Shown: positions 1 to 64,000 of the stretch, in pieces
Position numbering within the stretch: position 1 is the first letter of the stretch
Layout: each line of letters opens with the position of its first letter
Virus record (IMG/VR): IMGVR_UViG_3300009509_000019
DNA length: 64,000 nt
Strand: one strand, 5' to 3'
DNA from: an uncultured virus (IMG/VR IMGVR_UViG_3300009509_000019)
Lineage: Duplodnaviria > Heunggongvirae > Uroviricota > Caudoviricetes
The notes under the pieces: generated by a model
What the model was told of the DNA's origin: nothing
Seen by the model: only the letters and a program-made list of their open reading frames with translations
Databases searched by the model: none
Translations under genes and position numbers: made by a program

Positions 1-1143
1 GGTGCGCTCAGGCTCATGGAGAAAGTCCCTGAGACTGTTGAGAAGTACAACCGTATCAGCACAGCACTGGCTATCTACAACCTGTCGGGCGGCAACATGG
101 TTGAGGTTGCTGACGGTGTGCAGGCTACCCAGTTCAACTACGATAGTGCTAACCGGGCACGACTGCTGAAAGCTGCTCCCAAGTGGGCAGGTGGTGGTCT
201 GCGTCCTCTCATCACCCCCATCATGATGTTCAAGACGTACGGCATTGGCCTCATGAGGCTACTGTACGGCAACATAGCGAAGGGGCTAGTCGGTAAGACC
301 GCAGCGGAAAGGTCACAGGCTCGTCGCATAGCAGGCGGTCTGATCGTCAGCCACACTGTCTTCGGCGGTGTCGCTGGCGGCGTAATGATGGCTCCGGTGC
401 AGTTACTGGTCGAAGCATTTAACGCAGCGTTCCGTGAGGCAGGCGACGAGTTCGATCCAGAGGAAGCAATTGAGCTGTTCCTCCAAGAGAACGCCAACGA
501 CATGGTAGCTGCTCTGGCAGCGCGGGGTGTGCCTGCGGCAATCGGTATTGACATGAGCAAGTCTATCAACCTCGGCAATTTGCTGTGGTTGGGTGATGAC
601 AGGATTGATCTGTCCAAGGCTGGCGGTGTCGAAACCATGATTGCTACTGGCCTCGGCCCTGTTGCTCAGTACGGCATCACCTCAATACGTGAGGGACATC
701 GCCTGTTCACTGGTGACCCGAAAGGAAATTGGTATGACTTTGCTGCAGCAGTCGTGCCGTTAAAGATGTTCCGAGGGATGGTACGTGGTGCGAAGTATGA
801 GTTCGAGGGAGTTGGTACTGACACCTTGACATGGATGGATCCGGATGAGGTGACTGGGTGGATCAGGATGGCTATGGGCTTCCGGCCTACCGGCGTAGCC
901 ATGAAGCAGGACTATGAGTATGGCCTGCTGGCGCGTGACACTCGTCGAGCCAAGCGCAAGTCAACTCTTATTGACCGCGCAGCTAGGGCAACCTCGTCAA
1001 CAGAGCGTGCTGCGGTGTGGGATGACATTGACTCGTTCAACAAGACGCTGCCCAGAGCAGACCGAATCACTCGGGGCGACATCGTGCGGCTTAGGTCACA
1101 GCGTCGGACTCGTCAGCGCCAATATGATAGAGGACGTCGCTGA
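1..1143 (+). CDS. C-terminal part of large internal virion/polyvalent (PLxRFG-type) protein, 5'-truncated
   Basis: Frame is open from base 1. VEKYNRISTALAIYNL...TQFNY..ANR followed by hydrophobic/Gly-rich helices resembles C-termini of large ejected proteins. Probably continues the ORF starting at 56867. Confidence 0.75.
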   Translation, partial: GALRLMEKVPETVEKYNRISTALAIYNLSGGNMVEVADGVQATQFNYDSANRARLLKAAPKWAGGGLRPLITPIMMFKTYGIGLMRLLYGNIAKGLVGKTAAERSQARRIAGGLIVSHTVFGGVAGGVMMAPVQLLVEAFNAAFREAGDEFDPEEAIELFLQENANDMVAALAARGVPAAIGIDMSKSINLGNLLWLGDDRIDLSKAGGVETMIATGLGPVAQYGITSIREGHRLFTGDPKGNWYDFAAAVVPLKMFRGMVRGAKYEFEGVGTDTLTWMDPDEVTGWIRMAMGFRPTGVAMKQDYEYGLLARDTRRAKRKSTLIDRAARATSSTERAAVWDDIDSFNKTLPRADRITRGDIVRLRSQRRTRQRQYDRGRR

Positions 1144-3859
1144 AGGTAGGATCGTCCAGCGGTATATCTATCACCGCATCTCGGGAGTGAACAGCGTTCT
1201 CAATGCCTACAGTGACTGATGCCCTACGTTCGATACAACCCTGATCTTTCAGGGCTTGCACGAGTCGGGTGTGAGGCTCCTTGTGGTGTTCGTACACCCA
1301 CTGCACGAACGGTGCCTTCTTTATCCTCACCTTGTTGTCCTCTTTGGCATAGACACCATAGATCTCGCCCCGAGGTAGTGGCGAGCGCAGGGTGCCCACT
1401 GTTGCTACACCCTTACCTGATAGATGGTCGAAGACTACAAGCTGATCCTTGTGGACGTCCAAGAACTGAAAGAGATACTTCTTGGCACGAACTTCAACAG
1501 GATCAAAGTCCATCGTCTGCTCTGAACGACTACGAATAAACTCACTAACGAGCCAGTTCGTGAACCGTTCCATGTTGATACGGGTGAACCCGAGTTTGTT
1601 TGTGATGATGGCGGCGGTGAGTAACGCCGAGCACGTAGCAACCCAGAACCTCTCCGATGATTCAGCATGGGTACGCTTACTGAACCGCAGTTTTACCTTC
1701 TCCAACAGAGGAATAAGAGTGGCATGATTGGCTACCAACCACTCAGCGTACTCACCACCAATGATACCGAAGTTATGGTCAAGCGAAGCAGACATGGCAT
1801 CAATGTCCTGCTTGCGTTGCAGATAAGGAACCGTGACCTCGAACACACGCAACAGCCCTGCATCCGTTCCGTGTACCAGATGACGTACGTGATCTGTGAT
1901 GGACTCATTCGAGGCCACGGTAATCAGTGTGTTCCAAGTGCCGACATGCTGTGTCGTAATGTTAGAGCGGAGTCTTGAACGCTCCTTACCCTGACTCACT
2001 TGGAACATTAACAGGACGAACTTCTCGACCTGATCTTTCATCCTGAGTTCATCCCAGAACGCAGGTAGATTATTAAGCTTACCCATACGATTGGCAACAG
2101 ACAGGGGGGTATCGTCAAGTGCGTTAACACCACGACGAGGGTCACCCCATACAGCCTGAGCAGTCCTAAGCGCGGTGCTCTTGCCTGTTCCACTCTTGTC
2201 CGAAACCATCGCCAAGACACATCCATTGACTCCTGTGAATGTTATAAGAGGCGCTGCAAATGCCGATAGTATGCCTGCGGTGACTGCGTGGCGATCCTCG
2301 CCTGTGAGATAGTGTGCGAGATTAACCCATGCCTCTCGACTTCCCTGCGGTGTGAAGTCCTTGACAAATTCTCGATCAAGGAACGTGACTTCCTTATCGC
2401 CCGAGCTCGAAGTAATCGTACGATCAATAAGGGTGAAAGCTGGTGCATCATCTACCTTTGTCCATCCAAGTGCAGCGGTGGGCTGGCCTACTTGCTTGGC
2501 CTGAACCATCTTGTCTGCCCATGTTGTCATGAGCCTGACGAACTCTGCGTATTCATGCGCGTGTAGTGGTACGTCACTGTTCGATAGCTCCACCACAAGT
2601 TGTCGTTTGTCTGCCAGATTCTTTGTGGTAAAGGTGACCAGCTTGTTCCCATACTTCTCCACCACGAACCTGAATACCATACCCTGCTGTGGGTCGGGAG
2701 AGGAGAAAACTTGGAAGTCATCAATCGTGAATGACAGAACCTTAACAGCCTTCTGCTCAACTTCTCCATTGTCGTTTTCTCTCTGCTCTAATCGGTAAAC
2801 AGCTTTATCATCTTGTTTGTACGGAAACGGTATTTCAGAACCATCACTCTCGCGCCCAAGAACAATCGGACTTTTGATCCGTCCACTAAATCGACAAGCC
2901 TTGCATTTCTCGGGGAGATACATGCCCAACGTCTTACAAAGAGGCGGGCCAAACTTACCTTGATCTTTGACACGAACCCGCTGCGCATACTTCTTCTCCG
3001 TCCGTTGGTAATCATATCCCGGGTGCTGATCCGATAGGCTATGGATGTACTCTGAACCATCAACCGTGTATGCCATAAGAGAGAGTTGAGCCATCCAAAG
3101 CGGCTCAACTTGATCGGCTCCGCCCGTCTCATAAGTGTGCTTGAGCACAAGACACTTCTCGATGATCTTGTTAGCGAAGAAGGGCGTGTCGCTGTGTGTA
3201 TGGAACTCAAAGTCTGATTCCTGAGCCAGCGAACCCAACGCTTGAAGTGATTTCGATTTGCTGGTGCCAAGGAGTTCTCTCAGTGTCTTTGGTTTGTAAT
3301 CTTTTGGTGAGGCGTGGAGTATCCTTACTGGTCGGGCTTCTTCACCTTTGACGTTGAATGTCCCCGGGACTCTGAGGATGCGTGCTGCGTCTGCCGTGAC
3401 TGTTGGGTCTGCTGCCAATCCGTAGAGTTCGCAACGCTCTTTAAGTGCTCCTGCCAACGGGAGCCAGCTTTGCGTGGAAATCTCATGGCTAAGCGTCCAG
3501 TACGCATGGATACCTCCTCCGCTGTCTACAAGAATGGTTGGACGACAGAAGTGTTCGTCACAGAAACTGAATAGTTCTTTGACAGCAGTCTTCTTGTCGC
3601 TATATAACTTTCCGTCTCCGCAGTCGATATCAAGATACAGTGATCTTTTGTTGACACACTCGTCTGCGGTACGGTGTTCAGTAAAGCTACCAGTCGCAAA
3701 ATAAACGTCGCATCTTTTTTGCTTACATCTATCCGCATAAGATACGAGTGCGTCAATGTCTCGTAGTTTGTGTTGAGAAAATCGTCTATTGGCAACGACG
3801 GCTCCGAAGTAATTGCCGTCTTGTGGGAGGATTCGTTGCAGGAATTCTTTGGCATCCAT
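1091..3859 (-). CDS. DNA primase-helicase (prim-pol domain, Cys cluster, DUF927-type helicase)
   Basis: LYLDID, DSGGGIHAYW and DAARILRVPGTFN primase motifs; C..CKAC; Walker A SGTGKST; Walker B FWDE. Confidence 0.9.
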   Translation of the reverse strand: MDAKEFLQRILPQDGNYFGAVVANRRFSQHKLRDIDALVSYADRCKQKRCDVYFATGSFTEHRTADECVNKRSLYLDIDCGDGKLYSDKKTAVKELFSFCDEHFCRPTILVDSGGGIHAYWTLSHEISTQSWLPLAGALKERCELYGLAADPTVTADAARILRVPGTFNVKGEEARPVRILHASPKDYKPKTLRELLGTSKSKSLQALGSLAQESDFEFHTHSDTPFFANKIIEKCLVLKHTYETGGADQVEPLWMAQLSLMAYTVDGSEYIHSLSDQHPGYDYQRTEKKYAQRVRVKDQGKFGPPLCKTLGMYLPEKCKACRFSGRIKSPIVLGRESDGSEIPFPYKQDDKAVYRLEQRENDNGEVEQKAVKVLSFTIDDFQVFSSPDPQQGMVFRFVVEKYGNKLVTFTTKNLADKRQLVVELSNSDVPLHAHEYAEFVRLMTTWADKMVQAKQVGQPTAALGWTKVDDAPAFTLIDRTITSSSGDKEVTFLDREFVKDFTPQGSREAWVNLAHYLTGEDRHAVTAGILSAFAAPLITFTGVNGCVLAMVSDKSGTGKSTALRTAQAVWGDPRRGVNALDDTPLSVANRMGKLNNLPAFWDELRMKDQVEKFVLLMFQVSQGKERSRLRSNITTQHVGTWNTLITVASNESITDHVRHLVHGTDAGLLRVFEVTVPYLQRKQDIDAMSASLDHNFGIIGGEYAEWLVANHATLIPLLEKVKLRFSKRTHAESSERFWVATCSALLTAAIITNKLGFTRINMERFTNWLVSEFIRSRSEQTMDFDPVEVRAKKYLFQFLDVHKDQLVVFDHLSGKGVATVGTLRSPLPRGEIYGVYAKEDNKVRIKKAPFVQWVYEHHKEPHTRLVQALKDQGCIERRASVTVGIENAVHSRDAVIDIPLDDPTFSDVLYHIGADESDAVT

Positions 3860-3877
3860 CTTGCCTTTATCTCCGTG

Positions 3878-3912
3878 GGAAGGTCGGGCGGCCCATCACC
3901 ACCCGACCTTCC
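3878..3912 (-). promoter_or_regulatory. Intergenic stem-loop without U-tract between SSB-like gene and primase
   Basis: GGAAGGTCGGG/CCCGACCTTCC 11-bp perfect stem, extended to 15 bp by G-U pairs on the minus strand. Confidence 0.65.
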
Positions 3913-3924
3913 ATCGTAGTACCA

Positions 3925-4872
3925 TCAGTCGAGGTTGTCGAGCGATCCGAGAATGTCGTCAAGCTCGGCATCAAGCTCGTCGTCTGACTCGTCAGTCGTT
4001 GCTACTTCCTCCTTCTCTGGCTCTGGTTCTGCCTTCGGTTCTGCCTTCTTTGCAGGCGCTTTAGCCTTCGCTTTAGGCTCAGCCTTTGGAGGCTCCTCGA
4101 ACAGAGGCTCATCATCTGCTTCCACATTGGTCGGCACTACCTCCAAGTCCTTGGCAAGAACTGCCTCGATCTTGTCTGCGAACTCGTGGTCATTAAGGAG
4201 TTGGATGATCTCATCTGCCTCGTCATCAGTGAGAGGACGGACAGCGTTGAACTCCAACTTCGGGAAGCTGACCGAGTGGTCAAAACTTACCCGAGTAACG
4301 ATGGTGTTGTACGGGAAGCCACGGTTCGTCATCTTCTTGCCGTACTGCGACAGGTTTGACAGTGACGATGCGGGTACGCGAAGGAGCATCGGGCCACCAT
4401 ACACCTCATTCTTGAAGTCACCCTCAGGGATAACAGCCAAGCGACGGCTGTCGCTGCAAGCCTTGACCTTCTTGCCCGCATCAGTGACCCGAGAGCCAAA
4501 GACATTCTTGGGGCAGACGGCACAGGACGCAGCCTGCTTATCCGCCGCTGGATCTGGTGTAATCCCGTCAATAGACCAGCAGGCAGGCGCTTCATTACTA
4601 CCCTCCTCGTAGCCACCGGCATAGTAGTTCTTGCTGACGTTGGGGCTGGCTTTTACCAGCACGAGGCGCAGCGAGCCTACCGGATCGCCCGTTTCGTTGT
4701 CGGTGATGGTGGTTTCCTCATCCCCCACCTTAACGTGCCACCTAGAGCCTCTGATTGAGAGTACGCTGTACCCACCACGGACACCACTCGACAGGTCTTG
4801 GTTGTCCCCGCCAAGTGTGTCCACCAACTTCTGAGGGACTTTGCCCCCTGTAAACTGAGCAATTTCGCCCAT
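3925..4872 (-). CDS. Putative single-stranded DNA-binding protein
   Basis: Lies in the replication module. CWS.DG..P, C..CP.N..GS and K.C...RRLAV motifs, Lys/Pro linker and strongly acidic tail. Confidence 0.7.
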   Translation of the reverse strand: MGEIAQFTGGKVPQKLVDTLGGDNQDLSSGVRGGYSVLSIRGSRWHVKVGDEETTITDNETGDPVGSLRLVLVKASPNVSKNYYAGGYEEGSNEAPACWSIDGITPDPAADKQAASCAVCPKNVFGSRVTDAGKKVKACSDSRRLAVIPEGDFKNEVYGGPMLLRVPASSLSNLSQYGKKMTNRGFPYNTIVTRVSFDHSVSFPKLEFNAVRPLTDDEADEIIQLLNDHEFADKIEAVLAKDLEVVPTNVEADDEPLFEEPPKAEPKAKAKAPAKKAEPKAEPEPEKEEVATTDESDDELDAELDDILGSLDNLD

Positions 4873-4876
4873 TGAT

Positions 4877-5275
4877 TTATCTCCTTACTCGTACGACTTG
4901 CGTCACTTCATAATGGACACCGGGGACAACCTCTCCGGTTTCCTCAAGGTAGTCCTTGACTACCGATTTCGAGGCGCGGTTCTCAATTAAGTCCCACTTC
5001 TCATTCTCGATCACGAACTTGAGGTAGGCGTCACGATCCTTGACCGTGGCCCTCGCATCCGTGGAGAGATAGGCTGTGCCAGCAGCAGTCTTCTGGCTCT
5101 GTACGTGCCTGTTCAGGAGGTCACGTTGGAGCCATGCTTCCAGCGTTGCCATCTTCTCGTTGATTGGGGCCAGCTCCTCGCTGTGCCGTTTCTTGATCTC
5201 GTTCTTCTTGTCACGCAGCTTGACGAAACCGCGCACAACATCTTCAACGTTTGGTGTACCCATATCCTGCTCCAT
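4877..5275 (-). CDS. Conserved phage replication-region protein (coiled-coil N-terminus, VPGV C-terminus)
   Basis: 132-aa ORF colinear with neighbours. Its architecture is common beside SSB genes in PolA phages. Confidence 0.6.
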   Translation of the reverse strand: MEQDMGTPNVEDVVRGFVKLRDKKNEIKKRHSEELAPINEKMATLEAWLQRDLLNRHVQSQKTAAGTAYLSTDARATVKDRDAYLKFVIENEKWDLIENRASKSVVKDYLEETGEVVPGVHYEVTQVVRVRR

Positions 5276-5299
5276 GGTTTTTTTCAGATTTTAAGATGC

Positions 5300-5315
5300 G
5301 CATATTATACACCCA
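5300..5315 (-). promoter_or_regulatory. Putative internal promoter -10 element overlapping the helicase stop codon
   Basis: Minus strand reads TGGGTG-TATAAT-ATGC (TATAAT at 5309-5304), 15/16 identical to the core of the promoter at 16728. The -35 is poor. Confidence 0.55.
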
Positions 5316-6855
5316 TCTCTTGTTCTTTGAACATCTGTAAAAGCACATTCTGAACTTTTTGATTTCTTGCCAATCGCTTGAATATCCTCCTCTCTACTGG
5401 TGTTGCGGTTAGGTGAATGACGTTCATGTGTTGCGTCTGACCCGGACGAGTAATACGGGCATTAGCCTGCATATACGTCTCAAGGCTGTGAGTCGGCGTG
5501 TACCAGATAATTGTGGAGGCACATTGGAGATTGATGCCGTGGGCCATGCAGCCGGGATGAGCAACAAGAACTCGGTGAGTTTCAGACCCACGGAATAACG
5601 CGATGGATTTGTCTCGTTCGGCCTTGGGGGTAGCGCCGGTGATCGCCAATGGAGTGCTATGGAAGTTGAGAACATGCTCAAGCATAGCCACAGCCCATTT
5701 GTAGCTAGCAAAAACGATAACCTTCCCCGCTGACTCGGCAACCAGATCGAGGACGATCCGGAGCCTGCCTTTTGCATCAAGATATTCCCCGCGACCGTCC
5801 TTAGTGTATGCGAACCCTGCGCCGACCTGAATGAGTTTGTTGAGCCTCGCTGCCTCATTGACGACAGTAATCGTGCCCGCTTTTCTGCTATCCATTGCAT
5901 ACTCATTCATTAACTGCTTGTAGGCGGCCTTCTGACGCGCTGACAACGGCGCTTCGCGTGCTGATACGGTGATAGGAGGAAGGTCGTGGCAGTCTTCCAG
6001 CGTGAACCTGATGGACGGCTGCATGGCCTCATGGACGATATCATTGGCCTCCTCCCGGGGCACCCAACGGAACTGACTGATCTGCCGCATCGTCTGCTGT
6101 TGGAAAGCTCGATACGACATGGCCATACGGGATGGTGTCAGGAGCTTGACCTGACCGTAGGCATCAGTCGGGCCGTTCGGGGTGGGTGCCCCGGTCAACC
6201 CCCAAGAATAAGCCGCGTTCCCCACTATCGGTTTCAGCGACTTCCACCTGTTGGTGCGCCTGTTTCTGTACACAGCCAACTCGTCGATAATAACGCAATC
6301 GAACTTCTTGGCAAGGAGGTCTTTCTGGATGGTGCCAATACCGTCATGGTTTATGATATAGATGTGGTGGTCTTCCCCTAAGACCTTGAGCCGCTTGGCG
6401 CGAGTTCCATGGAGCACTCCCGCTTTCAGGTGGTGGAAAACCTCGAAAATCTCGTTCTCCCACACCGGGACTAGGGTACTCAGGGGAGCCACCACAAGAC
6501 AGTTGCCCACAAGACCTTGCTCACGGAGAAAGTCGTAGGCGAATAGGGCGGCCCGGGTCTTCCCGACTCCCATACTAGACAATACGTACGCACGCTTGGA
6601 GGCGGTAAGCATTGCGGCGGTTTCACGCTGAGAGTCGAATGGGGTAGACCCAGACCATTGATACTTGTGGTCGATGGGAGCAGGAGCATCTACTCCCAAG
6701 TTCCTGAGGAGACGTACTATGTCGTCCTCAAACTTGACGGACAGCAGAGCTCTGCCGTTGTGCTTAAACGGCTTGCTCTCAGGAACTAAATTATGAACGT
6801 CCTTGCGGTACGGTAGTACCAGTGCGTTGTGACGTGTACTGACTAGAACAGCCAT
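5305..6855 (-). CDS. SNF2-family superfamily II helicase
   Basis: MGVGKT, IIDE, LTGAPTPN, HGINLQ and QANARITRPGQ helicase motifs. Confidence 0.93.
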   Translation of the reverse strand: MAVLVSTRHNALVLPYRKDVHNLVPESKPFKHNGRALLSVKFEDDIVRLLRNLGVDAPAPIDHKYQWSGSTPFDSQRETAAMLTASKRAYVLSSMGVGKTRAALFAYDFLREQGLVGNCLVVAPLSTLVPVWENEIFEVFHHLKAGVLHGTRAKRLKVLGEDHHIYIINHDGIGTIQKDLLAKKFDCVIIDELAVYRNRRTNRWKSLKPIVGNAAYSWGLTGAPTPNGPTDAYGQVKLLTPSRMAMSYRAFQQQTMRQISQFRWVPREEANDIVHEAMQPSIRFTLEDCHDLPPITVSAREAPLSARQKAAYKQLMNEYAMDSRKAGTITVVNEAARLNKLIQVGAGFAYTKDGRGEYLDAKGRLRIVLDLVAESAGKVIVFASYKWAVAMLEHVLNFHSTPLAITGATPKAERDKSIALFRGSETHRVLVAHPGCMAHGINLQCASTIIWYTPTHSLETYMQANARITRPGQTQHMNVIHLTATPVERRIFKRLARNQKVQNVLLQMFKEQEMGV

Positions 6856-7133
6856 AGTCTCAACGCCTCGTATTCTTCTGGGTTGCCAGAGATCACAAAC
6901 ACTTTCATGCCTGCACGTTCCATTTCTTTGATGATGGCGAGTTGCCTCGTTGTTGGTTTCTTGCCCGGAGCTTTTGTCTCAATAGCGAACGCACGACCAC
7001 GACTGCATCCGAGATAATCGAGCGTCGGGCTCCCGTACCCGGTTTGAACTGGCATAAAGTAGTAAACTTCCTGCCCCGCCTTAAGTAGTTGAGAAACTCG
7101 ACGTTTGACTTTTCCTTCTGGGGTATCAGCCAT
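6843..7133 (-). CDS. VRR-NUC domain nuclease
   Basis: PEGKVK...G.PTLDYL...AIETKAPGKKPT.RQ, a PD-(D/E)xK VRR-NUC pattern. Confidence 0.88.
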   Translation of the reverse strand: MADTPEGKVKRRVSQLLKAGQEVYYFMPVQTGYGSPTLDYLGCSRGRAFAIETKAPGKKPTTRQLAIIKEMERAGMKVFVISGNPEEYEALRLWLF

Positions 7134-7134
7134 G

Positions 7135-7743
7135 TCATATCCTGTCTAGGTTCCACTTAATGTCGTGTGGTCTTGGTGTGCCATGAAACGCCACGATCTT
7201 TGCATTGGGCGGCACAGCCTTGAACATCACATCAAACTTGTAACTGACGAGAGCACCCGGAAAGATTTGTTCAATAGAGGTTACGGGTATTCCCACGTTC
7301 TCGTATATGAACCACTGGTCACCCCATTTCCCACCGCGTCCGTAGCGCCTTAACATCCCTCCATCCACTGGTACGTCCAAGTGGCTAAGGTCTTGCGTTC
7401 CATCCCATGCCATGAACGTACTATTAGGGCCGTTCTGTTTCGTCCAATCAGTGCCCATGGTGAACTTATGGGGGTACGTAAAGATGTCGGTAACGTCATC
7501 AACAAGAATAGTGTCAAGGTCAAGATAGACAACAGGGCCGTTGAAGCGGCCTTTCTTGAACAGTTCCAGCTTGATCCAGAATCCGGGTGCTTTGGGTGGT
7601 GTGGGTCTTGTTGGCGAAACGATGTGGAAGTCGTAGTCCCATTTCAGATGCTCGGCAACGTTCTTTTCCAGCCGATCAACGTACTCGGCGGTGAAGCCGT
7701 CGCCGTACTTATAGGCACACGCTACTGTCAGCTTATTCGCCAT
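7135..7743 (-). CDS. Glycosyltransferase, GT-A fold
   Basis: GFWIKLELF, DxD motif YLDLD, NS, GDQ.FI and FHG.PRP are typical of GT8-like phage glycosyltransferases. Confidence 0.82.
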   Translation of the reverse strand: MANKLTVACAYKYGDGFTAEYVDRLEKNVAEHLKWDYDFHIVSPTRPTPPKAPGFWIKLELFKKGRFNGPVVYLDLDTILVDDVTDIFTYPHKFTMGTDWTKQNGPNSTFMAWDGTQDLSHLDVPVDGGMLRRYGRGGKWGDQWFIYENVGIPVTSIEQIFPGALVSYKFDVMFKAVPPNAKIVAFHGTPRPHDIKWNLDRI

Positions 7744-8443
7744 GGTGAGGACACTTGGTTACGGGACAATGTCGTTTGCATAAGCCACTCGGTCTAGCGG
7801 GGAAGGACTCGGTTCGGTGTGCCTTCTCGTACTTACGGATGCGCGGCATTACGTCCAGAATGATGTTCTTGATATCATCCCGGGTAAGCCGCTGTTCGTC
7901 GCGGGTTATCGCTTTTTCCCTTGTCCACAAGAAGCAGAGATCAACTGTGTGTATCTCTGGCATGTGGAGCATCAGCATCGCACCCGCAAGCCGAAGCTGC
8001 GTGAAATCGTCGCTGATCTTTCCAGTCTTGTAGTCAACAACGACAGCGTGTGGCGGGTTGACTACTGCAAGGTCGATTATAGCACGACACCACGTTTGCT
8101 TGCTGAACCAATCGCATGGTTCAAAGCTGTTGTCTATGGCGAGTTGCTGCTCTGTGAGTTTCTGCCCTGACGAGCTTGCGAGCTTCCCCGCGAGCTTTTC
8201 CAAATGCCTAAGGTGAAGTGGTAGAGCCTTGTCCTTGCCCACACGTAGTTCCAAAGCCTTGTGAACTTCTTTGCCGTAACGCATGTGCTCCGACTCAGGT
8301 TCGATAACGTCTTTTCGTACAGACGTATGCCAGAACTTTTTAGGACAGGTTTCAAAACTGTTGAGCCTGCTGAATGACCATGCGGTCTGCTTAGCTTTTT
8401 TCGTTGGCAAGTTTTCGCTCCAATGTCTGTACTGCAAACTCAA
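7733..8443 (-). CDS. PD-(D/E)xK exonuclease (Cas4/RecB-like)
   Basis: WSFSRL..F..CP, G..VH, IDL...VVDYKTGK, QL and C-terminal C...CP...C cluster. Confidence 0.9.
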   Translation of the reverse strand: MSLQYRHWSENLPTKKAKQTAWSFSRLNSFETCPKKFWHTSVRKDVIEPESEHMRYGKEVHKALELRVGKDKALPLHLRHLEKLAGKLASSSGQKLTEQQLAIDNSFEPCDWFSKQTWCRAIIDLAVVNPPHAVVVDYKTGKISDDFTQLRLAGAMLMLHMPEIHTVDLCFLWTREKAITRDEQRLTRDDIKNIILDVMPRIRKYEKAHRTESFPARPSGLCKRHCPVTKCPHHGE

Positions 8444-8615
8444 TTATGTTTCTCGCTCCAACCTCTGCGATCATCATTTCTGCTACCAGTGGGTTGTTGA
8501 CCAAGGCTGTAGCAGTACGAGACATACCTTGAATCCTCTTACCAACTCCGAGGCGCATTAGCCTTTCTGCTAACAACACATCTTCGTACTCGAACAAATC
8601 ATTTTGCGTCGGCAT
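8391..8615 (-). CDS. Hypothetical protein
   Basis: Short ORF with GGAG RBS that fills the gap between polymerase and exonuclease. Confidence 0.55.
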   Translation of the reverse strand: MPTQNDLFEYEDVLLAERLMRLGVGKRIQGMSRTATALVNNPLVAEMMIAEVGARNIIEFAVQTLERKLANEKS

Positions 8616-10443
8616 AGCTGTCTCCAACTCCTATCTCGCAGTTCACAGGGAGGTTAGGCATCCACGATACTGGTGCTGTCAGCGCCTTGTGGAGTGCCTG
8701 CTTAACGGTTTCTACGTGTTGATCTGGCACGACGAATATCAACTCGTCATGTACTGAAAGTGCTGCCTTCAATCCTGCTCTTGCCAGCCGCAGCTCCGCT
8801 GTGGTCATGACAATCCTCGCAAGTGCTTGAACGACATTCTCTGTTAGCTTGCCGCCATAGATATCTCGCCATTCCTTACCGAACTTGTATTTGAATCGGC
8901 CGTTGGCGTTAGTGAGTTCCGGATATGTCAGGAACATACCATTAGGCAAGCGGATACGGCCAAGCAGCACCTCTATTGGCCCGTAGGAATACCCCTGACC
9001 ACTCAACATGCACTTCTTGATGTGCTCCATCGTGTTCCACTGTTCCACGATCTTGGTGTAGAGCGATCTGTAGGTTTCGACAACAGATTGAGCGTCGGTT
9101 AGCGTAAAGTCCTCGACACCAAACGCTTGCATACTGTCAAAGAATTTCTGGTAGCCCGACTGATAGCCAAGTGAGAGGACGCCCGTCTTAGCGACGAATC
9201 TTTCCTTCTCATGTGCTTTAGTGATTGTTCGTGCATATACTGAGTCACCGAACTGGCAGTAAACATCCCTCTCCGAGTCCTCAATGCTATCGAAGTGACG
9301 GAAAGCCTCAACCAAATCCATCTGACCAGCGAGGCAGGCCGTAATGCGCGCTTCAATCTGTGATAAATCCCCTGCGACGATCTTATGCCCGGGCGGTGCG
9401 GTGATAGCGCGGCGTAGCGGAGACTTCCTGCCAAGATTTTGAAGATTAAGTTTATCAAGTCCAGAAAAACGTCCCGGGTGAGCCCCATAATATAGAATCG
9501 GTACTGCCAAGACCTTGTCTTTCGTGCAGCGCGCAACAGCCTTAAAGCGATCAAGGCGCGTCTCGGTGATGGTAGATTTATGGAGGAGCCTCGCTTTGAC
9601 AAGCGCACGTACTTTGGGGTTGGGGTGTGATTGGAGTCGTTGGAAACCGGGGTCACTTTTAGCGAAGGCATAGGTTTGCTGTCCGGTTGTTGGGGATATC
9701 TTGAGGGGAACATCTACTTGATAGAGTCTAAGTAGATCAGCGAACTTGGGGTTACTCATTAGCTGACTGGGTTCTGACAAGCCAGCTTGTCGTAGTGCTA
9801 TGTTCTTCTCCTGCACTTCTTCCTCAAGTGCGTCCTCAATAACTTCTTCGTCAAGAGTAAGTTTGGGGCGGGTGAACTTCTTAACGGTGAGGTCTAAGAT
9901 TCGGAGTTCGTCTTTAGGGAAGTGCCCCCACATCTGCGTGAAGATGCTGTAGGTGAGAGCAACGTCTTGGCAACAGTATGCTGCATATCTCAGGATCGCA
10001 GCACCATCGAAGTCTTTGCGCCGCATACCCATCACCTTCTGGACTTCCTTCCCCTTGGCACCAGCTTGCAGATACTCCGAGACTGCTGCTAATGACATAC
10101 TCCCCGTGTACGGGGCGACAATAGGGCGACTGCCCATCATGGTACAAAAGTAACGCCACGGTTTTAGTCCTAAGACCCATTCCAGTATTGCGCCGTCGAA
10201 CATGGCGTTGTGCGCAACGACCAAGCAACCTTTCTCCTCAATACCGTAATCAAGTAAGACCTGACGCATGGCGTCATTGCCCATGGTGCCGTCATACCAT
10301 CGCGGCTCGCCACCGTTAATAGATACAGCGAAACCAATAATTTCAAACAACGGACTATGAACGTACTCCTGAGTAGTGAGTTTTGAAAGCGTGTACTCAT
10401 TGTCATAGTACGTCTCAAAGTCAATCGTTAAAATTTTCGCCAT
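8599..10443 (-). CDS. DNA polymerase family A with 3'-5' exonuclease
   Basis: IDFETY, AHNAMFD, YCCQDV, NLQNL, motif A DLSQIEAR, motif B RFVAKTGVLSLGY and motif C VHDEL. Confidence 0.96.
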   Translation of the reverse strand: MAKILTIDFETYYDNEYTLSKLTTQEYVHSPLFEIIGFAVSINGGEPRWYDGTMGNDAMRQVLLDYGIEEKGCLVVAHNAMFDGAILEWVLGLKPWRYFCTMMGSRPIVAPYTGSMSLAAVSEYLQAGAKGKEVQKVMGMRRKDFDGAAILRYAAYCCQDVALTYSIFTQMWGHFPKDELRILDLTVKKFTRPKLTLDEEVIEDALEEEVQEKNIALRQAGLSEPSQLMSNPKFADLLRLYQVDVPLKISPTTGQQTYAFAKSDPGFQRLQSHPNPKVRALVKARLLHKSTITETRLDRFKAVARCTKDKVLAVPILYYGAHPGRFSGLDKLNLQNLGRKSPLRRAITAPPGHKIVAGDLSQIEARITACLAGQMDLVEAFRHFDSIEDSERDVYCQFGDSVYARTITKAHEKERFVAKTGVLSLGYQSGYQKFFDSMQAFGVEDFTLTDAQSVVETYRSLYTKIVEQWNTMEHIKKCMLSGQGYSYGPIEVLLGRIRLPNGMFLTYPELTNANGRFKYKFGKEWRDIYGGKLTENVVQALARIVMTTAELRLARAGLKAALSVHDELIFVVPDQHVETVKQALHKALTAPVSWMPNLPVNCEIGVGDSYADAK

Positions 10444-10627
10444 GACCTGCCGCCTCAAGGAACGTGTCTTTATTAAATTTGTCATTCATCAAAGCGAAGT
10501 GTGCCGCCATTGTCTCAGCAGTTTCATCAATGATTCTTGATTGAATGTTGGAGCGAGTAACGATTGCTTCTTTTTGAGTACGTAATGCTTTCGCTACTAA
10601 CTCGTAGTCTTTCTTTGTCATTGCCAT
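10421..10627 (-). CDS. Small conserved phage protein
   Basis: MTKKDYELVA...N.KFNKD.FL.A pattern; strong RBS AAGGAG. Confidence 0.65.
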   Translation of the reverse strand: MAMTKKDYELVAKALRTQKEAIVTRSNIQSRIIDETAETMAAHFALMNDKFNKDTFLEAAGHGENFND

Positions 10628-10729
10628 TATCCTTCTCCTTAATAACGACACCCCGACCAGACCTGTCACCGTGGTCTTAACCATACGTGCTGGCCGGGGT
10701 GCCGAGCCTATCGGGAAGCTAACCCCGAA

Positions 10730-11281
10730 TTACTTAACGAGCCTCAACTTCTTAGCTTCAGCGTCAACATTCATCGCATTGATGTTGTTGACCATGTGCA
10801 TGAAGGCTTCGGATGAGTTAAGCCAGCGACCACCATCGGCACGCATAGCACCCATCTTCTTGAGTGCTTGGTGTGCTTTCTCAAGTTCGTTGCTGTTGAG
10901 CGTGAAGTTGATTTGGTGATCGTCGATTGCGTCGATGCGTTTCTTGATCGCACGTTGCCCGATCTTGTCATTCATCTTCGGCAGCACATCACACATATGC
11001 GTGAGGCCAAACTGCTTGAGCAGATTGATGGCTTCGTGCTTGAGGTATTTGAGTCGTCGGAAATGCCGATACATACTGGCGTACTTGAACGCAGTCGAAG
11101 CGGTGTAGGTGAGTTCTTCTTCGACAAGTTCTGTCATGGAGCCGTATTCCAGTAACTCATACAGCTTGCCATGTTGCATGGACGATATGATGGAACCCAT
11201 ATCGTAGTAAGCCTCAACGGTCTGATAGTCCAACTCAATCAGACGGTCAAGCAGTTTCTCGGCATACTTGCGATCTGCCAT
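10730..11281 (-). CDS. Hypothetical protein, possible HTH-type DNA-binding protein
   Basis: 183-aa ORF coupled to csrA, with helical Y..L.YGS..E.VEEEL....STAFKY pattern. Confidence 0.55.
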   Translation of the reverse strand: MADRKYAEKLLDRLIELDYQTVEAYYDMGSIISSMQHGKLYELLEYGSMTELVEEELTYTASTAFKYASMYRHFRRLKYLKHEAINLLKQFGLTHMCDVLPKMNDKIGQRAIKKRIDAIDDHQINFTLNSNELEKAHQALKKMGAMRADGGRWLNSSEAFMHMVNNINAMNVDAEAKKLRLVK

Positions 11282-11478
11282 TACTTTTCTCCTTTATGAT
11301 CGTCGGGGTAGCGGTCAAGTATCTCGCTTCTGACGATGTTTACATCCCTCGGGGCATCGAAACCCATCCGAATCTCGGTTCCCGTTGGGCCTTGCGTTGA
11401 CAGGTAGGTCACAACGATATCCCCGGTGGGATGTTTGATAACTACGCTGTCGCCAATTCTCCTTGTTAAGATAAGCAT
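11281..11478 (-). CDS. csrA: Carbon storage regulator CsrA/RsmA homolog
   Basis: MLILTRRIGDS...IRMGFDAPRDVNIVRSEI aligns to E. coli MLILTRRVGET...VRIGVNAPKEVSVHREEI. Confidence 0.93.
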   Translation of the reverse strand: MLILTRRIGDSVVIKHPTGDIVVTYLSTQGPTGTEIRMGFDAPRDVNIVRSEILDRYPDDHKGEK

Positions 11479-11490
11479 TTTATACTCCTG

Positions 11491-12153
11491 TTATTCCTTA
11501 GCTGCAAGTCCGGTGAATTTGATAATGTCCGGTGAAATGTCTGGACGTTCCTCTGGACACACGGAACCAATCGCCATCATGTTGGCAACCAACTCCGTCA
11601 TCTCAGGGTCGATAGTGAACCCCCTTGGTACACGCGACTTGCGCTCGGCATCACCAAGCGATTGCAACGTGTTAGGTGGCAAGAACCTGAGGATATCCTG
11701 CGGGAATATCCTAGCGATCTGGCCTGCTGAAGTGCAGGCTTCAATAGCGTTGTCCTTGTAACGTTCAGCACGTTTTACCTTCCACTTGATGGTGTGGAAG
11801 TCTTGGCACCATTGCCAAACATCATCGAAGTGCTCGTGCTCAGGAGTGATAAAGGCTCTCCAATTGGGCCAGCCAGTAATCCCATCGAACTCCAACTCGT
11901 ACTGCTCATCGTTCTCGTTACGAATGTCGAGACGATTGCTCCACCCACCCTCACGAATGAGTGACGGTGCGTTTTGCTTGAGTGCTTGGTACGGCTTGCG
12001 AATGTGCTTGGGCATACAATCGACAACCCACTCCACGACTGCTTCCTTCGATTGCAGCGGGAATGTCAGGTTGTTACCAGCACGAAACAGCACTTGGTCG
12101 AACCTTGAACTGATGTAACTCTTATCACTATCCGATAGCCTTTGTGTAGGCAT
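11491..12153 (-). CDS. Nmad5-like protein (paralog 1)
   Basis: C-terminal-half motif IEACTSAGQIARIFPQDILRFLP. Confidence 0.5.
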   Translation of the reverse strand: MPTQRLSDSDKSYISSRFDQVLFRAGNNLTFPLQSKEAVVEWVVDCMPKHIRKPYQALKQNAPSLIREGGWSNRLDIRNENDEQYELEFDGITGWPNWRAFITPEHEHFDDVWQWCQDFHTIKWKVKRAERYKDNAIEACTSAGQIARIFPQDILRFLPPNTLQSLGDAERKSRVPRGFTIDPEMTELVANMMAIGSVCPEERPDISPDIIKFTGLAAKE

Positions 12154-12165
12154 ACTCCTTCTCCT

Positions 12166-12927
12166 TTACAGTTGCAGTTGTCTTACTTGAAGTGACCGAT
12201 AGGTCTGGGTGCTTGGGAAGTCTGCAAGACTATAGAAACTTGAACACCTCCCATACTTGGGTCGAGACACGAAATCCGTTTCGGATTTATGCTCGGGTTG
12301 TAGTGCTGCAAATGCCAGCGTGTTTATTGCATCGTCAATCTCATGCGGCTCTACCGTTAACGCCGGATATGGCGAGGTCTTGGTATAGTCCTGCAACGCC
12401 AGCCTGTACTTCTCTGGCAAGAACGTGACGAGTTCTGGACTGACACGCTTGTACTGTCCCACGGTGTTGCAGCTATGCACGATTGCCTTAAGCACTTTCG
12501 CAGTACGAGTGAGTTGATCCTCCAAGCGTAATTGCTTTTTGGCCCACTTCATCACCTTACCAGCATACTTGTTATTAACATCCAACTCGATGTCATCATA
12601 GCTGTTATCAATGTTGGGAAAGATTGCTTGTGCAGAACGATATACAGCAGCACCATCGCCCGGGTAAACGTGCAGATAGAACTTGGTATCCAACACCTTG
12701 AAGTCAAAGCGTTGCACCCACGATATCGTCGATTTGCTGCGGTCACGTATCAGTCTTATTGCGGCCTCCTCATCCGCGGGCATGACTGATAGCGCGAAGT
12801 CCACCTGATCTACTGGAAACTGGTTGAGATAAAATAATCTCTCCGTCATAGCCAGCAGACTTTGGAACAAAAGACGTTTGTCTTTTACCTCTAAGCGAGG
12901 CTTGCTGTCAGGTTGCTGTTGATCCAT
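12166..12927 (-). CDS. Nmad5-like protein (paralog 2)
   Basis: Motif IVHSCNTVGQYKRVSPELVTFLP, similar to the adjacent gene. Confidence 0.5.
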   Translation of the reverse strand: MDQQQPDSKPRLEVKDKRLLFQSLLAMTERLFYLNQFPVDQVDFALSVMPADEEAAIRLIRDRSKSTISWVQRFDFKVLDTKFYLHVYPGDGAAVYRSAQAIFPNIDNSYDDIELDVNNKYAGKVMKWAKKQLRLEDQLTRTAKVLKAIVHSCNTVGQYKRVSPELVTFLPEKYRLALQDYTKTSPYPALTVEPHEIDDAINTLAFAALQPEHKSETDFVSRPKYGRCSSFYSLADFPSTQTYRSLQVRQLQL

Positions 12928-13183
12928 CTTCTCCTTCCTCCTTCTCCGTTAACCAATGAAAGCGTCCGAGCATGGCGTTGTAGAGAAACATACATGAAGC
13001 GGCAATCATCAATCCCCACATCCAATGTATCTCTCGCCAATGCTCTCGCACGAACTCAATGTAACCTTCAAGTCCTAGCCAATCTTGTATCAGCATATCG
13101 AATCCGAAGCCGAAGCCTAGCCCATACCAAAACGATCTGCGTATGGCGTAGTACAAGATAGCTGTGTTTGGCTTATCCATCAC
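12908..13183 (-). CDS. Small membrane protein
   Basis: Two hydrophobic segments; overlaps both neighbours. Confidence 0.6.
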   Translation of the reverse strand: MMDKPNTAILYYAIRRSFWYGLGFGFGFDMLIQDWLGLEGYIEFVREHWREIHWMWGLMIAASCMFLYNAMLGRFHWLTEKEEGEDGSTAT

Positions 13184-14349
13184 GCACCAAACAAGAAGGC
13201 ATCTTCGTCAAAGTCAGGCGTCTCCTCATCATCCTGAGATGATGCGGTTTCGTCTTCCACGACGTCGTCATCGTCGTCACCAGCCAGTGATGCCAAGAAC
13301 TTCTGGTCATCAGTTAGGGTGTCTACCTGATCCCCCTCTACCGTGTTTGTAAACTCGGCATCAGTAGAATCAATGGCTTGCGACTCTGATTCCTTATCAG
13401 TATCTATGGATGGATCTCCACTGTTGATAGCCCACACCTCATCTTCGCCAACCCACTTGCGAATCTTACGGGCCATTTCTGCTGAGTCCCTCGCAAGTGC
13501 GGCGTTATCCTTGTACGCATCAACTTCGTAGGCACAGAGATGTTCTTCGATACCATCAGCGATAGCAGCGATCTCTGCGTTGCCGGTGAAGTTCATGTTG
13601 CGCGTGAGGTTGACAAGATGCTTGAGGTTGCCGACCATCGACTTGAACAGCCGAGTCTTTTCACCCCTTGCTACCTTGCTTAACTGCACATCCATACGTT
13701 CGAGTTCGTCAATAAGCCGCTTCTGAACATCGCCAAGTGCGTTCTCCATCTGCGCCTCAAGACTCCTGTCATACAAGTCCTGCAACCCTGCCACTAGCTT
13801 TGCTGGCAGATTGCTGAGGCGATTGAAGTCGGTGCTTGCTGGTAACGGTTGCAGCGTCATCTCCGCACCAAACAACTGTGATATCTGCTGCTTGGTAGGA
13901 TAGTGAGCAGGGTTGTAAAGATCACCCTGCGTTAGCTGCACCTCGGCCAACAGATCGTCGTACTTGTTAAGAAGTTCATCACGTACTGCTTCGGCATCTT
14001 TCTTCAATCGAGCGAACTCGCTCATGAAGTCGATACTGTCAACAGTTGCGATAAGACGATCACCCTTCATTGCACCCACACTCGCAGTAGTCCACGGCAC
14101 AGTCTTGGAGTAGAACCAAGTTCTGATTCGCGTGTATGCAGCGTGCGTGTCCTTAAGTTCTGTATCCTTACCGGCAAACAGATTCTTAACAACGCTCGCA
14201 GCATTGCTGACGGCGTTCTTATTGGCCGTCAACTCTGCGGATGCTTCGCGGTCAGTCTTGCGACCAGACCAGATGCGAACAACGAGGCTTGACAACATAT
14301 AGTTGTTGACAAGGGCTTGGCTTACATCGACCTTAGTTTCTTCGGTCAT
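13180..14349 (-). CDS. DUF3150-like protein with acidic tail
   Basis: WSGRKTD, T.PW....G.RL and Y....YP motifs; lies next to vWA/MoxR genes; RBS GGAGAAAGG. Confidence 0.7.
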   Translation of the reverse strand: MTEETKVDVSQALVNNYMLSSLVVRIWSGRKTDREASAELTANKNAVSNAASVVKNLFAGKDTELKDTHAAYTRIRTWFYSKTVPWTTASVGAMKGDRLIATVDSIDFMSEFARLKKDAEAVRDELLNKYDDLLAEVQLTQGDLYNPAHYPTKQQISQLFGAEMTLQPLPASTDFNRLSNLPAKLVAGLQDLYDRSLEAQMENALGDVQKRLIDELERMDVQLSKVARGEKTRLFKSMVGNLKHLVNLTRNMNFTGNAEIAAIADGIEEHLCAYEVDAYKDNAALARDSAEMARKIRKWVGEDEVWAINSGDPSIDTDKESESQAIDSTDAEFTNTVEGDQVDTLTDDQKFLASLAGDDDDDVVEDETASSQDDEETPDFDEDAFLFGA

Positions 14350-14365
14350 TTCCTTTCTCCTTTTC

Positions 14366-15526
14366 CTAGTGGCCAACTTTGATTGGGATAGTCTCACCGT
14401 GGTCGGCCACACGGTCAGACGTTGCGACCCAGATTACTGGGTAGCCCGGAGGCTCACCGTAACCTGTGTACATATCGGTCAAGATGATGAGAACATCAGG
14501 CTTGATCGCTTCTTCTTCCAGCTTGCTGAAGATTGCTGGCATATCAGTACCGCCACCACCTTGCAGCTTGTACTCAACGATATCCTGCGGATCAATCACC
14601 TCAATCAAGTCGTAGCACTCAGTATCACAACTTGTGAGTATCAAGCGTTGCGGCCTGAGTTCGGTGAAGATTGCAGCAGACTCACCCTTGAAGTGCTTGA
14701 TCTCATCGTCGCTAACGGAGCCGGAGGAGTCGAAACCAATGACAACAGTGCCGCATTGGTGTGACTCAGTTCCCGGCCAGTAAACGTGCGGTGCGACGGC
14801 GAGACGACGCCTGTTAGGACGTTGCCATGTTGCTGCGTCCTTGCCAGCTACACGGTGTACTGCCAGCTTGACACGTTGCGCCCAATCAACTTGGGGCTCG
14901 CAGATTTCTCCGACGATACGCTCCATGCCAGCAGGACAGTTGCCTTGCTGCTTGGCTGCATTGGCCGCTGACTTGACAGCGCGCTGCACTTGCGACTTGG
15001 CAGGAGGTGGCTGGTTCGGGTCAGGTGGGAGGTGAACATCCCAATTGCCCTTGCCGTTGGTGTTACCGCCGCCACCAGCCCCCGGCTTCTCAGGAACCTT
15101 GAGGTAGATATCATCAACAAGATCATCAGCACCATAGTTCGGATGATGCAAACCACCCATGGGCATACGGCCCACGTTTGATTTCGCCAGCCAATCATTG
15201 ATGTTGTAATCAGCAGCCTGATTCCATCTGTTGCCTGAGAACTCCTTGAGGTCAGGGCCAACACCACGATCCATGTACATCTTCATGCGAGGTACGTGCT
15301 CAAGAATTACGTGAGCAACTTCGTGTGCCAGCACAAAGACACGTTCTTCGATATCAAGCGGGTTGTACCACGCAGGATTGACGAACAGCTTACTGCCATT
15401 CGTCGCCGCTGTCGGTACGTGATCGCTTTCTTCGATGGTCAATAAGTCCATCAAGATTACAGCGAAGAACGGGTGAGCATGGATGAGTCGGCTTAACGCC
15501 TCGCTCAGCTCGTATGACTTTGCCAT
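14366..15526 (-). CDS. Metallopeptidase (DUF2201-like) fused to vWA domain
   Basis: TAATNG, HEVAH zincin motif, WN.A.D..IN, MIDAS DSSGS, GGGGT and LTD. Confidence 0.9.
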   Translation of the reverse strand: MAKSYELSEALSRLIHAHPFFAVILMDLLTIEESDHVPTAATNGSKLFVNPAWYNPLDIEERVFVLAHEVAHVILEHVPRMKMYMDRGVGPDLKEFSGNRWNQAADYNINDWLAKSNVGRMPMGGLHHPNYGADDLVDDIYLKVPEKPGAGGGGNTNGKGNWDVHLPPDPNQPPPAKSQVQRAVKSAANAAKQQGNCPAGMERIVGEICEPQVDWAQRVKLAVHRVAGKDAATWQRPNRRRLAVAPHVYWPGTESHQCGTVVIGFDSSGSVSDDEIKHFKGESAAIFTELRPQRLILTSCDTECYDLIEVIDPQDIVEYKLQGGGGTDMPAIFSKLEEEAIKPDVLIILTDMYTGYGEPPGYPVIWVATSDRVADHGETIPIKVGH

Positions 15527-15535
15527 TAGTTTCTC

Positions 15536-16651
15536 CTATGCCGTGGTCTGAAGAACAAGCGCACGATGCTTGGCAATCCACTTGCTAAGACGAGGACTGT
15601 TCAACAACGCACCACCACTACGATCAAGCATGGACTTGCAGGCGCTCGTCTGAAGTTCGATGGGCAGCCTCTCAGTCCATTCCCAAATCTTGTCGATGTT
15701 CTTGGGGTTAGCGTGATGCAGGCAAAGTTGCACACCAGCATACGCAGCATCGAGTCGATCAGGGCACTTGGCTCGGCTTGGGTTAGCCAGAATTTCGTCG
15801 ATGGTAGGAAGGTCATCCGAGACACGGAGGAACACGAACAGTTCCGTTGCTACACCTTCACCAATGTAACCCGACACGAACTCCTGACTAACGTGGTCAG
15901 TCACGATCTTCATGTTAGGGTGTCCATCAGAATCGACACCAGCGACGTACCGGAGGTAGTCCCACGCCATTGTGTATGAACGTGCTGTGCAGTACGGCTT
16001 GGGATCGGACGGCACTTCGTTCACAAATGACCCCGGACGGGACTTACCGAAGGCAACACCCATCGGGTGCATGTGGTTAACGTTCTCCCACCAGAGAGAT
16101 GCGGAGTCGATATCGAACTGCACTTCGATGGTAGCCTCACGGTTGATGAGGTGCATCGGCGGTCTGATAACTGCTGACTTGTCGCTCAGGCGGTTGGACG
16201 TTGATATCACGCGCCAGCCTCGGGGCAAGTAATGCTCTGTCCCGAACTTCTTGTCAAGAACTACAGGGCCGAGTGCTGTCTGGGTAAGCAGTTGCGCTTG
16301 GCTCCTCTCGTCAAGAATGTAGACACCATATGGATGTGCTTCCAGATACTCGTCTGTCGGCATGATGCCCGGTCGCGTGAAGTATGATATGCCCTTGCCA
16401 TTCTTGTCCTTGGCAGGAACAAGGAACCCACGCGCATCGACGGAGTCGAGTGACGTACACACTTCTTCATGCACACCCATGGTAATCGGCTTGCCCAACT
16501 TCTCAGACAAGTGCTTACCAATGATGGCAGGAATCTCGTTGCGTCCGACGCTCGTCTTGCCGCATCCCGGTGGGCCGACCAAGTGCATGGCTGTCTCTGA
16601 CTCAAACCATGGGATGATCGTGGAGGGCTTGATAAGGTCTTTCATAAGCAT
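15536..16651 (-). CDS. MoxR-like AAA+ ATPase
   Basis: Walker A GPPGCGKT, Walker B ILDE, SNR, L.NR and TARS; adjacent to a vWA partner. Confidence 0.88.
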   Translation of the reverse strand: MLMKDLIKPSTIIPWFESETAMHLVGPPGCGKTSVGRNEIPAIIGKHLSEKLGKPITMGVHEEVCTSLDSVDARGFLVPAKDKNGKGISYFTRPGIMPTDEYLEAHPYGVYILDERSQAQLLTQTALGPVVLDKKFGTEHYLPRGWRVISTSNRLSDKSAVIRPPMHLINREATIEVQFDIDSASLWWENVNHMHPMGVAFGKSRPGSFVNEVPSDPKPYCTARSYTMAWDYLRYVAGVDSDGHPNMKIVTDHVSQEFVSGYIGEGVATELFVFLRVSDDLPTIDEILANPSRAKCPDRLDAAYAGVQLCLHHANPKNIDKIWEWTERLPIELQTSACKSMLDRSGGALLNSPRLSKWIAKHRALVLQTTA

Positions 16652-16727
16652 AATGCTTCTCCTTTTCCATAGCCGCGAGCAGGGTTAACGACGGTGGCGC
16701 GGCCATCTCCGCCGCCGTTATGGGCAT

Positions 16728-16756
16728 ATTATATACCCACGTTAAACTGTTGTCAA
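16728..16756 (-). promoter_or_regulatory. Perfect-consensus sigma70 promoter driving the MoxR-to-replication arm
   Basis: Minus strand TTGACA (16756-16751), 17-bp spacer, TATAAT (16733-16728). Confidence 0.92.
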
Positions 16757-16780
16757 GAGTATGATATCAAGGACTTGATA

Positions 16781-16975
16781 TCAGTGGTATTGACGGACTT
16801 CCGACATGGCCTGAACCACATCAATAGCAATGGCTGTCTCAACTTCGTAGCCGTGGAACATGAAGAACTCTGCATTGTCCTCAACAGCTTGACGAGTAGC
16901 CACACGAAACTCAGCCTCAACCCAATCATCGGTGAGGGCAATCATTCCAGTCTCGTTGTCGAACTCAACGGCCAT
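16781..16975 (-). CDS. Small acidic hypothetical protein
   Basis: Acidic ORF (MAVEFDNETG...) overlapping the upstream stop. Confidence 0.5.
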   Translation of the reverse strand: MAVEFDNETGMIALTDDWVEAEFRVATRQAVEDNAEFFMFHGYEVETAIAIDVVQAMSEVRQYH

Positions 16976-17207
16976 GTTCAAGTCGGTAGGGTGTCGTGTA
17001 CAACTCATTAAAGCACTCCTGTCGCTCCATTTCCATGACCTGTGAACCACGCGGCATAGCGTCACACGCGGCGTGCTGCTCGGCGCTGATAGCGCGGATC
17101 GGCTCGGCATATGCCTGCGACGTTGCCCACATGATCCACAGGGCGATGCTGACAAGGATCAAGATTACTGATCCAGCGATGATGAACGGTGGGGTCGGAC
17201 GATACAT
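16965..17207 (-). CDS. Small membrane-anchored protein
   Basis: N-terminal transmembrane helix, two Cys, RBS GGAGGAG. Confidence 0.6.
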   Translation of the reverse strand: MYRPTPPFIIAGSVILILVSIALWIMWATSQAYAEPIRAISAEQHAACDAMPRGSQVMEMERQECFNELYTTPYRLEHGR

Positions 17208-17503
17208 TTCACTCCTCCATGTTTGTGGATAAGGTAGTTGATGCGTTCTACGGGGACATATCCACAGATGCTCCCATCATAGAACGGTTTGAGAATCTTT
17301 GGCACACCACCTGACACGGCCACTTCGACACGCACCCATGGCCCCTTGTTGTCACGCGGTATGCAGTAATGGAACTCGCTGGCCTGTATTGACAGGGCGA
17401 GATCGTCTGTAAGCTGCAACATGGGCCGCACCCGGGGCAAGCCGACCATGTTGATATCCATTGTTAATGTCAACCACTTGTCAACATAGTTATCTATGAC
17501 CAT
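17165..17503 (-). CDS. Conserved phage early protein of unknown function
   Basis: SIQAS..HYC.PR....PW..VEV...GYVPV..I...I.KHGG pattern, which I recall from many phages. Confidence 0.7.
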   Translation of the reverse strand: MVIDNYVDKWLTLTMDINMVGLPRVRPMLQLTDDLALSIQASEFHYCIPRDNKGPWVRVEVAVSGGVPKILKPFYDGSICGYVPVERINYLIHKHGGVKCIVRPHRSSSLDQ

Positions 17504-17865
17504 GACTCTCCTCCATGCACAGTCTCATGCTTGCGACATTCATCAATATCAATGTCACCCTCATGCCTGCCCTGATCCCTGATGATGGCAAGCATCTGTT
17601 CATCATCGTCTGTGAAGTTCATCACATTTCCATCGGGTGTCGTGGTCACACGGTCACCGGCATCGTACTTGTCACATTCATGTGCCATAGTAGCCAGCCA
17701 ACGCAGTCTCCCCACGTTGTCGTCACGATAGTTCATCGGCTCCTGCATGGGCAGGTGGGGGTTAAGGTCAAGGGCGCACGTTACGTAAGTCTCCTCCCAT
17801 GTGTAGTCGGAGTACCCTTGCCCATCTAGGTATAGATACTTACATCCATCGCAGTTATGGGCCAT
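17494..17865 (-). CDS. Cys-containing acidic hypothetical protein
   Basis: CDGC N-terminus; RBS GGAGGAGG. Confidence 0.6.
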   Translation of the reverse strand: MAHNCDGCKYLYLDGQGYSDYTWEETYVTCALDLNPHLPMQEPMNYRDDNVGRLRWLATMAHECDKYDAGDRVTTTPDGNVMNFTDDDEQMLAIIRDQGRHEGDIDIDECRKHETVHGGESWS

Positions 17866-18368
17866 TTGTGTCTGCCTCCTCCCGCCATTAAGCGGAGCAA
17901 ATCGTTGGTCATATCCAATGCTGTCAACAGCCTCGCAGCTTCGGTGCCATACATGAAGTTGAAGTACGCACCTCTGGCAAGGTAGTGGATAGGCTCGCCA
18001 AACAGGTTGCACTCCTCTGCTTCTCTAGCGCCCCATGACCTGCGCTCATCACCGTCAACATATGTGGTTGGTGTCCAGTTGCCTGACGGTGCGAGGTACA
18101 AGGCATGACGCAGCGAGTCCTTGTCCCATCCCTGTGCGTGGATACACGTTCGCCCCACGGTGCAGATGTTGTCTGAGAGTTTCACATTTCTCAGGCGCAC
18201 AAACTCTGGTGCTAAGCATGTGACAACAGGGATGATCTCAGGCAGTCGTGATTGGGCGCACGTATCAGCATACGCACGCGCTGCCTGCATACTGACAAAC
18301 AGCCTCCTTGTTGCTAAGACCCTGTGACCATCATCCGTCAGCAGGGTCACTTGGTATCGGGTTACCAT
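17826..18368 (-). CDS. Hypothetical early protein
   Basis: 180-aa ORF tiled with neighbours. Confidence 0.55.
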   Translation of the reverse strand: MVTRYQVTLLTDDGHRVLATRRLFVSMQAARAYADTCAQSRLPEIIPVVTCLAPEFVRLRNVKLSDNICTVGRTCIHAQGWDKDSLRHALYLAPSGNWTPTTYVDGDERRSWGAREAEECNLFGEPIHYLARGAYFNFMYGTEAARLLTALDMTNDLLRLMAGGGRHKWPITAMDVSIYT

Positions 18369-18540
18369 CCTCGTCTAGTTCCTCCATGGTCATGCCCTCA
18401 AACGTCACCCCGGGCATACCCCAAGTCGTGTCCTCATTGGGACTTGTCAACATCCACGCGATCACATCCATAACAGCTTCAGCTTTCTCCGCTGAAGCGG
18501 TGATATGCAGATGAATCACATGTTCCTTAGTTTGTGCCAT
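18331..18540 (-). CDS. Small acidic hypothetical protein
   Basis: GAGG RBS; tiled with neighbours. Confidence 0.55.
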   Translation of the reverse strand: MAQTKEHVIHLHITASAEKAEAVMDVIAWMLTSPNEDTTWGMPGVTFEGMTMEELDEDGNPIPSDPADG

Positions 18541-18835
18541 ACGATTATCCTCTGTTGCATCTCGCGGTTGAGCCATTGCGAGAACTCCTTGGTGTTGATG
18601 AGATATCCACCATACTCCTTGATGAGTTCCTTCATGTGTGGAATCTGATCGTCAGGCTCCATGGCATGAATCGCATCCCAATCAATGACAGGCTCGGGCC
18701 TGCCGTCGCTATTTATCCTCCACCTTGGCTTGCTCACGGCACACCTCGCACTTGCAATGTATCTCCTCAACCTCCTCGCCATTTGCCAGCGCGAGGGCCA
18801 ACAGGAACTCAACGTTGGGGCAATAGCCCTGCTCG

Positions 18836-19195
18836 TTATCCCTGATTATCGCCATCTCCTTCATCCGTCCCATGCTCCATCTCCTCTATCAACGTGGTTA
18901 AAAGAATGTCAGCCAAGGTATTGTGACCATCTCTCACACGGTCACGCGCCCCACGCAAGATGCGCTGATAGCGCGCCTCGGTGCTCGGCTTGGTCACATT
19001 CGCCAACACACTCAAGAACCTGCCAGAATTGTCCAGCTTGCCCTTCAGTTCCTCAATGCGCTCAGCCTGTGCCAGCTCGGTGTAGCGCATATGCAACACC
19101 ATATGAGCGAGCAAGCCCAGCTTGGTATCAATCTCCTTGCGGAGTTCACGCATGAGGTTGATCGCTTGGTCGTGGTCAACCTGATATCTAGCCAT
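18836..19195 (-). CDS. Coiled-coil hypothetical protein
   Basis: GAGG RBS; helical composition. Confidence 0.55.
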   Translation of the reverse strand: MARYQVDHDQAINLMRELRKEIDTKLGLLAHMVLHMRYTELAQAERIEELKGKLDNSGRFLSVLANVTKPSTEARYQRILRGARDRVRDGHNTLADILLTTLIEEMEHGTDEGDGDNQG

Positions 19196-19376
19196 GGTCA
19201 ACTAGCCTCTCTACTAAATGCGGGGTGAGAAACAAAGCACACGCCAACGCCCCCGCGAGCATTGGATGTATGCCAAAGCCTGACTCGATCCATGCCATGC
19301 CTTCCAATGCGAAGAACATGGCCATGAGCGTGCAGACCTGTGTACACAGCACGTTGAAGTGATTGATGAGCCGCAT
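19188..19376 (-). CDS. Small two-TM membrane protein
   Basis: Two hydrophobic stretches; TGATG coupling to the upstream gene. Confidence 0.5.
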   Translation of the reverse strand: MRLINHFNVLCTQVCTLMAMFFALEGMAWIESGFGIHPMLAGALACALFLTPHLVERLVDHG

Positions 19377-19672
19377 CAGTCAACGCTCAACTTGCACGAA
19401 TCCCACACGTTGCCGTGGAAGTGCGTCTCGATCATCCACTCCCTGTGCCGTGGATTGATACGCTCGCCACGCTCACGCAGCTTCGTGATCTTGTGCTTGA
19501 GTTGCTTGGCGGTGAGGTCAACGAAGTCGTCGCGGTCAATGGTGCCCACTCGCGTCCACTTGTTGCCCTCAACAACGTGCAGAGACATGCTGGATACTGC
19601 CGAAGGCATACCAGCCCCGATGCGAGCGCCCTTGCGGAACACTCTTGATACAGTCTTGAGATTAACTTTCAC
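19376..19672 (-). CDS. Basic hypothetical early protein
   Basis: GTG start after purine-rich RBS GGAGGAAGGAA. Confidence 0.55.
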   Translation of the reverse strand: MKVNLKTVSRVFRKGARIGAGMPSAVSSMSLHVVEGNKWTRVGTIDRDDFVDLTAKQLKHKITKLRERGERINPRHREWMIETHFHGNVWDSCKLSVD

Positions 19673-19692
19673 TTCCTTCCTCCTTCTCCATG

Positions 19693-19997
19693 CAAATGTC
19701 ATGACATTTGGGGTTAAATGTCATGGTCAAAAAGGGACGAATGTCCCTATGAAATCAACGTGTTATCGTTAAATGTCCAAATGTCACGCTGTTTTTGAGT
19801 GTACTACGGTATAGCGGTGAACTCGCGCTTCACCATCACACCGCTTGAGGACTCACAAAACATTATCGCTCCTCTATACTCTATGACATTTTGACATTTA
19901 AGATAGATAGAGAGAAAACTATCTATGCAGTCAATGACTTGCGAGCGAATTAAATGTCATAGTGGGGTGTGACATTTGCCTGACATTTGTGACATTT
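19693..19997. repeat. Array of AAATGTC(A) repeats in both orientations with IHF-like boxes; putative replication origin
   Basis: Perfect 18-bp palindrome CAAATGTCATGACATTTG (19693-19710). AAATGTC at 19716, 19771, 19779, 19952; TGACATTT at 19884, 19892, 19970, 19981, 19990. AATCAAcgtgTTA at 19753-19765. Confidence 0.8.
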
Positions 19998-20032
19998 GGC
20001 ACCGCGACACTTCGGCTGATAGCGCGGCGCGC

Positions 20033-20058
20033 AAAAAAGGCCGTGATGTCACGGCCTT
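20033..20058 (-). terminator. Rho-independent terminator
   Basis: Minus strand AAGGCCGTG-acat-CACGGCCTT followed by a T-run, immediately after ORF 20063-20236. Confidence 0.85.
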
Positions 20059-20062
20059 GTGG

Positions 20063-20236
20063 TTAGTCCTCGTCGTGAACCATTGGCGAGGTGCGAATGA
20101 GATAGGCGCGCCGCCACTTGCTAAGTGGGTGCGGTTCTCTCCCTGTGCCACCGACCCAATCGCACGCGATTAGTTGGCAGCGGTTCTCGTCTTTGTCCCG
20201 AAACGGACAGACGAGGTTGTAGCATGGTTTATCCAT
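20063..20236 (-). CDS. Small Cys-rich protein
   Basis: MDKPCYNLVCPF...C....C; RBS AGGAG. Confidence 0.5.
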   Translation of the reverse strand: MDKPCYNLVCPFRDKDENRCQLIACDWVGGTGREPHPLSKWRRAYLIRTSPMVHDED

Positions 20237-20298
20237 ACGTACTCCTACGATGTTGTGGTGAAGCGGTAAGGCCATGCAAATGCTGCCGCCAATCCGGG

Positions 20299-20832
20299 TT
20301 ATGCAGCCTTATCGACTGCGGTCAGTTTCATCTTGGCACACGCCTCGGACAGAGCTTTCTTGGCTTCCGGCGCTGATACCCCATGCTTGAGAGCATTGAG
20401 GCAAGCGCGCTCGATTGCCTTGATATAGTCCTCTGCCGTTTTCTCCTTTGCGGCTTTGGGCTTGGATTCCTCATCCAGACGCCGACGAATGTCAGCTTCA
20501 AAGTTGAGGATACCCTCAGCGTTCATCGTGGCCAGCGCATTGCGCTTACCGGGCTGAATTGAGCCGGTGAAGATGTGCGCTTCACGATCGTAGGGGAACG
20601 GGATGTTCGGCACGAAGCAGCGGCGGAACGTGGGGCCGAAGCCGATCAGTTCCGCAGCGGCGGATGCCTTGTTCGCCCACTTGATGTCACCGAATTCGAT
20701 GACACGGGCCACGCAGTTGACGGCCCAGTTGTAGAAACGCTCTTTGAGTTTGGCACGCGCTGGATCAGCGAAGTACCGAGCGTCGGTTGCGAACTGCGAT
20801 TTGGTGAGGTTGCTAAAGAGTTTGAGTTCCAT
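20299..20832 (-). CDS. First gene of early arm, hypothetical protein
   Basis: 177 aa, RBS AGGAG, Ala/Lys-rich C-terminus. Confidence 0.75.
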   Translation of the reverse strand: MELKLFSNLTKSQFATDARYFADPARAKLKERFYNWAVNCVARVIEFGDIKWANKASAAAELIGFGPTFRRCFVPNIPFPYDREAHIFTGSIQPGKRNALATMNAEGILNFEADIRRRLDEESKPKAAKEKTAEDYIKAIERACLNALKHGVSAPEAKKALSEACAKMKLTAVDKAA

Positions 20833-20835
20833 TTT

Positions 20836-21240
20836 CCATCTCCTGAAGATGGATCGGCGGCAGCATTTGTATGGCCTCAAGTGGCTGAGACGTTGCATCT
20901 CAGCTTTGTCCATACAGTCAGAGCGATTTGTTGTCAGCACTCTGACACCCGTACGCGCTCCCACAGCGGGGTTCACACGTTGGGTCAGCCTAAGGCGCAG
21001 GTAGTCGCCGGTAGGTCGGTTGGGGTAGCCTCAGCGTGTTGCCAGCACGCACGTTTCTTGTCAGTACCTTGCCCTCGCCCTCGCATGGGGTCGCATCGTA
21101 CTCGACGGTCGCAGACCGCGTTTCCGCGCTGCCCATGCCCTGTTCGGGGTTAGAGTCCAGATGCGCCGTAGCGCCCGCGGCTTCACCCGCGTCCTCGACC
21201 GGTTACGCTTGCGCGCCTCGCTGTCTACTCTGGATTCACT
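20836..21240 (-). ncRNA. Putative structured leader or non-coding RNA
   Basis: About 400 nt with no credible ORF and several hairpins: CCATCT/AGATGG, TGTATGG/CCATACA enclosing GCTGAGA/TCTCAGC, GTCAGAG/CTCTGAC, GCGTG/CACGC, CGGTC/GACCG. Confidence 0.4.
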
Positions 21241-21326
21241 TAGGGCATATTTAATGAAACGGGCACCCCGGCATGGACACGCCCCCCCGGTCAGGCGGCG
21301 GCCATCATCTAAGTCCGCCATACCGC

Positions 21327-21356
21327 TTGACAAAAAACACAATGCGCATGTAATCT
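21327..21356 (+). promoter_or_regulatory. Putative sigma70 promoter for rightward arm
   Basis: TTGACA (21327-21332), 18-bp spacer, TAATCT. Confidence 0.55.
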
Positions 21357-21388
21357 ACCCCGCATCAAACCGCCGAATTTCTGACACC

Positions 21389-21730
21389 ATGAAAATAAAC
21401 ATCATGACACGACATGACATACGTCTTGTAGACGTAGTGCTCTTTTTCCGTGATGGTACGAACTTCGGCTTCACGACCCGTACGGATCCTCAGCGCAGCT
21501 ATGGTCGGACGCTCGAACCCATGACCATGAACTCGCAGCACATCGTCGGCCGTCTCATGCCTGACGTGAAGAAGGTTCTCGTCAAGTATGAGCTCAACGG
21601 CCACGCCATCGAGTACGAGCATTTCCCGACCGCCAACGACGTTGACATCAACATCCGCCTGACCGGGCGGTCGCTCGGTGAGGAGCTGCTCAGAAATAAA
21701 GCGTTGGAAGCCGTGGAAAAATATGGATAG
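21389..21730 (+). CDS. Hypothetical protein
   Basis: 113-aa ORF directly after the putative promoter. Confidence 0.6.
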   Translation: MKINIMTRHDIRLVDVVLFFRDGTNFGFTTRTDPQRSYGRTLEPMTMNSQHIVGRLMPDVKKVLVKYELNGHAIEYEHFPTANDVDINIRLTGRSLGEELLRNKALEAVEKYG

Positions 21731-21739
21731 AATCTACCC

Positions 21740-22057
21740 ATGGCCAAGATCAGCAACGTGCGCGAGTTTGTACCCGAACTGTGGAGCGAGCAGATCATCA
21801 AAGAGTTCAAGTTTCACATTCACCACAACCACATCACCATGAAGCGCAGCAAAGGTGAGAGGTTACTGCGTGCGGCCGCGCAGGGTGCATCTCAGGAAGA
21901 ACTTGATAAGATCGACAATGACGAACCAACAGCCACAGTAGGAGAGCTGTATGATTTTCTCAAAGAGGAGTGGGCTAACGACGCTGCTGATGCTCTGCGG
22001 TATGCTATTGACGCAGACATCATGGGCAACCTGTCCACCGGGGCACGAACGAAATGA
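21740..22057 (+). CDS. Miniature major-capsid-like protein (105 aa)
   Basis: FVPELWSEQIIKEF and WANDAADALRYAIDADIM align without gaps to capsid FIPELWSGKIIEKF and WADDASEQMKIDIDTDVL. Confidence 0.7.
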   Translation: MAKISNVREFVPELWSEQIIKEFKFHIHHNHITMKRSKGERLLRAAAQGASQEELDKIDNDEPTATVGELYDFLKEEWANDAADALRYAIDADIMGNLSTGARTK

Positions 22058-22799
22058 CTCGTGCGGAGACGAGGCGGATAGCATCACAGCTAGCGCTACA
22101 GGATCCGCAGAGGCTACATCAAGTAGCACAGCTTCTGCAGAGTCAACCAGTAACGCCACTTCAAGCTCGGGCGGTAATAGCCAATCCATCAATATTTCTG
22201 AATCTCACCCGTCATCTCTCAAAATCCGCAACGTTGCGTCACCGGATACGCCTAATCCATACCCTACTGCGCCTTGCAGGGTCGGCGTATCTGGCGGGTT
22301 GTCGATACCGGGCGGTGCGCTGAGCGGCGGTGGGAGCGTTGAAGATGAGGAGTGTACGCTCCGTGAAACCGCGAGGTCGTTCAAGGATCTCGGAGTTCCG
22401 GAGGTCGGCCTTTATCTTCTTTGCACGCAGTCTGATGTGGTACTTGGCCGCCGCAACAAAAGGGGCGAGATGGAGAAAGGAGAGCCAGAGCCTCTTGGGG
22501 CCACTGAATGTCTACGACTCGTACGGGAATTTCAAGGGAGTCCTGATGAGCATGACCTTGTCGGAGGCAACGTTGAGGAACTTAGGCGCGAGTTGGAGGT
22601 TCTGCAGGAGCAGCTCGATCAATCCGAATCAGCGCACGAAGAACTTGCCAAAGAGCTTGCTGAAGTACGCGAAGTCCGTAGTCGTCCCGCCCCGCGACCT
22701 GCCGCAGCTCGACCCCAAATTATCCAACAGGAGTACCTATCAGCAGACAAGCGAGCAAAGCTGGCGGCACTCGTATCTGACGAGGAGACGGAGAAATGA
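21951..22799 (+). CDS. Exported protein with Ser/Thr-rich linker, Cys-containing domain and coiled coil
   Basis: Signal-peptide-like N-terminus, RBS AGGAG, C..GVSGG....G..SGG....DEEC..RE.AR...LC pattern. Confidence 0.7.
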   Translation: MIFSKRSGLTTLLMLCGMLLTQTSWATCPPGHERNDSCGDEADSITASATGSAEATSSSTASAESTSNATSSSGGNSQSINISESHPSSLKIRNVASPDTPNPYPTAPCRVGVSGGLSIPGGALSGGGSVEDEECTLRETARSFKDLGVPEVGLYLLCTQSDVVLGRRNKRGEMEKGEPEPLGATECLRLVREFQGSPDEHDLVGGNVEELRRELEVLQEQLDQSESAHEELAKELAEVREVRSRPAPRPAAARPQIIQQEYLSADKRAKLAALVSDEETEK

Positions 22800-23059
22800 A
22801 TAAATTTGTCAGTGAGAACGGAGGGATCCTTGCTGTACTGGCAGTATGCGCCGTGATCGGCGGTGCGTATATCGAGTGGCGCATCGACGTCAACGTAACA
22901 TCCAAGGTGAATGCGCAGGGAGCGATTACGCCGGATCAACTCGCACTCGTCTCGTCAAAATTGGAGGGCATTAAAGAGGATGTCTCCAAACTTGAAGGCG
23001 ACAATGATCGCTTGGAGGACAAGATCGACCAAGTGATCGGTATTCTCTTGGAGGACTGA
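22796..23059 (+). CDS. Membrane-anchored coiled-coil protein
   Basis: One TM helix and a heptad C-terminus; ATGA coupling. Confidence 0.65.
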   Translation: MNKFVSENGGILAVLAVCAVIGGAYIEWRIDVNVTSKVNAQGAITPDQLALVSSKLEGIKEDVSKLEGDNDRLEDKIDQVIGILLED

Positions 23060-23481
23060 TGTTCGACTGGTTCTATAACTGGCTGGATCCAAAGATTCTG
23101 AAACTTGAGCGCTGGGTCAATAAGAAGGTTGTCGAAATTGACAAGATCGACATTGATCTGGACAAGGTCAAGAAATTGGAGGTGAGGGAGAATCCCATGT
23201 TTCGTAACCCCCCTGATTCTGGGAAGAACGGCCCCTTCATCACCAACCTTCAGGGTGGCGAGGTCGTCGAGTACATAAGTGGCCCCGGGGAGATGGAAGC
23301 ATTCGCTCTGCTTCGTTTTGACGACGAACTCTGGTGGCGTCACCGCGATGCGGGGACTACTGAGGACTTTCGCCATCCTGCTTTTTCGGACATGAAACAC
23401 TTTTTCGAGTATGCGATAGGCGACGTCGAAAAATACTGGGAATGTGTTTTGCGGACAAAGGCGCAGCAGTGTGGAGACTAG
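23059..23481 (+). CDS. Hypothetical protein
   Basis: TGATG-coupled 140-aa ORF with GGAGG RBS. Confidence 0.6.
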   Translation: MFDWFYNWLDPKILKLERWVNKKVVEIDKIDIDLDKVKKLEVRENPMFRNPPDSGKNGPFITNLQGGEVVEYISGPGEMEAFALLRFDDELWWRHRDAGTTEDFRHPAFSDMKHFFEYAIGDVEKYWECVLRTKAQQCGD

Positions 23482-23992
23482 GCGTGAAGCTATCGCGTTA
23501 CTGTCGCCAAAGGGGTGCGCAGGGGCTGAGCTCGGTGTTGCTGGCGGATCTCTTACTAAGCGCTTTCTCGATTTGGGCCATTTCTCTGAATTTCATGCTG
23601 TAGACAAATGGGACGATGCAGGACATCCGAAAGCGCAATACGACGCAGTCGTGGAGAAACTGAAAGACTACGAGGAGTTAACGATATGGCGTACCACTGC
23701 ACAACAATGGTTGCAGACGATCCCGGATGGGAGTCTTGGTTTCATCTATGTCGATTGCTACGCGCATACGGGACAGGACGATGGAGAGATATTAACGCTC
23801 GCATGGCCGAAATTGGCCGAAGGTGGGCTTTTTTCAGGAGACGACTATGATCGGAGGAATTGGCCAAGGACTTTTCAGCGGGTTAATGAATTCGCAAACC
23901 GCGTCCAGCGGACAATTAACGTCTACGACAACCACGTCGGCCACGAGCACGGGGGGATGGATAAACACGCTGGGTGGTACTTCTACAAGTGA
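23471..23992 (+). CDS. Class I SAM-dependent methyltransferase (Methyltransf_24-like)
   Basis: AELGVAGG, AVDKW, FIYVD..H, W.KL..GG...GDDY. Confidence 0.85.
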   Translation: METRREAIALLSPKGCAGAELGVAGGSLTKRFLDLGHFSEFHAVDKWDDAGHPKAQYDAVVEKLKDYEELTIWRTTAQQWLQTIPDGSLGFIYVDCYAHTGQDDGEILTLAWPKLAEGGLFSGDDYDRRNWPRTFQRVNEFANRVQRTINVYDNHVGHEHGGMDKHAGWYFYK

Positions 23993-24203
23993 CACCATCA
24001 CCATCACACCGGGAGCCCACGTAACCATTCAGCCGTCCGCCCCTGTTGGGCAGATGGTACAGATCGTCAAGACGGGTGATGGGGAGTTCATACTCACCGG
24101 AAGCGGCGACACCCTTGGACTCTTGATGGATTACTTCTTGCAGTCGCCTGAGATGTGGCTGCGTCTCGCCGCAATGAAAGAACCGGAGGAAAATAATGGC
24201 TAA
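23847..24203 (+). CDS. Hypothetical protein with Ser/Thr-rich N-terminus
   Basis: AGGAG RBS 6 nt before ATG; overlaps the methyltransferase by 146 nt; start uncertain. Confidence 0.5.
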   Translation: MIGGIGQGLFSGLMNSQTASSGQLTSTTTTSATSTGGWINTLGGTSTSDTITITPGAHVTIQPSAPVGQMVQIVKTGDGEFILTGSGDTLGLLMDYFLQSPEMWLRLAAMKEPEENNG

Positions 24204-24423
24204 ACCCCGTTCTGGGATGATAAAGTCGAATCTGTTTATCGACCCGAAAGTACAGAAGGGTATGCAGTTTTTGGCTGAGAAGCGTGGGACAACGTTCTCA
24301 GCGCTCGTTCGTGAGGCAATGAGAGCATTCCTCATTGACGCTCTGAAAGAGGAGAAAGAGATTGCGAGTCTTGAAGCTGGGAGCGAGATACTAGGCGATG
24401 AACCTGCCGCAAACAGTGGGTGA
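24196..24423 (+). CDS. Ribbon-helix-helix DNA-binding protein
   Basis: SNLFID....MQFLAEKRGTTFSALVREAM, a CopG/RHH pattern. Confidence 0.75.
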   Translation: MAKPRSGMIKSNLFIDPKVQKGMQFLAEKRGTTFSALVREAMRAFLIDALKEEKEIASLEAGSEILGDEPAANSG

Positions 24424-24871
24424 TTTCAATGCGCTTTCTGATGCAGACTCTCGCTTGGCTGTTGAGATCGCGGTACAGATACGACCGATACCAGATATCT
24501 TGGTACAGTATAACTTATCCCGATCAGACCTCGTTAAAAAGCTCAAAGATCCTATGTTCAGGGACATGGTCAAACAGGCCAAGTCCCTGTGGCATAGCGA
24601 TCTCTCAGTCAAAGAACGCATCCGCCTCAAATCCCAGATACTCGTCGAGGACAGTATCTTGGAAATCTTTTCCATCCTCCATAACCGAGACAACGCAATC
24701 CCTGCGAGGCTGGACGCCTTTAAGCAGCTCGCAAGAGTGGCTGAAGTTGACCAACCCGAGCGCGGGAAAGGTGATACGGGTAACAGGTTCACCGTCTCAA
24801 TCAATCTTGGAGATACCATCCGGCCAGTCGTAATTGAGGGAACAAGCCATGGCGAAAATGAAACCGCATAA
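24398..24871 (+). CDS. Putative terminase small subunit
   Basis: HTH-like N-terminus, helical core, C-terminal FTVSINLG strand; upstream of terL. Confidence 0.6.
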   Translation: MNLPQTVGDFNALSDADSRLAVEIAVQIRPIPDILVQYNLSRSDLVKKLKDPMFRDMVKQAKSLWHSDLSVKERIRLKSQILVEDSILEIFSILHNRDNAIPARLDAFKQLARVAEVDQPERGKGDTGNRFTVSINLGDTIRPVVIEGTSHGENETA

Positions 24872-24974
24872 ACCTGCAAAAGTGAAGTCACCCATCTTGG
24901 AGAAGATGAAAGGCAAAACGCCCGGTGGCCCAATGACTCCCGGCGCAAAGAAGAAAAAGAAAAAGGTGAAGTGA
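24849..24974 (+). CDS. Lys-rich 41-aa peptide
   Basis: Manual translation MAKMKPHKPAKVKSPILEKMKGKTPGGPMTPGAKKKKKKVK; GAGG RBS. Confidence 0.55.
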   Translation: MAKMKPHKPAKVKSPILEKMKGKTPGGPMTPGAKKKKKKVK

Positions 24975-25300
24975 TGCCCACCAAAAAGAGTAAAACGACA
25001 AGCCCCGGAGTTCGTGGCAAACCCATGAAGAAGGGAGTTCGTTCACCAACGGCCCATCGTACGTTGGAGCAAGCCCAAAAGACTGCAGAACCGGGTGGAT
25101 ATCAGGCATCGAAAGAACGCAAAAAATACCGGGCTGATCTTGGAAAGCTGCCTTCCGCTGGAAAAGGCAGGGACAAAGGCCACAAAAAGGCTTTTTCCAA
25201 AGGTGGGTCAACCAAAAAATCAAACATCAAGTCCGTATCACGCAGCAAAAATCGTGGGCACGGAATGACGAGGGGGGCAAAAGCAAACAAAGGTAAATAG
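24971..25300 (+). CDS. Basic protein with HNH-like motif
   Basis: DKGHKKAFSKGGS...NIKSVSRSKNR resembles the DH..PLSKGG...NL......NR motif of packaging-associated HNH proteins. Confidence 0.65.
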   Translation: MMPTKKSKTTSPGVRGKPMKKGVRSPTAHRTLEQAQKTAEPGGYQASKERKKYRADLGKLPSAGKGRDKGHKKAFSKGGSTKKSNIKSVSRSKNRGHGMTRGAKANKGK

Positions 25301-25302
25301 TC

Positions 25303-25500
25303 ATGGCACAAGGAACATGTGAAAACTGTAAGTGGTTTGAACCTGACACCTCAACAGCGATTTCTGGTTACTGCCACAGGTGGCCGCCGGTAACGCTTCA
25401 ATATGCAGACACCACAACTGGCAGCTATGCAATGGAAAGTGCATACCCCCACATTCGTAAGAATAATGGGTGGTGTGGAGAGTGGAAAAATGCCAGCTAA
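25303..25500 (+). CDS. Small Cys-rich metal-binding protein
   Basis: CENCKWF...G.CHRWPP...P......WCGEW. Confidence 0.7.
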   Translation: MAQGTCENCKWFEPDTSTAISGYCHRWPPVTLQYADTTTGSYAMESAYPHIRKNNGWCGEWKNAS

Positions 25501-25615
25501 AACCAAAAAACAGCAGCGTTTCATGGGCATGTGTACCACGGCAAAAGGTCGCAAAAAAGCCAAGGGTAAGTGCCCGCCCAAAAAAGTCGCAAAGAAGTTT
25601 GCACGCAAAAAATGA
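25490..25615 (+). CDS. Basic 41-aa peptide
   Basis: MPAKTKKQQRFM...KKVAKKF, a pattern I recall from phage late regions. Confidence 0.65.
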   Translation: MPAKTKKQQRFMGMCTTAKGRKKAKGKCPPKKVAKKFARKK

Positions 25616-26250
25616 ACACAAAAATGCACAACGGATTTGAGTTCCCTGCTTACGACAAGCAGTGCCATCCTGTTGTGTTTCAAGAACAAGACAAAATTGA
25701 CAAGATTGTGCAATTTTGCAACCAAAAACGAGCTGTGATTCAGGCCGGGGGAAACGTCGGTGTTTTCCCCGCCCATCTCGCTTCAATTTTTTCCGAAGTT
25801 TTTACGTTTGAACCCGATGCTGAGAACTATGAGTGTCTGAAACGAAACATCACTCGCTTGGGTCTTGGAAACGTAAAGGCTTCTTTGTCTGCTTTGGGCC
25901 GAGATAACGCCTCTGGCAGAATGACGAAACCACATCCGAATAATTGCGGAGCGAACACTGTTGTTACCGGATCAGATTTCATGATTTCACGGCTCGATGA
26001 TGTTTTTCCGCACCGAGATGACATTGATTTGTTGTATCTCGACATTGAGGGGTATGAGTGCAAAGCTCTGGACGGAGCAAAAGCGCTTATTGAGCGTTGT
26101 AAGCCCGTCATCGTCGTTGAAAACAAGGGGCTGATACCTGAGTTTCCCAGCGGCATAGAAGGTAGCTCTGAGTTCAGGAACTGGATTTGTGATTTTGGCT
26201 ACCAACACCGAGCACGACTCATGCGTGACGACGTTTTTATACCAGTATGA
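25612..26250 (+). CDS. FkbM-family methyltransferase
   Basis: IQAGGNVG, TFEPD..N, LYLDIEGYE...L.GA...I..CKPVI.VE. Confidence 0.9.
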   Translation: MNTKMHNGFEFPAYDKQCHPVVFQEQDKIDKIVQFCNQKRAVIQAGGNVGVFPAHLASIFSEVFTFEPDAENYECLKRNITRLGLGNVKASLSALGRDNASGRMTKPHPNNCGANTVVTGSDFMISRLDDVFPHRDDIDLLYLDIEGYECKALDGAKALIERCKPVIVVENKGLIPEFPSGIEGSSEFRNWICDFGYQHRARLMRDDVFIPV

Positions 26251-27671
26251 AACTTGATTTCACTCCTACGCCCACTTGCCGTGAATTTATGCTCTCGACT
26301 AAGAGGGTTCGGTTCCTTGTCGGCGCAGTCGGTAGCTCAAAGACAACTACGTGCCTATATGAAATACTCCGCCGCGCTGCCGAACAGGAACCTGCGCAGG
26401 ATGGAGTTAGGTACACACGCTTTGCGATTATTCGTAATACTCTTGCCGCGATTAAGTCCACCGTTCTTAAGGATATCCAGCAGATTTTTGGCCCGATTAT
26501 CGACTATCGTGTGTCCGAATCGACCGTCTACATAAGACAGGGTGACATCCACTGTGAAATACTCCTTATACCGCTGGATACTCCGGACGACCAGAAACGC
26601 CTCCTCAGCTCGCAGCTTACGGGCGCTTACTTTAACGAGTTTGTTGAAGTTGATCCTGTATTCATTTCTGGAGCGTTGGGTCGTTGCGGTCGCTACCCCT
26701 CCCAGCTCAGAGGACGACCGACATGGTATGGTGTATTTGCAGACTCGAACCCGGGCACAGAGGACTCGCCTTACTACGAAATCCTTAAAGTCGATCTACC
26801 CGAAAGCTACGGTTACTTTGAGCAACCGTCACCACTTCTGAGAGACGAAGATGGGAATATCACGGAGAATCCAGACGCCGAAAACATCCAATATCTGCCG
26901 GGTGGATTCGACTATTACTGGACGCTACTTAACGGCGCATCGCCTGAGTGGTCGGAACGCTTCGTATACGGACAGTGGGGCGAGTCTTTACAGGGTCAAG
27001 CCGTTTTCAAGAATACTTTTCGGGCTGGGTTCCATGTTGCGAGTTCGGAACTTACTCCTTCAGTTGGCCATGCGCTCATTATCGGGATGGATTTTGCACG
27101 GGCACCTGCGGCAGTTATCTGTCAAGTGGATCACACTGGGCGTCTGCTGGTCATGCAAGAAGTCTATGAAGAAAACATGGGCGTTGAAAAGTTTGTTCGT
27201 GACCGTCTCATGCCCGTCGTGTTCAGCCCCCGCTTTCAAGGGAAACCCATGTACATCGTTGGCGATCCATCGGGCACGACAAAGTCGCAAATTGGCGAGA
27301 GATCGGTCTTCACGATGCTCAAGGGGTTAGGCTTTGAAGCAGTACCTGCTCAGACAAATCATATCAAGCCGCGTTTGGACGCCGTTGAGAAATGGCTCCT
27401 TATGCAGCGTGAGGGAAAAGCGGCAATACTTTTTGACCCTGAGCACTGTCCTGAGCTCATTGTTGCTCTTAAGCATAAATACCGCTACCGAGCTCGCAAG
27501 GACGGAGAACTGGAAGATAAACCTCATAAGGTACGCCCTTGGGCTGACCTTGCCGATGCTCTGCAGTATGCTTGTCTCGGAACTGCGCAAAACCTGATGG
27601 GTAAAGTCATGCGCCGTATTCAGCGTAGCCCACAGAAAAAACCAAACATGCCGGTAGGAGCGTGGACATGA
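26247..27671 (+). CDS. terL: Terminase large subunit
   Basis: GAVGSSKTT Walker A, FNE Walker B, GRYP, DSNP, nuclease IGMDF, GDPSG and DLADALQY. Confidence 0.95.
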   Translation: MKLDFTPTPTCREFMLSTKRVRFLVGAVGSSKTTTCLYEILRRAAEQEPAQDGVRYTRFAIIRNTLAAIKSTVLKDIQQIFGPIIDYRVSESTVYIRQGDIHCEILLIPLDTPDDQKRLLSSQLTGAYFNEFVEVDPVFISGALGRCGRYPSQLRGRPTWYGVFADSNPGTEDSPYYEILKVDLPESYGYFEQPSPLLRDEDGNITENPDAENIQYLPGGFDYYWTLLNGASPEWSERFVYGQWGESLQGQAVFKNTFRAGFHVASSELTPSVGHALIIGMDFARAPAAVICQVDHTGRLLVMQEVYEENMGVEKFVRDRLMPVVFSPRFQGKPMYIVGDPSGTTKSQIGERSVFTMLKGLGFEAVPAQTNHIKPRLDAVEKWLLMQREGKAAILFDPEHCPELIVALKHKYRYRARKDGELEDKPHKVRPWADLADALQYACLGTAQNLMGKVMRRIQRSPQKKPNMPVGAWT

Positions 27672-28117
27672 TTATCACCCTTGAGCGTTTCGCATACCTC
27701 GACGATTGCACCAGAGGAGTTCTCAAAGTTGGCAATCAATCATTTCAGACAATCGAAAGGCCGTGGATTAAAAACCCAGCTGGCCCGGGCGGGATGCCGT
27801 TTGAGAGTTGCGTCCCGGATGGTACATATCGTGTACGGGCTTACACTCGTCCTTCTGGGAAGAAGGCGTTTATCCTATCAAACCCTGATTTGGGTGTCTG
27901 GGAGCAGCAAGAAGATCGTGAGGTTACCTCGTGGGGCAGATATCTGATCCTCATACACGTCGGCAACACAGTCGCAGACGTAGTCGGGTGTATAGCTCCC
28001 GGCCTGACCGGAGCGGATCGTTCCGTTGGGAACTCTCGCGCAGCGATGCTGAAGCTGCATGAACTTCTTGATGGATACGAACATGACCTCGCAATCCGAC
28101 CCAAAGGCGCGTCGTAA
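27668..28117 (+). CDS. DUF5675-family protein (putative peptidoglycan hydrolase)
   Basis: TIERPW, SCVP.G.Y, ILIH.GN...D..GCI.PG. Confidence 0.85.
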   Translation: MIITLERFAYLDDCTRGVLKVGNQSFQTIERPWIKNPAGPGGMPFESCVPDGTYRVRAYTRPSGKKAFILSNPDLGVWEQQEDREVTSWGRYLILIHVGNTVADVVGCIAPGLTGADRSVGNSRAAMLKLHELLDGYEHDLAIRPKGAS

Positions 28118-28607
28118 GATCGTCTGCTCTATACCGCATTCAGGCACTCACTTTTTAAGACACCATTTCAACTGCACTTCGCTGCATGTGTGCGCACATT
28201 GGGGCAGCGTGATGCGGCGTTTGCCTGCAGATGCGCACATAATTGTGCCGCTGCGCAAACCTGCACACGTTTGGCATTCGTGGGGTAGAAGAATGGAGAA
28301 TCCGGATCTGGCCTATTTCATGCAAGGTTGGTACAACCTCCATGCCATGAGCCTGATTTTTGATCTCGATTTTATTGATCTTGAGGCGCAGGACGATCCG
28401 CGAATTACTGATTGGACGCCTAGAGGAACACTGGATGAGTACGAGTTTACGCCGAAACTCCTACCATACAAACACCGCAACGTGCTTCATCAGATACCGT
28501 TTGTGCAGGAACGCTACGGGCTACCCGTTAAGCCCGATGAATTTTGCGACAGTGAGGAGCTTCTTCTGCACCCATTCCCCAAACGTCCCCGCAGTCGTAT
28601 GACCTGA
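28083..28607 (+). CDS. Sulfotransferase-like protein
   Basis: 5'-PSB-like loop SIPHSGTHFL and IIVPLRKP...WHSW 3'-PB-like motif. Confidence 0.6.
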   Translation: MTSQSDPKARRKIVCSIPHSGTHFLRHHFNCTSLHVCAHWGSVMRRLPADAHIIVPLRKPAHVWHSWGRRMENPDLAYFMQGWYNLHAMSLIFDLDFIDLEAQDDPRITDWTPRGTLDEYEFTPKLLPYKHRNVLHQIPFVQERYGLPVKPDEFCDSEELLLHPFPKRPRSRMT

Positions 28608-29045
28608 AATAGCCTCGTCCCACACCGCATCAGCAATGTTGTCGAGGTCACCCTGACCGATTGACTGGCCTTGGTTGATGACCAGACCGGCTGAGTTTGT
28701 TGGGATCACCTGTACTTGGTTCTGGTTGAGGTTGCCTGCTTCGATGTCCCAAAAGTCGTTGTTACTGCCTTCCAGTCGTACAGACCACTGAGAGTCAGGT
28801 GAGAAGGTGTAACTGTAACCGTTGAGGGTACTGAGCGTACGGGCGTACGTCACACCGGCAACAGTAACCTCAGTGTTGTGGCTGAACGAATCAGGCATCC
28901 AGATGTAGTCCTCGCTGGCGAGCAAGGCCATCATCTCTTTACGCAGCGCATTTGTATCTGCTGAGTAGAGTGTTCCCGTTACGAGCGTCAGGTCTGCTTG
29001 ATTGATAGTGAAGACCTTGGTCGCTGGGTCAAGTGTCATTGCCAC
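28521..29045 (-). CDS. Putative virion-associated protein (inverted cassette)
   Basis: HNTEVTVAGVTYAR...NGY, V.L.GSNN, NSAGL and IADAVWDE motifs. Confidence 0.65.
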   Translation of the reverse strand: MAMTLDPATKVFTINQADLTLVTGTLYSADTNALRKEMMALLASEDYIWMPDSFSHNTEVTVAGVTYARTLSTLNGYSYTFSPDSQWSVRLEGSNNDFWDIEAGNLNQNQVQVIPTNSAGLVINQGQSIGQGDLDNIADAVWDEAISGHTTAGTFGEWVQKKLLTVAKFIGLNG

Positions 29046-29391
29046 CTATCATGTCCTCCGGCGTTGTGCTCCCGCCATTGGCAAGCCACGACTGCAGTTC
29101 AATCGCCCGCTGTTTCTGGAACTGTGCAAACTGTCCTTCGAGTGTTGACAGCTTGTTCACCAGACGATTGTTGGCTTCTTGAAGCTCGCTCATCTGGTGT
29201 TTGACCATGGCCATTTCTTCCTGAAGCCCCTTGACCGTGGCTACCTCACCAATCGTGAGCTTGGCCTTGGCCACATCCTGCATGGCTCCACGAAGCTCAG
29301 CAGGGGTCTTCCAGTCTTCTTCAGGCGGCCCCCGGTCGATTTCCATTGGTACGCCGTCGATGTCTTCAGTTGTGCTGCCAAATGTGCTCAT
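29029..29391 (-). CDS. Coiled-coil protein (inverted cassette)
   Basis: Heptad-rich middle; coupled to neighbours. Confidence 0.6.
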   Translation of the reverse strand: MSTFGSTTEDIDGVPMEIDRGPPEEDWKTPAELRGAMQDVAKAKLTIGEVATVKGLQEEMAMVKHQMSELQEANNRLVNKLSTLEGQFAQFQKQRAIELQSWLANGGSTTPEDMIGGNDT

Positions 29392-31250
29392 TATTCGTCC
29401 AAAATCATTAGGGCAGAAATGTCACTACCGTTACTTGCGTCAGTGATAGAAAGTGTTGCTTGCCTGTAATACGGGCTGGTAGTTGATTTACGTGCCCACC
29501 CTTTCAGCCCTTGTGAAGCTGGCCATGTCTTTGATGCTTGTACGCTCGACGGGCTGCCAGATGTAGTCCCATACAATCCGACATATGAGAAGACGGGTGT
29601 GCCCCCTGCTGAGGCTGAGGCACCTGCATCCACCGTGTAAGTGAACTGCGTCGTGCTGGTCACAGTGATCTGGGCAACCTTGTTGTACAGTTCGTCACCT
29701 GCGCCACGCACCACGACGTAGTCATTCGTGGCAAGACCATGCGCAGCAGATGCAGTAAGTGTTGCAGTACCGCCCGTCTGAGTGAGGGTGGAGACAGACG
29801 CTTGATAGGGGAAGCCACTGCCACCTCCGTTATCGGCAGTCTCTAAGAAAACTCTGACGCCAGTAACATCAGCACCGGCTTCGTCAATAGTTGTGACCTT
29901 TGTTACCACGGGGTTGACAACAAGTGTTACCGTGATACCAGCTGCATCATCAACACCTACATTGGACGTTGTTGCCGGGTTGCCGTCAACTGTACAGTCA
30001 ATAAGGTTGACGTTGATCGAGCCTGAAGTTGCATCAAATCTGAGCGTTGAGTTGTTGGCATCTGCTGTTGAGCTGAATCCAGTGAACTCAATACCAGTCA
30101 GAGTGATATCGTGCGTTACCCCAGTGCCAAACCTGATGGCATGGTGAGCATTAGTACCAATACTGAAGGTGCAGTTATCCAATTCACTGATGGATGTAGC
30201 ACCCGAAGTCGTCCGGTTGTCATACACAGCACCTTCGTCAGCAGCGACAGTTGGTGTCAGGATTTGTGAGCCTGAGATGTCCGCTTGATTGAGCACGATT
30301 TGCCCTGAACTTGACCATTGGCTGTCGATACAGGAGCTAGTACTGGCAAAGGTCGTCGTGCTGCACCCGGCGAAGCGATTATTCACCCCGGTAAATGTGC
30401 CCACGTTGAGCGTCAGTACAGCCGGTGAGGTAGTACCCAGATGCTGAATGGTAATGCCAGTCCACTCTACATTGGAGCTGGCATTGCGTATCTCGAACTC
30501 GTTGAACCCTGTGGGCAGAAATGGATCATCCAGAACAATAATGTTTCTGTTCGAGTCACGAAAGTCTACTGCAGTGCCCGTGGTGCCCATCACAAATGCA
30601 CCGTGGAACCAGTAGCCGCCCGTTACAGGGGTCAGGATGCCCCAGCGCCGAGTGTTGTTGGCATCGAACGCCCCAGCGCCAGAGAAAGTTGCGTAGTTCG
30701 CTGTCTCACCGTTGGTGCATTGCAGCTCTCGGCCATGGCGCTGCACGTCCATGGCGTTCGGGTTGCCCTTCAGGGAGCCTGAGCCAAGAATCTTCCAGTT
30801 GAAGCCGACAAGGTTAGTGCCTGCTGCGCCGCCGCCCACGGTGTTCGATGGGGTCTGGGTTGGGTCAACAGCATAGGTGCGCCAGCCTGCAAGGTCAGAG
30901 CCTTCCGTGTTCGAGCCGTCCACGTAGAACTCATCATAAGCTGTAGTTGAATTGCCCACGAGGAACCGCATCCCACCGTTGGCAATGGTGTCCATCAGGT
31001 TGCGGTTGTTCTGCTTGCCCCACACGAAGATTGCATCGCCTGATGCCACAGTGCGTGACCCTGCATCGTCCAGCATGAAGCCCTTGGTGGTCGCCGTGAA
31101 ACCTGCCTTGGAGATACACTGCGGAGTCTCAACGAAATAGTCAGTCTCGTCAGCTAGACCAGACGCACCACCGCCAAGCGCCGTGTAGTTAGCCACGTTG
31201 TCGGCTTGGTCGTAGTCAGACAGATCAGTTGCGTAGACTGGCGCTACCAT
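29391..31250 (-). CDS. Thr/Ser/Gly-rich fibre- or spike-like protein
   Basis: 619 aa, beta-rich, beta-helix-like centre, HGL...D.V.V.G....YN....IT FCCH-like module. Confidence 0.65.
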   Translation of the reverse strand: MVAPVYATDLSDYDQADNVANYTALGGGASGLADETDYFVETPQCISKAGFTATTKGFMLDDAGSRTVASGDAIFVWGKQNNRNLMDTIANGGMRFLVGNSTTAYDEFYVDGSNTEGSDLAGWRTYAVDPTQTPSNTVGGGAAGTNLVGFNWKILGSGSLKGNPNAMDVQRHGRELQCTNGETANYATFSGAGAFDANNTRRWGILTPVTGGYWFHGAFVMGTTGTAVDFRDSNRNIIVLDDPFLPTGFNEFEIRNASSNVEWTGITIQHLGTTSPAVLTLNVGTFTGVNNRFAGCSTTTFASTSSCIDSQWSSSGQIVLNQADISGSQILTPTVAADEGAVYDNRTTSGATSISELDNCTFSIGTNAHHAIRFGTGVTHDITLTGIEFTGFSSTADANNSTLRFDATSGSINVNLIDCTVDGNPATTSNVGVDDAAGITVTLVVNPVVTKVTTIDEAGADVTGVRVFLETADNGGGSGFPYQASVSTLTQTGGTATLTASAAHGLATNDYVVVRGAGDELYNKVAQITVTSTTQFTYTVDAGASASAGGTPVFSYVGLYGTTSGSPSSVQASKTWPASQGLKGWARKSTTSPYYRQATLSITDASNGSDISALMILDE

Positions 31251-31432
31251 TCTGGGTCGCTCTCCATTGTTGTTATCTCACCCGCAGTCAGGGCCACGAA
31301 GTTGCCTTCGGGCCCATCCTCGGTGAGCTTAGTTGCACCGCATGGACAGACGACGCGCTGCCCTTCAGGGTCTGAATCCCTGAACCACAGCACGTCGCCG
31401 CAATCAGCGCATTTTGTATGCGCCCGCGCCAT
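31244..31432 (-). CDS. Small zinc-ribbon protein
   Basis: CADC...CPCG. Confidence 0.6.
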   Translation of the reverse strand: MARAHTKCADCGDVLWFRDSDPEGQRVVCPCGATKLTEDGPEGNFVALTAGEITTMESDPEW

Positions 31433-33750
31433 TAGATGTCGTCGATGCGGTTTACGGAAGCTGTACCACCGGTGTTTGTCATCGTACCAGTAGCCTCCGC
31501 CGTCTTGATTGGCGTTGCTCCACCATCACGGACGCGGACGAAATGATCCCTGTCTGCGCTGTACACGTAACTGAATGAGTCAGACGTGCTCGTTGCCGTG
31601 TAGTCGAGATACCCGATAAAGGCGTTGTTACCCGTGGTCGCGTTGTTGGTGCTGAAGTCCGTCGAGGGGATGGTGAAGTCATCCGTGCCCGTGTCGAACG
31701 CCGTGTACCTGTGCAACGACCACAGCCCATTGTCACGCTCGATACGCAGACTGCCTTTGGTGCCAGCCGAGGTCGGCGTGTCACTGGGGATTGCAGTCAC
31801 CGAAATTGTGGTCACTGCTGCACCTGTATATGTTGCATTCAGCGTCAACTGCGTGAAGTTGATGTCAGTTGCACCAGCATCCTTCTCCGTGCAAAGCACG
31901 TAGTCTCCCGAGATGAAGCCCGACACCGTGAAGGTGACGTTGTTCGGCGGGAAGATAGCTGTGTTGGACAGGTCGAAGAACGTATCAGCCGCTGACGTAT
32001 CCGCTGCTTCCATACCGAAACCGTATGCACCGATGAGCGCGGAGCCCGTTGATACACCGCAGAACGGCGTGGATACAGAATATGCTACTGAATCAGCACT
32101 CAGCGTGTAGTAAGCGGGGTGATTGCCCGGATCGTATATGCGAGTGTTGTTGAGCGGCTGTACGCCCTTGGTTAGCTGACCGTAGATGAATCCTGTCGCA
32201 CCTTGATCGTCCAGTGCAAAGATCGCCAGCTCGCCAGCGGCATTCTGGATTTCCTCACCGGCAGGCGTTGCCGAAACCGTTGCCTGTGCGCCCGACGACT
32301 GACCCGTGAACGTATCGGATATCGTGACTGTGCCTTCTTCGATGTCGATGATGAGCGACGTGTCTGTGCCATCAACACTCAGCACTCGACCTTTCCACGT
32401 TGGCGTTGCCGTGTCCTCATGAACTGCCTCACCTACCGTGAACGGGCCACCCGTGACAGCACCGTGATTGACGTAGGTGCCGAACACCCACTTTTCATTC
32501 GTTGCGGCAGCAGGCGTACCAGTCTCAGTATCGTAAGCCATCGAGTGTGTAACGCCGCGATGCAGCTCACCGTTCTGCCCATTGAGCGTTGAGCTTGAGC
32601 TGTCAGCAGACAGCAATTTCATACGCTCGTAAAACTGGTTGATGGTGAACGTGTCTCGGTTCCACTCGGAGTAATACTGCTCGTCCGTACCGTCACCAGA
32701 GATGTCGATGAGCCTCAGACCTTCGGTGTTGGTGATCGTAGACCAGCCATTTACCGTGGCAAACGCCGTGGTGTTGTTCAGGTCATTCGAGTCTGACAGA
32801 GCGAGTACGTTGTTACCCGGGGAGGTGCCGTTGATGGAGAACTCGCTGTAGGTGTTACCCCACCGACGCGCAGTGCCGAGCAAACGACGACGAGCGATGT
32901 CAACGCCGAAGTCACGAACTTTGACCATGAAACGATGCGAAATACCCGCACCAGCACTGCTATTGATAGGTACAGCGATGTTATATACATCTGCTGCTAC
33001 CCAGTCATTCGAGGTGCCGCCGTACAGATAGTCCACTGTAATCGTGGTCGAGGTGTTGGCTGTGACAATGCCCTGACAACCGTCTGTGATGTTGCGAATG
33101 GTGTAGCCTACCCACTCATCTGTAGTCCAGCTTGCTGTGCTGTCCGTCAGTACCGTGCTGCTGGTGCCACCTGAATGTGAGCCCGCCTGCCAGCCATAGT
33201 TCCAGTAATCATCCGACAGGATTGCACCGTTCTGAATGACTTGGATGTGGACGTCGGGGTTACCGAAGTTGACGATACCGTCCCAGCGTTCCTGCGTCGG
33301 GCCAACACCCTGCGTGATCGTGCCATCATACAAGTGCTCGATGGCCGTGGCATCTACGTTGAACCCGTTGGTCAGCGTGATAATGTTGTCCGTCGAACGT
33401 GCTGATGGATCCTGTGAGATGATGTCCAGCTCGTCATCGCCCGACCATTCCGGGTCGTCTGCAAGGTTCTGCAACCATCTGTGGAACTGGATGACTGTTG
33501 CGTAAGACGCAGCTTGTGTAGCTACGCCAGTGCCGGTTCCGGCACCTGTTGCCTCGAAGCGCAGGCCAACCGTGTTGGATGCTGCACCTACGAGCGTGAA
33601 GTCGGTCGTCCCGACTGATCTGATTTGGTAGTAGTCACCGGTCACGAAACTACCAGCATTGACCGTTGTCGTTGGACTGTGGTCAAAGCCGATGTAGCGG
33701 ATGTTGCCGGTGGCGCGATCTACTGACCAATCACCGTCTACCATTGGCAT
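31432..33750 (-). CDS. Large modular virion structural protein (772 aa)
   Basis: Beta-rich with inserted modules (AGSFVTG..Y.I.SVGTTDFT, LTDSTASWTTDEW.G, FTVGE...GQSSGA). Confidence 0.65.
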   Translation of the reverse strand: MPMVDGDWSVDRATGNIRYIGFDHSPTTTVNAGSFVTGDYYQIRSVGTTDFTLVGAASNTVGLRFEATGAGTGTGVATQAASYATVIQFHRWLQNLADDPEWSGDDELDIISQDPSARSTDNIITLTNGFNVDATAIEHLYDGTITQGVGPTQERWDGIVNFGNPDVHIQVIQNGAILSDDYWNYGWQAGSHSGGTSSTVLTDSTASWTTDEWVGYTIRNITDGCQGIVTANTSTTITVDYLYGGTSNDWVAADVYNIAVPINSSAGAGISHRFMVKVRDFGVDIARRRLLGTARRWGNTYSEFSINGTSPGNNVLALSDSNDLNNTTAFATVNGWSTITNTEGLRLIDISGDGTDEQYYSEWNRDTFTINQFYERMKLLSADSSSSTLNGQNGELHRGVTHSMAYDTETGTPAAATNEKWVFGTYVNHGAVTGGPFTVGEAVHEDTATPTWKGRVLSVDGTDTSLIIDIEEGTVTISDTFTGQSSGAQATVSATPAGEEIQNAAGELAIFALDDQGATGFIYGQLTKGVQPLNNTRIYDPGNHPAYYTLSADSVAYSVSTPFCGVSTGSALIGAYGFGMEAADTSAADTFFDLSNTAIFPPNNVTFTVSGFISGDYVLCTEKDAGATDINFTQLTLNATYTGAAVTTISVTAIPSDTPTSAGTKGSLRIERDNGLWSLHRYTAFDTGTDDFTIPSTDFSTNNATTGNNAFIGYLDYTATSTSDSFSYVYSADRDHFVRVRDGGATPIKTAEATGTMTNTGGTASVNRIDDI

Positions 33751-33761
33751 GATTAGTTACC

Positions 33762-34217
33762 TCACGAGTAGCTTAAAGAAGCTCTGTTGTCCCAAACATT
33801 GTCTCTGTTGCTGTTTCCGTCAGCCCATTCAGTAACCGAATCGGTATTGCCAGAACCGTCTACAGTAAAAGTTATCCGCTTGATCCTCCATGTTGCGGAG
33901 CTCGTAATCGTGCCCGGGAGAGCGTCACCGACATATAACACATCGCCGCCGTTTTCTTCGTCCACGCGCTGAGCTTTACTCATTTTCTCTATTCCAAAAT
34001 CTGTCCTTACCCACGATCCCGGTGTGGCATCGTCGGGCTTAATGATATCAACTCCGTCGTCAGAACGGGCGTCTGTATCATCAAATATGAACCATCCTTC
34101 TTCATCACCCACGAGCACTGAAGCAAGGTCGTTATCGACCGGCGAGCCAAGTGCGCGCAACTCTGCGTATGTTCTTGCACGTAACGTTGCAGATCGTTGG
34201 ACACGTTGAATACCCAT
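33762..34217 (-). CDS. Putative virion attachment protein
   Basis: DDG..IIKP....G.W tailspike-N-like segment plus YVG.A.PG......WRIKRI...WADG......WDNR.SL.Y. Confidence 0.6.
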   Translation of the reverse strand: MGIQRVQRSATLRARTYAELRALGSPVDNDLASVLVGDEEGWFIFDDTDARSDDGVDIIKPDDATPGSWVRTDFGIEKMSKAQRVDEENGGDVLYVGDALPGTITSSATWRIKRITFTVDGSGNTDSVTEWADGNSNRDNVWDNRASLSYS

Positions 34218-34666
34218 TACTTGGCCCAGTCAGCGGGTTCTTTTGATTGTGGGTGACGCCTCAAGTGTTTGAGGTATGGGCAGGTGAGATACTTCTGATC
34301 GCCCGGATGGATTACGCGGAGTGTTGCATCTACTTTGTCAGCGGGGATTGCTTTGCCTCCCGCTACCGGTGGGCCATTACCATTCTTGGTGCAGTAGATT
34401 GCTTTGATGGTGTCGTAGCCAAGTTGCTTCATGGCTATACACCTGTTGTTGCCGAGCTGTACTTTGCGGAAGGTGTTGTCATCTTCGACGATGACTGGAT
34501 TGATTAACCCTTTCTCTTTAATGCTTGCGCACAGCTTCTCAAATTCTTTGGGGCCCATACCTCCCGTCTTGACTCCACCAGTCCTGCTTTCCGGGATATC
34601 AAAGTAGTCCAGAAGCTCTATTGGGAAGTCATCAAAGTAGAAGGCTTGCACCCCATTGATGCGCAT
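34217..34666 (-). CDS. ParB/sulfiredoxin-like N-terminal domain protein
   Basis: L..SIKEKGLINPVIV....GNNR..A...LG...I.A. Confidence 0.8.
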   Translation of the reverse strand: MRINGVQAFYFDDFPIELLDYFDIPESRTGGVKTGGMGPKEFEKLCASIKEKGLINPVIVEDDNTFRKVQLGNNRCIAMKQLGYDTIKAIYCTKNGNGPPVAGGKAIPADKVDATLRVIHPGDQKYLTCPYLKHLRRHPQSKEPADWAK

Positions 34667-34690
34667 GTCGTCAAACTCCTGACGCCAGTG

Positions 34691-34733
34691 TTGACATGAG
34701 CTTGTTTATAAACGATATTCTGCATACTAGCAA
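34691..34733. promoter_or_regulatory. Overlapping divergent sigma70-like promoters with central palindrome
   Basis: Plus: TTGACA(34691)-17-GATATT. Minus: TTGCTA(34733)-17-TATAAA. Palindrome GTTTATAAAC at 34704-34713. Confidence 0.6.
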
Positions 34734-34750
34734 CTCATTGTGGACAAGAC

Positions 34751-36802
34751 ATGGCGGGCATCCTGCAAGTCGTCTCACCCCAGCAGCTTTCGGAGTACGA
34801 GGCGAAAGTCCAAGCAGAGCGTGAGCCACCCGTACAGCCCATCGAAATGGAGGGGCTGGTTCAATACATTCGTGATGAGTTCAGCGATGCTCGCAACGCA
34901 CGCTACGTCAACGGTATATCTCAAAGACTCATCGAAGCGCAGCGTACCTACCGTGGTGAATATGACCCCAGCAAGCTGCGTGATATCAAGGCGTTCGGAG
35001 GATCAGAAGTTTACTCCCGCGTAACGCCGACCAAGTGCCGGGGCGCGACGTCAGTACTGCGTGACCTTTATTTATCCGGAAGCGAGCCGCCGTGGGAGCT
35101 TTCCCCCACTCCTACACCCACTCTCCCAGAAGACATCAACGAGGCCGTCATGGGTCTTGTACAGGCTGAGTTGCAGGTGGCTCAGCAGCAAGGTGCTCAG
35201 ATTACTGAGGAGATGATCTCCAAGAGGCTGCAACAGCTCTACGATTCTGCGCAAATGGCGGCCATCAAAAACGCCATGGAGGAAGCTAAGGAAGCGAGTC
35301 GGGAGCTCAATGACGTACTTATAGAAGGCAGATTTTATCAGGCCCTCAAAGAGTTCCTCATTGACCTGCCGATTTTTCCTATTGCCTGTCTCAAAGGCCC
35401 CGTAGTCCGCCAGAAGACGAAAGTCCGCTGGGTAAACGGACGCCCCAAGCAAGAAACCTCCCCTAAGCTGTTCTGGGAACGGGTCAGCCCTCTGGACTTG
35501 TATTTCACCCCGGATGCTAGCCATCTCGACGAGTCCTATGTTATTGAGCACGTTAGGTTTTCTCGGCAGGAGCTGTACAATCTCATCGGTGTCCCGGGGT
35601 ATAAAGAGGACGAAATCCGTGCTGTCCTCGCTGACTTCAAGGACAAGACGCAGTCAAGGTCGTGGCGAGATTGGTTTGACGAGGAAAGGGAAGACCTTGA
35701 GGACAGAGATCATTGGGAGTCCGCCCGTGGCCAGCTCATTGACGCTTTAGAGTGGCATGGCTGCATACAGGGACAGATGCTGCTGGATCACGGGTTCTCC
35801 GAAGATCAGATCGACGACCCTGAGAAGGAGTACATGGTTGATGCTTGGGTCGTGGACAGGTACTGCATCAAGGCGCAGGTAGCGCCAAGTTTGACCAATC
35901 GGCCAAATTACTACATCACCAGCTTTGAAAAGATCCCCGGATCCATTTGGGGATACGGCCTTCCGGATATCTTGGAAGACATCACCTCAGTCTGCAACAC
36001 CACGATGCGGGCTATTGTCAACAACTTGTCAATAAGTTCCGGCCCACAGGTAGTCGTCAATCTTGACCGGCTGGCCGAGACAGAAGATGCCAACACGCTG
36101 TACCCGTGGAAACGCTGGCATGTGGTGGATGACCCACTGGGCAACAAAGAGAAACCCGTGGAGTTCTACCAGCCCAACAGCAACGTACAGGAGCTGATGG
36201 CCGTCTATGAGAAGTTTGCGAATATGGCCGATGAAGCGTCGGCTCTCCCCAAGTACCTTACCGGCTCGGGTGCGACTGGCGGCGCAGGACGTACAGCATC
36301 TGGTCTTGCCATGCTTATGGATAACGCATCGAAAGTCATGCAGAACGTGGCAGCGAATGTGGATGATGACATCCTCATGCCTTGCATCGAAAAGCTCTAC
36401 GAGCTAGTCATGCTGGCGGACGCTGGCCCCAACTTGCAAGGTGACGAGACAATTGTTGTCAAGGGCGTGACAGTAGCCGTCCAGAAGGAAACGGATCGGA
36501 TGCGCAAACTTGAGTTCCTGCAGATGACCGCGAACCCGATTGACATGCAGATCATGGGTATTCCGGGACGTGCCGCAGTGCTTGAAGATGTTGCGGAAGA
36601 ACTTGGTATCAAAGGGAAAAAGGTAGTACCATCTCCTGAAGAACTTGAAGCTATGCAGAAGCAGCAGCAGATGTTAGCTGCCGCGCAAGGAGGAGCTCCG
36701 GGTGGTTCGCCCCAGCAAGCCCCGGCTCCGCAGGAAGGTCGTGAACCTGCAATGCAGGCAAGGCAGGGGCAGGAAAACGTAACCCGAGGAGTAGTTCAAT
36801 GA
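34751..36802 (+). CDS. Portal protein
   Basis: 683 aa, first gene of head cluster. W.RVSPLD.Y, PGSIWG.G, RTASGLAMLM and Gln-rich tail are typical of podoviral portals. Confidence 0.88.
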   Translation: MAGILQVVSPQQLSEYEAKVQAEREPPVQPIEMEGLVQYIRDEFSDARNARYVNGISQRLIEAQRTYRGEYDPSKLRDIKAFGGSEVYSRVTPTKCRGATSVLRDLYLSGSEPPWELSPTPTPTLPEDINEAVMGLVQAELQVAQQQGAQITEEMISKRLQQLYDSAQMAAIKNAMEEAKEASRELNDVLIEGRFYQALKEFLIDLPIFPIACLKGPVVRQKTKVRWVNGRPKQETSPKLFWERVSPLDLYFTPDASHLDESYVIEHVRFSRQELYNLIGVPGYKEDEIRAVLADFKDKTQSRSWRDWFDEEREDLEDRDHWESARGQLIDALEWHGCIQGQMLLDHGFSEDQIDDPEKEYMVDAWVVDRYCIKAQVAPSLTNRPNYYITSFEKIPGSIWGYGLPDILEDITSVCNTTMRAIVNNLSISSGPQVVVNLDRLAETEDANTLYPWKRWHVVDDPLGNKEKPVEFYQPNSNVQELMAVYEKFANMADEASALPKYLTGSGATGGAGRTASGLAMLMDNASKVMQNVAANVDDDILMPCIEKLYELVMLADAGPNLQGDETIVVKGVTVAVQKETDRMRKLEFLQMTANPIDMQIMGIPGRAAVLEDVAEELGIKGKKVVPSPEELEAMQKQQQMLAAAQGGAPGGSPQQAPAPQEGREPAMQARQGQENVTRGVVQ

Positions 36803-36975
36803 AGCACGTAAACTCGAAACTGGCGAGCAAGTACGGCAAGCCGCTTTCGTACACTGAAGGCGAGCACACCCAGTCGAAGACCAAGGGTGGTGGTATGAAC
36901 TCGTCGATCATGTCGAACCCAAACACCAAGTCGGATCGTTGCGGCTACGGCGTTAACGGCGTCGGCGGCAAGTAA
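36799..36975 (+). CDS. Small basic Gly/Lys/Ser-rich peptide (58 aa)
   Basis: Manual translation MKHVNSKLASKYGKPL...GVGGK; GAGGAG RBS; ATGA coupling. Confidence 0.6.
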   Translation: MKHVNSKLASKYGKPLSYTEGEHTQSKTKGGGMNSSIMSNPNTKSDRCGYGVNGVGGK

Positions 36976-36985
36976 GGAGGCAATC

Positions 36986-37258
36986 ATGGCCTACGAAACG
37001 TTCAACAAGGGTGGTCAGATGGGTTCGCGCCACAAGTTCTCCGGCGAGATGAATGGCGGCGATGCCCTGACAACTCGCAATAACCGCGAGAAGCGCGACT
37101 ACATGAAGTCTGGTCGTATGGAGTTTTGCTCCAAAGCCCAGTCGAGCGAAAAGTTCCAGCTCGGTAAAGAAGCTGCAGGCAACACGAGCCGCCGCGAGTA
37201 TCCGAAAAAGGGTCACTCTGCAACGAAGTTCGGCTCGACCAAGTCGCAGGGCAGCTGA
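36986..37258 (+). CDS. Small basic, probably disordered protein
   Basis: TAAGGAGG RBS; N-terminus MAYETFNKGG. Confidence 0.7.
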   Translation: MAYETFNKGGQMGSRHKFSGEMNGGDALTTRNNREKRDYMKSGRMEFCSKAQSSEKFQLGKEAAGNTSRREYPKKGHSATKFGSTKSQGS

Positions 37259-37259
37259 G

Positions 37260-37517
37260 ATGGCTTTCCAGACGTTCAACAAGCGCGGGAAGTTCGGCAA
37301 GAAGCCCCCTGAAGACAAGTGGGCAAATGGCGACTTCAGTCCGTCGCACATGTATGGCGCTGCTGATTTTGGCGGCGCTCGTCCCGGGCCGGAACGCCGG
37401 TTCACCAACAACTACGGCAAGAATGTGCGCAAGCGCAACGACTACAAACCGGAAGTCGGTGATCGTAGCCGCGAGGCTGGCCGCATGTTCAATTGGATGA
37501 AGGGAGAGAGTTATTAA
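37260..37517 (+). CDS. Small basic, probably disordered protein
   Basis: N-terminus MAFQTFNKRG resembles the preceding gene. Confidence 0.65.
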   Translation: MAFQTFNKRGKFGKKPPEDKWANGDFSPSHMYGAADFGGARPGPERRFTNNYGKNVRKRNDYKPEVGDRSREAGRMFNWMKGESY

Positions 37518-37545
37518 ACTCAACCAAGAAACCGCCGAAGCAGTA

Positions 37546-37752
37546 ATGCGCCTCATGCACAACGGGGACTTCAAGAAGTTCCTCGATTGGTTCGATGAGG
37601 TTCACACCGTTTTTATCAACGGTGCAGTTATGGGCTATGACGAAAAGTTCAGCCCAGACGTTCTACGTGGCCGAGCACAAGGACTCTCCATCTTGAAGAC
37701 AGAGTTGGAAAAAGCGCCTGACGTTGCTGGCCGGATTCAAAAAATAAGCTGA
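37546..37752 (+). CDS. Conserved small head-cluster protein preceding scaffold
   Basis: F..FL.W.......GRAQ.L pattern; true start may be ATT at 37513. Confidence 0.7.
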   Translation: MRLMHNGDFKKFLDWFDEVHTVFINGAVMGYDEKFSPDVLRGRAQGLSILKTELEKAPDVAGRIQKIS

Positions 37753-37762
37753 GGAATACGCC

Positions 37763-38836
37763 ATGGCGCTCCCCAAACAAGTTCGTAACCAGATCAAGCA
37801 AAACGAAGAAATCATCGAGGCTGTCCATAAGGAGCAGGCCGACGCTCGTAAGGAAGCTGAAGATGCAGCACAGGCTGAGATTGATTCGCTGCTAGCAGAA
37901 GTTGATCCTCCCAAGGAAACGAAGCAGGAGAAACCGAAAGCAGAGGTTACGGAGCTTCATCCGGCTAAAGAAGAAGGAGGTGATCCCCCGTCTACGCCCG
38001 AGAAGGTAGAGCGTATAGATTGGAAGCAAAAGTATTCCGTTCTGAAAGGCAAGTATGACGCTGAGGTGCCGCGTTTGTCTTCTGACTTACGCGATGCAAA
38101 CAGGCGCATCCAAAGTCTTGAAGATAAGATTGCCGAGATTGCTTCTGAGAAGACAGCTCCGAAAGAAGAACCCACTCGGTCGGATTTCACTCCTGAGGAA
38201 ATCGCTGATTACGGCGAAGACCTGTTGGATGTGATTGGCAGGAAAGCTCGGCAGATCGTTGAGGCAGAGTACAAGCCTCAAATTGCTAACCTTGAATCGA
38301 CTGTTGCGACTTTGAAGTCACAGCTTGGCGAGACTGGTCAGCGAGTCGGCAAATTTGAACAGAATGAAGTCTTTGCCCAGCTCGACGCGAGCGTTGAAAA
38401 CTGGCGCAAGATCAACGTTGATCCAGAGTTTCACGAGTGGCTGGATCAGGTAGACCCCTTTTCAGGGGAAACTCGTAAGGGCCTCCTCCTGCGAGCCTTT
38501 GACCGCAAAAACGCCCATCAGGTCAAGGCTTTCTTCGAGAGGTACATTGAGGAAAACGCGGCTGTTTCGCCAACTCCAACCGATCCATCACCCTCTGGGC
38601 AAGGGGGAAAACAAGGATCGACACTGGACTTGAATGATTACGTAGCACCCGGCCAACCAAAGGGCGGGTCAGGTACAGCAGGCGCTCCTAAAGACAAGCG
38701 GATGTGGACTTCCGCTGAAGTCGGTAAGTTTTACTCCGACGTTCAGAAAGGACGGTACAAGAGCCGTCCGGAAGACAAGATCCGTATTGAGGCAGACATT
38801 GTGGCTGCTACACGCGAAGGGCGTATCAGGTCTTAG
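37763..38836 (+). CDS. Capsid scaffolding protein
   Basis: Acidic coiled coil, KY..LKGKY..EVPRL, W..IN.DP.F..WL, C-terminal A.REGRI; directly upstream of capsid. Confidence 0.8.
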   Translation: MALPKQVRNQIKQNEEIIEAVHKEQADARKEAEDAAQAEIDSLLAEVDPPKETKQEKPKAEVTELHPAKEEGGDPPSTPEKVERIDWKQKYSVLKGKYDAEVPRLSSDLRDANRRIQSLEDKIAEIASEKTAPKEEPTRSDFTPEEIADYGEDLLDVIGRKARQIVEAEYKPQIANLESTVATLKSQLGETGQRVGKFEQNEVFAQLDASVENWRKINVDPEFHEWLDQVDPFSGETRKGLLLRAFDRKNAHQVKAFFERYIEENAAVSPTPTDPSPSGQGGKQGSTLDLNDYVAPGQPKGGSGTAGAPKDKRMWTSAEVGKFYSDVQKGRYKSRPEDKIRIEADIVAATREGRIRS

Positions 38837-38855
38837 TTTTTAGGAGTTAGCTCTC

Positions 38856-39800
38856 ATGGCATATCCATATTCCCCCAGTGCGGGTAGTCAGGCATTCACG
38901 CCTCCGACTCCTCCGTATTCGGGTGTGTTCATTCCGGAGCTGTGGTCGGGCAAGATCATCGAGAAGTTCTACGATGCTACTGTCCTCGCAGCAATCGCAA
39001 ACACGGACTACGAAGGTGAAATCACCGCCTACGGCGACAAGGTGACGATCCGCACGAAGCCCAACATCACGATCAACGACTACCGTGCGTACGATGCGTT
39101 GAGCACGCAAGTACCAAACAGCGGAGTTGTCGAGCTGCTGATCGACTCAGGTAAGTACTGGTCTACGGTTCTCGACGACGTCATGGAAGTCCAGTCTGAT
39201 CTCGACCACTTCAGCATGTGGGCTGATGATGCGTCGGAGCAGATGAAGATTGACATTGACACCGATGTCCTCGCAGGCATCGCTGCTGACGTCGCTGCAA
39301 CGAACCAAGGCGCAACCGCTGGTGTTCAGGCTGGTACTTCGCTGAACCTCGGTGCAGCCGGTACGCCGTTCGCAGTTTCGACGACCAACGTCATCGACAA
39401 GATCATCGAGTGTGGTCAGATTCTTGACGAGAACAACATCCCCGAGACGGGCCGCTGGTTCGTTATCCCGGCATGGATGGCAGCTCTCATCAAGCGTTCG
39501 GATCTGAAGGATGCTTCGCTCACGGGCGACGGTGTCACGATGCTCCGTAACGGCCGCCTCGGTATGATTGACCGCTTCACGCTGTATGCGTCGAACCTGC
39601 TGCCCTTCGGCACCACGGACGTCGCTCACAGCTGCTACTTCGGTCACTCGCATGGACTGACGTTTGCTTCGCAGCTGACGAAGGTCGAGACTCTCCGTGC
39701 TGAAAGCACCTTTGGTACGCTCCTGCGTGGTTTGCAGGTGTTCGGCTACAAGGTTGTTGACGGTACGGCTCTCGGCATCCTGTACGCTAGCAGGGCATAG
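38856..39800 (+). CDS. Major capsid protein (HK97 fold)
   Basis: FIPELWSGK, N.DYEGEI...GD.V.I, LDENNIP..GRW, G.IDRF.LY.SN, RGL.VFG.KV; followed by a hairpin. Confidence 0.93.
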   Translation: MAYPYSPSAGSQAFTPPTPPYSGVFIPELWSGKIIEKFYDATVLAAIANTDYEGEITAYGDKVTIRTKPNITINDYRAYDALSTQVPNSGVVELLIDSGKYWSTVLDDVMEVQSDLDHFSMWADDASEQMKIDIDTDVLAGIAADVAATNQGATAGVQAGTSLNLGAAGTPFAVSTTNVIDKIIECGQILDENNIPETGRWFVIPAWMAALIKRSDLKDASLTGDGVTMLRNGRLGMIDRFTLYASNLLPFGTTDVAHSCYFGHSHGLTFASQLTKVETLRAESTFGTLLRGLQVFGYKVVDGTALGILYASRA

Positions 39801-39815
39801 TCAGTAGTTCTGATA

Positions 39816-39844
39816 GGGAGGGGGATAGTCCCCCTCCCGCTTTA
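39816..39844 (+). terminator. Probable weak intrinsic terminator after capsid gene
   Basis: GGGAGGGGGA-tag-TCCCCCTCCC then GCTTTA (short U-tract). Confidence 0.65.
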
Positions 39845-39858
39845 CGACTGGGAAGATT

Positions 39859-40140
39859 ATGGCTGTTCGACTTTTGAAATCATTAACGACTGGTGTTGTA
39901 TTGCCGTACAACCCTGCTACGTTGAAAAGCGCAAACGTGCGTGAAATGACGGCGCAGGAAGTAGCGGATTACTACGCTTCTCTCGGCAAAAAGACCGAAG
40001 CTCCGCAACCGGTAGCTGAACCTGAGCCTGTGTTCGAGGAACCAGCACCTGAGATTGAAACGGGTGTGGTGGTTACTCAGGACTACAGCGAAGGTGAGCC
40101 GGATGCTGACGAGGTGCTGAAGGCCCTTGAGGTTGACTGA
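39859..40140 (+). CDS. Small acidic hypothetical protein
   Basis: ORF between capsid and adaptor genes. Confidence 0.65.
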   Translation: MAVRLLKSLTTGVVLPYNPATLKSANVREMTAQEVADYYASLGKKTEAPQPVAEPEPVFEEPAPEIETGVVVTQDYSEGEPDADEVLKALEVD

Positions 40141-40490
40141 TGCCAAAGTCTATTGACGACGCCCTCGTAGATGCTCGTGTCATTTTGAATGACGCAGCGG
40201 GGGATCGTTATACAGACGCCGATCTGATTTCAGATTTGAACAGCGCCATTTCCATGACGAAGATGATCCGACCGGACGCCTTCATATTGGGAGAGGCACT
40301 GCCGGAATTTACCGTGGCTGATTTGGGACAAGTCCCGGCCACGGATTTTCCGTTACCAGAAGTCTTCTACCAGAGCTTTGTCTACTATCTGGCTGGCAAT
40401 GCTGAGCTGCGTGATGACGAGTTTGCGGTCGATAACAGAGCAATGACACTCCTCGCTGCGTATAGGAGGAACTTAACGGGAAAACCTTAA
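40140..40490 (+). CDS. Putative head-tail adaptor
   Basis: AR..LND....RYTD.DL...LN.......RPD helical-bundle pattern. Confidence 0.7.
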   Translation: MPKSIDDALVDARVILNDAAGDRYTDADLISDLNSAISMTKMIRPDAFILGEALPEFTVADLGQVPATDFPLPEVFYQSFVYYLAGNAELRDDEFAVDNRAMTLLAAYRRNLTGKP

Positions 40491-40502
40491 CAGGAGCACA
40501 AC

Positions 40503-41183
40503 ATGCCGCAAAGTGGCTTTGAAGATGGGTTCACAGTTGCTACTGGTGGCTCGCTTGATACTTGGGTTAAGGAGATCCACGCAAAAGTTCCGGGAGCAAT
40601 TGAGGGGTACATCTACGATCAGCTGAAGCTGGTCATTTCAGATTTCTTCCAGCACACCAAAGCATGGCGTGCGTTCCTTGGCCCGTTTGAAGCATCCGAG
40701 GGCGACGGGACGATTGCCCTGAACCCTGTTGATGCTTACTCCAAAGTCATCCAAGTTCTCGGCGTTGTTCGCAACGGCAGCTCGCTGCAGCAAGTCGATA
40801 TCCGAGATGTCCCGCGTTACTTTGCTACCGACACCAGTGAAACCACACCGTCTCGGTACTACCTTGAGCCATATGATGTTATCAATCTGTGGCCAGTCCC
40901 TTCCGCTGACGTAACAGAGATTTACGTCACCGCTGCGCTGACCCCACGTTTGCGTAGCGACAACCGAATCCAAGAGTGGATCGTCGATCAGCACTATGAG
41001 CCCATCAAGGCTGGCGTGCTGGCAAGGCTCTATCAGGAGCCTGACAAGGTCTACACCAATGCAATGCAGGCCGAGTACTGGGGCAAGAAGTACCGCTCCG
41101 AGATGGTACGTATGCGCTCTGTCGCTGACCAAGGGTATGGTGAACGTGCGCAACCTTGGAGTTTCCCCACTTGGACTCGATAA
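40503..41183 (+). CDS. Putative adaptor / tail tubular protein A
   Basis: VPG......DF...T..WR, L.PVP, I..G.LARL...P.K.Y.N; position in the operon. Confidence 0.65.
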   Translation: MPQSGFEDGFTVATGGSLDTWVKEIHAKVPGAIEGYIYDQLKLVISDFFQHTKAWRAFLGPFEASEGDGTIALNPVDAYSKVIQVLGVVRNGSSLQQVDIRDVPRYFATDTSETTPSRYYLEPYDVINLWPVPSADVTEIYVTAALTPRLRSDNRIQEWIVDQHYEPIKAGVLARLYQEPDKVYTNAMQAEYWGKKYRSEMVRMRSVADQGYGERAQPWSFPTWTR

Positions 41184-41717
41184 ATGCCCACACCTGCTTA
41201 CATAGACACGGCACTGTATCTGCCGCTGGGAGGCGTCAATGGCTTTGAAGTCAACGGTTTCCCAGTCAACGGCGTCGGCATTGTGGACAGCCCGTTCGCC
41301 GGAGTTGAGTTCCAACTCGATCCCTACCGGTCGATACTTCCGTTGGATCGGGCAGACGTGGACTTGGTCGCCGTCTATCCATCGCTACTTTTCCCTGAGT
41401 ACAATCTTTCTGTTCAGGGATCTGAGGTACGCCAAGCATCGGTTTGGTCTGATGAGAGCGTGGTTCAGGTGGACGCGGAGAGACTCAGTTCGAGCGTGGA
41501 AGCTACGTTTGAGTCTCTGGAACTCCCGGTGGAAAGTGTTTCGTACGTCGCTGCCGAATACCGCACTTCGTATGTACTGGCGACACATCCTTCCTCGAAA
41601 GGAGCTGATCGTGCAAGTTCGGATGTGGCTGCAATACCGGATAGTCAGGAGCCGAGTGAGTACGATGTTTCGACCGTCCCGCAAGAAGACAGGACATCAG
41701 TAGTTCGGAGAATTTAA
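41184..41717 (+). CDS. Acidic virion-associated protein
   Basis: VNGFEVNGFPVNG repeat at the N-terminus. Confidence 0.55.
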   Translation: MPTPAYIDTALYLPLGGVNGFEVNGFPVNGVGIVDSPFAGVEFQLDPYRSILPLDRADVDLVAVYPSLLFPEYNLSVQGSEVRQASVWSDESVVQVDAERLSSSVEATFESLELPVESVSYVAAEYRTSYVLATHPSSKGADRASSDVAAIPDSQEPSEYDVSTVPQEDRTSVVRRI

Positions 41718-42031
41718 TGGCACTGCTTGACAGATTTGACAAACAGCCGACTGAGATCAAGAAATATCAGATTGATTACTCAGAATGGCTGCCGACCGGC
41801 GAGACTGTTGTCGGGGTTGTTACAGCAGTGACGCTGCTCAACCCCGCCAGTGGCGATGTTGGAGAACCCACGCTCACTGTGGGCACCACGCAGGTAGTGG
41901 GTGGCACTGTGTTCGAGTACTACATCAGCAGCGGAACGGATGGCAAACGATACAAAGTCGAGTTCGCCGCAACGACGACTGATGCACAGGTTGTCGAGAG
42001 CGAGATCGAATGGAGAGTGGTTGACACATGA
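41717..42031 (+). CDS. Putative fibre-tail adaptor
   Basis: KQP.E...Y.IDYSEWL..GET...GTDG.RYKV...TT......E.E. Confidence 0.7.
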   Translation: MALLDRFDKQPTEIKKYQIDYSEWLPTGETVVGVVTAVTLLNPASGDVGEPTLTVGTTQVVGGTVFEYYISSGTDGKRYKVEFAATTTDAQVVESEIEWRVVDT

Positions 42032-43059
42032 CTATTGAATTTTCAAACAACGCATCAGGCACTCTCAGTGTTCAGCTCGATGGCGCTACACCGGGGCCGG
42101 AAGACACTACGTTGGTGCTTCAGTCAAATGAGGGGCAGCTGTTCCCGCCAGTCACCACGGCTAGCGGCAACTTCTTCTACTGCACCGTGGAAGACACCTC
42201 GGGCAACATCGAGATCGTCAAATGTACGGACGTATCCACTGATACGTTGACCATTACGCGAGCACAGGAGAACACCACGTCGCAGACTTTCGCTGTTGGC
42301 TCCAAGGTAGAGCTGCGCACCACCGCTGCGACCTTCGCTGAGTTTATCCAGAGAACGGGTGACCAGATGACTGGTGGCCCACTCGACTTCAATGGTAACG
42401 AGCTGCGCGATGCACTGATTACAAATACAGGCACCGGTGAGCTCAGAGGGATGCCGATTCGTGGTACGGATGGCGGAACGAGTAACCAGCTTCTCGTACC
42501 AACAGGTGGTGGTGCCCCGACCATTGGCGGCAACACTATCATCCATACCGGTAACGATACAGCGTATGTGCAAACGACTCGTACTCTGACAGGTGGTGAG
42601 GGCATCGCCGCTATTGGCGATTTGTCAGCTAACCGTACCGTCGATTTGGATATCAACGAGCTGACGACACTGGCCGGAACGAATGTCGCCGCTGGCGACC
42701 AGTTCTTGGTTTACGACCTTGATGTTACAACGCACAAGGTCATGAACTACCGTAGTGCCGGTATCCCTGTCATCACGGATAGCACTGCCAACCCACAGTT
42801 GACAGATGACACTGTGAACTCTTTGTGGATATTAAACTACGCAGTGGGGCCGATTACTTTTGACTTCGATACCGGCGTAGGGGAACAAGGCAACGTTGTG
42901 ATTTGGTATCAGGCAGATGCCACTCAACAGGTAACTATTGCAGGTACGGCTACCATTGTATCTTCAACCACGAACAAGCGTACTCGTGGGCAGTATTCGA
43001 TGGGGTTTGCAATCTGTACTTCAGCTAATAACTGGATTGTCTACGGGGATCTTGAGTAA
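42028..43059 (+). CDS. Tail fibre-like protein
   Basis: F.NNAS.TL...EIVKCT.....LTI.RAQE.T N-terminal module; C-terminal N.W.V.GDL domain. Confidence 0.7.
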   Translation: MTIEFSNNASGTLSVQLDGATPGPEDTTLVLQSNEGQLFPPVTTASGNFFYCTVEDTSGNIEIVKCTDVSTDTLTITRAQENTTSQTFAVGSKVELRTTAATFAEFIQRTGDQMTGGPLDFNGNELRDALITNTGTGELRGMPIRGTDGGTSNQLLVPTGGGAPTIGGNTIIHTGNDTAYVQTTRTLTGGEGIAAIGDLSANRTVDLDINELTTLAGTNVAAGDQFLVYDLDVTTHKVMNYRSAGIPVITDSTANPQLTDDTVNSLWILNYAVGPITFDFDTGVGEQGNVVIWYQADATQQVTIAGTATIVSSTTNKRTRGQYSMGFAICTSANNWIVYGDLE

Positions 43060-43523
43060 TGTTTCCTCAGTTTCTTGCACAGATTGCTTCCGGTGTTGCT
43101 AAGAGCACCACCATTGAATGGATTAACTACGGTGCATCAGAAGATACGTCTGGTGGGCCAGCGTCTGCACAGATCATTTGGTACAGAGCAAATCGCCCAT
43201 CGAATCCGGGTGAGGTATGGGCTGACGATACAGGCATTCTTACTTATGCTTTTACGCCAATTCTACCCATTACCGATGCATCGTTGTTTGAGGCTAAGTG
43301 GAATTACTTGTCAGGCAATGCCCCAAGTGCAACGTTTTCTTCCGCTGAAGATACTTGGATACCCATTGCTACGCAGTCTTTTGATGTAACTTGGTACAAC
43401 CCTACTGGCCCAAACACTATTCAAGGAACTGTTACTGCAAGTATGAGGCGTGTCGGAACTACGTCACCAGTGTACACCGCAATATGGGATGGAGAAGTAA
43501 TACTGTCAGGTAAAGGTAAGTAA
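43059..43523 (+). CDS. Fibre-associated small protein (LSGKGK paralog A)
   Basis: Shares GGP..A.I..YRA, GEVW.DD and WDG.V.LSGKGK with 51231 and 51686. Confidence 0.7.
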   Translation: MFPQFLAQIASGVAKSTTIEWINYGASEDTSGGPASAQIIWYRANRPSNPGEVWADDTGILTYAFTPILPITDASLFEAKWNYLSGNAPSATFSSAEDTWIPIATQSFDVTWYNPTGPNTIQGTVTASMRRVGTTSPVYTAIWDGEVILSGKGK

Positions 43524-44122
43524 TGCCGCTGATCGTTTTTGAAAACAACAGTAACGGCGTATTAGCAAGCGACATTGATGATGTTACTACGACGATTACG
43601 TTGGTTGGGGGACAAGGCAACAACTTCCCCAGCATCACTGCGCCTGATGAAATCTTCTTTATCACGCTACAAAACTACGCGGCTCAGCTTATCGAGATCT
43701 GTCGCGTTACTAACCGTGCGGGTGACGTACTTACTGTACTGCGCGGACAGGACGGCACGAGTGCAAAAAGCTGGACTGCGGCGACAACTGTGGTTCAGTT
43801 ACGAGTTACTAAGGAAACGCTCGAACAGTTCGTACAGCAAGCTGCTGCGTTGACACCAGATTCGCTGGTAACAGTTAACAGTCTGGGGCAGCTAACCTCT
43901 CTGACAGATGGGCTGCCACAAACATGGGAGTTTTTTACGTCTACGGAAGGACAGACGGCTTTCAATACGACTGCCACACTACCTGACACGGACAACCGGG
44001 TTCAGGCGTTTATCAACGGAGTACGTCAGTTTCCACCTGACCACTTCACAGTCACAGGGGCTCAACAGCTAACCTTCACTGGTGCGCTTGCTGAGGGTGA
44101 CTACGTTGCCATAGGGATATGA
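43523..44122 (+). CDS. Tail-associated protein
   Basis: Same N-terminal module as 42028, plus GQT.F...V.INGVRQ....FT module. Confidence 0.65.
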   Translation: MPLIVFENNSNGVLASDIDDVTTTITLVGGQGNNFPSITAPDEIFFITLQNYAAQLIEICRVTNRAGDVLTVLRGQDGTSAKSWTAATTVVQLRVTKETLEQFVQQAAALTPDSLVTVNSLGQLTSLTDGLPQTWEFFTSTEGQTAFNTTATLPDTDNRVQAFINGVRQFPPDHFTVTGAQQLTFTGALAEGDYVAIGI

Positions 44123-44123
44123 G

Positions 44124-44582
44124 ATGCTTAGCGATCTGGTGAAAGGGGCTCTTGGCCCAATACTCGACGGGATATTGAAATTTATCCCTGACAAGAATGC
44201 TCGGGCTGAAGCCAAAGAACAGTTCGAGATGCAGATGCTGTCGGCCATGACCAATCTGGTTCAGGGGCAGCTGAAGATTAACGAGGTGCAGGCGCAGCAC
44301 GGGTCTATTTTCGTTGCTGGGGCGCGGCCCTTTATCATGTGGGTGTGTGGCATAGCCTTGGGTTGGAATTATTTACTTCAGCCAATTTTCAACTGGGGTG
44401 TGTATGTCACCGTACTGAGCGGAAACATTGATTTGGAAATGGCTCAGACCCTGCAGGCCCCCACTTTGGACACAGGGGAACTTACAACCATTTTACTCGG
44501 AATGCTCGGGCTTGGCGGTCTTCGGACGTATGAGAAGCGTCTCGGAGTAGCAAGGTCGGACATCAATCGTGGCAAAGAATGA
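44124..44582 (+). CDS. Putative holin (3TM / GTA-holin-like)
   Basis: Q..INE..A....FVAG.RPFI.WVC...LLGMLGLGGLRT.EK..GV. Confidence 0.85.
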   Translation: MLSDLVKGALGPILDGILKFIPDKNARAEAKEQFEMQMLSAMTNLVQGQLKINEVQAQHGSIFVAGARPFIMWVCGIALGWNYLLQPIFNWGVYVTVLSGNIDLEMAQTLQAPTLDTGELTTILLGMLGLGGLRTYEKRLGVARSDINRGKE

Positions 44583-44865
44583 CGAGGACGAAGTAGTGGT
44601 AAGTAACGCCTTTGAACGACACGCGCAGACTGCCCTCGTGTTAGTGCTAGTCGCCTTGTTGCTTTGGGTGGGGAACACCACGCAGAATACGGCTGTGTCT
44701 GTGGCAGAAATGCGAGTTGAGGTGGCTTACCTCAAGGCCCTTTCTGAATTGCCACCGCCGCAGTTTTTAGAGCTGTCGAAGCGGATGGACGATCAACGCA
44801 ACCGCATTGACTATTTGGAAGCAAGGCTGGATCAGCTATTGGAGAGAGAAGATGGGAAACGCTAG
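44569..44865 (+). CDS. Membrane-anchored coiled-coil protein
   Basis: One TM helix then coiled coil; overlaps the holin. Confidence 0.6.
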   Translation: MAKNDEDEVVVSNAFERHAQTALVLVLVALLLWVGNTTQNTAVSVAEMRVEVAYLKALSELPPPQFLELSKRMDDQRNRIDYLEARLDQLLEREDGKR

Positions 44866-45211
44866 TCAACAGCATAAGCTGGATATCAGAGGGTACAACT
44901 CTAGCGGCGGGAGGAAAGCTCTTGCCAAGTACCTGTCTGATTCAGGCACCAATGTCAACGAGGTTGTCATTGAGCTGAACGGGCTGTGGGGAACCGGGGA
45001 TACTGTTACAGCAACCATCAACATTGGTGCTGGTAACCTGACGCCCAACTACACGCCCTCTGGTAACGAGGATGCTGTCGCAGCGGCAGCAGGGCTTGCT
45101 GCAGCAATCAACGCGCAGGTAGATGTATCAGCCAGCTCGTCCTCGAACATTGTCCGGGCTACGAAAACAACGGCAGGTACTATCAACCTGATTAGCCTTG
45201 TTATCTCGTAA
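44852..45211 (+). CDS. Small beta-rich virion protein
   Basis: GDTVT.TI....Y.......A.GLAAAINA module. Confidence 0.55.
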   Translation: MGNASQQHKLDIRGYNSSGGRKALAKYLSDSGTNVNEVVIELNGLWGTGDTVTATINIGAGNLTPNYTPSGNEDAVAAAAGLAAAINAQVDVSASSSSNIVRATKTTAGTINLISLVIS

Positions 45212-47130
45212 TGCTAATCAAGCTCGCCAACTTTGCTGGGCTTATTCCCAAGGCTGGTGACAGGAATCTTCCTGACAACCATGCCTCTGTTGCGAATAAC
45301 ACCCAGCTCTACTCTGGCGAGGTCAGAGGACTACGCGATCCGCTAAGCGTTGCTGACCTGTCGGCCGAGGTGTTCACCGTCAAGAGGGCGTACCGCCTTA
45401 ACGACGGCTCGACTTCTATTGCCGATGCTGTTGGTGACTGGGTTGCGTTTGATGATCCTGATGTCAACTTCGTACGAGGAGCACTGAAGAACGACCAATA
45501 CGACAGGTACTACGCATCAGGTGGTACACAGGTGCCTGTTGTCAATACTGCTACTGACTGGGCAGCTGGCAATACTCCATACGATCTGGGTGTCCCAGCT
45601 CCTGTCAATGCTTTGACAGTAACTGCACCAGCATCAGGTACTGTTGATGAAACACGAGCGTATGTCTATACGTTCGTTAACACATGGGGCGAGGAGTCAG
45701 GCCCGTCACCTGTATCCAATATCGACACTGGCGATATTGACGGGACGTGGGTGCTTTCAAACTTCAGTACGGCGTTTTCTGGTACGCCTACCAACCCACG
45801 CCCACTTCAATACATTCGTATCTACCGAACCGTTACTGGTACGCGCAGCGTTGACTATCGTTTTGTTGCTGAAGTAGCTACGGGTGCAGTTAACCCTTAC
45901 AACGACACCATCACTGTCGATCAGGTATCGCTCAATGAGTCTTTGCCGACGCTGGATAATGCGATGCCGCCATCGGGTCTGCAAGGCATTGTCAACATGC
46001 CGAATGGAATTATGGTTGGCTTTGTTGGTCGGGATATATATTTTTCTGAGCCTTATCAGCCTCATTCTTGGCCTTTCCAGTATGTTAGGTCGGTAGAGTC
46101 TCCCATTGTTGGTATCGGTGTCTACCAGCAAGGTGCTGTGATCTGCACCACATCCAACCCTTACGTGTGTACGGGTGTTAGTCCGGACACGATGATCTTG
46201 TCCAAGCTGGACGATGTCGAACCGTGTCAGAATTTCCGAAGCATCCTGAATGGTCTTGATGGCGTGATGTACGCCTCCCAGAACGGGATGGTTCTTGTCA
46301 ATCAGGCGGGTGCTGCTAATGTGACTCAACCTCTTGTGACTCGCAACGAGTGGAGAGCCGAGTACTTTCCCGGCGACTCCCAGTGCGCTACTGATGGATC
46401 AAGAATCCTCAGTTTCTACAACACCAGTTCGGGTTGGATATTTACGCCGTTCGAGCCGCTTGGCCATCTGGTGACTCTGAGTGGGTTCGCTGATATTGCA
46501 TCTGTGCAGTCCGATCCGTTCACTGGTGAGGCTTACTTCATCTCCCGAGACGTGGTGTTTCTTTGGAATCCAGAGACGACTGTTCCACTGACATATACGT
46601 GGAAGTCCAAGGAGTTTGAGCTTCCTTACCCAGTCAACATGGGTGCGTATCGCATCCAGTATAAAGATGTCGTGTCTGGTGTGGACTACGATCCGGGGTT
46701 TGACTACACAGCGTATAACACATCGAGATTTTCAGCGTCTTCCATCCCGTTGAGTGATACGCAACGATCAGATTTCAGTGGCAGCCCGTCCTTTTCTACC
46801 AGCCCGCTGAACACGTTGAACTTGTATCCGATCAACGGCGTTCGTACTGAGACAGGCGTAACCAATTCCCCGCCTGTCATCCAGTGGAAGATGCCGATGG
46901 GCGGCAGCCCACTGTACGCAGATTGGACGTCTCTCATTGTTCGAGACAACATTTTGCTTCGCATCTACGCTGACGGCGTACTACGATATGAGCAGGAGAT
47001 TACGAGCAACGACGTGATGCGTTTGCCGAGTGGGTACAAAGCAGATAAGTGGCAGATAGAGTTCACTACTGCACAGAACATTTACAACTTCAAGATGGCT
47101 GGGACAGCGAAGGAGTTGCGTAAATCGTAA
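45211..47130 (+). CDS. Tail nozzle / tubular protein B-like
   Basis: F.GL.P, R.YVYTFVN.WGEES.PSP, RIYRT, FSEPY.PH.WP, YAS..G.V, WKSK.F, RLP.G. Confidence 0.8.
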   Translation: MLIKLANFAGLIPKAGDRNLPDNHASVANNTQLYSGEVRGLRDPLSVADLSAEVFTVKRAYRLNDGSTSIADAVGDWVAFDDPDVNFVRGALKNDQYDRYYASGGTQVPVVNTATDWAAGNTPYDLGVPAPVNALTVTAPASGTVDETRAYVYTFVNTWGEESGPSPVSNIDTGDIDGTWVLSNFSTAFSGTPTNPRPLQYIRIYRTVTGTRSVDYRFVAEVATGAVNPYNDTITVDQVSLNESLPTLDNAMPPSGLQGIVNMPNGIMVGFVGRDIYFSEPYQPHSWPFQYVRSVESPIVGIGVYQQGAVICTTSNPYVCTGVSPDTMILSKLDDVEPCQNFRSILNGLDGVMYASQNGMVLVNQAGAANVTQPLVTRNEWRAEYFPGDSQCATDGSRILSFYNTSSGWIFTPFEPLGHLVTLSGFADIASVQSDPFTGEAYFISRDVVFLWNPETTVPLTYTWKSKEFELPYPVNMGAYRIQYKDVVSGVDYDPGFDYTAYNTSRFSASSIPLSDTQRSDFSGSPSFSTSPLNTLNLYPINGVRTETGVTNSPPVIQWKMPMGGSPLYADWTSLIVRDNILLRIYADGVLRYEQEITSNDVMRLPSGYKADKWQIEFTTAQNIYNFKMAGTAKELRKS

Positions 47131-47639
47131 TGGCTAAAGTAACTGCACCAATCTCAATACCAGAACCAGTAGCGGATATTGATTCGCTCTGGCGTACCGC
47201 ACAGGTATTGAAGGAAGCTGTTGAGGTGCTGCAAGGCATCCGTGGTAACCGTGCTGCCGTTATTCAGGAAGACCTCGACAATGCGTTAGGCGATCTTGAC
47301 AAAGTCATTGCAGGTATTGAAGCAGCAGGTGGAGGCGCTACCTCGCTAACTGAATTGACTGACGTTGTTGATACTTTCACTGGCCTGACTGATGGGCAAG
47401 TATTAACGTATGACGTGACCAATGGTTGGCAGAATGAAACAAACGACCCCAATGCAACGCATACGGGGGAAGTAACTGGGTCATTAGCACTGACCGTGGA
47501 TGTTAGTTCTATCACTAATAGAACAGCGGTAACTGAAGTGTCCGAGAGCGGCACGGACGATGTAGCGTTGCATGATGCAACTGACGGGACGCTCAAAAAG
47601 AGCCCGGTTAATTTAATTACTGATGGTGGATACTTCTAA
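47130..47639 (+). CDS. Tail-associated protein
   Basis: LKEAVEVLQG.RG N-terminus, L..LTDV...GQVL.YD, C-terminal DGGYF. Confidence 0.6.
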   Translation: MAKVTAPISIPEPVADIDSLWRTAQVLKEAVEVLQGIRGNRAAVIQEDLDNALGDLDKVIAGIEAAGGGATSLTELTDVVDTFTGLTDGQVLTYDVTNGWQNETNDPNATHTGEVTGSLALTVDVSSITNRTAVTEVSESGTDDVALHDATDGTLKKSPVNLITDGGYF

Positions 47640-49702
47640 TGGCTAACACAATCCGGATCAAACGATCTGTTTCGACAAACACGCCTGCTAGCTTGGCACA
47701 GGGAGAGCTGGCGTATTCTGAATCCGGTTCGCCTAATGGTATCGGTGAACTGTTTATTGGTGTTGCAGGGCCGGGTGTACAGAAGCTCATCACCCTGACA
47801 GGTGCCGCTGCCGCTGAGCCGAACGATCCAGCACAGGACAACCAGACGATTACGACTGGGCTGGGTATCGACGGAGCTGATGCCGGTACAACTGGTAACG
47901 TCACGTTGTCGTTGGCTACGACGGAACTAACCAACACTGCACCAGTTGCCGCTGACCAGTTTGTATTCAATGATGCTACTGACGAGCTTCCAAAGAAGCA
48001 GGTGGCTAGCAGTGTCCCCCTGTCGATTTTCAATAACGACTCTGCGTGGACATCTGACGTTGAAGCTATCCACGGCAACTGGAACTTCAGCACGACTACC
48101 ACAGCTGCTGATCCGGGTTCGGGTAACCTGCGCTTCAACAGCGCCACACCTGCGAGTGTCACAGCCATTTATGTTGATGACCTGCAGAACGATACCACCA
48201 GTGCTGGCTGGCTTACTGACAACATTGCCATTGGTGATGTTCTTACGATCAGGGCAGTCGGTGATCCCGGTGATTACCTGATCGCTGAAGTCACCAGTGT
48301 TACTGACAACACCGGCTGGTGGACTTACGGCGTCACTATTCTTGGTAGCGGGACGCTCCCGGCTAACGCCGCTGCTATCCAGCTCGACGTACAATGGTTG
48401 AGTCAGGCCCCGGGTACAGTTACTTCCGTCACCGCAAGCACGGGTCTGGTGGACACGGGTACCGCCAGTGCGCCAATCATCGCTGTTGACTACGCTGGTA
48501 CTAACAACTTCATTGATTCGGCAACGAACCTTGAGGGTACCGCAATCGCCCTTGGCGATACGCTTGCCTATCACGACGCTACTGACAACAACGTCAAGAA
48601 GGGTTTTTTCTCTGACCTGCCCTTTCTGACTGCTGAGGCGGATACTCTCGCTACTGTCACTGGCAGGGGCGCAACGACCTCGACTGCCAGCACGTTCAGC
48701 GGCGGCCTCAACATGGCCGACAGCGATCTGAACCGCCCAGTTCTGGAAGACTACGGCGTCAAGCATCAGGCCCCGACAGTTTCTGCAAACGCAGTTACTG
48801 TTGACTTCACGTTGGGCAACTCTGTCCTGATTGACATGGATCCAGCGACGGCTGCAGTCACGCTTACGCTGAGCAACCCGCCAGCGTCAGGAACGTACGG
48901 AGAAGTCAACCTCGCCATTGTCATGGGCACGCCAGCTTACGGCATCACATGGCCGGGTAGCGTTACGTGGCTGAATGGCGGCACTGCACCCACACTGACC
49001 ACGACCAATAACGTGGTCGATCTTATTCATCTGTTCACTGTTGATGGTGGCACTACGTACTACGGTACGTACTCGCTCGCTGCCGCTGCAGGCGGACAGG
49101 CCAATCAGACCATCACGACTGGTCTTGGTATCGACGGTGCTGATGCTGGTTCTGCTGGCAACATCACGATCTCGCTGGCTACTACTGAGCTGACAAATAC
49201 TGCGCCAGTAGCAGCAGACCAACTGGTCTTTAATGATGGTACGGATGAGCTGCCTAAGAAGCAGGCATTCAGTTCTGTTGACCTGAGTTTGTTCAGCAAC
49301 ACCACATCTGATTTCGCAACCGTAACGTATGTGGATAACGCTGTAACCGGTGCCTTGATATATAAGGGCGGGTATAACGCAGCCACCAACACGCCAGATC
49401 TTGACGTCACTCCTTCCGGTGTAGTCAAAGGTGACACTTATACAGTTACGGCAGCGGGTAACTTCTTTACTGAAGCCGTGCAGGTTGGCGACATGCTGGT
49501 TGCTGAAGTTGACAGTGCCTCCACGCTTGCAGACTGGACTGTTGTCAACAAGAACATCCCTGATATCGTCGATGCCTCGGAAACTGCGAAAGGCATCATC
49601 GAGATTGCAACGCAGGCTGAGGTCGATGCCGCCAGTTCAACCGTGCTGGCTGTTGTACCGAACTATCTCCACAACACGACCTTCGATGGTGGCACTTTCT
49701 AG
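47639..49702 (+). CDS. Tail fibre protein with internal duplication
   Basis: Mtd-N-like IRIKRS...L.QGELA, 66-aa duplication, ASET.KGIIEIAT.AE repeat, C-terminal DGGTF. Confidence 0.8.
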   Translation: MANTIRIKRSVSTNTPASLAQGELAYSESGSPNGIGELFIGVAGPGVQKLITLTGAAAAEPNDPAQDNQTITTGLGIDGADAGTTGNVTLSLATTELTNTAPVAADQFVFNDATDELPKKQVASSVPLSIFNNDSAWTSDVEAIHGNWNFSTTTTAADPGSGNLRFNSATPASVTAIYVDDLQNDTTSAGWLTDNIAIGDVLTIRAVGDPGDYLIAEVTSVTDNTGWWTYGVTILGSGTLPANAAAIQLDVQWLSQAPGTVTSVTASTGLVDTGTASAPIIAVDYAGTNNFIDSATNLEGTAIALGDTLAYHDATDNNVKKGFFSDLPFLTAEADTLATVTGRGATTSTASTFSGGLNMADSDLNRPVLEDYGVKHQAPTVSANAVTVDFTLGNSVLIDMDPATAAVTLTLSNPPASGTYGEVNLAIVMGTPAYGITWPGSVTWLNGGTAPTLTTTNNVVDLIHLFTVDGGTTYYGTYSLAAAAGGQANQTITTGLGIDGADAGSAGNITISLATTELTNTAPVAADQLVFNDGTDELPKKQAFSSVDLSLFSNTTSDFATVTYVDNAVTGALIYKGGYNAATNTPDLDVTPSGVVKGDTYTVTAAGNFFTEAVQVGDMLVAEVDSASTLADWTVVNKNIPDIVDASETAKGIIEIATQAEVDAASSTVLAVVPNYLHNTTFDGGTF
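47840..49300 (+). repeat. Diverged intragenic direct repeat, ~198 bp x2 (47840-48037 and 49103-49300)
   Basis: Both copies encode NQTITTGLGIDGADAG..GN.T.SLATTELTNTAPVAADQ.VFND.TDELPKKQ. Confidence 0.9.
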
Positions 49703-51234
49703 TGGCAAACACGATACTTCTTAAGCGAAGTTCAACGACAACTAACGTACCCACTGCTGGGGAGTTGTCGCAAGGCGAGCTTGCAATCAATACGGCAGAC
49801 GAGCGGCTGTTCTCCAAGAACAGCAGCAATGTCGTGTTTGAGATTACTGACCACGACAACCTGACAAACTACGTCGCCAACGAGCACATCGACTGGACGA
49901 GCACTACCGCAAGCCTTAGCACTAGCGGGACAATTTCTGGTGTAAACGTCACCAGCGGCTCTGATCCGGGCCATACACATACCGCCTACGCTGCTTCGTC
50001 GCATACACATACATTCGATAGCCTGACCAGCAAGACCTCAGGTACTGGCAACTACCAGACTACCGGCGACATGATCGCTGACAACTTCGAGGCGACTGGC
50101 CTTGGCCCCAACTCCACGCCGGGTACGGATGACCTGTATATCGGCGGCTACGGTATTCTCGGTGACAGGGCAACAGCCGTGTACGTCTCGAACGTAAGCG
50201 GCCCAGTCGTCCTGAACCATACCGGCGTTCACAACACCAACACAAAGCTGGCGACTACCAGTACCGGCGTCACTGTCACCGGCACGATGGCAGCGACGAC
50301 TGTTACAGGTGCGAACGTCACAAGCGGTTCCGACCCCGGCCACACGCATAGCGCCTACCTGACTGGCAACCAGACAATCACGCTGTCTGGGGATGTCACT
50401 GGGTCTGGTGCCACGGCAATCACGACTACGATTGCTGCTGGCTCCGTTGACATCGCCATGCTGTCGGCCACAGGTACCCCGAGCTCCAGCACGTATCTGC
50501 GGGGCGACAATACGTGGGCTACGATTGCTGGTGGCGGCACTGTGACAAGCGTTGCTGCCGGTAATGGTATGAGCTTCACGACCATTACCACGACGGGCAG
50601 CGTGACAATGGGTACGCCGAGCACGTTGACTGCCTCGACTACCAACGGAGTTACGGCTACCAGTCACACTCATGCGATTACGACAACGGGTACGGGTACG
50701 ATTGTAGCGAGCACTTCGCCCACGTTCGTAACGAAGTCTACGCACGACACCATTTTCCTGAATGAACGCGCATCGGCTACTACTGACGTCGCTGGCGATG
50801 GTCAGCTCTGGGTCAAGAGCAACGCGCCGAATGACCTGTACTTCACCACGGACAACGGGCTTGATTACCCAGTTGCTTATGCTCGCTACCGTGTCACCGC
50901 AGACACGACGCTTGACGGGGCTAACGTTTCCGAAACGCTGGGGGTACAGCATATCAATGGCTGCTGGTATTCAGACAATGCCACGGCTTACACGCTGACC
51001 TTGCAAGCTAACACTGTAACGACGTTCCCCGTTGGCGCTCAAATGACAATATGGAACGAGGGGACGGGCACACTAACGATCACTGAGGGATCACTTACAA
51101 CGCTGTATGTCCTCACTGGCAGTGCTGTTACGGATGCGGCCGGTAGCGCAACGATGGCTCAAGGCGGCTATGCCACACTGATCCGCAAGAGCACCACCGT
51201 ATACTTGCTGATGGGTGCAGGTATTACTCCATGA
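49702..51234 (+). CDS. Tail fibre protein
   Basis: Mtd-N-like start (GELAINTAD), HTH metal-type motifs, very Thr-rich, GTPSSSTYLRGD.TW. Confidence 0.8.
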   Translation: MANTILLKRSSTTTNVPTAGELSQGELAINTADERLFSKNSSNVVFEITDHDNLTNYVANEHIDWTSTTASLSTSGTISGVNVTSGSDPGHTHTAYAASSHTHTFDSLTSKTSGTGNYQTTGDMIADNFEATGLGPNSTPGTDDLYIGGYGILGDRATAVYVSNVSGPVVLNHTGVHNTNTKLATTSTGVTVTGTMAATTVTGANVTSGSDPGHTHSAYLTGNQTITLSGDVTGSGATAITTTIAAGSVDIAMLSATGTPSSSTYLRGDNTWATIAGGGTVTSVAAGNGMSFTTITTTGSVTMGTPSTLTASTTNGVTATSHTHAITTTGTGTIVASTSPTFVTKSTHDTIFLNERASATTDVAGDGQLWVKSNAPNDLYFTTDNGLDYPVAYARYRVTADTTLDGANVSETLGVQHINGCWYSDNATAYTLTLQANTVTTFPVGAQMTIWNEGTGTLTITEGSLTTLYVLTGSAVTDAAGSATMAQGGYATLIRKSTTVYLLMGAGITP

Positions 51235-51686
51235 GTCCGGGCCCACTTCATCCTGTTGGTTTCTGGGCACCCGTTGGGGGTGACACCATTAACCTTACTG
51301 CCACCCAATGTTTTGCTGACGGCACTGGCGGCCCAATTACAGCCGAGATCAGTTGCTATCGTGCAACCCATTCAACCAGACCGGGTGAAGTATGGGCCGA
51401 TGACAACGGGATGTATTACCAGTACGACATCGTTACACCCGTAGCAAATGCAGGAAACTACCAGATGAAATGGGAGCCTTTATCTGGTAGCAATCCTTAT
51501 GGCGGGACAGCTCAATCAACTTGGGTTGATCTTAGCACTACTGATTTTTGGGTGTACTGGCGGCTGGGTTCTGGGCCGGGTACTACAACAGGGGCGATCA
51601 CTGTTTATATTCGGGAAGGCACAGGGCCTACTTTGACTACGGCTACATGGGACGGAGAGGTTGTTCTCTCTGGTAAGGGCAAGTAA
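51231..51686 (+). CDS. Fibre-associated small protein (LSGKGK paralog B)
   Basis: Paralog of 43059 and 51686. Confidence 0.7.
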   Translation: MSPGPLHPVGFWAPVGGDTINLTATQCFADGTGGPITAEISCYRATHSTRPGEVWADDNGMYYQYDIVTPVANAGNYQMKWEPLSGSNPYGGTAQSTWVDLSTTDFWVYWRLGSGPGTTTGAITVYIREGTGPTLTTATWDGEVVLSGKGK

Positions 51687-52147
51687 TGGGACTAATAGCA
51701 GGCGGGTTTTACGTTCAGGGTGGTGGCACGGGTGACACCATCAATTTGCAGGACACTGGTACAAGCACTGATACTTCAGGCGGGCCCGCCACGGCTGCAA
51801 TCACTTGTTATCGTGCAAACCACTCAACGCGAGCAGGCGAGGTGTGGAACGAAGATAACGGTGAACTGTTTGCTTACGACCTTGTTACGCCCTCTGAGAA
51901 CTCAGGTTCTTATCAGCTCAAATGGGATCAGCTGTCTGGTACTGCACCTTATGGCCCTAGTTCTTCAACTGAGGCTACTTGGATCGACATTAGCACTACT
52001 GATTTTGTTGTGACTTGGCGACTCGGCACCGGGCCGGGTACTACAACGGGCTCTGTAACTGTCAGTATGCGCGTTGGCACAAACCCGTCCATCATCAAGA
52101 CTGCGGTATGGGATGGTTCTGTTACCCTTTCTGGTAAGGGCAAATGA
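51686..52147 (+). CDS. Fibre-associated small protein (LSGKGK paralog C)
   Basis: Tandem paralog of 51231. Confidence 0.7.
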   Translation: MGLIAGGFYVQGGGTGDTINLQDTGTSTDTSGGPATAAITCYRANHSTRAGEVWNEDNGELFAYDLVTPSENSGSYQLKWDQLSGTAPYGPSSSTEATWIDISTTDFVVTWRLGTGPGTTTGSVTVSMRVGTNPSIIKTAVWDGSVTLSGKGK

Positions 52148-52896
52148 TTCTATCGCGCAGCAAAAAATTCATCTTCTTCCGGGTGGCCAAGACTGGCAGC
52201 ACCACGGCGGAGGTTATGCTGCGCATGTCTAATGCTTTCGATCTCAGTCAGGACACATTAACAGGCACCCGAGATTGGAGTTTCCCTACTGTAAATCGCA
52301 TACCTCAAAGGTATCCTGATCCAGAAGGGTTGTTTGAGTGGCCCCATGCTCGACCGATAGACCTTATCAAGCTGGGCGTAATGACTTTGGAGGAGCTGCG
52401 TGAATATGATTGTTACGCATTTCTCCGACCAACGGGTGCTCGGTTTGTATCTGGGTACTTGCATAACACACGTACTACCCGCTGGCGAAAGTGGCGCGGT
52501 GAGTATGGGTTTGAGCCAGAGCAATTCATGAAACGCTGGCGGGAAGACCATGACCACTTTTCCGCGTGGGACATTATTGGCAGGCCACAGACGGAATGGT
52601 TCTTTGTCGATGGAGAGCAGCTCGTTACTCCGTTGGACTTCGAGAACTACGAGGAGGAACTCAAGAACCTGATCCGTAAAGTTGGTGGGTATGAGTTTGC
52701 AGAGATACCCAAGCTCAATACCGCATGGCAGATACGAGAGGCGGAGGACAAGCGTAAAGGCTGGGCAAGAGCTATTTGGGATACCTACCCAGAAGTACGT
52801 GAAGAAGCTATGGAGCGGTACAAAGAGGACATCCGCTTCTACGAGGAGAACTTTGGTGAACACCCAGATCATCACAGACTTCATAAGTGCGCCTGA
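52144..52896 (+). CDS. Sulfotransferase family protein
   Basis: MILS...FIF.RV.KTGSTT (5'-PSB), F.R....RFVS.Y (3'-PB), FEN, P.LN, Y.EDI..Y. Confidence 0.8.
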   Translation: MILSRSKKFIFFRVAKTGSTTAEVMLRMSNAFDLSQDTLTGTRDWSFPTVNRIPQRYPDPEGLFEWPHARPIDLIKLGVMTLEELREYDCYAFLRPTGARFVSGYLHNTRTTRWRKWRGEYGFEPEQFMKRWREDHDHFSAWDIIGRPQTEWFFVDGEQLVTPLDFENYEEELKNLIRKVGGYEFAEIPKLNTAWQIREAEDKRKGWARAIWDTYPEVREEAMERYKEDIRFYEENFGEHPDHHRLHKCA

Positions 52897-53440
52897 ACAG
52901 CAGGCTCTGCTTGAATGGGCACAGACTGCTACGCTCAAGGTGCGCAACAAACCAGACCACCTATTAACTCGACCTCAAAACGAAGGGAAGCAACCAACTA
53001 CTGGTGATCGTAAGTCGGATTTCATTTCAGATAATGGGCCACCAGTGTTCTATGAAGTGCAGCAGCGAGCCACTGAAAGGTTTGGTTTGGAGGACAGGCT
53101 GCCCGAACACCTGAATCGGATAGGCAAACTCATTATCCATGAGGAGGATAGTGAAACGCCTGACCACATTGATTACTTCCGGCACATGGGGCCGGGGTTT
53201 ACAAGGGCCACGTTGATTGTACAACTGCCAGAAGAAGGCGGGAAACTGTCTGTTGATGGTGTGGAGTTGTACTTACCTGAACGTGCCCTCGCCATTTATG
53301 ATGCGAGCAAATCGCATTCAGTGAGTCTTGTAACAAAAGGGAGACGCATCGCTTATGTCTTCGGTTGGAAAGATACTGCCGGTACTATGGATGAGCTTAT
53401 TGCTGCTCGGGTGCGCGAGTACGGAAGACACGCCGTATAG
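52856..53440 (+). CDS. 2OG-Fe(II) oxygenase (prolyl-hydroxylase-like)
   Basis: HID, EGG.L, distal HSV..V.KG.R. Confidence 0.8.
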   Translation: MNTQIITDFISAPEQQALLEWAQTATLKVRNKPDHLLTRPQNEGKQPTTGDRKSDFISDNGPPVFYEVQQRATERFGLEDRLPEHLNRIGKLIIHEEDSETPDHIDYFRHMGPGFTRATLIVQLPEEGGKLSVDGVELYLPERALAIYDASKSHSVSLVTKGRRIAYVFGWKDTAGTMDELIAARVREYGRHAV

Positions 53441-53588
53441 AGTCAACTCGTTCAGCCCTAAAAAGGGCCCGTCGTGTCCCGGCGACCTTGTTGCCATGTG
53501 TGACATGCACATGGGCAAACCGATTCTGTGCGAGTGCGTAGCGCCTAGCAGTGTGATGGGTGTTGAGGAGTATGTGGACGACGAATAG
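53355..53588 (+). CDS. Small Cys-rich lipoprotein
   Basis: Lipobox LLGC after a hydrophobic leader; four further Cys. Confidence 0.65.
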   Translation: MSSVGKILPVLWMSLLLLGCASTEDTPYRVNSFSPKKGPSCPGDLVAMCDMHMGKPILCECVAPSSVMGVEEYVDDE

Positions 53589-54033
53589 CACAGACGTAGA
53601 CAAGCTCGGCGCATGGGCTTGGGAGCGTATGGGTTATCCAGACGCTTGGACACCTGTTGGCAGGTCAGCGCTGGGGTTCATTAACGACAAGGGCGAGGTG
53701 TTGTGGGCGGCCGTTTACGAGGAGTATCACCCCAACGGATCGGTCAGAATCCACATCGCAATAAGTAGCCCTAAGTTCGTGACAAGACGAGCAATTTCTG
53801 AAGTTTTCGAGTATCCTTTCTATCAACTTGGTGTGAAGAAAGTGATAGGGATTGTCGATAGTGCCAACACCGCTGCCCTTGCATTCGATATCAGACTCGG
53901 CTTCAAGATCGAAGCCGTTGTTAAGGATGCGTATGACATGGGTGATATGTACATACTTTCTATGACACGGGATGAGTGTCAATGGCTAAGAGGTAAGGAA
54001 GATGGGAGCCAAAGGGCCACCGCCGCCGCCTGA
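53572..54033 (+). CDS. GNAT-family acetyltransferase preceding ejection proteins
   Basis: F.YPF.QLG......N..AL....RLGF..E...M.R.EC.WL. Confidence 0.85.
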   Translation: MWTTNSTDVDKLGAWAWERMGYPDAWTPVGRSALGFINDKGEVLWAAVYEEYHPNGSVRIHIAISSPKFVTRRAISEVFEYPFYQLGVKKVIGIVDSANTAALAFDIRLGFKIEAVVKDAYDMGDMYILSMTRDECQWLRGKEDGSQRATAAA

Positions 54034-55084
54034 TACCAGTAAATACTCCGACTCCGCATACGCTCAGGGTCAGCTCATGCAGAAGTGGGGCAAGGAGATA
54101 TACGAGACTGGTCAGCAGCAATGGCAGCAGATTCGTGACTGGGGCGGAGGCTTCATGTCAAAGGTCATGCCTGCCATGGAAGACATGTTCCAGTGGGCCG
54201 ACGAAGCCAAGCAGCGATATGAGAATCTCACGATGCCTCAGATCGAGAGCTTGTTCAAAGAGGCCGACACCTACGCATCCAAAGCCGAGGAGAATCGCCA
54301 GCGAGCTGCTGCAGTCCAAGATGTATCCAACGCTATGGAGGCTCAGCGAGCCGCTCACGAGCGCAGGTTGAGAGCCTATGGTTCTGACCCATCCGAGATT
54401 TCAGACCAAGCCTTGGACAAGCAGGGCGGCATCACGCAGGCTGCAGCGAGTGCTCTGGCAGCCAACCAAGCAGGTGAGCGAACGAAAGAGATTGGCCGGA
54501 ACCTCCGGAACCAAGCTATCGGAGTGGGCCAAGGGTTCGCTAACCAGTATGCACAAGGCACCATGCAGGGTGCTGGGCTTGGTGCTCAAGGTATTGGCAC
54601 TTACACCGGCGCAGCACAGACCGGCATGGGGTTATCCGGACAGGCCATGCCCTACATGGGTGGTGCGTATCAAGGCTTTGACCTTGGCGCAGGCATTGTG
54701 GACACGGCCTATGGCCGCGAGCTTCAGGCTACTGAGCTGTCCAATGCTGCTCAAGCTCAGAACTTCAGCCAGATGATGCAGGTCGGCCAGAGCGTAGGCG
54801 GCATGATCCCCGGCATGGCTGAGGGTGGCCCCGTGTTAGGGCCCGGTGGCCCGACAGATGATGCAGGAGCTATCGCCATCAGTGACGGAGAGTATGTCAT
54901 ACCGGCTGATGTTGTCAGGAAGCTGGGAACAAACTACTTCGACAAGATGATCGAGAAAGAGACAGGCAGACCGCCGCCCGCCGTAAAAGAGGCGCTACCC
55001 ATTCCGGGCCAGCAGAAGCAAGCGGCAATGTCACAACCACAGCCACAGATGGCAAACCAGCCAGAAGCTGGTGTACTGAGGTAA
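54002..55084 (+). CDS. Internal virion / DNA ejection protein
   Basis: MG.KGPPPPPD start, Gln/Ala/Gly-rich helices, GG.V.GPG..T.D....SDGEYVIPADVV module. Confidence 0.75.
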   Translation: MGAKGPPPPPDTSKYSDSAYAQGQLMQKWGKEIYETGQQQWQQIRDWGGGFMSKVMPAMEDMFQWADEAKQRYENLTMPQIESLFKEADTYASKAEENRQRAAAVQDVSNAMEAQRAAHERRLRAYGSDPSEISDQALDKQGGITQAAASALAANQAGERTKEIGRNLRNQAIGVGQGFANQYAQGTMQGAGLGAQGIGTYTGAAQTGMGLSGQAMPYMGGAYQGFDLGAGIVDTAYGRELQATELSNAAQAQNFSQMMQVGQSVGGMIPGMAEGGPVLGPGGPTDDAGAIAISDGEYVIPADVVRKLGTNYFDKMIEKETGRPPPAVKEALPIPGQQKQAAMSQPQPQMANQPEAGVLR

Positions 55085-55094
55085 GGAGAGCTCA

Positions 55095-56867
55095 ATGGTT
55101 TGGGGAGTAATAGCTGGTCTGGGCCCGGGCATGATGGAGCGTAGGGAATCTGATGAGAAGATTGCCTCGTCCAAGTCGAAGCGCACTATTGCCGAAGCAA
55201 AAGAAGGACGCGAAGCCAAGAAGTTTGATTGGTGGCAAAAGCAAGCTGACATGATTGGTCAGCGTCCCATGGATATGTACCAAGAAGGGCGTAGAGCTGT
55301 TGATGATCCGCAGCTGTGGGCACAGTGGTACGGTACGCAACAGTCTATCAACAACGTCCTTCCCGCTATTGGTGCCATTAACCAGATGCCATACCAGATG
55401 CCCATGCAGCAAGGTGGGCCACCTGCCGGTGCTCTACCCGGCACGGGCGAAGCGGCAAATCCTGAGTACGATCCTAACCAGTACAACACTTTCGAGCCTA
55501 CCAGCGTGAGTGCCGGTGGGTATCAGAACGCCCCGGGCGCTGCCGATGGTGGGCCAATCCAAGTACCGGCTCAGCAGGCGCTACCGGCACAGCCGCAAGC
55601 ACAGCCAGCTCAGATGCCTCCGCAACAGGAGATGCCCTCTCGTCGTGAACGTTACAACGAGTGGTACGGCAAGATGGAACGGATGTCGTTCCTCAATGGC
55701 GGCATGGAGGGGCTGTCCCAGTTCCGTGAAATGGAAGATGCTACGTCCCGCAGGCAGGCGCTTGGATATGCACAGCAGTCAGCCACGGCGATGAATGAAG
55801 GCATGGTTGGAGAAGCCATGCGTCTCGGTAACAGTGCTCTTGAATCGTTGTCCTTCGATAGCGGCATGGAGTTCGTAGCACAGGATGGCAAGCTGCACCT
55901 CAAAGGCAGGGACGGCTCGCTCAGTGGTGAACTGAAGACACAAGACCTCATGGGTTTCGTTGACCAGTACATGAAGACGCCCGAGCAGTACCTTGATTGG
56001 AAGAAAGCTGAGGAGACGCAGCGTTCCAACGAGGCTAACGAGGCATTGCGTGGCCGCGAAGCTGCTGTCTCTGAGCGTCAGATGACGCTGGATGAGGAGC
56101 TGGAACCGAGAAAGACTGCGGCAACAGAGGCTACGGCTCTTGCCGCCCTACGTAACTCTGACGCTGCTCTTGCCCGTGCGATGGACTCATCAGGTGACTA
56201 TGGGTGGGACGCTAACAATGCTTTGAGGATTGGTCAGCAGGTGCTGGACTGGTCGCTCAATGACTTTACTGGGTTGTCTGACGAAGTAGATGATTACTAC
56301 GACGACAACCAGCAGGAGTTCGCCAACCTGAAATCTGGTGTTGCCCAGATCATGGTGTCAAACCCGTTCGACGAGAAGACTCAGTCTGGGTATGTCGATC
56401 CTGATTTGGCAGCGACTGTGTACCAGCTGATTACGCTGCCCGGTGGTATGGACATGGGTGGACAGAGCATCAAAGTAGGCAGCCATCCGGATGCTCCCGG
56501 CGAGGTATTTGCTACCTACGAAGGGAAGACCATCAGGCTGCCGCCACAGCTGCACGATAAGGCAAGAGCGTTGAACCCTGAAGCATTCAAGCAACAGGGG
56601 GCTCTGCCCGGAGCTAACACTCAAACCAATCCTTCTGGCGGGGTAACACAAAGCGATTCTGCTGGCGGGGAAACACAAAGCAGCCTTATGAAGTTTAGCC
56701 GCGATCAGATCAGGAATATGGACGCCGCCCAAGTAATCCGAAGTGGCGAGACTTGGGCTAAAAATGGATTCGACGTACAGGATGTCGTAGACAAAATTAT
56801 AGCTCGCGGAGCTACTAGCCCCCTCGAACGTAAACAAATGCAAGAGATGCTTGATGGATTAAGTTGA
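55095..56867 (+). CDS. Internal virion / DNA ejection protein
   Basis: 590 aa, Gln/Pro-rich; lies between two other ejection genes. Confidence 0.65.
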   Translation: MVWGVIAGLGPGMMERRESDEKIASSKSKRTIAEAKEGREAKKFDWWQKQADMIGQRPMDMYQEGRRAVDDPQLWAQWYGTQQSINNVLPAIGAINQMPYQMPMQQGGPPAGALPGTGEAANPEYDPNQYNTFEPTSVSAGGYQNAPGAADGGPIQVPAQQALPAQPQAQPAQMPPQQEMPSRRERYNEWYGKMERMSFLNGGMEGLSQFREMEDATSRRQALGYAQQSATAMNEGMVGEAMRLGNSALESLSFDSGMEFVAQDGKLHLKGRDGSLSGELKTQDLMGFVDQYMKTPEQYLDWKKAEETQRSNEANEALRGREAAVSERQMTLDEELEPRKTAATEATALAALRNSDAALARAMDSSGDYGWDANNALRIGQQVLDWSLNDFTGLSDEVDDYYDDNQQEFANLKSGVAQIMVSNPFDEKTQSGYVDPDLAATVYQLITLPGGMDMGGQSIKVGSHPDAPGEVFATYEGKTIRLPPQLHDKARALNPEAFKQQGALPGANTQTNPSGGVTQSDSAGGETQSSLMKFSRDQIRNMDAAQVIRSGETWAKNGFDVQDVVDKIIARGATSPLERKQMQEMLDGLS

Positions 56868-59800
56868 TGTCAGTAGACCCTCGACAACTCGATCCTAACA
56901 AGTTCTCTTGGTCATCTAACGATTACGCTCCTGACACACCCACCGCTGAACCGTTACAAGACCTAGAAGCACAGCTTGGCGACCTCACTTCCGACAGTGA
57001 GCGTCGTGCTGTCTACTATTCTCCTGCCCAGAAGCAATACCCTGACCCGCCGAAAGGGGCAATCGTTATCGAGGACTTCGATAACAAAGGCGGCGTTCTT
57101 GTCACAAAAGATTTAGAGACTGCAGACTACGCTTTGGCACAGCAAAGTGCTGGGCGTGACATGCAGGAAATCCTTGGCGAACTGACCTTGGCTGGGTCAG
57201 GTAAGCCCAACATACCTGACGATCAAGCTCTTGTAGTTCAGAAGCAGACACCTGACGGTGCCGTGCAAAGAGAGTCTGTGGTCGCCACACCGGAAGAAGC
57301 AGCAGCCCTGCAAATAGAATGGGGCGAAGGCACTGTCATCACTGGTGTTCCAGATGCAGTGAAGCGTCGTGAGCAGCTGATCCAAGGAGCTGCCAGAGAC
57401 GCAAACCTTAGTGCCCAGCTCGTCGCTAACGTCATGACTCAAGAGTCAGGAGGGCACCAATACGCACGATCAGGGGCCGGAGCCATAGGCTTGATGCAAC
57501 TCATGGAGGGCACCGCTGAGGATCTCGGTGTTGACCCTTACGATGCTGAGCAGAACGTTAAGGGAGGTACTCGCTATCTCCGTCAGATGCTTGACAAGTA
57601 CGACCAAGATCTTGACAAGGCACTGGCAGCATACAACTGGGGACAAGGCAACCTCGATAAGTTGTTGGAGTCGAAAGGTGAGGAGTGGAAAGCCCATTTG
57701 CCTGAGGAGACGGCTAACTACGTAGCAAAGCTGGGTGGCGGCGGCATTGTAGGTAAGCAGCGGGCCGCACTGGTAGACCCCGGCGAAATGTACCATCCAA
57801 CTCGTGAGAGCATGGATAAAGCCTCTCGCCTCGCACAAGCAGTGCTTATCCCCGGCTTGCAGGATAGCCCTATTCTCCGTGAAGTTGACTGGGAGACGGC
57901 ACCGACTGGCCGACAAGCAGGCGGCACAAACGTACCTGTTACTCGTCTCGATCCTAATGGGTTCCAGTGGGCAGAGCCGCTAGAGCGTGCTGAACCTGAA
58001 GACGCTTATGGCTGGGGACACAGGAACGCTTGGATGCGTGGCTGGATACGCCTTGGTCAGATGATCGACATTGCCCAAGGGGATGTCGAGGAGTACACCG
58101 AAGGGGCTGAAGACCTTAAAAAGTACGGTGTCTCTGAAGAAGATCAGAAGCGTCTTGAGGAGCTGCAGCAGTCGGATGGCTTCTGGTCTGCTCTTGGGTA
58201 CTACATCAAGAACCCGTCACTGGCCATACAGGTGGTGCTCGAAAGTCTGCCCATGTCTATTGCACCGTTGCTCGGCGGTGCAGCTGGCGGTACGGCTGGT
58301 ACAGCCGTGGGCGGCCCTGTTGGTACGGTGCTTGGAACCATGGCCGGTGCCGGTGCTGGTTCGTTCGCTACGGAATACCTCGCCACATGGGATGAGGTGA
58401 TGCAGGAAGCGGGCATTGACCCGACTGATCCTGAGCAGGTCAAGCGAGCATTCAGTGATCCTGAGATCATTGAGAGAGCCAGAGAGATGGGCTCCAAGCG
58501 AGGCATCGGTGTAGCCGCGTTCGATGCTCTGTCTATGGGTATCGCTGGCCGCATCTACAAACCCCTCAAAGGGCTGGCTGGCCCGTTCCAGAAGACCGGT
58601 GCTGTCCTTGGCGGCACATCAGAGCTTGTTGCTCAGGGCGCTGCCGGTGCTCTTGGCGAAGCCTCGGCACAGCAACTGGCGGGACAAGAGTATGACCCCG
58701 CCGCAGTAGCAGGCGAGTTCGTTGGCGAACTCGTACCCGGCCTTGGCGAAATTGCTATCAACAAGATGCGCGGCCGTGACGCTGCTGGTAACAAGCCAGA
58801 AGATGACACGAACTTGGCAGCACGGGATGTACCCGAGCCAGAAGACACGGGGGCTGTGCCCCCAACCGGCGAGCCACCTGCTCCCGGTGCAGCACCGCCG
58901 AACCTCTCTGACATTGAGAAAGAAGCGGAAGATCAGAAGATCGAGCCTCCTCCTGAGTCTGAACAGGCGACGACACCTACCAAACCCCCTGAGACTGAAG
59001 CGCCTGTAACTCAGGAGGAGGCCGACATTGGTGCAGCACTCAAGGCAGCCGCCGAGAAGGAGGATGCCGAGGAGACTGCTCGCCTTGAGGCCAAGGAAGC
59101 TGAAGCGGCCACGGAAGAAGACTGGCCGATCATCACCATCAAGGACATGGGGCCAAAGCTGTCCAAGACCTTCGCCGCTCAGAAAGAAGCGGGGCCGGTA
59201 CGCAAGGCTTGGAAGGGTGTGGTTGAGGCCATCACCACTCGCTATGGCGACGTTGACCTGCCTTCTCCGAAGGGAGCTTTCTCTGGCAGAGGGCTGGCCA
59301 AGTTCTTCAAGGTGCTGCAGGAGCAGGTGGATGTAACCAAGGACATCCCTGAACTCAAGGAGCTGCTGACACAGATCAGCGGCGAGCAAACCCCAGCCGA
59401 CATCATCAAGGTACTCGATGGGCTGGCCGGTAAGATCAGAGACGAGACGCCGAGCCTTGGAGCGACAGCTGTTCCCGGCTCCGTGGCTGCTCAGGTGCAG
59501 TCTGAGTACAACAGCTTCGTCCCGTGGTTCAACAAGCATCGTGGTGAGTCAAAGGCCAAGGCGACTAAAGGGCGAGCCAATATCAAGGGCACGCCGAAGC
59601 GCATCTTTGCCGAGAAGCTGGGGCAGTTCACCGCCGCAGTTCGTGCGATGGTCTTGGAAGCAGAGAAGGCTGGCGTTATTGCCATGGAGGGATCCGGGTT
59701 AGCTGCTGATTACATGCAGTCCTTGGATGCAGCTGACCGAGCCATGAATGATGCCATGGCTCCGATGGAAAAGAAGACCAAGCTCAAGTCCGGTGAGGCA

Positions 59801-62800
59801 GGCAAGACCCTGACCATCAACTGGCGCTCCGATTCACTGGTGGGCATAGCAGAAGATGTTATTGCTATTGCTGAGAACCTGACACCAAAGCTCGCAGAGG
59901 CTGAACAGAAGGCTGAGAAGGCAAAAACAGCCAAGGGTAAGGCTAAGGTCGAGAAGACTTCGCCCGTTACAGAGGCTCCTGCGAAGCCGAAAAAAGCTGA
60001 AGCAGCCAAAAAAGTATCGAAAGCCAAGGCTGAAAAGAAAGCAGCCCCTGAGAAGCCCGCTGCCAAATCGTCTGAAGCCAAGGTAATTGAAGCACAGAAA
60101 GCTGTGAAGAAAGGCATGGATGTTAAGTCCATGCTTGAGCCGCCCGCTACCAGCAAGAAGAAAGTTGAAGTAGAAGGCGAGGCTCGTAGCTACAACGACC
60201 TGCGTAAGCGAGCCAAAGAGCTGGGCCTCAAGACCACTGGAAAGAAAGATGAGCTGGCCGCACGGGTACAAGAAGCTGAGAAGAACCCGAAGGCTGCTGC
60301 ACAAAAAGCCAAGGCCATCAAGGAGCAGGCCAAGGAAACAGAGCGTCAGAAGAAACTGGTGCCGAAGCGTTACCAAGGCAAAAAGTATTTCTTCCACGCT
60401 GTTCGCAATGACGAAGACATCGCAACCATCATTAAGGAAGGGTTGCGTCCCGGCACTAACGTAAGTCGTATCGGCGGCCAAGCGCTGAGTGGCGAAGGCG
60501 ATACCATTCTTGTCTTTGAAGGTAAGACAGATGAGAAGGGGTATCAGGACGACCAGCTTGCCAAGGGTGGTGAGCGTCCTATTGCCATCATCAAGGACAC
60601 TACCCTTGAGGAGCGCGAAGGGGATACGAGAACAGAGGACGACGTAAACGCACAAGCCACTGCTGTACTCGATGAAATATACGCTCTTGCCGATGAGTAT
60701 GGTGTAAGTGAAAAGGACGGGTTGAGCCTCGCTCTTGAGTACGATCCTGACATGCCGACACGTCCCATGGCAGAGATTCAGGCTGAGGGAGAGGCCATGG
60801 GCTTTACTCCCGCCGCAGTCAAGAAGATGAAGGCTCTCGGTGAGCGCTTTGCTGAAGCCAATAAAGCCATTGAACGTTTCGCTGTTGAAGAAGATGTAAC
60901 AACAGTTGAAGAAAAGGTTACTGAAGCTGACGTCCTGCAGCGATACCGTCAATACGGAGTCAGTGTCTACAGCACCAAGGGCACAAGGGTTAAGCCTGAC
61001 GTAGCTGGTGCCCACCCCGATGCTGTCTTCAACCCCGAACCCAAGAACCTTGTAGGGCCAGAGTCCCGAGAAGCTGCAAAATTAGTCGAGGCTAAAAACC
61101 TTGATGAGTCCTTGGAGCGGGCCGGTGTCAAGAAGGGAACAGTCAAAGTCCTCCGTGGTGTCAAGGATGTACTGACAGAGGAACAGTTCAATGGAGTCGT
61201 AGCAGCTGTCTACGACTTCATGAAGAACAAAGACATGGTGCGTGTTGCTGGCATGGTGCAGGAAGCCATCGGTAACAGTCCTGTTGCACCGCAGATCATG
61301 GAAGCTGTTGCTGACATGGCGCTGGCATTCGATGAAGCCAAGAGTGTCAGAGAGCAAGAACTTGCTGAGATCAAGGCCGAGGAGGAGATGCTCTGGGATG
61401 AGGACGAGCGAGAGATTCTCGGCCTCACCGGACAGTCGTTCGACGTTGACGATGAAGGCGGTGTCGATGAGTGGGGTGTCGGATGGGACGACAGGCTCCG
61501 CAACTTTGTCAACGCTACACTGGGCGAGGTCAATCCCGACCTGAGCCCTGCTGAAGCTCAGCGTTTGAAGATTGATCGCAGGATCATGAAGGGTGCGCTG
61601 GATAAGATTCGTGACCAGCTTGCTCGCATCACCAAGTCAGCAGAGAACCCCAACCCTGAGTCGATGTCGATGCAGGACTTGGTCAAGCTGATGATTAAAG
61701 CCCTGCCGCAGAACCATCGGTACACTCACCTGTTCAAGATGATCGCAGACTCTGACCTGCGTGATGTACAGGTCACCCTGACTGACAATGTGTTCGACCT
61801 TGATGAGTATGGAACCTCGGGCGGGCACTTCAGAAAGGGCGTGCATCCAGACGGCACAGTCAATCCAAAGGACAGCACTATCGAGGTGCTGTACGACCCA
61901 GAGAACCGTCCTGATAACAACTTCGTAAGAACACTACTGCATGAAATGCTACATGCAGTGACGACGTTTGCGTACAACACAGACCGGTACTTCCGTACGC
62001 ACATGGATACCCTGTGGTATCAGGCAGTACGTGCGTACGCTGACACCGACCCGAACTTCCCGATGAAGGAAGTCGATGCGAAACTTAACACCGACCCGAG
62101 CTCCGCGGTTGCTGCTGATATCATCGAGAGCTACTTCCGTAACCACGAAGATAAACGACTCATCAATACTTTCTACGGGCTCACTAAGCCTGAAGAAATG
62201 ATCGCTGAGTCGTTCACCAACCCCTACTTGCAGTCGTTCTTGGCTGAGACTCCTCTGAAGCAGGAACCCGGTCTGCAACCCAGTGTGTTCACACGGTTGA
62301 GTGCTCTCAAGCACAACCTCAAGACGCTGCTGGATGGGTTCATCCGTGGCATACAAAAACACCTCGGCATTTCCATCAGGAACTCTATCCTTGAGGAAGT
62401 GCTGTTGGCTACCACGTCCAACTTTGACAACTTCATCTCCTACTCGTTTGCTAACAGAGCCTTCAAGGTCAAGACAGCGATACTCAATCAGAAGATTGCT
62501 GAGCTTAATAACAGGCTATCAGTAGCTGACAAGAAGATGATACAAGATGCCATCGACAGGGATCCTGCGCTGGCACATCGTCTGCTTGAACGCTACCTGC
62601 AACTGAGAGAGGAGCCGAAGCGAGTTGTCGAGCAGACCCTGAGGTCAGCTACGACACCGACCAAGGAAGAAAAGAAGAAGGTCACACCGAAGTCCAACGT
62701 TGTTAACAACGTGGCGGATGCAGCTCGTGGGCGCAACAAGTACGTACGTGAGTCGTTGCAGTCACTTGCTCAAGCCCTGAAGGAGCTGCCCGAACGCACT

Positions 62801-64000
62801 AACCTTGGGTTCATGTCTCGTGACCAGATCGAACGTAAGTATCGTAGGCTGTTTGAGGTAGCGTCGAAGTCGGCTGGCATGTTGACCAGTCCTCTGACCA
62901 GATACATCAAGGCCAAGCAAGCAGCCAGTGTGCTGGCACGAGAGTATGCTGAGCGTGCTCACAAAGCCTTGTTGAAAGCACAGAAACTTGACCGCAAGGT
63001 ACGTAACAGGATGTACGCACTGATGCGTGATGCCACTATGTATGAGGTGTGGCCACACGTTAGCCTGCGTGACGACCTGAACGCTCACCTGTGGGGCAAG
63101 CCGAACAAGAAGACCGGCGTCAGTAAGATAAGCGAGAAGCTCAAGGACGCTGCGATCAAGGCACGCAAGGAGTATGCAGCTCTGGCAGAAGAAAGCCCGG
63201 AAGCTGCGGCGCTGTTCTTGGAGATGGCAAGCCTGACTAAAGAGATTCAGGATGCTAAGCGATCCAAGTCACTACGGTTGGTGGGTCAGACCCATGAGCT
63301 TGGCTCGGCTACCATCGAGAAGCTCGCCAGTGTCAAGACACTGAAAGACCTGCGCAAGATGTTCAAGGAAGCCTACGATGGCAAGGAGCTGATGGAGAAG
63401 GGCACGTACCCTGAGTCCATGGTTGCCAGTAAAGAGGAGAGCAAGGAAGACAAGAAAAAGAAGACTGAAGCTCGGGAGGAGTTCGATAAGATTCGTAGCA
63501 TCGCCCGTGCTGCCGAAGCAATCATGACCAACACGGCTGTACGTGGGCCGTACTTCCCGCTGCGTAGATATGGACACATTGTTGTGGCCAGTACCGCTGA
63601 GTGGAATGAAAACAACGAGCCATACGTTTCGTTCCATTCCAATAAGTGGGAAGCCAAACGTGTTCAAGCTGAACTGAAACGCAAGTTCAAGATGGACACC
63701 AAGCAGGCTACCAAGATTGAGTCCACGGCTCTGTCGCATGACATGGAATCTGTGGTATCTGAACTGAAGGCTCGCATCAAAGATGGTAGCGCAGGTATCC
63801 ATGCTCGTATCGACACAGCCTTGCTTGAGGTGCTGGCAGAGAACACAGCGTACGCAAGCGCACTCAAACGCTACGGTGTTGATGGTGTCGCTGCTGATGA
63901 TATGGGTCGCGCCTTTGAGGAGTATGTGTACGTAGCCAAGTACACGCTTGGTGACCTTGAGACTACGTATGAAATCTCTGAAGCCTTCAAAGACCTGCGC
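56867..64000 (+). CDS. Giant internal virion polyvalent protein (>2378 aa, 3'-truncated): lytic transglycosylase, SAP/HeH, ART-like, zincin, PLxRFG
   Basis: Absent from the ORF track, consistent with no stop before the edge. Spot translation in one frame gives QESGG..GAIGLMQLM..ALAAYNWG (~57440-57640), NDLRKRAKELGLKTTGKKDEL (~60190), FHAVR....IIKEGLRP (~60390), LLHEMLH (~61935), EEMIAESFTNP (~62190) and PYFPLRRYG (~63548). Confidence 0.9.
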   Translation, partial: MSVDPRQLDPNKFSWSSNDYAPDTPTAEPLQDLEAQLGDLTSDSERRAVYYSPAQKQYPDPPKGAIVIEDFDNKGGVLVTKDLETADYALAQQSAGRDMQEILGELTLAGSGKPNIPDDQALVVQKQTPDGAVQRESVVATPEEAAALQIEWGEGTVITGVPDAVKRREQLIQGAARDANLSAQLVANVMTQESGGHQYARSGAGAIGLMQLMEGTAEDLGVDPYDAEQNVKGGTRYLRQMLDKYDQDLDKALAAYNWGQGNLDKLLESKGEEWKAHLPEETANYVAKLGGGGIVGKQRAALVDPGEMYHPTRESMDKASRLAQAVLIPGLQDSPILREVDWETAPTGRQAGGTNVPVTRLDPNGFQWAEPLERAEPEDAYGWGHRNAWMRGWIRLGQMIDIAQGDVEEYTEGAEDLKKYGVSEEDQKRLEELQQSDGFWSALGYYIKNPSLAIQVVLESLPMSIAPLLGGAAGGTAGTAVGGPVGTVLGTMAGAGAGSFATEYLATWDEVMQEAGIDPTDPEQVKRAFSDPEIIERAREMGSKRGIGVAAFDALSMGIAGRIYKPLKGLAGPFQKTGAVLGGTSELVAQGAAGALGEASAQQLAGQEYDPAAVAGEFVGELVPGLGEIAINKMRGRDAAGNKPEDDTNLAARDVPEPEDTGAVPPTGEPPAPGAAPPNLSDIEKEAEDQKIEPPPESEQATTPTKPPETEAPVTQEEADIGAALKAAAEKEDAEETARLEAKEAEAATEEDWPIITIKDMGPKLSKTFAAQKEAGPVRKAWKGVVEAITTRYGDVDLPSPKGAFSGRGLAKFFKVLQEQVDVTKDIPELKELLTQISGEQTPADIIKVLDGLAGKIRDETPSLGATAVPGSVAAQVQSEYNSFVPWFNKHRGESKAKATKGRANIKGTPKRIFAEKLGQFTAAVRAMVLEAEKAGVIAMEGSGLAADYMQSLDAADRAMNDAMAPMEKKTKLKSGEAGKTLTINWRSDSLVGIAEDVIAIAENLTPKLAEAEQKAEKAKTAKGKAKVEKTSPVTEAPAKPKKAEAAKKVSKAKAEKKAAPEKPAAKSSEAKVIEAQKAVKKGMDVKSMLEPPATSKKKVEVEGEARSYNDLRKRAKELGLKTTGKKDELAARVQEAEKNPKAAAQKAKAIKEQAKETERQKKLVPKRYQGKKYFFHAVRNDEDIATIIKEGLRPGTNVSRIGGQALSGEGDTILVFEGKTDEKGYQDDQLAKGGERPIAIIKDTTLEEREGDTRTEDDVNAQATAVLDEIYALADEYGVSEKDGLSLALEYDPDMPTRPMAEIQAEGEAMGFTPAAVKKMKALGERFAEANKAIERFAVEEDVTTVEEKVTEADVLQRYRQYGVSVYSTKGTRVKPDVAGAHPDAVFNPEPKNLVGPESREAAKLVEAKNLDESLERAGVKKGTVKVLRGVKDVLTEEQFNGVVAAVYDFMKNKDMVRVAGMVQEAIGNSPVAPQIMEAVADMALAFDEAKSVREQELAEIKAEEEMLWDEDEREILGLTGQSFDVDDEGGVDEWGVGWDDRLRNFVNATLGEVNPDLSPAEAQRLKIDRRIMKGALDKIRDQLARITKSAENPNPESMSMQDLVKLMIKALPQNHRYTHLFKMIADSDLRDVQVTLTDNVFDLDEYGTSGGHFRKGVHPDGTVNPKDSTIEVLYDPENRPDNNFVRTLLHEMLHAVTTFAYNTDRYFRTHMDTLWYQAVRAYADTDPNFPMKEVDAKLNTDPSSAVAADIIESYFRNHEDKRLINTFYGLTKPEEMIAESFTNPYLQSFLAETPLKQEPGLQPSVFTRLSALKHNLKTLLDGFIRGIQKHLGISIRNSILEEVLLATTSNFDNFISYSFANRAFKVKTAILNQKIAELNNRLSVADKKMIQDAIDRDPALAHRLLERYLQLREEPKRVVEQTLRSATTPTKEEKKKVTPKSNVVNNVADAARGRNKYVRESLQSLAQALKELPERTNLGFMSRDQIERKYRRLFEVASKSAGMLTSPLTRYIKAKQAASVLAREYAERAHKALLKAQKLDRKVRNRMYALMRDATMYEVWPHVSLRDDLNAHLWGKPNKKTGVSKISEKLKDAAIKARKEYAALAEESPEAAALFLEMASLTKEIQDAKRSKSLRLVGQTHELGSATIEKLASVKTLKDLRKMFKEAYDGKELMEKGTYPESMVASKEESKEDKKKKTEAREEFDKIRSIARAAEAIMTNTAVRGPYFPLRRYGHIVVASTAEWNENNEPYVSFHSNKWEAKRVQAELKRKFKMDTKQATKIESTALSHDMESVVSELKARIKDGSAGIHARIDTALLEVLAENTAYASALKRYGVDGVAADDMGRAFEEYVYVAKYTLGDLETTYEISEAFKDLR

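Follow-up and report, generated by a model that had tools for sequence, protein, structure and literature searches.

The window, by which we mean the whole 64,000-nucleotide stretch of DNA that was analysed, covers most of a phage genome of about 63-64 kb. Its leftward genes encode replication functions (primase, helicase and DNA polymerase), and its rightward genes encode TerL, portal, capsid, tail and ejection proteins. On the plus strand we located the terminase large subunit (TerL; 26247-27671; phrog_2, E 1.2e-24) with a DLADALQY nuclease motif at aa 434-441, the portal (34751-36802; PF23899 SU10_portal, E 2e-12), a putative scaffolding protein (37763-38836) and the 314-aa major capsid protein (38856-39800; phrog_267 major head protein, E 1e-53; PDB 8e16, E 6e-19). 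The putative scaffold matches phrog_13678, a family of unknown function, and is named from its position 5' of the capsid gene and its conserved C-terminus. With polymerase, TerL, portal and capsid genes, the window does not have the make-up of a satellite that lacks a capsid gene of its own. Among cultured phages, the nearest are Rhizobium phage RHph_TM3_14A and three isolates almost identical to it (TerL 44.9% and capsid 55.9% identical), and a relative in IMG/VR, G001, is a complete 63-kb phage with direct terminal repeats. Runs containing the window DNA are labelled as sludge, soil and marine sediment metagenomes.

The subject of this study is gene A, which encodes a mini-protein of 105 aa with four predicted helices (21740-22057, plus strand). 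The rightward arm that contains it is headed by a putative sigma-70-like promoter, TTGACA-18-TAATCT (21327-21356, plus strand). Just 5' of the promoter, where two gene arms diverge, is a conserved non-coding element with the core CCCGGCATGGACA (21266-21292, plus strand), which is present in all six loci printed (the window, L001, L003, L005, L006 and L007) and is possibly a genome end, a packaging site or a regulator site. The promoter is identical in L003, and L001, L005, L006 and L007 have TTGCAA or TTGCAC/TTGACA variants in the corresponding position; a consensus promoter scanner did not return the site at 21327-21356. The six loci have a common order of promoter, gene U (one or two copies) and gene A, with one extra ORF ahead of gene U in L005, and gene B follows in the five loci that reach so far, L007 being cut off. 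A first-pass annotation of this DNA had placed gene A second after a putative promoter of its own, and both the order and the site are kept in related loci. In the window, gene U encodes 113 aa (21389-21730, plus strand; no PHROG or Pfam family) and gene B encodes 282 aa (21951-22799, plus strand). Contigs from RNA runs, which carry neither strand nor level, cover gene A in two of four runs; in one of these they cover 30/30 bins and may be DNA. The deepest such contigs map to the long gap that separates the arms (20548-21304), which could be the site of an abundant leader or small RNA.

A search for relatives of gene A found 52 proteins, of which 50 were kept (47-133 aa, median 94.5) and two long repeat proteins, P0016 and P0022, were left out as unrelated. 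One of the 50 is 99% identical to the window protein. The frame is open in five full loci and one cut-off locus, and in codons 1-70 pN was less than pS in 15/15 pairs, with a dN/dS of 0.10 for the window against L001 and 0.35 against L003. The first-pass annotation had named a lack of orthologs and neutral decay among the outcomes that would refute its reading; orthologs exist, and the selection is purifying. We reject the explanation that gene A is a capsid pseudogene fragment in neutral decay, given the open frame across loci and the excess of pS in every pair. The window protein has no Pfam, PHROG or PADLOC family, and PADLOC assigned 0/5 proteins. We conclude that gene A is a real gene of an undescribed family with a well-supported composite anatomy, and that its product falls outside the capsid, terminase and Ccm families; its function we can only infer.

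Gene A was found on one contig in IMG/VR. Three queries of cultured phages returned no full-length relative, RHph_TM3_14A and Rollin are without gene A, and one DNA pattern gave 0 matches in prokaryote genomes. Nine pattern matches among those listed were attributed to chance, a further pattern scan giving 0, and at least 96 candidate loci proved to be full capsid genes rather than gene A. Four relatives found through TerL are fragments that hold capsid matches only or, in one, a core-motif ORF. Longer or fused forms of gene A were absent among 8000 candidates, which is weak evidence.

Capsid-derived blocks and the family core

Two blocks of the gene A protein are copies of helices in the phage's own capsid protein. 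Block 1 (aa 10-23; 21767-21808, plus strand) contains FxPELWS, is identical to capsid aa 25-38 at 9/14 positions and occurs in 42/50 relatives. Block 2 (aa 78-95; 21971-22024, plus strand) is identical to capsid aa 122-139 at 7/18 positions and occurs in 38/50. Both are found together in 34/50 relatives, and from the HK97 topology we take block 1 to be the N-arm helix and block 2 to be the spine helix. The first-pass annotation had reported both matches, their order as in the capsid, the absence of the capsid C-terminus and a distance of about 17 kb between the two genes, and each of these was recovered, with 175 capsid residues following block 2 and a distance of 16.8 kb.

The capsid match also held up against shuffled sequences, a check proposed with the first-pass annotation. 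The summed ungapped score of both blocks against the capsid was 108, compared with 49.2 on average and at most 70 across 300 shuffles, and the gapped score of 58 was equalled by 1/3000 shuffles. The top two PDB matches of a 48-row family profile are capsids, 9jwb (E 0.0011, with the blocks in order) and 8e16, and 11/48 family members match phrog_267; these two results support a capsid ancestry of both blocks. Column conservation in the blocks correlates with that in capsids (rho 0.82 for block 1, with seven distinct capsid blocks, and 0.50 for block 2). Distant members read YTDDAADALAY[AQ][IVL]DxDIL, near capsids reading YTDDAGYALAKQVDxDL, although the latter were found with sub-alignments of the family and are a biased set. 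Block 2 of the window is nearer its own capsid than another capsid clade (score 50 vs 29). In 19/33 members it resembles the other clade, and own capsids are known for a minority of these.

The description of gene A as a miniature capsid paralog should be used with care, as two capsid helices are present in a mosaic around a non-capsid core and not in a miniature HK97 fold. Like HK97-fold capsids (phrog_267/PF25209; PDB 8e16, 9jwb), the protein has the FxPELWS N-arm helix and the spine helix in order; unlike them, it is about 95 aa rather than about 310 and has a novel helical middle. The E-loop, P-domain sheet and A-domain are missing and the model contains helices only, so the gene A product is unlikely to serve as a shell protein. 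An AlphaFold2 model was obtained, as the first-pass annotation had suggested, and has four helices (pLDDT 72, pTM 0.36) with the core best defined, but at this pTM no meaningful fold match emerged: fold searches with the model reached a best Z of 4.8, to generic helical chains, and a best Foldseek E of 1.6. The first ESM Atlas matches, at 0.80 or below, include some labelled terminase and are leads only.

The stretch between the blocks is indeed unrelated to the capsid, as first annotated, but it is the best-conserved part of the family. This core (aa 35-60; 21842-21919, plus strand) consists of an RSxGxxLLRxAAxG helix and a second helix, occurs in 49/50 relatives and has the highest pLDDT of the model (88-91). 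It is not derived from the capsid, may have a likeness to an ankyrin cap, and is common to neighbouring small genes. The C-terminal helix of gene U (aa 93-106; nt 21665-21706) resembles it, scoring 15.2 bits with the core PSSM (0/500 shuffles), and a profile-profile comparison of gene U with gene A gave E 3.3e-4 over 17 columns at a probability of 38%. When the core profile was run over 202,412 positions, the best matches after the gene A family were the helices that end the gene U homologs, together with a 59-aa ORF of L117; of eight in-frame core candidates, five scored above all 500 shuffles and three were equalled by 2-6 of them. The core looks like a docking helix common to otherwise unrelated small proteins. 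The gene U family occurs as one or two tandem divergent copies (window 21389-21730; L001 7348-8017; L005 2084-2882), all with a terminal LLRxxA[ML] helix like the gene A core. The L117 ORF (625-804) follows gene B, at the place where the window has an 87-aa gene.

One function consistent with the two capsid helices is modulation of head assembly, in which the protein would titrate or chaperone the scaffold or capsid monomers and so time or size the prohead, the two helices serving as a scaffold-binding face. The scaffold of SPP1 attaches to the N-terminal helix together with the amino end of the spine helix (PMC6813328), and that of 80alpha chiefly contacts the N-arm helix (PMC5644958). The nearness of the window's block 2 to its own capsid and the position of gene A on the structural arm also favour such a role. 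On the other hand, it leaves the core shared with gene U and the three-register terminase motif described below unexplained, the closest cultured relative has a 56% identical capsid and no gene A, and the other-clade likeness of block 2 in most members assessed is awkward for it, again with own capsids known for a minority of these. A complex prediction of the mini-protein with the C-terminus of the putative scaffold scored 0.01, which is uninformative either way. We consider this role unlikely. If gene A were an assembly factor, it would show the scaffold-binding face of a capsid in minimal form.

The window also has a degenerate portal-like sequence, TVGEL (21935-21949, plus strand), at the T[AT][TG]E[VIML] motif of the relatives, whose pattern the window protein does not fit. 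The looser form occurs in 17/50 relatives and the strict form, TATE[VIML], in 8/50, against shuffle maxima of 3 and 2, and in two members the motif is N-terminal to the core. Positions 384-434 of the portal family phrog_332 are matched by three gene A members at E 0.04-0.25. The window portal reads RTASGLAM at the place where some portals of the same family have a TATE-like motif. We treat the portal-like motif as a weak lead only.

A second capsid-derived gene apart from the main capsid gene is also found in SaPIbov5 (Ccm) and in T4 (gp24). Both of these proteins retain the complete fold and become part of the shell, whereas gene A has two helices and sits in a complete phage. Ccm is the satellite's capsid homolog and reshapes helper capsids (PMC8569155). 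With this precedent of interference by a capsid homolog, gene A might be a weapon that disrupts head assembly or packaging in co-infecting phages, or sets off host defence against them. The better fit of block 2 to a foreign capsid clade in the 19 members, and a portal-like motif unlike the phage's own portal, agree with that idea. The window protein, however, is closest to its own capsid, and no integrase was found among the 45 + 23 window ORFs scanned, which would leave little time to exclude other phages. We regard a weapon as rather improbable.

A terminase-nuclease-like motif and the overlap with gene B

Block 2 also carries a terminase-nuclease-like motif, D81xxD84A85xxY88 (21980-22003, plus strand). 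The first-pass annotation had pointed to a 6/7 identity between ADALRYA in gene A and ADALQYA in TerL. That identity is present, but as a pairwise match it does not exceed chance (121/3000 shuffles); its significance appears at the level of the family. The pattern [HD]xxD[AS]xxY occurs in 32/50 gene A relatives (shuffle maximum 3 in 2000) as opposed to 0/50 capsid spine regions, and it is the C-terminal motif of the terminases in the fetched loci and of the phage's own TerL. All three locus terminases checked contain Terminase_6N, and two contain Terminase_6C. The likeness to the Terminase_6C (PF17289) nuclease is confined to this C-terminal active-site helix motif, which in gene A stands alone, on a capsid helix and in three registers. 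The RNase H-like beta-sheet and the attached ATPase are not present in the 105-aa, all-helical model, and 0/48 members matched a terminase Pfam family at E 0.5.

The central Asp of the motif falls at block position 7 in 19 members, at position 3-4 in seven and at position 19 in three, with three unanchored. All members with position 19, and six of those with position 3-4, belong to two distinct, well-supported clades (99/95 and 99/88, respectively). Of six permuted control patterns, five were absent and one, which overlaps the real pattern, occurred 10 times. Since the pattern was picked after inspection of the data, we enumerated all 14,440,000 patterns of the same shape on 48 rows. Only 762 of them reach 31 members, and [HD]xxD[AS]xxY is alone among these in having three anchored registers; at a cut-off of 20 members, 2/1084 patterns have them. 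Because the members are related, the 32 carriers amount to about three origins. This recurrence supports the earlier claim of a terminase-like motif in gene A. It points to repeated selection for the terminase motif itself, and the repeated placing suggests that something reads it.

The conservation pattern also bears on an explanation in which the family consists of domesticated fragments, with the core helix working as a docking tag, the capsid helices left over and [HD]xxD acting as a metal-binding or helix-capping site. In its favour, the core is more widely kept than either block (49/50, against 42/50 and 38/50) and recurs in gene U homologs and the small L117 ORF. A simple metal site, however, needs no terminase-specific D[AS]xxY ending, and column conservation in the blocks follows that of capsids. 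We judge domesticated fragments to be an unlikely account as well.

Codons 71-105 of gene A, including block 2, overlap in the +1 frame with the start of gene B and its signal-peptide-like N-terminus (about aa 1-26). The overlap is found in all five loci that hold the stretch. Gene B, which has a weak match to phrog_20531 (E 1.1e-5), has pN less than pS outside the overlap, and dS between the window and L001 falls from 3.8 to 0.17 within it. Block 2 could accordingly be a shadow, as Leu and Met codons of gene B are read one base earlier as Ala, Asp and Tyr. By this account, block 2 and its terminase motif would be an artefact cast by the Leu/Met-rich signal peptide of gene B, or gene A would be a decaying fragment. 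The coincidence of block 2 with the signal peptide wherever DNA is at hand, and the collapse of synonymous change there, fit this account. So does L003, where both the capsid and the terminase likeness are lost and gene B is kept, and the clades with the other two registers are represented by protein sequences alone. In L005, the match to the capsid of the window clade is lost (443/1500 shuffles) and the other matches are kept.

Against such an artefact, shuffling of the gene B signal codons never reached the match between the window's block 2 and its own capsid (0/3000 and 0/1500), nor the match to two terminase profiles (0/1500 each). Block 1 and the core, moreover, are not part of the overlap and evolve under purifying selection. 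The shuffles largely reject a shadow-frame origin of block 2, and we consider an artefact very unlikely. They also indicate that the block 2 region is dual-coded: the overlap constrains the block 2 match but does not explain it. The locus is also a clear example of a signal peptide in the second frame of a capsid-derived helix.

A further ORF, ORF C (22054-22323, plus strand), is nested in gene B and would start at the ATGA at the gene A stop (22054-22057), which is present in 5/5 loci. Its pN is at or above pS in 3/3 pairs, and it is most likely a shadow frame rather than a gene. Beyond its N-terminus, gene B encodes a Ser/Thr-rich linker, a conserved domain containing Cys and a coiled-coil tail. 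It is followed by the 87-aa membrane gene at 22796-23059, and the two may form an envelope or lysis module (weak spanin match, E 0.049).

A possible decoy for sensors of head proteins

Taken together, the reading we favour is that the gene A product is a non-activating, multi-epitope decoy aimed at host sensors that recognise capsid or terminase, and we put its probability a little short of even. Gene A would be expressed from a host-type promoter as a small soluble helical protein. The protein would display the best-conserved short surfaces of the head machine, namely the N-arm helix, the spine helix and, on the same spine helix, the terminase active-site helix; some members would add the portal-like motif, and all would arrange these around the core helix common to neighbouring small genes. 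The decoy would occupy capsid and terminase sensors before or while the real proteins accumulate, and through the core helix it may be linked to a shared partner. Early timing, binding to sensors and blocking rather than triggering would each be part of the proposal. The logic resembles that of T7 Ocr, a look-alike that occupies a defence protein (PMC12409349), except that Ocr mimics DNA and that mimicry by gene A is our proposal.

Mimicry fits better than assembly because capsid and terminase epitopes stand on one chain without their working domains; a lone active-site helix would have no evident use in assembly. Evidence for the decoy includes a single chain bearing motifs from two, and possibly three, virion proteins, together with purifying selection on codons 1-70 and the conserved sigma-70-like promoter. 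Reports on known sensors also speak for it. CapRel contacts the spine helix and the P-domain sheet in an AlphaFold model that contains the escape residues (PMC9712102), short motifs of the capsid are what CapRel and Lit recognise (PMC13581612), and SeAvs3 recognises residues of the terminase active site (PMC13601566).

Several observations argue against a decoy. Avs7, Avs8 and Avs10 bind the capsid A-domain, which gene A lacks, and Avs sensors recognise the overall shape of a fold (PMC13581612); staphylococcal Thoeris is escaped through the E-loop and P-loop, both absent here (PMC12578639); and Avs2 holds a single nuclease helix, PhiV-1 495-505 (PMC13601566). The motif helix in PhiV-1 is 514-523 and not 495-505. 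A close enough copy might activate a sensor rather than block it. Decay of block 2 is also seen in L003 and partly in L005, where the gene B frame dominates, and gene A may be late, as it heads an arm that runs on to the packaging genes.

More tentatively, and with clearly lower confidence than in the decoy as such, gene A may represent a whole family of multi-epitope decoys in which one helix reads as both capsid spine and terminase and the core docks several small early proteins. Such proteins would also include the N-arm helix of the capsid, and some of them a portal motif, which can lie before or after the core. If so, a single gene would disable several sensors of head proteins together. 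Capsid, portal and terminase are sensed by bacteria because these proteins leave phages little room for mutation, and a small protein that gathers just such conserved epitopes offers a direct and cheap test of evasion by decoy. The three placements of the terminase motif hint at a surface that an unknown sensor reads, and gene A could serve as bait for motif-reading sensors. No capsid-terminase mimic was described in the literature searched, a body outside which most subscription papers and bioRxiv supplements lay.

Elsewhere in the window, two methyltransferase genes lie among the packaging genes (23444-23992 and 25570-26250; Methyltransf_24, FkbM-like). A block of minus-strand genes (28524-34666), mostly without family and including some large ones (619 and 772 aa), splits the structural arm between TerL and the portal. 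A giant ejection or lytic protein (56858-64000) runs past the window end, and an ORF at the window start (1-1143), which matches the C-termini of giant PHROG families, may be its continuation.
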